DNA of 34,904 nucleotides, taken from a virus. Lineage: Duplodnaviria; Caudoviricetes. The stretch lies in IMG/VR virus record IMGVR_UViG_3300049070_000183, positions 1 to 34,904 of that record; one strand, given 5' to 3'. The notes below the pieces were generated by a model that saw only the letters and a program-made list of their open reading frames with translations, was not told the origin of the DNA and made no database searches. The translations under genes were made by a program, and so were the position numbers. Within the stretch, counting starts at the first letter, position 1, and every line of letters begins with the position of its first letter. Of the stretch, positions 1 through 34,904 are shown piece by piece.

Positions 1-127
1 AAAAAAAAACATGGCTTTCAATCTAGCAGCAATCGCCCCTTATCTTGGGGCAACGGGTCAAGCTCTCGTAGATCTTGACGAAGATACAAACGGCGCTGAA
101 GATTTCGCCGGAGCATTATTGATCTAT
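1..127. repeat. Terminal direct repeat (identical to 34778-34904); assembly overlap of a circular contig
   Basis: Exact 127-nt match between the two ends; 127 is a common assembler k-mer; the repeat lies inside a gene whose RBS (AGGAG, 34773-34777) is at the far end. Confidence 0.97.
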
Positions 128-373
128 GCCGCTGAAGTCATCGGGGCAGTGGCGAACAACGGCGACTTGCCGGAGTTTCCCGAAGTTCTGAAAAAGGGAA
201 CAACTGAAAAAATCGGCGGCGCTTTCCGGGCAACGTTGATCGTGGCGAATAGCATATTGAGCTTCGCCCGTTTTCAGGTGTCGGGCAAAGCCGCAGCGAT
301 TCTCAAATACGCATCACAGGCTATCTCTCAATTGCTGGCTAAGCAGCCAGTACAGGCCATCACAGGTCTTTGA
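11..373 (+). CDS. Ala-rich helical protein of the virion operon, function unknown
   Basis: 120 aa; RBS AGGAG across the circular join; weak internal repeat (AGALLIYAAEVI / AAAILKYASQAI). Confidence 0.75.
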   Translation: MAFNLAAIAPYLGATGQALVDLDEDTNGAEDFAGALLIYAAEVIGAVANNGDLPEFPEVLKKGTTEKIGGAFRATLIVANSILSFARFQVSGKAAAILKYASQAISQLLAKQPVQAITGL

Positions 374-440
374 TTCTTCCTCTTGCAAGTAGGGGGGAAC
401 ATTTCAACCGACTGATAATTTCTGTTTAGGGGAAAATGAC

Positions 441-905
441 ATGAAATTCAGATCGCATAGTCTTTTGTTTGTTTTGCTTATCGTAACCGCTCTCGCATTC
501 GCTTATGGCTACGGCTTGATGACCAATTCGCTTAATGCTTCAGGGCATGATCGAAATAAGAAATCAGTAGGCTTGATCAGTGAATCTATACGAATCACAG
601 CTAAAGACGGAGCGAAACCCATAGGACAATTGATCAGGGAGCAAAGCTCAATCGAAATACCGGATCAGGCAATATCGAGCTTTCATTTTCTGGTCGATCC
701 ATTCAGCGATGCGCTGATATTGCCGAGGGTCGAAGGCTTTCAGCCTTTGGGATTTCAATATGCGATCCTGCCAGGGCAGGACAAGGAATTTAAAATCCCG
801 GAGATTCCGATCAGCGCGCCGGAGGCGCTAGACTTCTTTCTGGTCAAAAGCGCGCAGGCGACTAATTTTATTGTGGTGATAGAGTTTTACCCGAAGAACA
901 GATGA
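441..905 (+). CDS. Secreted or N-terminally anchored beta-rich protein
   Basis: 154 aa; basic N-terminus then hydrophobic stretch LLFVLLIVTALAFA. Confidence 0.7.
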   Translation: MKFRSHSLLFVLLIVTALAFAYGYGLMTNSLNASGHDRNKKSVGLISESIRITAKDGAKPIGQLIREQSSIEIPDQAISSFHFLVDPFSDALILPRVEGFQPLGFQYAILPGQDKEFKIPEIPISAPEALDFFLVKSAQATNFIVVIEFYPKNR

Positions 906-1114
906 ATACGAACAAGCCGCAAACCGTTCCCATTGTGACGATTCCCGGCGACTCCGACCATATTACGATTGTCTGCCCGGTGTGCGACAAAGGTGGCGTG
1001 TGGGCTGTCCCGCATGGTTTTCAGATTGCCATACAGGGAACGTTGCTTGTGACGTGTTCAAACGGTCACAGTTGGGGGATCTATAGACCGTGGAAAAAAG
1101 ACGATGACGACTGA
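902..1114 (+). CDS. Small Zn-ribbon-like protein
   Basis: CPVC...CSNGH; ATGA overlap with upstream gene. Confidence 0.65.
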   Translation: MNTNKPQTVPIVTIPGDSDHITIVCPVCDKGGVWAVPHGFQIAIQGTLLVTCSNGHSWGIYRPWKKDDDD

Positions 1115-1610
1115 AGAAATCAAAAATCTAGTTGTCAGCAAGGCAAATCAGTACGGGATCAATCCGGGGATTGCCTTTGCCCAGATCCAGCGAGAGAGCG
1201 GCTTCAATCCGCGTGCGGTTGGTGGATCTGGCGAACGCGGTCTAGGCCAGTTCATGAAAGGCACTTGGGATCGGTTTGGCTTAGGCTCTTTTGATAACGC
1301 CTTTGATCCGGTGATGAATCTTGACGCTTGGGGCAACTACATGGTCTACCTCATGGCCTTGTTCAACGGCGATTATCTCAAAGCCCTGACCGGCTACAAC
1401 GGGGGAGAGGGTCATTTGACAGATCCGGGGAAATACGGGCCTCCATCAGCCGCGGCGAGAGCTTACGCCCAGGCGATCTATTCACAGGCCGGTTTTACTC
1501 AAAGCTCTGTCGTCTCCCTCGATCAAATAGAAGTCGCTCCCGGAGGCTTTCCGACATGGCTTATAATAGGCGCGGCTGGATTGCTGATCTGGTTCGCTTT
1601 CAGTGATTGA
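1104..1610 (+). CDS. SLT-family lytic transglycosylase with C-terminal membrane anchor
   Basis: IQRESGFNPRA (catalytic Glu), GLGQFM, ALTGYNGG motifs; C-terminal WLIIGAAGLLIWFAF. Confidence 0.92.
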   Translation: MTTEEIKNLVVSKANQYGINPGIAFAQIQRESGFNPRAVGGSGERGLGQFMKGTWDRFGLGSFDNAFDPVMNLDAWGNYMVYLMALFNGDYLKALTGYNGGEGHLTDPGKYGPPSAAARAYAQAIYSQAGFTQSSVVSLDQIEVAPGGFPTWLIIGAAGLLIWFAFSD

Positions 1611-1662
1611 GTTTTTCGATTTACTTCCCTCCGACTAACTTCCATCTTTCATCTCTCCTACG

Positions 1663-1696
1663 GGCCGTGAAGATCATTCACGGCCTTATTTTTATT
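1663..1696 (+). terminator. Intrinsic terminator ending the virion operon
   Basis: GGCCGTGAA/TTCACGGCC stem followed by TTATTTTTATT. Confidence 0.75.
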
Positions 1697-1790
1697 CTCT
1701 GATTGAATTACAATTCACCGGGAAGGAACATTTGCGCGCATGAGCCGGTCATCCCGGCGGCGCGATTCTAAGCGAGGAAATACTGTACGG

Positions 1791-1824
1791 CGGGGAGACT
1801 GTAAGCGATCTCCCCGTTTTTTTT
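1791..1824 (+). terminator. Second + strand intrinsic terminator
   Basis: CGGGGAGA/TCTCCCCG stem followed by T8. Confidence 0.75.
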
Positions 1825-1939
1825 GCGTTTTAAAGCCCTCTGGCGATTTTGCCCTTGTCAGGAGTCAGACAGGTTTCATGTCTTTCGACAGTGGCGAGCC
1901 AGTGAAGAGTATGGGGCGTTGTGGGCTGAAGCGGGAAAG

Positions 1940-1975
1940 AGAGAAGCCGTCAAGGTTGCTCCTGACGGCTTCTCT
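1940..1975. terminator. 13-bp perfect hairpin, possible - strand terminator
   Basis: AGAGAAGCCGTCA / TGACGGCTTCTCT, 10-nt loop. Confidence 0.55.
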
Positions 1976-2077
1976 GGCGATCTAGATAAATCGCTTGGTT
2001 GATACCCCATAGTTTGACACCCCCTTACACTATCACTTTTGATTATCGAACAGGAGTAGACAGTTTTGGGGAGAGAC

Positions 2078-2131
2078 AAAGAGAAAAGCCGCCAAGCTTG
2101 CCTCCCCTAAGCTAGACTCGACGGCTTCTCT
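2078..2131 (-). terminator. Terminator-like hairpin at end of the long leftward operon
   Basis: On - strand AAGCCGTCG...TGGCGGCTT (G-U pairs fit - strand) followed by TTCTCTTT. Confidence 0.6.
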
Positions 2132-2158
2132 GTGGTTCACGCTACGGAGGGGAGTATA

Positions 2159-2455
2159 TCACAAAGATCGGGCGCGGATCTCAGTTTCGATATATTCAGC
2201 GACCTCAATCTGAGTTCGGCCATATTGAAGTTTCTCAGGCCGTTGGCTTAATTCTTCTTTCACCATGTGGACGATCTCTGCGCATGCTTCCCTTTCTTCC
2301 TCGATGGCGGCTGAGAATTTCTCTCTTATGATTTCCCTGATCTGATTGCGTTGTTGACCGCTCAATGAGACGCGAGCATTGATCAAGTCAAGGGCCATCT
2401 CCATTCTTCTTTTTTGATTTGTGTTTTCCTGCCTTCCGATCATTTCCGGTGTCAT
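2159..2455 (-). CDS. Phage hypothetical protein, EREACA...IRAR family
   Basis: 98 aa; GGAGG upstream; paralogous to 4372-4707 and 5224-5526. Confidence 0.75.
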   Translation of the reverse strand: MTPEMIGRQENTNQKRRMEMALDLINARVSLSGQQRNQIREIIREKFSAAIEEEREACAEIVHMVKEELSQRPEKLQYGRTQIEVAEYIETEIRARSL

Positions 2456-2506
2456 CGGTTCATTTCCTCCAAAAGTTTCTGAATCGCTCGGCGTTTAAGG
2501 CTGTGT

Positions 2507-3007
2507 CTATTTTCTATCAGGGAAAGCCCACAAGTGAACAGGGACATAATGATCTACCGGACTTACATCATCCCATATGTTCTTTGGGCCTTTGTTCAAT
2601 ATGCCCTTCAAGCGTCGTGGGTGACCAGGGAATAAATAATCTTCATCCTCGAAAAACTCATTCTGATTCCATTCCGGCCTATGGGTCAGTATAAACAACG
2701 ATTCCAGCGTCATCAGAAAAGCGGATACAATCCGAATCCAAGCGAGCTTCAATCCTTCTTCTTTGGCTCGATTGAAGCAATGATGATTTCGCCATCGCTC
2801 TTGTAATCGAATCGCTTTGCCGACGTAGACTGGTTTTCCTTCTTTGTTCAAAATGAAATAGATGGCTGAATCAGACGGAAGATTCTTTATAAAGTCGCTG
2901 TCTGCCAAATCGACAAAGGGCAACTCCGAGAAATCAATATTGGCAGCATAGAATTGCGAGTCTTCAACACCGGTCAAAATACCCGTCAGGAGTAGTGTTA
3001 AATCCAT
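2507..3007 (-). CDS. GIY-YIG nuclease-domain protein
   Basis: LPSDSAIYFI...VYVGKAIRLQERWRNH, later E and P-x-WN. Confidence 0.85.
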   Translation of the reverse strand: MDLTLLLTGILTGVEDSQFYAANIDFSELPFVDLADSDFIKNLPSDSAIYFILNKEGKPVYVGKAIRLQERWRNHHCFNRAKEEGLKLAWIRIVSAFLMTLESLFILTHRPEWNQNEFFEDEDYLFPGHPRRLKGILNKGPKNIWDDVSPVDHYVPVHLWAFPDRK

Positions 3008-3030
3008 GAGCGTAGTGTATCATAAACACC

Positions 3031-3053
3031 TGTCAAAGATCAGACATTTGACA
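3031..3053. promoter_or_regulatory. Inverted repeat upstream of resolvase; candidate res subsite or divergent promoter
   Basis: TGTCAAA-N9-TTTGACA in the AT-rich gap between divergent genes. Confidence 0.45.
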
Positions 3054-3097
3054 TACTATTTTTGCACATACAGTCACACTCTATTTTTGGAGGATTT

Positions 3098-3682
3098 ATG
3101 GACACCATCAGGGCGGGCATCTACGCGAGAGTTTCAACCAAAGATCAGTCAACCGATATGCAGCTTGACGCGCTGAGAAAATATTGCGCCCAACGTGGCT
3201 GGAAGATCGTCCACGAAGAGAGCGAGACGGCCAGCGGCGCTAAGACCACACGACCGAAGAGGGCCACAATGATCTTGCTTGCCAAGCAACGTAAGATCGA
3301 CACCATTGTCGTTTGGAAGCTCGACAGGTGGGGCCGGTCTACCGTTGATGTAATCAATACCGTTGAAGAATTGAAAGCCTATGGCGTGTCGTTCGTTTCT
3401 GTGACCGAAGCTATAGACCTAAGCACGCCAATGGGCCAAGCGTTTCTGACTATCCTTTCGGCTCTGGCTCAGATGGAAAGAGAATTGATCAAGGAGCGGG
3501 TCAAGGCGGGTGTCGAACGTTACCGGGAAATCAACGGCGAGTGGGGTAGACCGAAAAGCGCCAGGGCGAAGGCCGATCAAGTGAAAGAGCTTTACGCGCT
3601 GGCTTGGAGTAAAAGCAAGATTGCAAAAACTGTTGGAATAAGTAGGGCGTCTGTCATTCGGATTCTGGCAGACGCCTCTTGA
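3098..3682 (+). CDS. Small serine recombinase (resolvase/invertase family) with C-terminal HTH
   Basis: IYARVST catalytic Ser, VVWKLDRWGRS, ERELIKERVKAG, C-terminal IAKTVGISRASVIR; start moved to ATG 3098 after GGAGG. Confidence 0.95.
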   Translation: MDTIRAGIYARVSTKDQSTDMQLDALRKYCAQRGWKIVHEESETASGAKTTRPKRATMILLAKQRKIDTIVVWKLDRWGRSTVDVINTVEELKAYGVSFVSVTEAIDLSTPMGQAFLTILSALAQMERELIKERVKAGVERYREINGEWGRPKSARAKADQVKELYALAWSKSKIAKTVGISRASVIRILADAS

Positions 3683-3715
3683 TCAATCTTTACAAAAACA
3701 GGCTTATGTAAAGAG

Positions 3716-3931
3716 TTAAACCCATGTCCATACAACATCGGGTAAATCTCCACATCCACACTTTTCGCACTTCGTTTCATAGGCAATTGAGACTTTGCGA
3801 ATACGTCTTTCCCCTGTTCTCTTACGATGCTTTGAATGAAAGAACATGCATCGAAGGAAAAACAATGTGGACTCCATCTTTTCGATTCGAGAGAGTGAAT
3901 CATAGTTTTTATCGTAACGTTGCAATCTCAT
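3716..3931 (-). CDS. Hypothetical protein with Cys/His motif
   Basis: 71 aa; CMFFH...CEKCG; GGGGAG upstream; fits operon packing. Confidence 0.55.
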   Translation of the reverse strand: MRLQRYDKNYDSLSRIEKMESTLFFLRCMFFHSKHRKRTGERRIRKVSIAYETKCEKCGCGDLPDVVWTWV

Positions 3932-3937
3932 CTCCCC

Positions 3938-4165
3938 TCACTCTCCTTTCTTCTCTCCATAGTCCAGTTTTTCCCACACGCAAAAGAACGCTTCTTGTGT
4001 GACTCGCTCTATCGTGTGGAGCTTCCATCCATCGCGGGCCTGAGCGTTCAGGTATTCATCCAGTCTCGATAGATCAAGCCCGCAATGAAACATTTGAGTC
4101 TCATACATGAACGGATTGGTTAGGCGTCCGATTGCCATCATCGGCTTTGGGTTTTTGTTCCACAT
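3938..4165 (-). CDS. Small hypothetical protein (DUF4177-like pattern)
   Basis: LDEYLNAQARDGWKL motif. Confidence 0.6.
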   Translation of the reverse strand: MWNKNPKPMMAIGRLTNPFMYETQMFHCGLDLSRLDEYLNAQARDGWKLHTIERVTQEAFFCVWEKLDYGEKKGE

Positions 4166-4168
4166 GAT

Positions 4169-4375
4169 CTATTCCCCTTTCTCCGACCGTCGCCAATGGG
4201 TAGGCGTGTAATAGACATACATCGCGGTGTCGGGCAAAAACCACAAGCGGCCTTGTCTTAGCAGTGGTTGAATATTTCGCTCTTCCTTGTCGTCGTCAAT
4301 TTTTGTCTCAACAACTTCGCCATCGGGCGGTAACTGGTCTTTGCATTTGATCCACTCGTTTTCCATCTTCTTCAA
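4169..4375 (-). CDS. DUF551-like phage protein
   Basis: WIKCKDQLP...PTHWR motif. Confidence 0.75.
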   Translation of the reverse strand: MKKMENEWIKCKDQLPPDGEVVETKIDDDKEERNIQPLLRQGRLWFLPDTAMYVYYTPTHWRRSEKGE

Positions 4376-4707
4376 TCTCCCTTCTGTTGGTTGTTTTCAG
4401 ACTCCGACCGGGCGCGGATCTTGCGTGTAATTTCCTTTGCTGTCTTCATTGCCTTTTCTTCGATCACAACAGCAAGATCGTTTCTCCTCAATCTCTCCAT
4501 CTCGCCAGCGTGATAACCGGCCTCTTCGTCGCCAAGTTTCGCACACACTTCCCGCTCATGTTTGCAGCATTCCCGCGATTTGCGCTCTTCTTCAATTGCG
4601 GAGTTGATGGCTTGCTTGATTATCGTAATCGCTTCAAGTGGCAAGCGGCCCCATCCCGCATTGTCTATCGTCTCAATCAACTCAATCGCTCTCTCTCTCG
4701 GTGTCAT
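4372..4707 (-). CDS. Phage hypothetical protein, EREACA...IRAR family
   Basis: EREVCAKL...IRARS; GGAGG RBS; ATGA coupling. Confidence 0.75.
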   Translation of the reverse strand: MTPRERAIELIETIDNAGWGRLPLEAITIIKQAINSAIEEERKSRECCKHEREVCAKLGDEEAGYHAGEMERLRRNDLAVVIEEKAMKTAKEITRKIRARSESENNQQKGD

Positions 4708-4925
4708 CTCTCGACCTCCATTTTTCGTTCGTTCAAAATCTGAATTTCTATATCCGTCTCAACCGTCTCTTCAACATCAAGAATAAACTGTGGATGCGCT
4801 CCTGTACTTACCGTCACGTAGGATTTTATATTTCGCGCCGTCTCGACTTCTAGAATGATCATCTTCAATCCTTCAATCAATTCGGCTCGATCAGTGGCTA
4901 GTAAACGTAGATTTAGATAGATCAT
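4704..4925 (-). CDS. Hypothetical protein
   Basis: Start moved to ATG 4925 (GGAGG, ATGA coupling). Confidence 0.65.
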   Translation of the reverse strand: MIYLNLRLLATDRAELIEGLKMIILEVETARNIKSYVTVSTGAHPQFILDVEETVETDIEIQILNERKMEVER

Positions 4926-5134
4926 CTCTCGACCTCCTTTACTTCTGCCTTCGCAAACCATAAGCCAAGATCACGAAAGATCGGCTTCAGATGATCGGTG
5001 TATTCCTGATTCACCCAAACGCGGTGAGTAAATGGCGTCTTCTCATATCGAAATGAAACGCCGCAATCAATCAAGACTCCGACCAGTTCTTTTATTTGAT
5101 CACTGTCGGTCAATTCGTAAGCGTCAACGGTCAT
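4922..5134 (-). CDS. Hypothetical protein
   Basis: 70 aa; coupled to neighbours. Confidence 0.65.
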   Translation of the reverse strand: MTVDAYELTDSDQIKELVGVLIDCGVSFRYEKTPFTHRVWVNQEYTDHLKPIFRDLGLWFAKAEVKEVER

Positions 5135-5137
5135 CTC

Positions 5138-5227
5138 TCACCCCTTTCTTATCTCTCGCGGCGCGACCAGTGCGAGAAAAATCAAAACTAGCATCACAGC
5201 AATAAAAACAAGCAAGGCAATAATCAT
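5138..5227 (-). CDS. 29-aa single-TM peptide (absent from ORF track)
   Basis: MIIALLVFIAVMLVLIFLALVAPREIRKG; GGAGGG RBS; ATGA overlap. Confidence 0.65.
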   Translation of the reverse strand: MIIALLVFIAVMLVLIFLALVAPREIRKG

Positions 5228-5526
5228 CTCTTCCCCTCCTTCCCTTCTGTTTGTTCTGTCTGGCCAGCCAGGGCGCGGATTTCTCGGCCAAGTTTTGCAG
5301 CGGTAACAATGCAGGCAGAGTATCGCGTTGCTGTTTCCAAATCGCCCCTTTGTTTATATCCCATACCCAGGTAATCAAGGCGGATTGATTCATCGTCTGT
5401 GAGCTTCGCACAGTCTTCGATCTGATCACGGAGGGCTTGTAAGATGATGGCTTCACTCTGTTCGCCTGACAAATTAGGCTCATTGATTGTGTCCCAGGCT
5501 TTAAACGCTCTCTCTTCAACGGTCAT
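5224..5526 (-). CDS. Phage hypothetical protein, EREACA...IRAR-related
   Basis: IEDCAKL...EIRAL; AGGAG RBS. Confidence 0.7.
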   Translation of the reverse strand: MTVEERAFKAWDTINEPNLSGEQSEAIILQALRDQIEDCAKLTDDESIRLDYLGMGYKQRGDLETATRYSACIVTAAKLGREIRALAGQTEQTEGKEGKR

Positions 5527-5545
5527 CGCATCTCTCCTTTCTACT

Positions 5546-5638
5546 CTATGGTTGTCTGTGTTTTGATCCGGCGACGATCACAGCGCCGATCAGCCATAAA
5601 ACAAAAACAACTACGATTACGACAATCAGGATTGTCAT
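5546..5638 (-). CDS. 30-aa single-TM peptide (absent from ORF track)
   Basis: MTILIVVIVVVFVLWLIGAVIVAGSKHRQP; GGAG RBS; ATGA overlap. Confidence 0.65.
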   Translation of the reverse strand: MTILIVVIVVVFVLWLIGAVIVAGSKHRQP

Positions 5639-5895
5639 ACAATCTCTCCCTTCAACCATCGTTTGACTGTTTCTTGATTCGCTCGATCTTCTTCAAGCTC
5701 TCTCATGCACATCGAACAAAGACCGCCATTGCCTTCGGCGCACCAAGCTATTTCCGAATCGAGTTTTACTGGCTCCGGCTTTCTGGTCATCTCTCCCCAG
5801 ATAATTCCGTTCAACTCTTTCGGCAACTGACCGTGATAACGCCGGAAGATTCTGAAGGCCAAACGCAATAGGATATTCGCATATCGTCGGTTCAT
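5635..5895 (-). CDS. Hypothetical protein with Cys motif
   Basis: Start at ATG 5895 after AGGAGG; C...CSMC. Confidence 0.6.
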   Translation of the reverse strand: MNRRYANILLRLAFRIFRRYHGQLPKELNGIIWGEMTRKPEPVKLDSEIAWCAEGNGGLCSMCMRELEEDRANQETVKRWLKGEIV

Positions 5896-6134
5896 GATGG
5901 ACCTCCTTTCCAATATCCGAATATCCGTTCCATGTCCGCAACTTGCTGCAAGGCGTCTGCATGTTGGATCAGCAACATCAGGCGCTTTTCTTCTTCGATG
6001 ATTCGTTTCTGCGCGTCTTCGTCCTTATTTTTGCGGGCTTCGAGATATTTGCCTCGCAAATCCATCATCTGATTGGCTAGCGACTCATCAACCGTGCAAC
6101 CAATCCAACTTACTCCGGTAAAATGATGAAGCAT
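5892..6134 (-). CDS. Hypothetical coiled-coil protein
   Basis: 80 aa; AGGAG RBS. Confidence 0.65.
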   Translation of the reverse strand: MLHHFTGVSWIGCTVDESLANQMMDLRGKYLEARKNKDEDAQKRIIEEEKRLMLLIQHADALQQVADMERIFGYWKGGPS

Positions 6135-6145
6135 GCTTTTCTCCT

Positions 6146-6520
6146 TTAGCTAAATCCGACTGATGTGAAATCCCACCCTTCAGTGTCTTTCCACATGTCT
6201 GAAAGATAAGACGATCCGTAGCGGGGATCATCCCGAAGATAATCATAGTGATTCTTCTTGCCCCTCGATCTCTCGATCATTGCGATGAAATCATCAAGGC
6301 TAATCTCTCGCCTGTATTCATCGAAAATCTTTCCCTCTTTCAAGGCTTCCTTCCATTGCTCCCAACTACCAATGATGATGGTCTGATTCCAGTCCTCATC
6401 ACTCTTCGCATGGCCTCGAAAAGAAAATTGCCATCCCATAGAGTGTTTACCGATATGCCTTTCATCGTATCGGCCACAATGAGCGCAGGCGTTGTATCTG
6501 TGATAGTAATTCGTTCCCAT
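6146..6520 (-). CDS. Conserved phage protein of unknown function
   Basis: MGTNYY...CAHCGR...HIGKHSMGWQFSF...IFDEY pattern; start at ATG 6520 after AGGAG. Confidence 0.75.
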   Translation of the reverse strand: MGTNYYHRYNACAHCGRYDERHIGKHSMGWQFSFRGHAKSDEDWNQTIIIGSWEQWKEALKEGKIFDEYRREISLDDFIAMIERSRGKKNHYDYLRDDPRYGSSYLSDMWKDTEGWDFTSVGFS

Positions 6521-6531
6521 GATCTCTCCTT

Positions 6532-6783
6532 TCAACTTTCCATCTCGCAAACTATCCGCCATTGTTTGAGAAGCCGGCGCTTTGCCAACTTTAGACGCCA
6601 TCGCAGAAACGCCCCTACACTGACAAGTTCAAAAGCTGCATAGCGCCCTCTCGGTGTTTCAGCAACGATAGAAATACGCCAGTAAATAAGAGAGCTTGTG
6701 TCAATCGAAAACTGAGTATCGCTCTCGGCCTTTTGCTTCCGGTACTCTTCGATGTGTGCGAGCTTCAAGGGTGAGTCTGTCAA
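6532..6783 (-). CDS. Hypothetical protein
   Basis: TTG start after AGGAGG; 83 aa. Confidence 0.6.
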   Translation of the reverse strand: MTDSPLKLAHIEEYRKQKAESDTQFSIDTSSLIYWRISIVAETPRGRYAAFELVSVGAFLRWRLKLAKRRLLKQWRIVCEMES

Positions 6784-6914
6784 AACGACCTCCTTCTGTC
6801 GTCTTCAATCCGTTTGACTCTCTTTTCAAGATTGTCAATTTTTATTTCTGTTAAACGAATCGCTAATGCAGCCACTAAACCAAGAATGATTATTGATGCC
6901 CATATCCAAGTCAT
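6780..6914 (-). CDS. 44-aa TM plus coiled-coil peptide (absent from ORF track)
   Basis: MTWIWASIIILGLVAALAIRLTEIKIDNLEKRVKRIEDDRRRSF; GGAGGT RBS; overlaps both neighbours by 4 nt. Confidence 0.7.
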   Translation of the reverse strand: MTWIWASIIILGLVAALAIRLTEIKIDNLEKRVKRIEDDRRRSF

Positions 6915-7204
6915 GCCGCTTTCACCTCCTGTTGTTTATTCTTCTTCCAGATTTTTCCTTTGCCGTTTAGATCAATCGCGGCTGACCATATCAGGTTATA
7001 GAGCCGCGACATCTGATGATTAAGCTCTCCCACTTCGCCCGGAGGCGTCCCAGGCGGACGACCTCCCAACGGTTCGCCTCTCTGATGGGCCAAGAGAATG
7101 TCATAGAGCCGATCTGTAAAATTACATTCGGCCTTCGCTCTGGCCATGATGTCGTCTGAAGATTCTTGTCTGTAGTCAAGTTTAGTGCCGTTATGATTTC
7201 CCAC
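6911..7204 (-). CDS. Hypothetical protein
   Basis: GTG start after AGGAG; 97 aa. Confidence 0.65.
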   Translation of the reverse strand: MGNHNGTKLDYRQESSDDIMARAKAECNFTDRLYDILLAHQRGEPLGGRPPGTPPGEVGELNHQMSRLYNLIWSAAIDLNGKGKIWKKNKQQEVKAA

Positions 7205-7238
7205 GATTTTTAAACTCCTTGTGATATTGCGTTAAGGC

Positions 7239-7655
7239 TTAGCCCCGTTTGCGTCGTCGTCCCGTACAAATAGAACATTTCGGAATAAGACCTAAGCCTT
7301 TTTTGAATCCAACCACGTCGTAATTATGGCCGCGCTTGCATCTGTACTCTTCCGATCTCCGCTTTAGATTTTCAGCGAGCGTTACAGCTTCCAAGTGTTT
7401 TGGATTGCAGCATGCGCGGTTTCTGCACTTGTGTTCGATTGTGTAACCGTCTGGAATTTCGCCAATAAACACGGCGTAAGCGAGCCGATGAATCAAGACG
7501 TACCGGGCGCCATTCCATTTTCTTTCTACCGCTCCGTATCCGTATCGAGGATCAATTTTTCCTTTCCAGTTCCAACAGCCGTTGTGATCAATCTCGATAA
7601 ATAGATCAAACAGATCCAGCGTTTTTGTCTTGTTCTGAATGGCCGCTCTTTTCAT
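7239..7655 (-). CDS. HNH endonuclease (homing-type, HNH_3-like)
   Basis: GCWNWKG...GYG...HRLAY...[21 protein letters not shown]-terminal CKRGH...CSIC; start moved to ATG 7655. Confidence 0.92.
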
Positions 7656-7674
7656 TCCAGTTGATTCCCTTCTC

Positions 7675-7968
7675 CTAAAACTTCCAATCGTCAAAATGAC
7701 CGTAACCCTCTGAAGCGATCTGAGGGCAATGAGAATGCCTGCCGGTCTTCCCGCTGTATGGCTCGATGTCTTCAATCTTGACGACCAATTCTTTCGCGCA
7801 CGTCGGACAGTGGCCGAGGGTTATCAAGATCTCCGGCTTGAGCTTGCGAATCTGATCTCCAAACTTGCGGGCGATCTCAGGAGGGCTGACAAACAGTTGG
7901 CCATTCTCGACTTTGATCTGTCCGCCCTGACATATTGCTGAAAGTAATTTTTCGATTTCGGTTGTCAT
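7675..7968 (-). CDS. Small protein (TubC N-terminal docking-like plus Zn ribbon)
   Basis: [13 protein letters not shown]...IRKLKPEIL then CPTC...HC. Confidence 0.55.
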
Positions 7969-7970
7969 GG

Positions 7971-8297
7971 TTATTTGACCTTGAAGAATTGCCAGAGGTT
8001 TTGATCTTCTTTTTCTCGGATTGTCCATTCGAGACATTGAAAGAAGTCTGTAAGAAAAGCGCCCTTACACCATCGCTTCCCCATCAGATGGAAAACCCAA
8101 TTAAGCAGGTCGTCTTTCGTCTTGCATCGGTCGAGGTCTACTTGGTAAGCGTTGTTGCCGGAGTAGACATGCAGCTTGATCACATTCAGGTCTGGATCGT
8201 ACTCGGCAACCCCAATTCGGCGCGTTTTTAACCATTCGTCCATTTTGGCGTCCGCAAGTGCCTCTAACTCATTCATTGTGTAGGCTTTAAACTCCAT
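7971..8297 (-). CDS. Hypothetical phage protein
   Basis: Start at ATG 8297 after AAGGAG; YQVDLDRC...LLNWVFHL..K.W. Confidence 0.7.
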   Translation of the reverse strand: MEFKAYTMNELEALADAKMDEWLKTRRIGVAEYDPDLNVIKLHVYSGNNAYQVDLDRCKTKDDLLNWVFHLMGKRWCKGAFLTDFFQCLEWTIREKEDQNLWQFFKVK

Positions 8298-8314
8298 TTT
8301 TACGTCTCCTTTTT

Positions 8315-8435
8315 GAAGTGGCTCACGCCATTTTTTTCGATTTTTTAAGATTCCCCGCAACTCCACGCATCTCAATGATTTACAGAAGTGGCTCAGTGGC
8401 TCATCCCTATATAGTAGAGAGCCACTGAGCCACTT
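8315..8435. other. Putative replication origin: GTGGCTC iterons in a 17-bp perfect inverted repeat
   Basis: AAGTGGCTCAGTGGCTC (8386-8402) / GAGCCACTGAGCCACTT (8419-8435) around CCTATATAG; fifth copy 8315-8325; T-rich tract; directly downstream of primase-helicase. Confidence 0.7.
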
Positions 8436-8441
8436 GGGATT

Positions 8442-10451
8442 TTAGGGTGGGGATGTGCGGGTGTTTTGGGCGTCGTTTTCGGGGGCGTCCTCTCCATCTT
8501 CCGCGTCCTGATCCGACAAATCCGCCCAGGCTGACTTGTAACGACCGTAACCAGTCTTGACCACAAGATCATCTTTGACCAGTTGGGTAAGCATTCGTTT
8601 GATGGTACTCCGGCCTGCCCCCGGTAATAATGTGCAAATATCTTTCAACTCCATCCCGTCAGGATCGGAGCTTCCCTCTAAAACCTGAATGATTGACTCT
8701 TCAAGTGGGGGCGGCGCCGGAGATATGCCGGGCTGATACTCTGAAAACCATCTTGTAATTTTATCGAGGGTGAGCGTTACCGGCTCAAAGCCTTCGCCCT
8801 TGTTTTTCGAGTTGACGACCTTGATTGTCTCCCGAACATTTTTATCAAGAGGGACAGCGGCAATCTGATAGCGGGATGCGTCCATCAATGCCGTCGCGCC
8901 TCTGCCTCGATATTGCATATCGCTCGCGCCGTCCTGCTGCTTCCCTCGCCCTTCGTGGTGGACAAGGAGCATGGAAATATCGCAATGCTTGACCAGACGG
9001 CGAATCGGCAAAACGACTTTCTGTTGAACTTCGGCGTTGCTGTTTTCGTCTCTGAGGTTTGATGCCTGAGAAAGAGTGTCAATGATTACAAGGTCTATGT
9101 TGTACTTCTTGACGAATGCCGCCAGATTCAAAAGTGAATCTTTATCCGTCAATCGCCAAGGTCGCCCGCCAATTTCCGGTTCTACTACTAAATAGAGATT
9201 CTGTCCGGCAAGCGCGTTTTCAGCGGGCGTTAAAGATTGCCTGATAATTCTGACATGTTTTTGTAGCTTGAACTCCGGGCCTTCAAAGTCTACGAATAGA
9301 ATCCTACGGGGCGGATTTCCAGTGGGAACAATCGAAGCAAACCCTCGGCCGGCCGCAAGGGAGACGCAAATATCAAGCAAGAGCGTCGTCTTACCCACGG
9401 ACCCAATTCCAACGACTAATCCCCACTCGCCCTTATACAAGCCTTGTAAGATCATCTCCGGCTGGCCAAAGACCATCAAATCAAAGTCGTCTGCGCACAT
9501 GGCGCCCATCAATGGCTCTTTCCCTGACTTAGGCGGGAATGGATTAGGTATTGTCTGATCTTGGTCAGGTTGTTCGTCAGGATCAGGGGCGCTGTCTAAA
9601 TCGGGCAAGATCAAATCCGGTCCATCTTCGATCTGAGTTTCGATCTGTTGAGCGGGGATGTATCGGCTTACGCTCCGGGCGATCTGCCTGACCTCTTTAT
9701 CTGCAAGAGGGGGAGAGCAACGCTGTAGATTGGTCGCTAGGAGCGTAGATTCGATCTCTGGCGGGCTGAATCCTTGCCGCCTTAGCTTCCCCCCTATCTT
9801 TGTCAGAAAGTCATTTCTAGAGCCTTCAGGCGCGAAATCGGCCATATCTGGCGCATAGCTCAAGATCAGATCCGGGTTGTCTGGCTCAGGCTGAAGTTTG
9901 GCCAATATCTCAGGCGGGAAATCAAGAATGGAGCTTTGATTGGCGAATGAATAAACGCGGCCTGAATGATGGACGGACGGCGGGGCGACGACATAACCGC
10001 CCCATCCCCTAATGTCAATTCCCTGTCCAAGTTTCCCCGCTGAATTTCTGATCTCTTGATCTGATCGAAACCACAGGTGGAAACCATTACCCGTTGTGAC
10101 CTCAAGCGTCACGGGCAAGCCTTTATCTTGCGATACGGCGCCTTTCTGTAGATCGAAATCAATCACGGTTAGGCCATTGCTGGCATGACCTGTGCATACG
10201 CCGATATTGGCCTTCGGATATTGCTTCCACCATGCTTTGACTTGATCGGGGTCATTGCTGGCGTCTTTCAGGCCGTGTTGGGTGACAGGGTGTTTAGCGG
10301 GAGAGGCGCAATCATCTCTCCCGCATGAGCATTTGTTTTTGGCGATCCAGTGAAGCGGGATTATTGAAAATCCCGCTTCGACATAGATCAACGCCGCTTC
10401 TTTCAATTTGATGTTCCCATTAAAAGGGAATCCATGCTGATTTGTCGGCAT
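8442..10451 (-). CDS. Primase-polymerase / PriCT / RecA-like AAA (RepA-type) helicase with C-terminal wHTH
   Basis: KHP..HGLKDAS, NIGVCTG, VIDFD, GNGFHLWF, GYVVAPPS (Prim-Pol); PEGSRND...PPL (PriCT-1); Walker A GIGSVGKT, Walker B LVIIDT, LVHH. Confidence 0.95.
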   Translation of the reverse strand: MPTNQHGFPFNGNIKLKEAALIYVEAGFSIIPLHWIAKNKCSCGRDDCASPAKHPVTQHGLKDASNDPDQVKAWWKQYPKANIGVCTGHASNGLTVIDFDLQKGAVSQDKGLPVTLEVTTGNGFHLWFRSDQEIRNSAGKLGQGIDIRGWGGYVVAPPSVHHSGRVYSFANQSSILDFPPEILAKLQPEPDNPDLILSYAPDMADFAPEGSRNDFLTKIGGKLRRQGFSPPEIESTLLATNLQRCSPPLADKEVRQIARSVSRYIPAQQIETQIEDGPDLILPDLDSAPDPDEQPDQDQTIPNPFPPKSGKEPLMGAMCADDFDLMVFGQPEMILQGLYKGEWGLVVGIGSVGKTTLLLDICVSLAAGRGFASIVPTGNPPRRILFVDFEGPEFKLQKHVRIIRQSLTPAENALAGQNLYLVVEPEIGGRPWRLTDKDSLLNLAAFVKKYNIDLVIIDTLSQASNLRDENSNAEVQQKVVLPIRRLVKHCDISMLLVHHEGRGKQQDGASDMQYRGRGATALMDASRYQIAAVPLDKNVRETIKVVNSKNKGEGFEPVTLTLDKITRWFSEYQPGISPAPPPLEESIIQVLEGSSDPDGMELKDICTLLPGAGRSTIKRMLTQLVKDDLVVKTGYGRYKSAWADLSDQDAEDGEDAPENDAQNTRTSPP

Positions 10452-11067
10452 TCGTAGCGCTCCCTGATGAGGTTGGAGTTTGTGTTGATTGGGCTATTCC
10501 GTTTTGGGCTTTCTCGCTCTTGGCTTTCTTCTTGTACGTCCGGCGCTGATAGGCCGCGAGGTCGGGAGTAGGCGCCGGAGTGATCGGGTTGCCGGAGTCG
10601 TCAACGTAAGGCTCAATATCGCTCACGTTGACAAACTTCCCATTCGGAATCAACGACAGCCAGCACGGAACGCCTTTCAGTTTCGCCAGATTGAAGCCTT
10701 TCAATTCTTCGTTTGTGAAAGGGCGGTCTTCAACTTTGCCGTTGACCATTTGGCCGCGCCAGCGTTCGAGTTTGAGCCGGAGAATCGCGGCAGGGGCAAG
10801 TGAAGCCGTGAATTTATTGTCGATCAGGAATGGCCGGCCTTCGCTGTCTCTCGATCCGTCTTCGGGAAAGACCTGAAAGACCAAGAAAACTTTCTGAACG
10901 TCTTTCTTGGTTGTAATCCCGGTCTGTTTGTCCGTGTATTCCGTTTCTTCTTCTCCGACCGGGACAATATCAATACAGACGGCGGGATGACGGTCACAAG
11001 GCGGCGTCTCCCAAAACTGTTCGTTGGAAAGGATGATGTTTTCATCGTTGGTATATTCAAGCGCCAT
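10420..11067 (-). CDS. Phage SSB-like (OB-fold) replication protein
   Basis: HPAVCIDIV...KFTASL...LERWRG...LKGVPCWL pattern; flexible tail ending IPF like SSB; upstream of primase. Confidence 0.7.
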   Translation of the reverse strand: MALEYTNDENIILSNEQFWETPPCDRHPAVCIDIVPVGEEETEYTDKQTGITTKKDVQKVFLVFQVFPEDGSRDSEGRPFLIDNKFTASLAPAAILRLKLERWRGQMVNGKVEDRPFTNEELKGFNLAKLKGVPCWLSLIPNGKFVNVSDIEPYVDDSGNPITPAPTPDLAAYQRRTYKKKAKSEKAQNGIAQSTQTPTSSGSATNADKSAWIPF

Positions 11068-11099
11068 AATCTAAAAACTCCTTTGATTGTTGTGATTGT

Positions 11100-11393
11100 T
11101 TAAAGTTCTGACGGGAATGGATTCTCTTGAAACTTGGCGACCTCGGCAGCCATCGCAGTTTCAAGGCAAAAGTTTTGATCTTTGGAAAGTTGAATGTCGG
11201 CGGCGGGATTGCCTTGATGGTAAAGCGACATCAGCTTGCTTATGGCTTCATAGATCATCGGGCCTAGAACGCTCAACGGCGATTCGTCTTGGCCTTCAGG
11301 CTCAAACTCCATCTGTGTTTCATAGCCTGTTAGATTTTGATCGTCTGAGATTTTTTCCGTCTTCTCTCTGATCGTGATTGTTAGCTTGGCCAT
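11100..11393 (-). CDS. Hypothetical acidic protein
   Basis: 97 aa; GGAGGA RBS. Confidence 0.65.
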   Translation of the reverse strand: MAKLTITIREKTEKISDDQNLTGYETQMEFEPEGQDESPLSVLGPMIYEAISKLMSLYHQGNPAADIQLSKDQNFCLETAMAAEVAKFQENPFPSEL

Positions 11394-11406
11394 GAGATTG
11401 GTCCTC

Positions 11407-11970
11407 CTACGCTGTTAAAAGTTTCGTGACTGTCTGTTGAAGATTGGCGATGTCAGCAACCGACTGACTGACTGATACGCCTCCTGTGGCCATTGCAAGT
11501 TTGCGAAGAAACTCACGGCCAGGGCTGCTTTCTGGTCCAACAAATATGCAGTCTATTTTTGATTTGAATTGAGAAGCCAGCTTCAGGGCCTTGTCTTCGT
11601 CGTCTGGCTCTCCGTCTGAAATCAAGATCAGTTTGATTGACGTGTTATCAGCCGGCTTGACGAATTTGAGAACTCCCGCCATGTCAGTCCCGCCACATGG
11701 GCTTGTCGGGATTCCTCCGGCGCAAAAGCGGGCATAGTCATTCCAACTAATCACGCCGATCTTTCCGGGCAAGTCCCTCTGAAGCCTTATCAATTGCTCG
11801 CAGGCCAGATCGTAGCGAGAGCGATTATTCTGGCAGTCGGTCATCACCATTGAGCCGCTTGTGTCAACCATCACAAGAGCGTCAACAGATAAGAAGGTGT
11901 GAGCAACGCCCTTGCCCGACCTCTGGGCAACATCTTGAAGAGAGCCGTAAACAAGTTGGGTGTCAGACAT
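11407..11970 (-). CDS. Stand-alone von Willebrand factor A (vWA) domain protein
   Basis: MIDAS DTSGS, GGTDM, LISDGEP, FLRKLA..TGG. Confidence 0.9.
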   Translation of the reverse strand: MSDTQLVYGSLQDVAQRSGKGVAHTFLSVDALVMVDTSGSMVMTDCQNNRSRYDLACEQLIRLQRDLPGKIGVISWNDYARFCAGGIPTSPCGGTDMAGVLKFVKPADNTSIKLILISDGEPDDEDKALKLASQFKSKIDCIFVGPESSPGREFLRKLAMATGGVSVSQSVADIANLQQTVTKLLTA

Positions 11971-12316
11971 GATCGACCTCCCCTTCTGAAGTCTTCAGCC
12001 ATGCGGCTATCTGTTCAACGGGCATGCCATTCAGGTGGTTAAATTCGATTTCAAGGACAAGCTCGGGAGCGATTCCAAGCAAGTCGCCAAAGATGTCGTA
12101 TGTGGTCCCGCTTGTTTCTGCTTGATCTTTGTGACGGTAGATTCTTTCGGCTTCCCTGACATCCCCGTCGAGCTTGCCAATTAGGGCGCAGCCTATCGCG
12201 CATGCTTTGCAAATCGGGCGCTTCTCAGAGACAGAGACATAAGCCATTTTGTCTTCTCGCACATTGGGCGTATAAAGCCCTTTCAACATCGCGTCTGCTA
12301 GTTCGTGTCTGGTCAT
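11963..12316 (-). CDS. Hypothetical phage protein
   Basis: ACAIGCA...N...GM..EQIAAWL pattern. Confidence 0.7.
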   Translation of the reverse strand: MTRHELADAMLKGLYTPNVREDKMAYVSVSEKRPICKACAIGCALIGKLDGDVREAERIYRHKDQAETSGTTYDIFGDLLGIAPELVLEIEFNHLNGMPVEQIAAWLKTSEGEVDHV

Positions 12317-12576
12317 GATTTCTTGGCCTCCTTTTTGTCAGGAACGAACAATCGGGCCTGACAGAGCAAACCAAATAAGCCGTTGTTGATGACGTTCAAA
12401 ACATGCGGTTCGTCGCCCTTCAACCCTCTCTCTTTTACCGCGCTATTCACCTTTGCTTGAAACGTTCGCAATAAGCTCACGCACGATTCATTGACCTCTT
12501 TATCGGTCAATCTTCGCGGCTTGCTCGATGTGTCTATTCCTGATGTTTCGATTGCCTTCTTTTCTTCTAAGTCCAT
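12313..12576 (-). CDS. Hypothetical protein
   Basis: 87 aa; AGGGGA RBS; coupled. Confidence 0.65.
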   Translation of the reverse strand: MDLEEKKAIETSGIDTSSKPRRLTDKEVNESCVSLLRTFQAKVNSAVKERGLKGDEPHVLNVINNGLFGLLCQARLFVPDKKEAKKS

Positions 12577-12588
12577 GTGATCCCCTTT

Positions 12589-13506
12589 CTAAACCCAAAG
12601 AATTTGAAAAGTATCCGCTCCGGTCGGCCACTGTGAAACCATCGTTTTGCCGTCTCGATTCGTAATGTCATCCCACTTGAGGATTTCTCGAACGACAAAA
12701 CGCATGAGCCTGACCGTTCCCTTTGCTGTGATCTCGCCACAGCGCAGAGGGGCGCGATAGCCAACCTGATAGCCGACGCGAGGGCGACCCATGATTTTTG
12801 TCGCCCATCCCTTGTCTTGGCCTTCACGCTCGAAATACAACCCCGCGTCATAGCGCCTCTTCTGTTCGGGATCGTTCAAGACTTTGTAGGCGCTGTTGAT
12901 CTTGATGAACATCTCTTGCGCGTCCGGTTCTTTGCACACGTCGGGATGCCATTGTAGGGAGAGACGGCGATAGGCTTTCTTGATCTCTTCCGGCGTGGCC
13001 TTCTCGAAAATGCACAGGACTTGATAAAGAGTCTGAAGACCATTGAGCGGCTGGCCTAATTCCCTCTTCTCAAAAAACGACAGCAAGACCTCTTCGGGAA
13101 ACTCGCTTGCCCATTGACCGTTGACTGAACCGTAAGCGGATTTGGTTTTGCCTCTGTCTTTTGTCGCGCCCAGGTATTCAAGAATAAAAGTCTTCTCTGT
13201 GACCTCCGGCGCCTGTGGCTTTTCGATTGGCAAATCGAGAGGGTAGCCAGTGTGCAGTCGGATAACATTGATAGCCATGCCGATCTCATCAGGAGAGATA
13301 AGCCAGACCTTTTGAGCTTTATGCCACGTAATCTCCGATGGCGGGATGGCTTTTTTGAGAGCGTCTTTCAATTTTTCATCCCACCCAAACCTGACGGCAT
13401 AATCAGCCCCGGCGACAGAGATAGACACAGTGGGATGGGCTTTTGGTCTGTTCTCAATGTTGTATTGCTCTCTCTTTTGAGCAATGAGTTTTGCGAAGTC
13501 AACCAT
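12589..13506 (-). CDS. J-domain (DnaJ-like) protein with N-terminal HARP-like domain
   Basis: LYQVL...ATPEEIKKAYRRLSLQWHPD...FIKINSAYKVL.DPEQKRRYD with intact HPD; N-terminal VRFGWDEKLKDALK..IP...WHKAQKVW; start moved to ATG 13506 after GGAGG. Confidence 0.88.
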   Translation of the reverse strand: MVDFAKLIAQKREQYNIENRPKAHPTVSISVAGADYAVRFGWDEKLKDALKKAIPPSEITWHKAQKVWLISPDEIGMAINVIRLHTGYPLDLPIEKPQAPEVTEKTFILEYLGATKDRGKTKSAYGSVNGQWASEFPEEVLLSFFEKRELGQPLNGLQTLYQVLCIFEKATPEEIKKAYRRLSLQWHPDVCKEPDAQEMFIKINSAYKVLNDPEQKRRYDAGLYFEREGQDKGWATKIMGRPRVGYQVGYRAPLRCGEITAKGTVRLMRFVVREILKWDDITNRDGKTMVSQWPTGADTFQILWV

Positions 13507-13729
13507 ATGAATCCTCCTTCCTGATTCCGGCCTCTTTAACAAACGCGGCAATGGCCTCATTGATATCGGTTGTAGAAATGACCAGCACGGCGACTGAGCG
13601 TTTTTTCTTGGCTGAGTAGACATTCCACATATAGCCAACTCGACACATCCACAGATAGCCGACATGCCCAATGGTGATGCGAACGGTTGGATATTTCAGC
13701 AAGTCAATCAGGTCGAAAGGTTCAGCCAT
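13499..13729 (-). CDS. Hypothetical protein
   Basis: Start at ATG 13729 after GGAGGGG. Confidence 0.6.
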   Translation of the reverse strand: MAEPFDLIDLLKYPTVRITIGHVGYLWMCRVGYMWNVYSAKKKRSVAVLVISTTDINEAIAAFVKEAGIRKEDSYG

Positions 13730-14150
13730 CTTGCCCCTCCTTTTCTCTGCCCGCTTTGGTAAGGGCCTCATTCAACATTGCGCAAACTTCATCGGGGTCT
13801 ACACTGGCGCTGTTGGACTCCCAAACAAGCAAGGCGTTTTCGCAGGCATCGTACAAATCGCTTGCCGCTTCCATCTTTCGATACTCAGCCGTTGGCTTAT
13901 GCGAGACGATGAACTGTGAAGCCTTCTCTTGAAGCATCAAGACCAACAGTTGACAGAATGTCCCGCCAGGGAGAGACATCAAGGCTTGAAACAATTTCTC
14001 AGCGTCTTCTTTGAAGCCTTGCCGCAATTGCTCGGTCCCCTCGCTTCCGGTCGTATACGGAAAGCATCCATTGATGGTGATATAGACTCGCTCCGGTTCT
14101 TGTTCCCTTGTGTGAGGCTGCGCGGCTCTGACCGTGATGTGTTTAGCCAT
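13722..14150 (-). CDS. Hypothetical phage protein
   Basis: Start at ATG 14150; C-terminal AASDLYDAC...ALTKA motif. Confidence 0.65.
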   Translation of the reverse strand: MAKHITVRAAQPHTREQEPERVYITINGCFPYTTGSEGTEQLRQGFKEDAEKLFQALMSLPGGTFCQLLVLMLQEKASQFIVSHKPTAEYRKMEAASDLYDACENALLVWESNSASVDPDEVCAMLNEALTKAGREKEGQDG

Positions 14151-14368
14151 TATTTGACGACCTCCCCATCGTTGTTGATTTCTCCGGGCAACCATCCCCC
14201 AGGAGCGTTATATCTGGCCTGAAGCTCTTTCCAGATTTCAGGCCAAGCATGTTTCAGTCTTGCGAGATTGAGTGAATCGGCCTTGCGCATTGCGGTCATG
14301 ATGATTGCTGTAAACGTCGGGTCTTTCTCGACCATCACTTGAGAAAGCAGATAATCAAATCTAGCCAT
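14150..14368 (-). CDS. Conserved small phage protein
   Basis: F.AII..AMRKADS.NLARLK.AWPEIW.ELQARYNAPGG. Confidence 0.75.
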   Translation of the reverse strand: MARFDYLLSQVMVEKDPTFTAIIMTAMRKADSLNLARLKHAWPEIWKELQARYNAPGGWLPGEINNDGEVVK

Positions 14369-15305
14369 TGATCACACTCCCTTCTACAACTTGGTTGTAA
14401 GTTTTGAGCCAGTGGGTGAAGGCTTTCAAAGCCTCTTCGACTTGCGGCAAGCTCAGGTCTTTGAGCGATTGAGAGCCGCCAGGGAGACGGCTTTTCATCG
14501 TCTCGCTATCAACGCCCTTTGCGGCCAATTCTCCACAGATGTTGAACAGTTCTAAGCGGCGTTCGAGATTGGCGATGAAGTATCTGGCTTCTCCTTCGTT
14601 CAAGTCTTTGCGAGAAGCCACGCCAGCCGGAAGCCATGATTTGATGATGTCATCGGTCATGCCTTTAGCCTGATGATTCTTGCAGAGATTGATAATCTCC
14701 ATCGCCAAAGCTCGCCCGCATTTCCATTGGTCAATGCCCAAAGATCTGTGAGATAGATTCAAAGCCTCTTGCTCAGTCATAATGGCGTCGTCTTCAGGAG
14801 AAGCTATTGGTTGGGCATTGGGAATTGAATCAATCTCTGATTCATCGAGAAAGCCCAAGCCGCAAATAGACAGCGTGACTCTGCGTTTGGCTTTGGTGAT
14901 GGCTTTCATCTGGGCATTGGCCAGCGTGTCGCCCATCTTGCCCTTGATATAAACAATCCCCTCGTCAATATCCTCTCGACCGTCCGGCGTGCGGGCGTAG
15001 GCCGTGACGATCAGACAACCCTCTTCGATTGTGTTTTCGATCTTCCAAATTGAAATGCCGTTGATCTTGCGTAATTGCTCTGTGGCGTCTTTCCGGGCGT
15101 AGAGCTTGACAATCTCTTTTCCGTCTTCTTTGAGCTTGATGAAATCGAAAGGCTTTGTCAGGGGGTTCAGGCCGAGGCTGTTGCACACGGCGTTGTAATA
15201 AGACACTCTCTGTTCTGGCGACAGTTCGGCCAAGTCGCCTTTCGTAATCACCTGTTCAAGTATTTTGTTTTTGTCGGTCTTCTGAATTGCTTGTGACTGG
15301 CTCAT
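14361..15305 (-). CDS. Single-strand annealing recombinase (RecT/Bet-like)
   Basis: GDL..LSPEQRVSYY..VC.SLGLNPLTKPF...MKAITKAKRR..LSICGLGFLDESEI. Confidence 0.8.
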   Translation of the reverse strand: MSQSQAIQKTDKNKILEQVITKGDLAELSPEQRVSYYNAVCNSLGLNPLTKPFDFIKLKEDGKEIVKLYARKDATEQLRKINGISIWKIENTIEEGCLIVTAYARTPDGREDIDEGIVYIKGKMGDTLANAQMKAITKAKRRVTLSICGLGFLDESEIDSIPNAQPIASPEDDAIMTEQEALNLSHRSLGIDQWKCGRALAMEIINLCKNHQAKGMTDDIIKSWLPAGVASRKDLNEGEARYFIANLERRLELFNICGELAAKGVDSETMKSRLPGGSQSLKDLSLPQVEEALKAFTHWLKTYNQVVEGSVING

Positions 15306-15354
15306 TTTTGAAATCTCCTTTCCGGTTGGCTAAAATATTGGCGATTGGTTTTCG

Positions 15355-15573
15355 TTATTTGGTGTTGAAGGCTTCGGTGAGCAATCGCCGGAGCCTTTTT
15401 GTTTTCTCCCTGATCAGATTTGTACTGATCTTTTGCCATGTCCTTTTTCGAGGGATGCGGGGGAGAATGCGCGTTCTATAAATGTCGCATTTGATTTGAT
15501 TGCCGCCTAACGTGGCGATCCGGTGTGTTGATAGGTCTACTGTCGGGGCGCTTGATATGTCGTAATAGTTCAT
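15355..15573 (-). CDS. Hypothetical basic protein
   Basis: Start at ATG 15573 after GGAG. Confidence 0.5.
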   Translation of the reverse strand: MNYYDISSAPTVDLSTHRIATLGGNQIKCDIYRTRILPRIPRKRTWQKISTNLIREKTKRLRRLLTEAFNTK

Positions 15574-15649
15574 GGGTGTGTCTCCGGTGAGTTGAGATTG
15601 TTGATTGATTGGCCGTGATCGTTGAGTGATCACGGCCAAGGATTCCACT

Positions 15650-15847
15650 TCAGGTTGCTTGCGCTTCTTCTTTGGCCAACTGTTGGATTGTTTCTTCGCT
15701 TGGAGCGGCCTTCTTCGCGGCTTCGATGAACAAACAGACCTCATTCAAATGGCCTAAATACTCGCGCTGTTTAGGCTTCGACAAAGCCTTGAACATTTGA
15801 TCAACAGCTTGTTCCGCGTTCTCCGCTGCTTCTTTCGTGAAGTCCAT
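15650..15847 (-). CDS. Hypothetical protein
   Basis: 65 aa; AAGGGA RBS. Confidence 0.6.
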   Translation of the reverse strand: MDFTKEAAENAEQAVDQMFKALSKPKQREYLGHLNEVCLFIEAAKKAAPSEETIQQLAKEEAQAT

Positions 15848-16039
15848 GATTTATTCCCTTCTGTTGTTGATTGAATAATTCCCGCCGTGACGAAGGATCA
15901 CTCCGATTTGCCTTTCTTGATTACAGTGCTCAAGACCAGTTTGTAAGAACAACACGGCGGGATTCCCGATAAGGATTCAAAGATAGTGCGCCCCGTTTAC
16001 TTCCCTCTCCGATGGACGCAAGACCGGAGAGGGAGAGCT

Positions 16040-16321
16040 TTAGGTTTTCTTGACCGTCAATTCTCCGGGCTTCTGTCCAAGCGCATGGCGCGCTCGACTC
16101 TGCGCCCAGTCTCTAAAATCTTCAGCGACCGGAATGTTGCGGCGCTTCGCATTGGCGATATAGCCAAGCTCGCTGCGAAGTCGCTCGACTTCCATTTCGA
16201 GCGTGACTATCCGGTGATTCTTTTCGTTGATCATTTCGTTTTTGATATTTATCGCCTGCTCCAATCTCTCTTCAGTCATCATTGAGAAATCCTCCATCCT
16301 ATGAAAACCACTATCGCCCAT
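16040..16321 (-). CDS. Hypothetical coiled-coil protein (true start probably ~16283)
   Basis: GGAGG precedes the MMTEE codons. Confidence 0.6.
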   Translation of the reverse strand: MGDSGFHRMEDFSMMTEERLEQAINIKNEMINEKNHRIVTLEMEVERLRSELGYIANAKRRNIPVAEDFRDWAQSRARHALGQKPGELTVKKT

Positions 16322-16372
16322 ATGAGCGCGCCTATGACTGTACTGATAGCGATTGCTCGCCAGACTTTGAAA

Positions 16373-16753
16373 TCATTGGTCATTTGTAGCGACCTCTCTT
16401 TTCTCTCCTAAAATCTCCAAAGCGTAGTTAGGGCCGATAGATGTAATCCAAAGCAGATTGCCGTCTTTGTCATGGGTAAATCGCCAGTTCTCAGGATTGC
16501 CGTAAAAGGCCAGGGCTTTGCGAAGTCTCGCTTGTTCTTTGACCGCAGTTCTTACCAGCGCGTCATGCTTCACGCATTCAATTCCGTCGCATTCAGTGAT
16601 GATCTCGCGCAGGCGTTCGATTTCTTTTTCGGCCTTCTCTGCGCGTTCGACAGCTTCAGTGATTTTGGCGTTGGCGTTGTCCCATTTATCTATCGTGTCT
16701 GACATCTTATTGAGAATCTTTCGGCGTTTGGCTCTACTGAATTGATCGCTCAT
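16373..16753 (-). CDS. Hypothetical coiled-coil phage protein
   Basis: LRKALAFYGNPENW motif; GGAGG RBS. Confidence 0.7.
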   Translation of the reverse strand: MSDQFSRAKRRKILNKMSDTIDKWDNANAKITEAVERAEKAEKEIERLREIITECDGIECVKHDALVRTAVKEQARLRKALAFYGNPENWRFTHDKDGNLLWITSIGPNYALEILGEKREVATNDQ

Positions 16754-17058
16754 TTGTACCGGCCTCCATTGATGATTGTTTTCATGGTGTCTTGAATCGC
16801 TCTCCGTCTTCGGCGTCTCTCTGATAACAAATCAATCACGGCCATCTCTTGATGGGCCTTGCTCTCTTCGGCCTCTCTGACTTTGCGTTCCATCCATCGT
16901 TGTACGGCATTGAAGGAAAAGACCACGCGACCACCTAACTTGATTCGCGGGATGTCTCTTGTCCCACACTCGCCATTGCGGATTGTTTTGGCTTTCAGAC
17001 CGATCAATTCAGCGACCTCGGCAAACGATAGAAAGCGGTCAGGCTGTTTAGAGGGCAT
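16750..17058 (-). CDS. AlpA/excisionase-like HTH protein
   Basis: FLSFAEVAELIGLKAKTIRN...IPRIKLGGRVVF....VQRWM; start at ATG 17058. Confidence 0.85.
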   Translation of the reverse strand: MPSKQPDRFLSFAEVAELIGLKAKTIRNGECGTRDIPRIKLGGRVVFSFNAVQRWMERKVREAEESKAHQEMAVIDLLSERRRRRRAIQDTMKTIINGGRYK

Positions 17059-17060
17059 CG

Positions 17061-17288
17061 CTATTGCTCCTGTGCTGTTTTTTGCTTCTCCACGCCGCAC
17101 CAATCCTTCACGGTATTAAAGGCAATCCCAGCTACAACGGTTGTGTAACTGACATGGGTGTACATCGTGTAAGTGATTTGGCCTCGGTCCTTGCTGTTGA
17201 TATATGTGATTCTGATCAGACCTTTGCGCCCGCATTTAGGGCAAACTTGAATCATTTTTGATTTTCGCTGATTGGTGTAATCGGGCAT
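17061..17288 (-). CDS. Small Zn-ribbon protein
   Basis: CPKCGRKG...H...C; start at ATG 17288 after AGGAG. Confidence 0.65.
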   Translation of the reverse strand: MPDYTNQRKSKMIQVCPKCGRKGLIRITYINSKDRGQITYTMYTHVSYTTVVAGIAFNTVKDWCGVEKQKTAQEQ

Positions 17289-17446
17289 GACTATTGCTCC
17301 TTTCTCGTTATTACTTGATAGAGCCGGAGGGCGTGCTTTGAGAGTTGATCCAAGTACCATCGAATAAATCTCCGCATAGACACGTCTCCATATGCGTCCG
17401 TAAGTCGCTAAGTGGGGGAGCGGCTTGTGGGCGCGGTAATTACTGG

Positions 17447-17662
17447 CTAGTTGACTTCGGCTTTGGTCTTGCGATTGCCGTTTTTAGCAACCGTAGTGTG
17501 GGATTGAGACGTATGCGTTTTCATCGGCGGGGAATGGGCATAACGTTCTTTGAGAATTGCGGTCAATTGTTTAGCAAGGCTTCGAGATTGATTGGCAGCC
17601 TCTGCCTCTAGTTGCTGGCGCAGGGCCAGGGGGATTCGCACTGAAAACTTACTGTAGTTCAT
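17447..17662 (-). CDS. Arc-like ribbon-helix-helix regulator (Cro-equivalent position)
   Basis: KFSVRIPLALRQQLEAEAANQSRSLAKQLTAIL; GGAGGT RBS; first gene of leftward operon. Confidence 0.85.
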   Translation of the reverse strand: MNYSKFSVRIPLALRQQLEAEAANQSRSLAKQLTAILKERYAHSPPMKTHTSQSHTTVAKNGNRKTKAEVN

Positions 17663-17679
17663 TATCACCTCCGAGGAGG

Positions 17680-17722
17680 CATTATGCACCACAGTGGTGC
17701 AAAGTCAATACAATTTTTGTAT
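17680..17722 (-). promoter_or_regulatory. Leftward promoter with overlapping palindromic operators
   Basis: TTGACT-N16-CATAAT on - strand; TGCACCAC-A-GTGGTGCA (17685-17701) fills the spacer; ATACAA-TTT-TTGTAT (17708-17722) adjacent. Confidence 0.75.
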
Positions 17723-17890
17723 CGAGGCGAATCAAGTTCTATGTCTCTCCAATGCAATAAATACTAGATGCAATCCTAAAACAACTTTGGTATTCAATCG
17801 CTGACAATGACCATTCCCCAGAAGGAATTGGGCATGGCGTCGTGGGAAACGCGGGTATTGAAACAGACAATAAACTAAGGAGCGTACACT

Positions 17891-18169
17891 ATGAACGTCT
17901 TGCCCTTTTTTAGAATAGGGAGAGACAACCCTGTGCAAAAAACTAAAGAAGATCGCAACGAAGAAACGAAACCCAGATCAATTCACCTCCCCGCATGGCT
18001 TTGGGATGCGCTAGACAGAGACGCCAAGCGTTGCAAACGATCCGCGACGAAGCAGCTTGAAGCGTTCCTGACGCTCTGTTTCGATCCTGACGCCGATATG
18101 GAAATCGACAAAGCCGACATCTCTACGGCTCATCAAGTCGCGTCTCACAAGCGGCTGAAAGCCGGATAA
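17891..18169 (+). CDS. Ribbon-helix-helix regulator (probable repressor)
   Basis: KPRSIHLPAWLWDALDRDAKRCKRSATKQLEAFL; divergent from the other RHH; start could be GTG 17933. Confidence 0.75.
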   Translation: MNVLPFFRIGRDNPVQKTKEDRNEETKPRSIHLPAWLWDALDRDAKRCKRSATKQLEAFLTLCFDPDADMEIDKADISTAHQVASHKRLKAG

Positions 18170-18195
18170 CTTCCTCTGCCCCATCGGAGACTCCC

Positions 18196-18591
18196 ATGAA
18201 ACCATTCAGGCGGGTTATACCCGCTATTGTTGTTGCGCTGGTAATCGCTTCCCTGCCGGCGCAAGCTGATAGACAGACTATCCCATGCCCCACGTCAGAG
18301 CCGATTGTTTACCCAATGTCCGCCGATCTCCGGCCGAAGATTATTCACCGGGAGAAGGCTGCTTATACTTGCAAGGCGAAAGAAGAGAAGATCGAAGGGC
18401 GGGTAATTTTACAGGTAGTGTTTAACAAAAACGGTAGGGTTACAGACATCATTCCGATAAAAGAATTGCCCCACGGACTGACTGAGCAAGCGATAGGAAC
18501 GGCATATCTGATCAAGTTTACTCCGGCAATGAAAGACGGAAAGCCGGTCAGCGTTCGCGGATCTCTTGAATACGTTTTCGATCTTTATTGA
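18196..18591 (+). CDS. Secreted stand-alone TonB C-terminal domain protein
   Basis: Signal peptide ending AQA; AYT..AKEEKIEGRVILQVVFNKNGRVTDI...LPHGLTEQAI..AYLIKFTPAMKDGKPVSV. Confidence 0.9.
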   Translation: MKPFRRVIPAIVVALVIASLPAQADRQTIPCPTSEPIVYPMSADLRPKIIHREKAAYTCKAKEEKIEGRVILQVVFNKNGRVTDIIPIKELPHGLTEQAIGTAYLIKFTPAMKDGKPVSVRGSLEYVFDLY

Positions 18592-18608
18592 TTCCACTCC
18601 CCACGATA

Positions 18609-18676
18609 GCCCGGCCGGGCATTTTCCCATTCATGCCTCTGTTATGAGACATGACGGGGGCATGAACCCGGCCGGG
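18609..18676. terminator. Long hairpin between convergent genes
   Basis: 17-bp stem 18630-18666 (three G-U pairs on + strand) flanked by two CCCGGCCGGG palindromes. Confidence 0.55.
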
Positions 18677-18689
18677 GCCAGTCAAAAAA

Positions 18690-19778
18690 TCAAAGGACAA
18701 TTCCCTTCTTGCGGGCGGCTTCTGCGACCTTCTGCCGAATGACTTCTTCGCAGTTCGGATCGGATTCCAATTGGGCTAAAAGTTTCTTCCCGAAATGAAT
18801 CAAGTATTTTCTCTCAGAACGTGTGGAAGCTCTGGACGGACGAAACCATGCTTCGATTCCGCCTTTTGCGTTTGGCTCGAAGTGGATCTTGTCCATATCG
18901 GGCAAACTCAACCCGCCTACGGAACCCTTTTTGCGCGGTTTTGCTAGAACTTTTGGGTTCTGTCCTTTGTTCTGTTTGACCGGAACTATCAAAGGCGCCG
19001 AGGGTATAGGGGCGGAAAGTCTAGTCACAGAGGGCGAAGAAACCGGCATCACGGATCGGGCGCCTTCGACATACCGAAATTGAGACTCTTGAAGAGAGTT
19101 CAAGTTGGCCACATAGTTCTTTGCGCTGAAGCCTCGATTGTTAAAGACAAGTCGAACGCCTAACCATAGACCGTCCCACATGCCCCTGAACCGGGCGCCG
19201 AAGAGCGCGAACGGAGAAGCCAGGGCAGAGGCCAGCCGGGAAACAATCTGATCTTCCTGTGCTGTCTCGGCTCTTAATTTGAGCATCCGGGCCGCTACAA
19301 CCGGATCGGCATCCCGAATTGCGGGAATCAACAGCAATCCGATTGCAAAGTGAATGACGAAGGCCCAACGATTCCAGATCAAGAGATATTCAGGTGGGGC
19401 CACGTCGCCAATTACGCAAACCAAATAAGCGGCATTGGCGATCATCGTGGCTTTGATTGTGTATTTGCCTAAGCTGGCTAAAGCCCGTTGCGTTCCACCT
19501 TTGAATGTCGTTCGCAATCCCTGTTCAAGGGTATAAAGCGATCCTTCGACAATGGCGAACGTGGCAAGCCCAAGCCCTATGGCTAATAATTGGCCATAGA
19601 GTTTGTCGCCGGCCAAAACGGTCAGCCTGTTTTCATGACTAAAGCCGTTGACATAGGCGGTTGCAATTGCGCTAACAGTGGCCACGGTCCAAGTGATGAG
19701 CTTCAGGCGCCCATCAACTGATTTGTAGTTTTCACTGTTTGCTAGATTTTCGTAAGCTGATTGAAATTTATTCTTCAT
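18690..19778 (-). CDS. Multi-pass membrane protein with basic C-terminal domain
   Basis: About four hydrophobic segments, coiled coil, Pro/Ser linker, basic tail; start probably ATG 19778. Confidence 0.75.
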   Translation of the reverse strand: MKNKFQSAYENLANSENYKSVDGRLKLITWTVATVSAIATAYVNGFSHENRLTVLAGDKLYGQLLAIGLGLATFAIVEGSLYTLEQGLRTTFKGGTQRALASLGKYTIKATMIANAAYLVCVIGDVAPPEYLLIWNRWAFVIHFAIGLLLIPAIRDADPVVAARMLKLRAETAQEDQIVSRLASALASPFALFGARFRGMWDGLWLGVRLVFNNRGFSAKNYVANLNSLQESQFRYVEGARSVMPVSSPSVTRLSAPIPSAPLIVPVKQNKGQNPKVLAKPRKKGSVGGLSLPDMDKIHFEPNAKGGIEAWFRPSRASTRSERKYLIHFGKKLLAQLESDPNCEEVIRQKVAEAARKKGIVL

Positions 19779-19851
19779 ACTTTGTTTTCCCACTCCCAAA
19801 GGTTGAAGTTGATGTTGATGTGAATTGAAACTGCAAGAAAGTACCACAGCC

Positions 19852-20970
19852 ATGAAGATTCAAAAAGTCTGGCGCAAAGACCTGGGCGAATGGCGTTACA
19901 AAATTGACGTGACTGTAAACGGCCAGCGATTCAGGCGGGCTGACTTTGAAAAGAAATCAGATGCCAAAGACGCTATATCGGCATTGAGACTGAAAGCCAG
20001 GTCCGAACGCTATGGGCTTATTTCACCAAAGCCAAAGATCACACTCCGGGCATTGAAAAACAGTTTAGTGAAAGATCGAAAAGACATTCGGATCTTCACA
20101 GAGTTTATCGGACTGGCCGGCTCGGAGACTCTATTGACGGATCTCAACCGAGGTGACTGGAAGAAATATGTTGACTGTCTTCGGGCAAGAAAATGCAAAC
20201 CAGGGACAATCAATCGCTATATGGCCGAAGTATCAAGCATCTTGTCTTCGGCTTCAGAAAGATTCCCAGATCTGGACGAATGGCGTTGTCCTAAAATTCC
20301 GTGGCTGACTTGGCCACAAGGGAGACAGCGAGTTTTATCAAGGGAAGAGATTTCAAAAATCCTGTTTGCTCTCAGAGCCGAGCGCCAACACTACGAACAG
20401 TATTTCTCAGTCAAAAACAGAGCCGAGGTCTTAGACCTATTTCGGCTCATGCTTCTCACGGGCGCAAGGGAGGGGGAGATTTTAAATCTCAGACAAGACC
20501 AAATCTCATGGGACTGGCGAACGGTCAGGATTGAATCCCGAAAGGGCGGCGGGTCTGTTCGCGTTGTCCCGCTGTCCGATTCGGCTCTTGAAATCTTGCG
20601 ATCTCGTAATCATGGGCCAAGATTCTTTTCGATCAATAGGGATAAGCTCTATAGAGTCTTGAATCGAACGGGCGAAAGCTCCGGCGTGGCTTATGGCGAC
20701 AACATAGACAATGGTTGGGTGATTTACGATCTCCGGCATGTTGCGGCCACAGTCATGGAGAATGCCGGCATCCCATATAGCGCCGTCTCGGCAATTCTCG
20801 GCCACAAACGAAAAGACCAAACGGCCACTTATGCCCATGCTCAGTTGGACACGCTTAGGCGAGCGGTTGAAGTTCTCGAAACCCATTGTCGAGAGATTGA
20901 CGGGTTCTTTTCTGAAAAGCGGGCAAAATCAGGGCAGGGAGAGACAATGCTGCAGCAAGCATCCGGCTAG
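19852..20970 (+). CDS. int: Tyrosine recombinase / phage integrase
   Basis: N-terminal arm-binding-like domain, PGTINRYM, LLTGAREGEI (R), RKGG (K), YDLRH, ILGHK, TATYAH (Y). Confidence 0.95.
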   Translation: MKIQKVWRKDLGEWRYKIDVTVNGQRFRRADFEKKSDAKDAISALRLKARSERYGLISPKPKITLRALKNSLVKDRKDIRIFTEFIGLAGSETLLTDLNRGDWKKYVDCLRARKCKPGTINRYMAEVSSILSSASERFPDLDEWRCPKIPWLTWPQGRQRVLSREEISKILFALRAERQHYEQYFSVKNRAEVLDLFRLMLLTGAREGEILNLRQDQISWDWRTVRIESRKGGGSVRVVPLSDSALEILRSRNHGPRFFSINRDKLYRVLNRTGESSGVAYGDNIDNGWVIYDLRHVAATVMENAGIPYSAVSAILGHKRKDQTATYAHAQLDTLRRAVEVLETHCREIDGFFSEKRAKSGQGETMLQQASG

Positions 20971-21120
20971 AAGTCTTGTAATATCAATAGTTTTGTCTGC
21001 GCGGAGCCGGTTTAGATAAGCCCGCCAAATCCTGACCGATAATCCGGTTTAAATCCTGTAAACCGCCAAATAGCTAGATTTATAAGCGGGCCTGAAAGTT
21101 TTAGCGTCGAGATTTTGCCC
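20921..21120. other. Candidate attP region
   Basis: At and after the int 3' end; inverted GGGCAAAATC (20921-20930)/GATTTTGCCC (21111-21120); direct repeats CCGGTTTA x2, CCGCCAAAT x2, AAATCCTG x2. Confidence 0.5.
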
Positions 21121-21238
21121 ATAAACGGCCTACATTGGTCTTGAAATCGTCAACCCTTATCAGGGTATAGGTAGGGCTGAAATCGTGGCTCAGGCATTAA
21201 GCAGACTTAAAAGCGGCGGGGTGTAGAAGAGAGCGGGA

Positions 21239-21269
21239 GAATAAAAATAGGGCCGAGAGATCCGGCCCT
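21239..21269 (-). terminator. Intrinsic terminator of the 24116-21297 leftward operon
   Basis: AGGGCCG/CGGCCCT stem followed by ATTTTTATTC on - strand. Confidence 0.7.
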
Positions 21270-21296
21270 TATCGGTAGGAAGATCATGGCCAGAAA

Positions 21297-21590
21297 TCAG
21301 GTCAGGCGCTTAGGCGTTGCTACGCTCCCTATACACAGTGGTACAGCGCGGCTCAAAACTTCTTTTGGATCGAGTTTCTGACCTCTCGGCTTGCGCCGTC
21401 TCCGATCCTGATTGAGCGTTGCCATATCGTGATGTATGTCCCACAACAAGTGTCTCAGATTTTTGAGTTGATTGCGCTCAAAGCGCCCACTCTTTTCAAC
21501 TGCTGTAATAGCCTCTTTAGTCATCCGATCTAAGAGGCGAATACTTTCGCGCAATTCTCGTAGCACGTCGAGCTTTTGTATTTTTGTCAT
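21297..21590 (-). CDS. Hypothetical basic helical protein
   Basis: 97 aa; ATGA coupling. Confidence 0.6.
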   Translation of the reverse strand: MTKIQKLDVLRELRESIRLLDRMTKEAITAVEKSGRFERNQLKNLRHLLWDIHHDMATLNQDRRRRKPRGQKLDPKEVLSRAVPLCIGSVATPKRLT

Positions 21591-21976
21591 CGGTGAAAGC
21601 CTTTCTTGTTTCCGACTCCGACGATTCGCCCAGGCTGGACAGCGCCTTGCATTTCGGCTTGCGCTTGTAACTGCGCGCTGATTTCATCTTTGATGTTGTC
21701 TTTTCGTTTGGCTTTGCGATCTTTCAAAAGCCGTTCGAGGGTCATCATGTCGTCAAGGCCAAGATCATACTCTTCATCATTGATCATTGTCAGAATCCAC
21801 TTGTCGGCCTCCTCGGCTTTCGCAAGGCTGGCGATATTGCCCAGGCTAATCGCGGCGTCTCCGTTGCAGATCGGCACAAGGCCGAGAGAGAAGGTGATAA
21901 ATTCAAAGTCGAAAAGCTCAGCCGGCAAAAGCTCAGCGTCAGTGACTATCATTTCGGGCTTATTGTTCTCGCTCAT
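21587..21976 (-). CDS. Hypothetical protein
   Basis: 129 aa; AGGAG RBS; coupled. Confidence 0.7.
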   Translation of the reverse strand: MSENNKPEMIVTDAELLPAELFDFEFITFSLGLVPICNGDAAISLGNIASLAKAEEADKWILTMINDEEYDLGLDDMMTLERLLKDRKAKRKDNIKDEISAQLQAQAEMQGAVQPGRIVGVGNKKGFHR

Positions 21977-22233
21977 TTTTCTTCAGTCTCCTTTTCTCGG
22001 CTAAAAATTACTGTCACGAATGGCGGGCAAATGATTTTATCGGTTAGCCACCAACCATTGTTTAGTAAGTCTCGCATCCCCGCATCATTGGCGCGGGCAA
22101 CATCTCGATGCAATTCAAAAGTTTTGACATCAAACTCAAGATTGGGCCTGTTGAATCCGCGTCTAAATCCCTCTTCGACTCCGATGCTATGAAAGGCATT
22201 TTCGATCTTTGCGCCCATTTCACTTTTGCTCAT
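21973..22233 (-). CDS. Hypothetical protein
   Basis: 86 aa; AGGAG RBS; coupled. Confidence 0.7.
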   Translation of the reverse strand: MSKSEMGAKIENAFHSIGVEEGFRRGFNRPNLEFDVKTFELHRDVARANDAGMRDLLNNGWWLTDKIICPPFVTVIFSREKETEEK

Positions 22234-22564
22234 TTTTCTTTAGTCTCCTTTTCTTCGATTTCAATTGCGTTTCTGTTTGTCCCGCTCTCTCTCGATAGCA
22301 GGCTTGCATGACTTCAATCGTTCGCCTGATTTGTTGTTCTCTCCCGACAGTGAGAAGGCTGACAAGATTGGTTGAAATACCAAATCGCTTTGCTATCAAG
22401 TCTCGAATCTCTACAAAGACTTGATCGGTTGATTGCGTTGACCATTTGTCTACACGCTTTCCATATTCGGGATTGTTTGCAAGCCAATCCTGCAACATAT
22501 TCCAACGGCCATCAGGCGTTAGAGCTTCGAGGTCAGGGAAGAGTGATGTAAGGTCGATGTTCAT
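22220..22564 (-). CDS. Hypothetical protein
   Basis: 114 aa; GGAGGG RBS. Confidence 0.7.
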   Translation of the reverse strand: MNIDLTSLFPDLEALTPDGRWNMLQDWLANNPEYGKRVDKWSTQSTDQVFVEIRDLIAKRFGISTNLVSLLTVGREQQIRRTIEVMQACYRERAGQTETQLKSKKRRLKKNEQK

Positions 22565-22713
22565 GATTTGCCCTCCTTCGTGCTGAGAACTTTGCTTAAC
22601 ACCTCAGCACTAAAATCACAGAACAACCCCCAAAGCATCATGCTCCAATGAATGTTTGGAACGTTCGACATCCACAGCGAAGCCATTACAGTCGTGAAAA
22701 TCATCCTGTTCAT
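22561..22713 (-). CDS. 50-aa hypothetical peptide (absent from ORF track)
   Basis: MNRMIFTTVMASLWMSNVPNIHWSMMLWGLFCDFSAEVLSKVLSTKEGKS; ATGA overlap at both ends; GGAGGG upstream. Confidence 0.55.
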   Translation of the reverse strand: MNRMIFTTVMASLWMSNVPNIHWSMMLWGLFCDFSAEVLSKVLSTKEGKS

Positions 22714-24116
22714 TCTTCGCCCTCCTGACTCTCTTTGATAAGTTTTTGAAGCTCAGCCGTCCACGAAGCCGCATGAGGCAATGCCGCAACTTGCTCCCCG
22801 CCTGGAAGCCCTTTCACAAATTCAAGAACTTGCTCTGTCTCCATAGAGCCGAGCAAATCAATGTAGCCATCAATCGAATAGTCCGGCGCCTGTTCGTTAA
22901 TCGCATCGGCGTAGTTGACCAATTGCTGAAACGCCACTTGGACCGGGACATTGCGCTGACAGTTCTGAATCAGTCTTGTGAGGGCGTGTTGTTCGGGCGT
23001 GATGGCTGCTTGATTCTCAGATCCTTGTGCATTTGCCACAGGATCCTGAATCGCGCTAGCCCCTTGCCCTTCGGGTAGAGTAGGTAACGCTGGCCTAGAT
23101 TCTTGCGGGTTTGCGCCTTGCGTATTCGCCAAAGGCGGAACCGCTTGCGCTCCCATCTCCGCTTGCCCATTGTTTTGTCTCCCTGGAAACAGGCCACTAA
23201 AGCCGTTGAAGATTCGATCTATCGCTACTTGCACGATCTGTGCGGCCTGTCCTGATTTCACGGCGTCTCTTACTACATCCGCGTACCACGGCTCATTGTC
23301 TTTTCCATCTGAGCCGCCGAATCGTTTGATCACAGATCCCACAACCGTTTCGATCACTTCAGGCTGTTTCAAAATCGCGCTCGATAGAATCTCTTCTTCG
23401 CTGCGCTGTTGTTGCTGTGGTTGCTCAGGGGCAAAGCCGTAAGCCTCGCGCATCAACTTGGCCATCTCAAGTTGTTCTTTCAAAGCCTCGCGCTGAGTTT
23501 TCATGATGTCCTTGATCGACATCGGTACTTGCTGCGCTTGGCCGTCGCCGTTGGCCGATTGATAAACCACTTGCGGGGAAGTGGGATCATTCGGATTGAC
23601 GTGTTGAATGTTTGGCGTTGTAGGGCCAAGTCGTTTTTCCCATGACGCGACAACCTTACTGCCAGGACTCTTTCCGGGCATGTACATTCGCAACGTAAAC
23701 CAATATGTTCCCGCTCCCCACTTGCGAGCAACATCAAGATAATCTTCATTCACGATCTGTTCTTTAGTGCAGATGTACCTTGTCAGAAATTCTTTGTCGG
23801 CCCATGAGCCTCCCTCCGATGACTCGCTATGCAAATATCGCTCGATGGAAAGCCTTAACTGAGCGGCTGGCGCGATGTTGTGTTGCGCAAGAAGCTCTCG
23901 CAATTTTGTATGTTCATCTTTTACTTTTCGACGTGGCCTGTTTTCAATAGAGTCCCCGTCAAGCCCCTCCTCATCTTCTTCGGGCGCTTCTTCAACGGGG
24001 TGTAGTTCAACCCACTCAGTTTTGTGTTTAACTTCTCTGACCTTGATTTGATCGTTTTCGTCAGGCGGCAGTAGTTCGACTTCGACAGGCTGTTTCTTCG
24101 GTTTTCCTCGCGGCAT
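22710..24116 (-). CDS. Large Gln/Glu-rich protein of unknown function
   Basis: 468 aa from ATG 24116 after GGAAGGAG; folded segments separated by low-complexity linkers; no Walker motifs. Confidence 0.8.
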   Translation of the reverse strand: MPRGKPKKQPVEVELLPPDENDQIKVREVKHKTEWVELHPVEEAPEEDEEGLDGDSIENRPRRKVKDEHTKLRELLAQHNIAPAAQLRLSIERYLHSESSEGGSWADKEFLTRYICTKEQIVNEDYLDVARKWGAGTYWFTLRMYMPGKSPGSKVVASWEKRLGPTTPNIQHVNPNDPTSPQVVYQSANGDGQAQQVPMSIKDIMKTQREALKEQLEMAKLMREAYGFAPEQPQQQQRSEEEILSSAILKQPEVIETVVGSVIKRFGGSDGKDNEPWYADVVRDAVKSGQAAQIVQVAIDRIFNGFSGLFPGRQNNGQAEMGAQAVPPLANTQGANPQESRPALPTLPEGQGASAIQDPVANAQGSENQAAITPEQHALTRLIQNCQRNVPVQVAFQQLVNYADAINEQAPDYSIDGYIDLLGSMETEQVLEFVKGLPGGEQVAALPHAASWTAELQKLIKESQEGEE

Positions 24117-24135
24117 TTGGCTCCTTCCCACGTAG

Positions 24136-24169
24136 AGCGAAAAATATTTTTCGCTGAGTTTGGTGTCAA
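24136..24169 (-). promoter_or_regulatory. Leftward sigma70-like promoter overlapped by a perfect 20-bp palindrome
   Basis: TTGACA-N17-TATTTT on - strand; AGCGAAAAAT/ATTTTTCGCT at 24136-24155. Confidence 0.7.
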
Positions 24170-24347
24170 GAATCAACTGATAATTAAGTTGATGAGATGT
24201 ATAGCTAATCTCGAGTCAACCTAACGAACGTAAAGCATATACGCCTTAAACCTAACAAATGTCAACCTTTAGGGGCTTGACACCTAAGGTTCTTCCGTGG
24301 TTTCTTGCGCCCGATGTTGGCTGTTTGGTCATCGCAGAGGTCAAGTT

Positions 24348-24947
24348 ATGACGGTTCGAGGCGCGGCTTTTCCCACGACCAGCGGTCAACATCTCGCTGT
24401 CAAAATCGCCGCGCCTCCCGTCTCCCATTCAATCGAGTATAGACCCCTAATCGACGGAGACGCGGGAACGTTTCAAACCTTAGACGCGATGGTCGACGCC
24501 GTGCTTGGTCGCATTGGGCCTGACTATTCCGGCTTCAATGATCCATTCAATATCAAAGCCGCTCAGCAGATTGTTTCTTCAGCGTCCAGCCAGGATGAAA
24601 GGGCGCAAATAACCGCTCTGTTCAATTGGGTGATTGCGAACATCGCCTACGAACCGCACCCAATCAATCAACAGACATTACAAGATGCCAGACGGACACT
24701 TGAGTTAAAGAGAGGCGATTGCGTTTCGCTCAGCGTCCTACTCGCAACATTACTTGCTTCACTTTTTTACGAACCGCGTTTTGTGGCTCAGTGGCCAAAC
24801 GGAGAAGAGGCGTCCCACGTTTATGTTGAAGTTTTGTTATCTAACGGTGAATGGCTCGCCTTAGACGCTGTAGCCAAAGACGAGCCAATTGGATGGCGTC
24901 AACCGAAACTAGACGGCGGCTTTGAGTACGCCCAGGAGATTTTGTAA
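24348..24947 (+). CDS. Transglutaminase-like (papain-fold) enzyme, possible protease
   Basis: RTLELKRGDCVSLSVLLATLL (Cys), SHVYVEV (His), WLALDA (Asp); first gene of virion operon. Confidence 0.9.
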   Translation: MTVRGAAFPTTSGQHLAVKIAAPPVSHSIEYRPLIDGDAGTFQTLDAMVDAVLGRIGPDYSGFNDPFNIKAAQQIVSSASSQDERAQITALFNWVIANIAYEPHPINQQTLQDARRTLELKRGDCVSLSVLLATLLASLFYEPRFVAQWPNGEEASHVYVEVLLSNGEWLALDAVAKDEPIGWRQPKLDGGFEYAQEIL

Positions 24948-25306
24948 TGGATGACTACTTTGAATTTTGGGGATTGCCTTATACCTACGGGATTGTCCCC
25001 GTTGACGAATCGCCATCGAGACAGCCGACATCAAGCGCGCCGTCTTATGAGACGCCCTATTGGATAGACACCATCAATCGAGGGATTGAGCGGGCCGCGC
25101 AAGTGGCTACTGTCGCAGTCGGCGGCTATCCGTCGTATCCAAGCTATCCAGCGCCTACGCCGCAACCAACTCCCATGCCTATGCCTGCACCGGCGCCGGG
25201 AGTTCAACCGCAATCACCGGGGAGCGGGATTCAACTTTCACAAACAACGCTGATGCTCTTAGTTGGGGGCGTGTTGTTGTTCATGCTCGGCAAGAGGGGG
25301 CGATGA
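24947..25306 (+). CDS. Pro-rich protein with C-terminal TM anchor (putative virion membrane protein)
   Basis: PAPTPQPTPMP linker; TLMLLVGGVLLFMLGKRGR. Confidence 0.8.
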   Translation: MDDYFEFWGLPYTYGIVPVDESPSRQPTSSAPSYETPYWIDTINRGIERAAQVATVAVGGYPSYPSYPAPTPQPTPMPMPAPAPGVQPQSPGSGIQLSQTTLMLLVGGVLLFMLGKRGR

Positions 25307-25309
25307 CGT

Positions 25310-25477
25310 GTGGCGACTTATTTTGACAAGCGAGAGGGAAGGGAAAAGGCCGTGCCCGATTGCTCGAAACACGGCTTGCAATGGAATCCCAATTCGCAAC
25401 GTTGCGAACGGCCAATGTTTTCAGGGCTTCTGACGCTTGGCTTTGTCGGCTTATTGATCTGGCTTTTTAGGAAATAG
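25310..25477 (+). CDS. 55-aa Cys-pair protein with C-terminal TM (absent from ORF track)
   Basis: GTG start after GAGGGGG; MATYFDKREGREKAVPDCSKHGLQWNPNSQRCERPMFSGLLTLGFVGLLIWLFRK. Confidence 0.7.
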   Translation: MATYFDKREGREKAVPDCSKHGLQWNPNSQRCERPMFSGLLTLGFVGLLIWLFRK

Positions 25478-25479
25478 TC

Positions 25480-26556
25480 ATGGGAATGGAGCAAGGCGGC
25501 TACATAGAGGGGGACGAACAGGGCACGTATGGTTACGGCGGCGGGGGAGACTTCAATCTCAGCATGGGCGGGGGCGGTGATAGTTTTGCCATTGATTACG
25601 CGGCGGATTATGGCGGGGCATATAACTTCACAGGCGATTACAGCGGAGTTGGCACAGGCGCGGAGTATGGCGATTCAGGCTATCAACCGGGCGGCGATCT
25701 CTATGGAGCGTACGTTGATTACTACACAGAATCGGGCTTTGATCTCACAACGGCGATGGAACTGGCCGCACAGGACGCGGCAGCGGGATCGGTCGAGATT
25801 GCAACAAGCGAAAGAGGGCTACTACCTGACGCCTTAGGGCCGGAGACTTACTATGGTCTGCCATATATTCCCGATTCGTTCCTGACGCCTTACACGCCGA
25901 TCTTTCCCGATCTTCCCGCGCCGCTTCCACCAATCGTTACGCCGATTATTCCGTTTACAGTTCCCGCGCCTCCGCAAGTTCCATTGCCGCAGACGCCCGG
26001 TACAGGGCCGATTCCGATTGCTCCGGGCCTGCCTCCGGCATGCCCCACTGGTCAATATCACCCTTATCCAATCGGGCATCCACAGCAAAACGTCTGCATC
26101 CCGTTTCCGTCTGCTCAAACAGGGTCAAGACCGCAGCAACAACAACGACCGTCAGGATCGAGTGGAGGGGCATCATCAACGCCAAAGCCGCCACAACAGC
26201 AGCAACAAGGGCAATGCCCCACGGGTTACTGCAAACACCCAACGGGGCAGTGCATGCCGATCCCGCAAGGATACTTTCGACACCCGACGACACAAGTTTG
26301 CTCGCCACGTTGCACGACGCCGGGGACTGTCTTTGACCAATCAAGGGGGCAATGCGTTCCGGTCGCTCAGGCCGTCAACCCTTTGCCCGGATCGCAAGCA
26401 CATGGGACTGAATTACCCGAAGGCGCTGAAGGCTTGCTTGATGAATTATCGAAACTGCCGTGGTGGGTATGGTTGGCTCTTGGAGGCTTGCTGCTATTGA
26501 GCCGGGATGGTGAGGACGGCAAGAAAACGACAGTCACTTATAGGAGGGCGCGTTAA
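25480..26556 (+). CDS. Gly/Tyr-, Pro- and Cys-repeat protein with C-terminal TM
   Basis: Acidic GY-rich N-terminus, Pro-rich middle, CPTG...C repeats, LPWWVWLALGGLLLL. Confidence 0.85.
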   Translation: MGMEQGGYIEGDEQGTYGYGGGGDFNLSMGGGGDSFAIDYAADYGGAYNFTGDYSGVGTGAEYGDSGYQPGGDLYGAYVDYYTESGFDLTTAMELAAQDAAAGSVEIATSERGLLPDALGPETYYGLPYIPDSFLTPYTPIFPDLPAPLPPIVTPIIPFTVPAPPQVPLPQTPGTGPIPIAPGLPPACPTGQYHPYPIGHPQQNVCIPFPSAQTGSRPQQQQRPSGSSGGASSTPKPPQQQQQGQCPTGYCKHPTGQCMPIPQGYFRHPTTQVCSPRCTTPGTVFDQSRGQCVPVAQAVNPLPGSQAHGTELPEGAEGLLDELSKLPWWVWLALGGLLLLSRDGEDGKKTTVTYRRAR

Positions 26557-27269
26557 TGGGCTGCTGTGTCGGCTGTCAATCGGGGATGGGTTGTTGCGAT
26601 GACTATAGCCTTGCTGGTCTGTATGGCTTGAGCGGCTTGAATGGCCTGATGGGCGAACTAGCGACAGGCTCACGCGTCAGGGTGGGCTTGGAGTTTGAAT
26701 TTAGTCATGCGTATGACCCTGACGAAACAGAGGCGATGGGCGCCGGACCTATTCAAAATCTGTTTTATGACCAATTCGGCCCACCGACATTCAAGGACAC
26801 GCGCGTTACGGTTCAAATGCCGACGTTTTGGAGCGATGGTTATGTGACTGTCGAGGCTACAAGCATGACGCCATTGCCGTATGCCAGCGTCTTTGGGCAA
26901 ATGGTCGAGAACGCCTTTAAGAGCTATCTGCCCCGTTACATCTGGGAGAAGACCCATGAGACGTTGGTTGACTACGCCCCGCCGACTCCTAACGCGCAAC
27001 CCGCTGGGCCTCCGCAAATATGCGATTTGAGTCAATTAGGATTGCAAGAATACTTCGACTGTCAGCTAGGCCGTGGCAGATGGGCGAAGCAACAAACACA
27101 GAATCAAAATCAACCCGGTCAACCGTCGAAGTGCGCGGGGATGTCGCCCGGTGATTGGATTGCCTGCCAGCTGGGGATTACGCCGACTGCCGGCATAGCG
27201 GCGGGAGCAATTGGATCACTGGTTTTAGTCGGCGGGGTTCTAGCGCTTGTGGTGTTTTTGAAGCGATGA
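26556..27269 (+). CDS. Putative virion membrane protein with C-terminal TM
   Basis: Cys-rich N-terminus, GL-x repeat, two C...CQLG repeats, hydrophobic C-terminus ending KR. Confidence 0.85.
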   Translation: MGCCVGCQSGMGCCDDYSLAGLYGLSGLNGLMGELATGSRVRVGLEFEFSHAYDPDETEAMGAGPIQNLFYDQFGPPTFKDTRVTVQMPTFWSDGYVTVEATSMTPLPYASVFGQMVENAFKSYLPRYIWEKTHETLVDYAPPTPNAQPAGPPQICDLSQLGLQEYFDCQLGRGRWAKQQTQNQNQPGQPSKCAGMSPGDWIACQLGITPTAGIAAGAIGSLVLVGGVLALVVFLKR

Positions 27270-28369
27270 AGCTAACCGATCAAGAGCAAGTGATCTTGAA
27301 AGCGATTGGGAACGACGTAGCTGAAGTCTCCCGCGTGATCAAAGCCGTTGGCTATCCGAAGGCGACAGTAAAAAAAGTCTTGGTCGGGCTGAATGAAAAG
27401 GGAATCGTCGCCCTCCATCGCCACGATTGGCCGAAATCACTAGAGCGTGAGCAACGCAAGCTCATGGTCAAGATCGGGAGCAATTACTACAACGCGGTAA
27501 GTGTGATGAGAAGAAACCCTAAACAATCGAAAGGCAAGACGGCGCTGAAGAAAACAGGGCGAGCGCTAAAGGGCTTCGCTCGCGGGACGCTTCAGTCTGG
27601 CGCTGAAATTCTAGGAGCGGGAGCGATGGCATTGAATCCAACTCGAAAACGAAAGAAGGCGACGAAGAAGAAGCGAAACAAGACCGTTATCAAAGCTAAG
27701 CGTGTTGTCGTATTGAATCCGAAAAAGAAAAGGGTCAAGCGCAATGCTTCAAGAACTGTGTCTACCGCTAAGACTGCGAAACGTCGGGCCAGGTCTTCTA
27801 GTCAAAATAGTCGCAAGAAAGCAACGCCCCGTATTCGATCCGTGGCTAAGGCTCGCAAGGCTCCGGTTAAGAGAGCTTCTAAAAGAACGCTCAAGAAAAG
27901 CTCCGGGCTGTTGAAGAAGGGGCGCAAGCGAAACAACCCTTCGGCTGAATCAATCCGCAAAGAGTTTGCCGGATCTGTCAACGGCGAGCGTGACTTGTTT
28001 TTCCCGCAAGGGACGCCATCGGGGAAGCTCGCCAAGTTGGGCAAGCTCGTTTCGATCACAACAGAAGAGGGAACTATCAAACCTGTCTCCGGCTCGGCGT
28101 GGCTGTGCGCTGATACGAAAGAACGGCTTCATATCGGATCAACATCGAACGCGCCTTTGTTTAGCGGGCCTGCGCATAGTTTTGGGAAGGTTTCAAAAGT
28201 TGAATATGAAAGCTCAAAGCCGCACTTAGGGTATCGAGGACCGATCATTTGGTTTCACCACATGGGCGAAGGCGGGGGAAGTCGCCCTTCGCTATACGCA
28301 GATGGAAAGGGTGGTTTGAAATTCAAAGGGGGCAACTACCGATTAACGAAGAGAGGTATCGAGGGCTAG
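27266..28369 (+). CDS. Lys/Arg-rich putative DNA-condensing core protein with N-terminal wHTH-like domain
   Basis: Start at ATG 27266 (ATGA); LTDQEQVILKAI...KATVKKVLVGLNEKGIV; long basic region with RRNP, LNP, LNP, RNNP. Confidence 0.8.
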   Translation: MKLTDQEQVILKAIGNDVAEVSRVIKAVGYPKATVKKVLVGLNEKGIVALHRHDWPKSLEREQRKLMVKIGSNYYNAVSVMRRNPKQSKGKTALKKTGRALKGFARGTLQSGAEILGAGAMALNPTRKRKKATKKKRNKTVIKAKRVVVLNPKKKRVKRNASRTVSTAKTAKRRARSSSQNSRKKATPRIRSVAKARKAPVKRASKRTLKKSSGLLKKGRKRNNPSAESIRKEFAGSVNGERDLFFPQGTPSGKLAKLGKLVSITTEEGTIKPVSGSAWLCADTKERLHIGSTSNAPLFSGPAHSFGKVSKVEYESSKPHLGYRGPIIWFHHMGEGGGSRPSLYADGKGGLKFKGGNYRLTKRGIEG

Positions 28370-28995
28370 CCATGACGCTTCAGATATTCAATCGCGGCGG
28401 TCAGAAGTTCGGCGCTTTCTCTAAAGCTACCCAATGCTTGATTGCAAAAACTGCACAGCAAGCCGCGCACTTTGCCGGTTGTGTGATTGTGGTCTACCGC
28501 CAACGAAAAACCCTCTATTTGAGATTGGCGACATATTGCGCACAGATGACCTTGCGCCTCCAACATCATTTCATATTCAGTCAGCGTAATGCCGTATTGC
28601 CTACGGAGCCAAGAATTTTTGTACGCCCGGTGACCTCCTCTTTTATAAGACTCTCGTTTAAGTCTACGGCGTTGTTCACGGACATGAGGCAAGAGATTGC
28701 GAGTCGTGGTGCATGTTTTACATTGATTGGTCAATCCGGTTGGAGTTGTTTTGTTCGACCAAAACTCAGAGGCGTCTTTAATGGTTTTGCAGCTTTGACA
28801 CCGCTGTTTGGTAATTTGAGGCTTTGGTGTACGCCCACGCCGGAGCACATTACTTCTATTAACAGCCCTTGCACATTCAATGCAAAAGCGCATCAGTCCA
28901 TATTTACCTCTACGATCTTTCCAAAATTCAGTGACCGGCTTTTCCGACTTACATTTACTGCAAACTTTGGTAGATGGTATGGTGGGCTTAGTCAT
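28366..28995 (-). CDS. Recombination endonuclease VII-family (free-standing homing-type) nuclease
   Basis: YGITLTEYEMMLEAQGHLCAIC...LAVDHNHTTGKVRGLLCSFCNQALG; two N-terminal CxxC...CxxC repeats. Confidence 0.93.
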   Translation of the reverse strand: MTKPTIPSTKVCSKCKSEKPVTEFWKDRRGKYGLMRFCIECARAVNRSNVLRRGRTPKPQITKQRCQSCKTIKDASEFWSNKTTPTGLTNQCKTCTTTRNLLPHVREQRRRLKRESYKRGGHRAYKNSWLRRQYGITLTEYEMMLEAQGHLCAICRQSQIEGFSLAVDHNHTTGKVRGLLCSFCNQALGSFRESAELLTAAIEYLKRHG

Positions 28996-29080
28996 GCTGT
29001 TCGTACCTCAATTACGAATGATGTGATTAGGCTCGTTCGGGAGTTTGCCGCTCTCGTTCGAGCCGATCCCATTCTATCAC
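28996..29080 (-). promoter_or_regulatory. Own promoter and structured 5' leader of the EndoVII gene
   Basis: Extended -10 TGATAGAAT; hairpin GGCTCG..CGAGCC (29030-29064); hairpin TTCGTA/TACGAA (29000-29018) enclosing GAGG. Confidence 0.6.
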
Positions 29081-29180
29081 GATTCAGCCGCAATCTTAAC
29101 AACTTTACAGTTTTGTGCGTGTGCGCCGCTGCCGCCGCCCACATGAACACAATATCGAGCAGCGAGAAGGGGGAGGCTTT

Positions 29181-29933
29181 ATGTCTCTCATAAGAAGGCG
29201 CGTAGTGAACCCGGCTCCGTCCGTGCTCGCTCTCGTCAACAAAACAAAGAGAGGTAAAACAATGGCTACTCGCAAAAGGAGACGTAGCACAAAGCGGCGC
29301 GCTGTACGGCGTACCCGCTCACGTAACCCGGTCAATCCGGTGAATCCGGCTCGCAGGCGGCGGCGCAGATCCAGACGGTCAACCGTTTATGCCCGTCGTC
29401 GCAATCCGATCAATCCCACTCGACGCCGCAGGCGCATTGGTCGCCGCAGGGCAAGGCGCAACCCGGTGACGGGCGTATTGGGTCGGGCCATTCCATTGGT
29501 CATCGGCTCGGCTGTGATTGGCGCAACCGCTCCATTCACGGCTCAAATCGTCGGGAGATTCGCGCCACAGTTGTTGGGGAATCCCATCGGCGTTGCGGCA
29601 ACGACCTTTGGAACTGGATGGGCGTTGTCACTACTCGCCGGAGCTTTCGCGTTTACGCGCAAGTGGAAAGACGACGTGATGTTGGCCGGCGCCGTGTTGG
29701 CAGGCGGTCAACTGTTCACGGCGTATGTTGCCCCGATGATTCCTCGACTTGGTGGAGGGCGGGGGGGAAACGGAATGGGCCGGCGTTACAACCGCAACGG
29801 AATGATGTCCGGCATTGGTGTAATGACCTCTATCCCGCCAGGTATGGCGACTCTTCCAGCGCCGCAAGGTAATAACAACGGCATGCAAGGGATTGGCGTG
29901 ATGACGGCGATCCCTCCGGGGATAGCGCGTTAG
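29181..29933 (+). CDS. Arg-rich protamine-like protein with hydrophobic C-terminal half (putative core/membrane protein)
   Basis: Start at ATG 29181 after GGGGGAGG; poly-Arg blocks separated by RNP/VNP/INP; about three hydrophobic helices; C-terminal GIGVMTxIPPG repeat. Confidence 0.85.
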   Translation: MSLIRRRVVNPAPSVLALVNKTKRGKTMATRKRRRSTKRRAVRRTRSRNPVNPVNPARRRRRRSRRSTVYARRRNPINPTRRRRRIGRRRARRNPVTGVLGRAIPLVIGSAVIGATAPFTAQIVGRFAPQLLGNPIGVAATTFGTGWALSLLAGAFAFTRKWKDDVMLAGAVLAGGQLFTAYVAPMIPRLGGGRGGNGMGRRYNRNGMMSGIGVMTSIPPGMATLPAPQGNNNGMQGIGVMTAIPPGIAR

Positions 29934-29969
29934 GGCGAAAATAAATCAAGCAGGAGAAGGAGAATAAAT

Positions 29970-30815
29970 ATGTATCCAATGTACGACCAGTCGCCGCAGT
30001 TCAATTTTACCGGCTCATCAATGCCCGGACTGCCGACTACGCTTAATCACATCAATCCGGGCTATTACGCTCAACTCGCGGGCTTTCTCTCGGAGAAATA
30101 CGGCAGGCCGGAAAATGCGCGTCTCGCGTCAATCAACGGTGTTGAGCTTTACGACACGTTGAGAGTTGATACAGGCGCGCTACCTCTGCGCGAGTTCATC
30201 TTTTTTCAAACTCCGGTCGGTCAAAACCAAAACTTGCTGGTCGCTGGTACGGCCTATCAGAAACAAGAGATCGACGTCCATCCGTGGATCGTCCAGGGCG
30301 GACAATTGGCCCTCGGCTATGAGGCGTTGATTTGGAATGTTGGCGTACAGGTCCATATCGTGCAAGCGAATGACGCCACGCTGCAAGCGGCGGGCAATAC
30401 GATCAACCTGACAGCCACGACAGGCACACTTGCCGCCGAGGTCGCCGCCGATCCGCAAAGGATGGGCAACTTGATGCGGGCCTTTCAAGAGGGCTTGTGG
30501 TTCGAGTTCTTCATCAATCAAACAGGCTTCGAGAACGGGCCGCTTTGGAGATTCCCGGCCGGTATCTACGGCATCAGCGGACAGAACGCGATTGCCGATA
30601 CGACGACAGCGGGGGCTGATGGCCTCAGCGCGGACGGTTGGGCGAACAACGGCTTCGGCGTGGCTTATCAGTTCCCGGTGATGCGGCATCTGCCGAGTCA
30701 AACCAAATTCGGCATGCGGCTGAAGATTCAAAACTCGTTTACGACTCCGGCCGGCTTCTCGACTCGTATCGTTGTGACGCTCGGCGGAATCGGCATACAA
30801 CCAATCACAGGCTGA
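29970..30815 (+). CDS. Probable major capsid protein, single jelly-roll-like (inferred)
   Basis: Doubled RBS AGGAGAAGGAG, terminator right after, alternating beta-strand pattern, C-terminal FPVMRHLPSQTKFGMRL...IVVTLGG. Confidence 0.65.
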   Translation: MYPMYDQSPQFNFTGSSMPGLPTTLNHINPGYYAQLAGFLSEKYGRPENARLASINGVELYDTLRVDTGALPLREFIFFQTPVGQNQNLLVAGTAYQKQEIDVHPWIVQGGQLALGYEALIWNVGVQVHIVQANDATLQAAGNTINLTATTGTLAAEVAADPQRMGNLMRAFQEGLWFEFFINQTGFENGPLWRFPAGIYGISGQNAIADTTTAGADGLSADGWANNGFGVAYQFPVMRHLPSQTKFGMRLKIQNSFTTPAGFSTRIVVTLGGIGIQPITG

Positions 30816-30844
30816 TTTCTGGCGTTCGGTTCTTCATCGCTAGT

Positions 30845-30888
30845 TGTGGGGCGGGGCTTTTGCCTTGTCTCGCCCCACAGTTTTTTTT
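30845..30888 (+). terminator. Intrinsic terminator after putative MCP
   Basis: TGTGGGGCGGGGC/GTCTCGCCCCACA stem then GT8. Confidence 0.85.
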
Positions 30889-30899
30889 CAGGAGAGAGC

Positions 30900-31151
30900 A
30901 TGAACCCGACTAAAAAAATAGGCCGATACTTAGTGCCGATTGGATCTGTGGCCGTGATCGAAGAGAGAAACACGTCAGGCTGGCGCAGGCTCTTATTGTG
31001 GCGAAAACCGGGCTACAACGCGCTGCTCAACAATGGTCGAGTGATTCATTTCACTGAAGCCGAAAAAGCCGAATACGAAAAGGCTGTTGAATGGCATGTC
31101 GTGACTCTCGAATGGTACGGCGCGGCCAGAGGCATGGGGCTGAGAGGCTAA
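30900..31151 (+). CDS. Small hypothetical protein
   Basis: Start at ATG 30900 after AGGAG. Confidence 0.7.
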   Translation: MNPTKKIGRYLVPIGSVAVIEERNTSGWRRLLLWRKPGYNALLNNGRVIHFTEAEKAEYEKAVEWHVVTLEWYGAARGMGLRG

Positions 31152-31165
31152 AGGAGAATTTCATT

Positions 31166-31639
31166 ATGTGGTTTTTTACGAAGTATATTTACAAGATCCT
31201 CGATTTCTACAGAACGCATTTGATCTTCTACGACACGATTCCCATAGGCTTTACCGGGGTCGCAAGTGAACGTCCTGCGCCGGTCTTTACCAACGAAGTG
31301 TCAGAGGACGTGTTGTATTTCGGCGGGCAATTGTCTTTCAGTGTGGCCGACGTGCTGGTTAGGATAAAGTCCATCAGTCCGCAATACGAATGGATGGTCA
31401 ATGACGATCCCGCTCCACAGGATACGCCGGCTAATGCCGTGTTTGGCGTGTTCAGTCAAGCTCTCCCGCTTATTCCGTGGGTGTCTCCGTTCTTTCTAAA
31501 AAAGAATGGCCGTTTGCAATTGCAATGGACCAACAGCGCGGCGGCGGCGGTTACGGGCGGCTTCGTGACGCTGCATGGTCTTCGATTGACCAATCCGATT
31601 AATGGGTCCGGTTGGGATTACAGCGTGGGCTTGGTTTGA
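31166..31639 (+). CDS. Putative single jelly-roll-like capsid protein
   Basis: Start at ATG 31166 after AAGGAG; PFFLKKNGRLQLQWTN...VTLHGLRL. Confidence 0.6.
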   Translation: MWFFTKYIYKILDFYRTHLIFYDTIPIGFTGVASERPAPVFTNEVSEDVLYFGGQLSFSVADVLVRIKSISPQYEWMVNDDPAPQDTPANAVFGVFSQALPLIPWVSPFFLKKNGRLQLQWTNSAAAAVTGGFVTLHGLRLTNPINGSGWDYSVGLV

Positions 31640-31641
31640 TT

Positions 31642-32694
31642 ATGAACAACAATCAAGCGACTAAAACTTGTCGGATAGACACAGGGGATTTTGTCGGCTC
31701 GGCTCTCACAGGGCCGGAATGGACGCCTTACGCGCAAAGAATAGCCGATCATTACCCTGTTCAACTTCTGTGGTATCTGACCAAGCAACAAACGCTTGTG
31801 GTCGCGGATCCTAGAAACCTTCAGGCGCCGGTAACGCAGACCATAAGGCCACAACTATACGACGTGTTGATTTTAGGGATGTCGGCGCTGATTGTCGGAG
31901 AAGCCCTGCTGGACAACGGCAATTACATCTATCTTCAGATCACGGATCTTGAAACGGGTATTCCGTGGGTCGCCCCGAACATGATTGGCTACGCCCCTGT
32001 CCCCGCGTTCGCCGGGATCAATGCCGATCCGTCAACCGGGACTTTCTTTCCGATGCCCGTTTTGAAACTGCCTGAAGCCTATTTTCTGCCGAAGGGGACA
32101 AGGCTCAAGCTCGATTGGTTTCCCATTCAGGAAACCGATGGCGATCCGGTGAATTTAAACGTTCGCCTCACAATGATCGGAGTGCAATTGATCAATCACG
32201 CTCCGGGCTTCAAAGCGCCGACTCACGTAACCATGCCTAATGGCGACACTATTCCTGTAGGGTCGAGATTGCCGTGGTTCGGCTGTGTGCCTTTCGGCCA
32301 GAGAGACATAATTCTAGGCCAAAGAATATTGCAGGACTTCTCATTGCAGGACGACGAACAGGCTTTACAGTTTTTGCCGCCACTCGAATGCAACCTTGAA
32401 TTGCATGACGCTTACGCCAATTTTCTAGCTCAAACAGTCCGGCCCGCGGCTAAGGTCAATCTCAAACTTAAATTGAACGACATGCGGGACAACGGCGACT
32501 GGACGCCGGAGTTTTCTCCATCACCCGCAATATTCGGCAATGAGGAGCAAGTCTATCCCGCAAGACCTTTCGCCAAACCTCATCTAGTTAGAAAGGGCCA
32601 CAGGCCGGCATTGGTGATGTTCAACAATAGCGGCGCCGGGGCATTGAATCGTGGGACTGTGACTTTCCGGGGCGTCCGTCTTTGTGAGTATTGA
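31642..32694 (+). CDS. Putative tandem (double) jelly-roll-like capsid protein
   Basis: Two related halves ending AYFLPKGTRLKLDW...LTMIGVQL and PHLVRKGHRPALVMFN...VTFRGVRL. Confidence 0.6.
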   Translation: MNNNQATKTCRIDTGDFVGSALTGPEWTPYAQRIADHYPVQLLWYLTKQQTLVVADPRNLQAPVTQTIRPQLYDVLILGMSALIVGEALLDNGNYIYLQITDLETGIPWVAPNMIGYAPVPAFAGINADPSTGTFFPMPVLKLPEAYFLPKGTRLKLDWFPIQETDGDPVNLNVRLTMIGVQLINHAPGFKAPTHVTMPNGDTIPVGSRLPWFGCVPFGQRDIILGQRILQDFSLQDDEQALQFLPPLECNLELHDAYANFLAQTVRPAAKVNLKLKLNDMRDNGDWTPEFSPSPAIFGNEEQVYPARPFAKPHLVRKGHRPALVMFNNSGAGALNRGTVTFRGVRLCEY

Positions 32695-32696
32695 TT

Positions 32697-33224
32697 ATGC
32701 TTCAACTGCAACATATGCGTAGGATCGTCCAAGCCTGCTTTCCCGAAAACAATCAGGAGGCGAAGGAAATATGGAACGACATCAAACCCATTAAATTCGG
32801 GGCGACTCAGCCGTGGATTACCGATGCGGCCATTACGCTAGCGATATATCAAGTTCCCGAAGACGCGGCATATCTATTGATTTTACGGACTGAATGTTAT
32901 GTCACTACGTTTGATCCAACGGCTGTTGGATTCGGGCAATTCTCTCCGCCTCCTGACGGCACGGCGTCATGGCAATACACTGATGTCGGGGTTGGCAATA
33001 CTCAATATAGGATCACTCCGGTTATGGACATGAACATTCTTCTTGACTGCGAGGAGTTTCTATTCGCTAAGGGCGATCATCTAGTGACATTGGTTGCTTC
33101 AGTCACAGCCCCAGACGCCGTGGAGAGATTCATCAGAACGCTTGTTTACGGGTATCTGATCAGCGCTGAGATTGCGGGTAGGCTTGGTGGAGACGAAACG
33201 GTCTATTTCAGTTTTACTGTGTGA
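32697..33224 (+). CDS. Putative beta-sandwich virion protein (penton/minor capsid candidate)
   Basis: IYQVPEDAAYLLILR...FLFAKGDHLVTL...TLVYGYLI. Confidence 0.55.
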   Translation: MLQLQHMRRIVQACFPENNQEAKEIWNDIKPIKFGATQPWITDAAITLAIYQVPEDAAYLLILRTECYVTTFDPTAVGFGQFSPPPDGTASWQYTDVGVGNTQYRITPVMDMNILLDCEEFLFAKGDHLVTLVASVTAPDAVERFIRTLVYGYLISAEIAGRLGGDETVYFSFTV

Positions 33225-33227
33225 GCA

Positions 33228-33926
33228 ATGCTGTCTTATGAGAGAAGGAAAACTTTCAGGGGAATCGGCGGGGGTGGCGCGCAAGCCGGGGCTGTTGTCT
33301 TCATCTCTGATTCATTTGTCAATTATGCCGCAAGGGTAAATACGCTAATTACGGCGCCCTTGAATATTCAAGACGGCGACGATCTGTTGATAATCTTTGA
33401 AGATGGGGCGTTGAATGCCGCGCCAGTTCCAACGCCTCCGGCTGGATTCAATATCGTGACGGGCTTTCCGCTCACGCGGGCTGATAGCAATGGCTTCACG
33501 GTTGATACTTATGCATGGCGTAAACCGGCATTGGCCGAAGCGGGAGATTATACAGTCACGCATGCGAACGCGACCAGCAACGCATGGATGCAAGTCGCCA
33601 GGGGGCAAAATCTCATAACGCCCTACGATCCCAACCCAACGACAAATACGGGCCTGGGCGACACGGCGACAGCGCCAAGTTTGATCACGGCCGTTGACAA
33701 TTCGCTGATCGTTTACTTTTGCTCGAAGTGGAATTTTCCGGGCATCACTCCCCCAGGCGGCGTGACGCCAACATTGACAACGCGGCTCGACGGCTCGGCC
33801 ACACTGCTTTTTGTCTCGAACGGAGTTTTGGCGACAGCCGGGGCAACGGGAAACAAAATCGCAACGGGCCTTCCCAATACCCCTACAGAGCCGTGGGCGA
33901 CAGGGCTTATAGCGATTAGACCTTAA
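33228..33926 (+). CDS. Putative spike / receptor-binding protein
   Basis: Thr/Ala/Gly-rich beta protein: IQDGDDLLII, PTPPAGF, YAWRKPA, ATAPSLIT..DNSLIV; Gly hinge near N-terminus. Confidence 0.65.
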   Translation: MLSYERRKTFRGIGGGGAQAGAVVFISDSFVNYAARVNTLITAPLNIQDGDDLLIIFEDGALNAAPVPTPPAGFNIVTGFPLTRADSNGFTVDTYAWRKPALAEAGDYTVTHANATSNAWMQVARGQNLITPYDPNPTTNTGLGDTATAPSLITAVDNSLIVYFCSKWNFPGITPPGGVTPTLTTRLDGSATLLFVSNGVLATAGATGNKIATGLPNTPTEPWATGLIAIRP

Positions 33927-33933
33927 TACAACT

Positions 33934-34128
33934 ATGGCGACATCATACGAAAAACGACACCAGCCGGACGAATTGAGTTATCACAAACGACCAAGCGGCG
34001 CCGGTGTCGCGTTGCCTATTGGCAGTTTTCTTTTACTTCAAGACGATGATGGAAGCGAGACAAGTATTTTGCTTCTCGAAGACGACGCCGGCGCGGAAAT
34101 CTCCGGCCTGAATTTACAGGACGATTGA
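33934..34128 (+). CDS. Small acidic virion adaptor-like protein
   Basis: SYEKR/SYHKR repeats then LLLQDD, LLLEDD, LNLQDD. Confidence 0.65.
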   Translation: MATSYEKRHQPDELSYHKRPSGAGVALPIGSFLLLQDDDGSETSILLLEDDAGAEISGLNLQDD

Positions 34129-34131
34129 TAT

Positions 34132-34764
34132 ATGTCCGACAAACTACCAGCGTTAGGTAATCTAGCTACTCCGGCTCTGACCGACTTGCTTTATATAGTC
34201 ACGCCGGGGATTGATCCGCTTGGGTCGTTCAATATTACCTATGCGCAGCTTCGGGCGGCATTGCTCGCGGGCGTTGGAGTCGCATTTCCTTCAGACATTA
34301 CGCCGCAGGGCAATGCGGCTGGTGGGGCTTTAACAACTCTGCAATCGTTTGTCTTGCCCGCTGGAAGTCTCGGCAGTAATGGGGACTTTGTCAGATTCAC
34401 TTACAGTGGGACTTTTGCGACTAATGATAACGACAAGAGAATCCAAATCCTGATCGATGGCCAGGTGGTAGAAGACTTTGGCCTCTTCGATTTTGACGCC
34501 GGAGTATGGCGCGTAACGGGAGAACATGTACGGCTTACATCTACTAGCGTTCTTGCGGGGTGTGGTGGTCAATATGGTGAGCCGCTTGTTATAGACGAAG
34601 GAGTCATAGCCGGAACGCCGGATGTTATCAATCTACCTCGAAACAGAACGTTAGCCGTGGCTGATCTGGATTCCAACGCCATCACTTTAGAAGTAGTCGG
34701 CGCCGCTGCGGCCGCGAACGACATCATACAAACTCTCTCAATTTACGAGCTTATTCAATTCTAA
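34132..34764 (+). CDS. Putative spike / fibre protein
   Basis: N-terminal KLPAL...TDLLYIV...NITYAQL fibre-attachment-like motif, then beta-rich domain. Confidence 0.65.
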   Translation: MSDKLPALGNLATPALTDLLYIVTPGIDPLGSFNITYAQLRAALLAGVGVAFPSDITPQGNAAGGALTTLQSFVLPAGSLGSNGDFVRFTYSGTFATNDNDKRIQILIDGQVVEDFGLFDFDAGVWRVTGEHVRLTSTSVLAGCGGQYGEPLVIDEGVIAGTPDVINLPRNRTLAVADLDSNAITLEVVGAAAAANDIIQTLSIYELIQF

Positions 34765-34777
34765 ATATCAACAGGAG

Positions 34778-34904
34778 AAAAAAAAACATGGCTTTCAATC
34801 TAGCAGCAATCGCCCCTTATCTTGGGGCAACGGGTCAAGCTCTCGTAGATCTTGACGAAGATACAAACGGCGCTGAAGATTTCGCCGGAGCATTATTGAT
34901 CTAT
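34778..34904. repeat. Terminal direct repeat (copy of 1-127)
   Basis: Exact sequence identity with window start. Confidence 0.97.

Follow-up and report, generated by a model that had tools for sequence, protein, structure and literature searches.

Genome organization

The window, by which we mean the whole stretch of 34,904 nucleotides analyzed here, has identical ends of 127 nt that close it into a circle of 34,777 bp, and its sequence contains zero Ns. A separate 34,308-bp assembly with another start point (G006) crosses the window join without a break at 98.8%–99.8% identity (blastn), so that the earlier note's description of a circular and complete genome holds. The main features are the following.

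8442–10451, minus strand: primase-helicase (Prim-Pol/PriCT/AAA_25), the only credible P-loop NTPase
19852–21130, plus strand: tyrosine integrase (PF00589, E 3e-19) and, behind it, a conserved noncoding stretch (candidate attP, 20955–21130)
21297–24176, minus strand: divergent leftward operon, including a conserved, acidic, largely helical protein of ~470–490 aa that has no P-loop
24348–24947, plus strand: transglutaminase-like Cys-His(-Asp) enzyme (PF01841, E 2.3e-14), which opens the rightward late operon
24947–27269, plus strand: four proteins (119, 55, 358, and 237 aa), each with a hydrophobic segment at the C terminus, likely virion membrane proteins
27266–28369, plus strand: basic protein (pI 11.3), likely a core protein or nucleoprotein, with a weak winged-helix match (TrmB, E 0.0075, below the cut-off)
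28366–28995, minus strand: inserted homing endonuclease of endonuclease VII type (PF02945, E 8e-26)
29181–29933, plus strand: Arg-rich protein (pI 12.0) with two C-terminal hydrophobic helices, likely a DNA-condensing membrane tether
29970–30815, plus strand: predicted major capsid protein, 281 aa, a single jelly roll with insertions
30844–30889, plus strand: intrinsic terminator-like hairpin and U-run, directly 3' of the capsid gene
30900–31151, plus strand: conserved small basic protein, between the capsid and 157-aa genes
31166–31639, plus strand: 157-aa beta protein, putatively a single jelly roll by its homology to the double-jelly-roll halves, likely a penton or minor capsid protein
31642–32694, plus strand: 350-aa double jelly roll with two homologous halves, likely a minor capsid protein
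32697–33224, plus strand: conserved beta-rich protein, candidate vertex or spike base
33228–34764, plus strand: three variable genes (232, 64, and 210 aa), candidate spike or receptor-binding parts
11–1114, plus strand: three variable late genes across the circle join (120, 154, and 70 aa)
1104–1610, plus strand: lytic transglycosylase (PF01464, E 3e-19) with a C-terminal membrane anchor, last late gene

The structural module is common to six separate records with terminal repeats (34–40 kb). In its early arm the virus resembles tailed phages, with Gp157, DnaB-N, and methylases in relatives, and the noncoding stretch behind the integrase contains blocks that are invariant in all four aligned genomes. 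The temperate character proposed for this arm stands, but the label "lambdoid" is loose: the switch genes are Arc/RHH and HTH_17-like, and replication depends on a Prim-Pol/AAA_25 fusion, which in G006 is replaced by a different AAA_25 protein. The excisionase HTH also gives a weak match to the PHROG "terminase small subunit" (E 4e-5), below its match to excisionase (E 8e-9).

The late genes have the content that the note had listed, namely a Cys-His enzyme (Pfam E 2e-14), an SLT domain (E 3e-19), and basic proteins together with proteins that have hydrophobic C termini. Both Cys and His of the transglutaminase-like enzyme are invariant (12/12 sequences), as is the catalytic Glu of the transglycosylase (19/19), which in most sequences also has the hydrophobic tail. 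Among the four proteins at 24947–27269, which have homologs in relatives, Kyte-Doolittle segments were found in three (threshold 1.6) and the segment of the 358-aa protein was recognized by eye. The basic protein encoded at 27266 combines a weak N-terminal winged-helix match and a conserved C-terminal domain with Lys/Arg tracts whose length varies, and its full-length homologs range from about 340 to 900 aa with 20%–26% K+R. The small basic protein at 30900 occurs in all five complete relatives and in G007, and the 32697 protein, which lacks a profile link to the jelly rolls, is 36%–63% identical in G001–G005 and G007. The genes at 33228–34764 are patchy among relatives, some of which have ORFs of 500–1100 aa in their place. 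The endonuclease VII-type gene, an addition to the operon as first described, is found only in G006 and G004 among seven relatives. The ~470- to 490-aa protein of the leftward operon, a candidate scaffold or membrane-shaping factor, found no counterpart in Pfam, PHROG, or NCBIfam and no credible one in PDB (alignment of 10); its Atlas look-alikes are unnamed viral clusters, weak by the tool's recognition score.

A terminator-like hairpin lies 3' of the transglycosylase gene (near 1663–1700, z −3.9), and an inverted repeat (1678–1699/21237–21258) considered as an inversion site was dropped and read as two similar terminators. Scan counts for sigma-70 promoters (9 vs. 14.7) and terminators (20 vs. 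22.0) were at chance, and the window contains no tRNA and no Rfam family.

Head, tail, and packaging genes

The earlier note had reported that terminase, portal, HK97 capsid, tape measure, and FtsK/A32 genes are missing, and the HMM searches for terminase, portal, and A32 that it proposed detected nothing. Among the 66 window ORFs, none matched a large terminase, portal, HK97 capsid, tape measure, tail tube or sheath, or FtsK/A32 family in Pfam or PHROG (E ≤ 0.05), and an NCBIfam search of 29 ORFs found none of the head, tail, or motor families. Six-frame searches at E ≤ 1 gave 0/1 for Pox_A32 and 0/1 for Terminase_6N (controls, 8/14). Terminase and portal are likewise absent from 179 ORFs of relatives, and an FtsK/A32-type packaging ATPase was detected neither in the window nor in five complete relatives, which share both the structural module and the lack of motor genes. 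In place of HK97-fold capsid and tail genes, for which the window ORFs have no family match, the capsid candidate has a predicted jelly-roll fold. A strict Walker A pattern occurs five times in a six-frame scan of the circle and in none of the conserved late families; only two matches are in long ORFs, one being the primase-helicase (AAA_25) and the other a DnaJ-domain protein that matches by pattern only, which agrees with the view that the primase-helicase has the only clear Walker A. The SLT domain matches the PHROGs "internal virion protein with endolysin domain" and "lytic tail protein," in its SLT part only.

Predicted jelly-roll proteins

Both window proteins that were folded by structure prediction (281 and 350 aa) are jelly rolls. 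The closest structural match to the predicted fold of the 281-aa protein is the capsid protein of SPV1 (Sulfolobus polyhedral virus 1, PDB 6oj0), and we predict from this model a single-jelly-roll major capsid protein whose nearest counterpart comes from an archaeal hot-spring virus. SPV1 had not been named in the first note. The hairpin directly 3' of the gene (−26.1 kcal/mol, z −3.65, with 1 of 200 shuffles equally stable) recurs at the same place in all three relatives folded (z −3.2 to −4.7), and of the 35 loci whose flanks are long enough to tell, a partly redundant set, 34 have the Arg-rich 29181 gene immediately before the capsid gene.

The 157-aa gene is the most conserved core gene. 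Its product aligns with each half of the 350-aa protein (hhalign, 98.2%), which suggests from sequence comparison that it is a single jelly roll and likely a penton or minor capsid protein. It has no profile link to the 281-aa protein, and the two genes are separated by the terminator; the 281-aa protein and the N half of the 350-aa protein reach 28% by profile comparison, a hint of kinship at most that we did not count. Against PDB, profiles of the 281-aa, 157-aa, 350-aa, and 488-aa proteins gave nothing credible, the best being the 350-aa profile with the PBCV-1 capsid at E 0.17.

The capsid superfamily comprises 88 clusters at 50% identity. Searches with tblastn found no match to the capsid protein in GenBank phages or to a distant homolog (P0140) in GenBank phages and plasmids, and three sub-alignment scans for the gene context of distant clusters gave no new locus.

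Proposed virion and its assembly

The circle, the lack of motor genes in the window and in five complete relatives, gene order, predicted folds, and expression signals form the directly established layer of our interpretation. The reading that we favor, at odds of roughly two in three, is that this is the complete circular genome of a likely temperate bacterial virus that encodes no detectable packaging ATPase, terminase, or portal and whose predicted 281-aa capsid protein would assemble, as in SPV1, around DNA that its two basic proteins have already condensed and that is likely tied to an internal membrane. With its complete relatives it likely forms a family, so far undescribed, of temperate viruses of bacteria that have no tail and probably contain a membrane; the tailless jelly-roll module without a packaging ATPase, joined to a temperate arm, had been anticipated in the earlier note and is supported by the folds and the five complete relatives. 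The internal membrane is suggested by hydrophobic segments only.

Late transcription would run both ways from 24177–24347. The Arg-rich 29181 protein may bind the DNA circle and tether it to a patch of membrane that contains the small anchored proteins, and the 27266 basic protein could compact the DNA further. On this membrane the 281-aa jelly roll would polymerize as hexamers, with the 157-aa jelly roll forming pentons. The low-copy 350-aa protein, a duplication of the 157-aa domain, would supply special capsomers close to the vertices, which bear the variable spikes. The anchored transglycosylase might open peptidoglycan at entry (or exit), the Cys-His enzyme might cleave or cross-link virion proteins, and the integrase, excisionase-like HTH, and Arc-like switch would provide for lysogeny.

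Comparison with known virus groups

ATPase-free assembly has precedents in SPV1/Portogloboviridae, FLiP, and the Odin group (PMC8812541, PMC5894146). Portogloboviridae have a circular genome of ~20 kbp without replication proteins, a Saccharolobus (Sulfolobales) host, and a virion with a single-jelly-roll capsid protein (VP4 type), an inner lipid layer, a coiled nucleoprotein core, and a T = 43 shell (PMC8459092). The window virus resembles SPV1 in its circular genome and lack of a packaging ATPase. However, it has bacterial-type genes (peptidoglycan transglycosylase) and a soil habitat, a genome of 34.8 kb (34–40 kb with its relatives) rather than 20 kb, its own primase-helicase and integrase, and an extra double jelly roll; sequence similarity between the two is not detectable, and for the inner lipid layer and nucleoprotein core the genome shows no more than hydrophobic segments and basic proteins.

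Helvetiavirae/Halopanivirales in the realm Singelaviria (P23-77, SH1, HHIV-2, HCIV-1) have an FtsK/HerA-type ATPase, whereas the window virus lacks an FtsK-type one, and they build heterohexamers from two single-jelly-roll major capsid proteins, whereas expression signals here favor one. The Odin group and FLiP likewise encode a double jelly roll and lack a packaging ATPase, and their packaging candidate is a conserved gene that immediately precedes the capsid gene. In contrast to these groups, the double jelly roll here looks minor, varies in the family, and has halves that are similar in sequence, and the genome (34–40 kb) exceeds the 7–11 kb given for the Odin group (PMC5894146). Unlike PRD1/Tectiviridae, the window virus has a circular genome with an integrase and has neither a protein-primed polymerase nor a packaging ATPase. 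The Charybdis element (10.1101/2025.08.03.668216), also considered, differs in its hallmark protein.

The SPV1-type architecture has been described for two species of archaeal hot-spring viruses, and a motor-less state with one capsid gene is the proposed ancestor of the realm Singelaviria. We suggest, tentatively and at less than even odds, that these viruses are soil-widespread bacterial counterparts of portogloboviruses, living examples of that ancestral state within a much larger capsid superfamily. Their virion would then be the first in which hexamers of single jelly rolls occur together with a double jelly roll, one that arose inside the virus when its penton-type domain was duplicated. 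The double-jelly-roll fold would thereby have originated independently, with the unfused state still to be found in a sister group. If true, the SPV1-type virion plan would extend to a temperate bacterial lineage, a family- or order-level group would be added near Singelaviria, and a genome of 35–40 kb would be encapsidated without a motor. The path from a portoglobovirus-like ancestor to helvetiaviruses would become testable, and a case would be offered of a double jelly roll traceable by sequence to its single-domain neighbor.

Alternative explanations

The double jelly roll could instead be the major capsid protein, which would make this a Varidnaviria-type virus that lacks an ATPase, as do the Odin group and FLiP, and leave the 281-aa protein as an abundant accessory or inner-layer component. 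We consider this unlikely, since the 350-aa gene lies downstream of the terminator and its SD is weak and its GC3 lower. Conservation is also weaker than for the 281-aa gene (minimum score ratio, 0.25 vs. 0.46), and a sister subgroup lacks the double-domain form; cellular DUF2961/GH172 proteins score level with capsids for its fold, and the closeness of its halves to each other and to the 157-aa neighbor points to local duplication. Alternatively, the proposed shell may be filled by a motor that escaped recognition: the primase-helicase that the virus encodes, a translocase of the host (FtsK/HerA type), or, among the late genes that were not folded, an ATPase whose fold is unknown. Genomes of 34–40 kb, nearly twice that of SPV1 and far above those of the Odin group, would suit such a motor, as would the several conserved late proteins without a fold and the AAA_25 helicase in four of six complete relatives. 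Yet relatives with the same structural module have another helicase in its place or lack it, the conserved late families are free of Walker A, and two very basic proteins fit co-condensation, which makes a motor quite improbable.

The many membrane-anchored proteins, the fact that no particle has been observed, and the frequency of single jelly rolls in spikes and lectins (structure-match rows) are compatible with an enveloped or pleomorphic particle, or one with parts borrowed from a helper, in which the jelly rolls are envelope or spike proteins. This is very unlikely given a conserved, soluble jelly roll that is predicted to be strongly expressed, has no membrane anchor, and has capsid proteins as its nearest folds, and given the virus's complete set of replication, integration, and cell-wall genes. 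Finally, the tailed-phage type of the early arm and the Uroviricota labels of most Atlas look-alike clusters could point to a tailed phage with over-diverged head and tail genes, or to a misassembled fragment of a larger genome. We give this hardly any weight, because the six separate records share the module, no late ORF in the window exceeds 488 aa, both folded proteins are jelly rolls, and the labels are automatic.

Host and occurrence

A circular motor-less virus of bacteria, as we favor, does not sit in a Saccharolobus-type context: besides the peptidoglycan transglycosylase, it comes from soil metagenomes, and homologs occur in Blastocatellia MAG records. The host is probably a member of Blastocatellia (Acidobacteriota). 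A prophage search (one genome-contig scan) yielded a contig of 4.7 kb from a Pseudomonadota MAG, and a weak match to a Bacteroides MAG (E 5e-4) was disregarded. Apart from the possible source, 14 studies include soil runs with near-identical copies, with no RNA dataset among the holders listed; in run X8, contig depth is 800–1100. The automatic Uroviricota labels of the look-alike clusters probably follow the early genes, and such viruses have therefore probably been miscounted as tailed phages in soil viromes.

A complete circle and its relatives

The same 127 nt at both ends close the window into a 34,777-bp circle, and a second record of 34,308 bp (G006), also with terminal repeats but a different start point, runs unbroken through the join; the circular, complete genome proposed in the earlier note is thus confirmed. 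The two records have 15.1 kb in common at 99.8% identity and differ in their early regions. Set against positions 1-16000 of the window, G006 keeps a late module and integrase ~99% identical but carries different genes in place of the primase-helicase and others of the early region, a pattern that, at the level of sequence, suggests strong mosaicism.

With the capsid candidate, five further terminal-repeat records of 34.3-39.7 kb and one 27.8-kb partial record were retrieved. Common to these relatives is a module comprising 22220, a transglutaminase-like protein, membrane proteins, 30900, 32697 and the following:

22710-24176 (-), 488-aa ORF
27266-28369, basic protein
29181-29933, basic protein
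29970, 281-aa predicted single jelly roll
31166, 157-aa putative jelly roll
31642, 350-aa predicted double jelly roll
1104-1610, lytic transglycosylase (SLT)

Among the Atlas feature look-alikes of the 488-aa ORF is an unnamed viral cluster with 2,413 members (score 0.90, weak), a hint that the virus group may be far larger.

Absence of motor, head and tail genes

Large terminase, portal, HK97 capsid, tape measure and FtsK/A32 ATPase were matched by none of 66 window ORFs in Pfam and PHROGs (E<=0.05) and none of 29 in NCBIfam, and six-frame family searches of the window gave no match to Pox_A32 or Terminase_6N. The only Walker A within a P-loop family belongs to the Prim-Pol/PriCT/AAA_25 protein (8442-10451). 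Both the lack of these hallmarks and the primase-helicase as sole clear Walker A, as first read from the sequence, therefore stand.

Pox_A32 and FtsK were likewise missing from all five complete relatives at E<=0.1, in searches whose controls were positive in 7/14 and 14/14 genomes, respectively. Among 179 relative ORFs (non-overlapping, >=150 aa; G006 covered in its first 18 kb only), AAA_25 was the only NTPase family, present in G003, G004, G005 and G006; shorter ORFs were covered by motif scans only. No canonical Walker A occurs in G002 ORFs of >=100 aa, and two pattern-only matches in G001 lack the preceding hydrophobic strand. Across 57 partly redundant metagenome loci (370 kb), strand plus motif coincide in three ORFs: one of 510 aa, homologous to basic protein 27266, and two more of 289 and 150 aa. 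An alignment of 10 sequences shows no P-loop in the conserved 488-aa opposite-strand ORF. Absence of the motor gene is a trait of the lineage and not peculiar to the window.

Capsid and assembly

From features of their genes we infer that the single jelly roll supplies the major subunit and the double jelly roll a minor one. Of the 25 gene entries measured, the 281-aa gene ranks first in GC3, at 0.67 (six relatives span 0.62-0.67); the 350-aa gene reaches 0.58 (0.52-0.62 in relatives). The 281-aa gene also shows a strong Shine-Dalgarno match, and its minimum conservation exceeds that of the 350-aa gene. It is followed by a hairpin with U-run (z -3.65; -3.2 to -4.7 in 3/3 relatives folded), and the 157-aa and 350-aa genes lie past this terminator. 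The hairpin is not evident in locus L006, where an HNH gene sits inserted.

Protein 29181 (pI 12.0), which contains runs of Arg and two hydrophobic helices, is encoded just ahead of the capsid gene, and a gene of this type holds that place in 34/35 loci with enough flank. Protein 27266 (pI 11.3) differs greatly in length between homologs, yet its Lys+Arg share stays at ~20-26%. Segments that are hydrophobic and C-terminal are seen in 24947, 25310, 26556 and the SLT. We infer motor-less assembly and a membrane. By analogy with the archaeal virus SPV1, DNA condensation would come first and the shell would then form round the condensed genome, an order also suggested for the Odin and FLiP groups (PMC5894146).

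In both basic proteins an Asn-Pro dipeptide recurs behind basic runs, 8 times in 29181 (4-9 in most homologs), possibly as a turn or a cleavage motif for the Cys-His enzyme. The Gly/Tyr/Pro-rich protein at 25480-26556 has Cys-paired repeats, with weak CBM_14 (chitin-binding) matches in G001 and G007 homologs.

Comparison with known viruses

Membership of Caudoviricetes fails on every hallmark and that of Halopanivirales on the ATPase, absent here. The window virus would work much like a portoglobovirus, but differs in probable host, size and replication genes and is not a member. Singelaviria are defined by a vertical single jelly roll (PMC12714852, PMC10848233 and 10.1101/2025.02.15.638363). 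GenBank phages gave no match, and literature searches at the level of listings and abstract openings, with few subscription papers covered, showed no account of a dsDNA virus family that infects bacteria, lacks the ATPase and has a single jelly roll; the supplements of PMC5894146 could list related contigs. Our verdict is a real, complete and undescribed family-level lineage that varies a virion plan already known.

Host, habitat and lifestyle

Blastocatellia MAG records hold a capsid homolog (MBO0719214.1, 52%) and an integrase homolog (35%), and a short contig of a Pseudomonadota MAG carries one homolog; we give Blastocatellia somewhat better than even odds as host. All 20 runs listed with the late region are soil metagenomes (15 studies, one of these a possible source), and four each cover 30/30 bins of 15500-34904.

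Gene content points to a temperate virus: a tyrosine integrase followed by a conserved non-coding stretch, an HTH_17 protein and Arc-like genes in divergent orientation. The window's integrase family occurs in 4/5 complete relatives and some tyrosine recombinase in 5/5; no integrated copy was seen. Other features of these regions are:

1663-1700 and 21237-21269, end hairpins of two divergent late operons, nearly the same sequence tail
3062-3682 (+), serine resolvase/invertase
11407-13671 (-), vWA-domain and DnaJ-domain genes in the early arm
18196-18591 (+), TonB C-terminal domain on its own, behind an N-terminal hydrophobic signal
21113-21195, 83-nt contig in soil run X8

The X8 contig (depth ~1,100) interrupts the assembly just behind the integrase, adjoins conserved non-coding blocks and could correspond to attP or to a strain variant. 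After the SLT gene, relatives carry a serine resolvase/invertase or a short tyrosine recombinase additional to the main integrase, an alternation suggesting a dimer-resolution slot. The TonB-domain gene, adjoining a repressor-like gene and missing from five more distant complete relatives, is a candidate superinfection-exclusion moron. The vWA/DnaJ pair, common to G003, G005 and G006, has no MoxR-type ATPase alongside. No clear second lysin is seen in the window; G004 carries a glycoside hydrolase 19 (chitinase/endolysin-like) gene within its late operon (L018:8647-9411), adjoining an endonuclease VII gene.

What the first reader, a model, noticed from the sequence alone, without database searches (positions are those of the whole stretch)
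29970..33224. Five related jelly-roll-like domains in four clustered genes: single and double forms in one genome
Seen: a shared C-terminal pattern recurs five times: FPVMRHLPSQTKFGMRL..VVTLGG (29970), WVSPFFLKKNGRLQLQW..VTLHGLRL (31166), LPEAYFLPKGTRLKLDW..LTMIGVQL and FAKPHLVRKGHRPALVM..VTFRGVRL (two halves of 31642), and more weakly FLFAKGDHLVTL..LVYGYLI (32697). The 29970 gene has the strongest RBS and its own terminator, as expected of the major capsid gene. Inference: these are the last strands of paralogous jelly rolls, so the major shell protein would be single-domain while a fused tandem version is a minor component. That bears on how double jelly-roll capsids arose.
Basis: partly seen in the sequence, partly recalled or inferred. 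Interest (0 to 1): 0.85.

Follow-up and report, generated by a model that had tools for sequence, protein, structure and literature searches.

The report
Phage-born double jelly-roll by gene fusion
In this complete tailless-type bacterial virus genome the likely main coat protein is predicted to be a single jelly roll, while a neighbouring, likely minor protein is a predicted double jelly roll whose two halves still exist as separate genes in related viruses, so it likely records a single-to-double fusion inside a virus, a step long debated in capsid evolution.

Summary
The window is a complete circular temperate phage genome with no detected terminase, portal or packaging ATPase; the host is likely Blastocatellia. 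29970 models as one jelly roll, with SPV1, P23-77 VP17 and a plant satellite virus tied as best matches. 31642 models confidently as a side-by-side double jelly roll. Its halves and 31166 are true paralogues (profile probability 95-99%). Paralogy of 29970 is only suggestive, and that of 32697 is undetected, so three related domains are shown, not five. New here: in two other clades, including four 18-23 kb records with terminal repeats, the tandem's slot holds a single-domain gene; in one record the two single genes lie in frame, one stop codon apart. Expression signals and the family-wide presence of 29970 favour it as the major coat protein (about 80%). The tandem is likely a lineage-specific duplication-plus-fusion and a low-copy vertex part. 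It shows that such fusion can happen in viruses, not that PRD1-type coats arose so. The scan noted motorless single-jelly-roll phages and fused jelly rolls on other DNA (unchecked leads).

The parts
29970..30815 (+). Predicted single jelly-roll protein with insertions (281 aa); likely the major capsid protein
30845..30888 (+). Intrinsic-terminator-like hairpin plus T8 after the coat gene
   Evidence: -25.7 kcal/mol; a similar element within 120 nt of the stop in 19 of 40 related loci
30900..31151 (+). 83-aa conserved small protein between the coat gene and the minor jelly rolls; absent in the L043/L048 and L084 clades
   Evidence: tblastn synteny; no family
31166..31639 (+). Single-domain paralogue S1 (157 aa) of both halves of 31642; inferred single jelly roll; penton candidate
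   Evidence: hhalign 98.4-98.8% to the modelled halves; not folded itself
31642..32694 (+). Tandem double jelly-roll protein (350 aa): N domain about 31705-32211, S1-like with an N-terminal helix; C domain about 32254-32691, S2-like
32697..33224 (+). Conserved beta-rich protein S3 (175 aa); a jelly-roll-like sandwich is possible, paralogy not detected
   Evidence: Low-confidence Atlas model (pLDDT 0.44) with TM 0.5-0.6 to beta-sandwich proteins; no profile link
29181..29933 (+). Arg-rich protein with repeated NP motifs and a hydrophobic C-half; candidate nucleocapsid or membrane-tether protein
   Evidence: K+R 0.20, D+E 0.01; 8 NP; syntenic
27266..28369 (+). Lys/Arg-rich protein with a conserved C-terminal domain; candidate DNA-condensing core protein
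   Evidence: K+R 0.24; matched in 9 of 9 relatives with terminal repeats
24947..27269 (+). Three proteins with C-terminal hydrophobic anchors (24947, 25480, 26556); candidate inner-membrane proteins
   Evidence: Kyte-Doolittle maxima 1.83, 1.36 and 2.55 near the C-termini
24297..24947 (+). Transglutaminase-like protein with Cys-His-Asp motifs; candidate maturation protease
   Evidence: Pfam PF01841 E 2e-14; GDC, HVY and ALD motifs, matched in 9 of 9 relatives

Best explanation
This is the capsid block of a tailless-type phage with no detected packaging motor, whose shell is likely built mainly from the predicted single-jelly-roll protein 29970, while the predicted double-jelly-roll protein 31642 is likely a low-copy vertex component that arose in one lineage by duplication of the 31166 gene and fusion with the next single-domain gene. 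Shown: the folds (as predictions), the paralogy of 31166 with both halves, and single-domain genes in the same slot of two other clades. No packaging ATPase was detected in the window or in nine relatives with terminal repeats. Inferred: (1) 29970 forms hexamers as SPV1 VP4 does (about 80% that it is the main coat). (2) A terminator after it lowers the output of the downstream jelly-roll genes. (3) 31166 is the penton protein, and 31642 and 32697 join it at or beside the fivefold vertices as a mixed ring, as PR772 mixes P31 and P5 (about 45%). (4) Basic NP-repeat proteins condense the circular DNA inside a lipid membrane, and the shell assembles around this core without ATP-driven packaging (about 60%). 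(5) The direction was single to double (about 70%).
For: Models and fold searches. Profile comparisons: outgroup S1 is closer to the N half (score 93 vs 76), outgroup S2 closer to the C half (62 vs 51), and in the domain tree the L043/L048 single proteins group with the C halves (SH-aLRT 98). Of 36 loci holding both the coat gene and 32697 (near-duplicates included), 29 have S1+tandem and 7 have S1+single S2. The tandem profile matches 5 of 5 outgroup records only as single domains; in G009 it runs across S1 and S2 in one frame with one TAA between them. Against the tandem gene, 29970 has a stronger RBS in 17 of 17 paired loci and fewer rare codons in 17 of 17. A terminator-like element follows 29970 in 19 of 40 loci, against 1 of 24 for the tandem and 0 of 37 for S1. 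The only P-loops found belong to replicative primase-helicases, and Pfam shows no FtsK, terminase or portal family.
Confidence: 0.62

Rival explanations
1. [quoted passage not shown]
For: 31642 has the size of STIV/PRD1 coats, and its best Foldseek hits are PR772/PRD1 P3 and STIV MCP. Motorless double-jelly-roll viruses exist (FLiP, Odin group; PMC5894146 passages).
Against: The tandem has a weak RBS (0 of 25 loci at or below -7) and sits downstream of the terminator. Relatives with terminal repeats keep 29970 but lack the tandem. There is no profile link to known double-jelly-roll coats, although PMC8812541 states these can all be linked by profile comparison.
Confidence: 0.1
2. Halopanivirus-like two-coat shell: 29970 and 31166 are co-major proteins, as VP17 and VP16 are in P23-77, and form heterohexamers.
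Against: A terminator lies between the two genes in many loci. No FtsK-type ATPase was found, although helvetiaviruses encode one (PMC8812541). No profile link between 29970 and 31166.
Confidence: 0.15
3. The tandem is ancestral, and the single S2 genes arose by loss of the N domain in two lineages, so nothing here records a fusion.
For: The MCP tree needs 2 changes of state, and L043/L048 lie among tandem clades in a polytomy. Only one well-separated outgroup clade has known gene context.
Against: The most distant clade with known context (L082-L088, coat about 36% identical) has single genes. The N half carries S1's N-terminal helix and a similar C-terminal extension (alignment), as a copy of S1 would.
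Confidence: 0.22
4. The tandem is a carbohydrate-binding or -cleaving receptor protein, related to cellular DUF2961/GH172 enzymes, rather than a shell part.
Against: These scores are tied with viral coats. No Pfam or PDB profile link. The halves are clear paralogues of the neighbouring viral gene 31166.
Confidence: 0.08

Closest known systems
Portogloboviridae (Sulfolobus polyhedral virus 1; PDB 6oj0; ICTV profile PMC8459092, whole text read)
   Same: One predicted single-jelly-roll coat candidate, with 6oj0 ranked first in three searches of one model; further small jelly-roll proteins; circular dsDNA; no packaging ATPase; basic core-protein and membrane-anchor candidates
   Different: Bacterial host (likely Blastocatellia); 35 kb with an integrase and a primase-helicase; lytic transglycosylase; a 281-aa coat with insertions; a double-jelly-roll minor protein; no sequence similarity
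Halopanivirales / Singelaviria (P23-77, SH1, HHIV-2, HCIV-1)
   Different: No FtsK-HerA ATPase detected; likely one major coat protein rather than two
Double-jelly-roll coat proteins of Bamfordvirae (PRD1/PR772 P3, STIV, PM2 P2, FLiP) and cellular DUF2961/GH172
   Different: The halves are still sequence-recognisable paralogues of a free-standing neighbour; likely low copy; confined to one part of the family; no profile link to those families
PR772/PRD1 vertex: P31-P5 heteropentamer (PMC6750898, passages read)
   Same: Paralogous small domains mixed at the vertex is the model proposed here for S1, the tandem and S3
   Different: No sequence link; no fused double domain there; the vertex role here is untested

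Membership tests
Portogloboviridae | Single-jelly-roll major capsid protein forming hexamers | tested here: inconclusive
   One jelly roll predicted, SPV1 ranked first but tied; hexamer and copy number not testable
Portogloboviridae | No genome-packaging ATPase | tested here: met
   None detected in the window or in 9 relatives with terminal repeats; a divergent one could be missed
Portogloboviridae | Circular dsDNA of about 20 kb | tested here: inconclusive
   Window is circular (127-nt repeat) but 34.8 kb; outgroup records are 17.7-22.6 kb
Portogloboviridae | Host is hyperthermophilic Sulfolobales archaea | tested here: not met
   Lytic transglycosylase, lysozymes in relatives, homologues annotated in Blastocatellia MAGs
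Portogloboviridae | Inner lipid layer and nucleoprotein core | not testable with these tools
   Only candidates: basic proteins and C-terminal anchors
Halopanivirales (Singelaviria) | Two single-jelly-roll major capsid proteins | tested here: inconclusive
   Expression signals favour one, but 31166 could be a second
Halopanivirales (Singelaviria) | FtsK-HerA packaging ATPase | tested here: not met
   PF01580 in 0 of 5 complete relatives; none in the window
Bamfordvirae double-jelly-roll MCP | Two side-by-side jelly rolls | tested here: met
   Model and fold searches
Bamfordvirae double-jelly-roll MCP | Linked to other DJR MCPs by sensitive profile comparison | tested here: inconclusive
   hmmsearch of PDB and Pfam gave nothing; profile-profile search against DJR families was not available
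Bamfordvirae double-jelly-roll MCP | Is the major, trimeric shell protein | tested here: inconclusive
   Expression signals and absence from relatives argue against; oligomer state not computed
Caudoviricetes | HK97 coat, terminase, portal | tested here: not met
   No such Pfam/PHROG family in 29 window ORFs, and no such Pfam family in 117 ORFs of five complete relatives

The most novel reading that the evidence does not exclude
A widespread, undescribed family of soil-type Acidobacteria phages keeps the supposedly ancestral SPV1 design: one single-jelly-roll coat and no packaging motor. Within it a double jelly roll arose de novo by duplication and fusion and now forms pseudo-hexameric trimers beside single-jelly-roll hexamers in one shell. 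That would be a living, experimentally tractable replay of the single-to-double transition that the current model places in cells, not viruses.
Probability: 0.25. Interest if true: 0.9.

Novelty: new variant of a known kind. Interest (0 to 1): 0.72.

Why it matters
PMC8812541 (abstract, introduction, section 9 and passages read) argues that the duplication and fusion behind double-jelly-roll coats happened in cellular proteins. It also argues that a motorless, one-coat SPV1-like virus is the ancestral state of the single-jelly-roll realm. This family offers both states in bacteria with traceable homology: an SPV1-like design, and a double jelly roll whose halves exist unfused in relatives. That makes fusion directly testable: does the tandem replace two ring subunits, or does it trimerise like a PRD1 hexon? 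It also warns that finding a double jelly roll by fold search does not by itself place a virus in Varidnaviria. It does not show that PRD1-type coats arose this way.

Tried and rejected
Pfam and PHROGs gave no family for the four proteins and no family shared among their homologues. Profile searches of PDB sequences gave nothing. No cultured phage in INPHARED matched 29970 or 31642. The BFVD search gave only circovirus-type single jelly rolls at TM about 0.2: uninformative. The Atlas listed PM2 P2_N/P2_C clusters at 0.75-0.76 for 29970: a lead only. The search for longer relatives of 31166 found none, although the known tandem should have matched, so it is insensitive. Scans for gene context of the far coat clades gave nothing or false hits (L080 and L081 are unrelated tailed-phage-like loci; L067 matched none of the 16 query proteins). 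One row that was really a tandem C half was dropped from the 31166 alignment. Trees used subsets: 28 of 36 loci plus 18 outgroup proteins, 26 rows, and domains from 20 loci; all are quick trees without bootstrap. Direct superposition of the two halves was not possible because model coordinates are not delivered. No complex prediction was obtained because the queue was full, so oligomer states are open. I rejected five-way paralogy for lack of signal.

Full report
Setting. The window is one virus record with a 127-nt direct terminal repeat, so a complete circle of about 34.8 kb. It encodes a tyrosine integrase, a primase-polymerase/helicase, several homing-type nucleases, a lytic transglycosylase and a transglutaminase-like protein. 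Of 29 ORFs scanned, none hit a capsid, portal or terminase family in Pfam or PHROGs; the PHROG head and tail labels that appear come only from the transglycosylase domain. The four genes of the finding hit nothing. Homologues of 29970 are annotated in Blastocatellia MAGs, and one 4.7-kb contig lies in a Pseudomonadota bin, so an acidobacterial host is likely but not shown.

Observation. All quoted motifs are present. Profile comparison splits the five domains into a firm trio and two doubtful members. The halves of 31642 match each other at 95.5% and match 31166 at 98.8% and 98.4%, over 120-142 columns; 36 reversed controls reached at most 51%. Pairwise identity in the window is 17-24%. 29970 aligns to the trio in register at the last strands, with a score above all 40 column shuffles, but only at 6-22% probability. 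A C-terminal HMM ranks it below two unrelated ORFs. Column shuffling destroys strand periodicity, so this cannot separate homology from shared fold. 32697 shows nothing; a poor Atlas model resembles beta-sandwiches.

Which protein is the main coat. Across related loci (near-duplicates included), 29970 has a strong RBS in 28 of 33 and the tandem in 0 of 25. In 17 of 17 paired loci 29970 has the stronger RBS and fewer rare codons. A terminator-like hairpin follows 29970 in 19 of 40 loci, the tandem in 1 of 24, 31166 in 0 of 37 and 32697 in 9 of 22. More telling, 29970 is present in all nine relatives with terminal repeats, four of which have no tandem. Against this: 31166 is more conserved than 29970 in three close relatives, and the coat RBS is not the strongest in the single-slot clades. 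I put 29970 as the main coat at about 80%, alone or, less likely, with 31166.

Origin of the tandem. The gene order basic proteins - coat - S1 - slot - S3 is kept. Of 36 loci with both flanking genes, 29 hold the tandem in the slot (L022 also shows a separate 107-aa N-terminal piece) and 7 hold a single-domain gene: 198-206 aa in L043, L044 and L048, and 127-139 aa in L084-L088. In G009 S1 and S2 are in the same frame, separated by one TAA and three codons, and the tandem profile aligns straight across them. The N half shares S1's N-terminal helix and scores higher against outgroup S1; the C half lacks the helix, like S2, and scores higher against outgroup S2. In the domain tree the L043/L048 proteins join the C halves (SH-aLRT 98), while the L084-L088 S2 proteins are unresolved on a long branch. 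Plain identities do not discriminate. On the coat tree the L084 clade lies well outside, and L043/L048 fall in a polytomy with tandem clades; one tandem clade is not rejected (p-AU 0.17) and not shown. The simplest history is one duplication of S1 and one fusion with S2 (about 70%); two domain losses are the rival.

Packaging. The window's only credible Walker A lies in the primase-helicase. Five complete 34-40 kb relatives have no FtsK match (0 of 5; 12 of 14 control genomes matched). Their P-loops are again replicative, and 117 ORFs of 190 aa or more show no terminase, portal or packaging family. Four 18-23 kb records with terminal repeats show no credible P-loop (38 of the 71 long ORFs listed there were scanned in Pfam). 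Upstream of the coat lie two very basic NP-repeat proteins and three proteins with C-terminal anchors. This matches the SPV1 plan of shell, membrane and nucleoprotein core, by inference only.

Mechanism. Most likely the basic proteins condense the circular DNA, a membrane with anchored proteins wraps it, and 29970 hexamers close around it. The terminator sets a lower output for S1, the tandem and S3, which build the twelve vertices. I favour a mixed ring in which the tandem stands for two adjacent subunits and fixes their order, by analogy with the PR772 P5/P31 heteropentamer (PMC6750898 passages), at about 45%. A trimeric special hexon is next (about 25%). No oligomer prediction was obtained.

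Comparison and novelty. It works like a portoglobovirus but is not one (host test not met). It is not a halopanivirus (no ATPase detected) and not a tailed phage. The family is broad: 165 proteins and 88 clusters at 50% identity, with no cultured member in INPHARED. Ten literature searches turned up no description of this family, of a bacterial portoglobovirus-like group, or of a sequence-traceable viral single-to-double fusion. The library lacks most subscription papers, and I read no supplements. What I saw of each paper: PMC8459092 whole text; PMC8812541 abstract, introduction, start of results, section 9 and passages; PMC5894146, PMC9894754, PMC10848233, PMC6750898, PMC11924767 and PMC13436329 passages only; PMC13552765 abstract and outline. 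Earlier notes of this scan describe motorless single-jelly-roll phages and fused jelly rolls on other DNA. None matched these proteins by sequence, I did not test them, and my reading was recorded before I saw them.

Verdict. The feature is real, and three of the five domains are proven paralogues. The single coat plus derived double minor protein reading is the best supported. New variant of a known kind; interest 0.72.

Noticed in passing
window 24297-24947, 27266-28369, 29181-29933: A transglutaminase-like protein with Cys-His-Asp motifs is kept in 9 of 9 relatives with terminal repeats, next to basic proteins with repeated [RK]..NP motifs. It may be a maturation protease for core proteins, as adenovirus protease is (analogy recalled, untested).
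   Followed up: partly
window 27266-28369; L070:11724-14411; L088:185-1048: The basic protein varies from 287 to 896 aa among relatives, while its C-terminal domain of about 145 aa stays conserved.
   Followed up: no
window 22710-24176 (-): A 488-aa protein of no known family, transcribed away from the structural block, is kept in 5 of 5 large relatives. Similar-looking 421-441-aa proteins sit in the same place in the small genomes (by eye). Candidate assembly or packaging factor.
   Followed up: partly
G006, G007, G008, G010 (L089-L093): Members of the same family with 17.7-22.6 kb records bearing terminal repeats, a phage lysozyme and no credible P-loop NTPase: close to SPV1 in size.
   Followed up: partly
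window 29970-30815 vs 29181 and 31166: Against G002, G003 and G005 the coat gene is 57-60% identical while its neighbours are 66-86%, which hints at exchange of the coat gene between lineages.
   Followed up: no
window 28366-28995 (-): An endonuclease VII-type gene is inserted antisense inside the structural block; similar insertions occur near the coat gene in G004.
   Followed up: no
window 3062-3682, 19825-20970, 12589-13671, 18196-18591: A probable serine resolvase alongside the tyrosine integrase, a DnaJ-domain protein, and a TonB C-terminal-like protein (the resolvase and TonB labels are read by eye, not scanned).
   Followed up: no
window 26556-27269 and 29181-29933: Repeated GLG/GMG/GIG motifs (for example GMMSGIG, GMQGIG) at protein ends are conserved in relatives; unexplained.
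   Followed up: no
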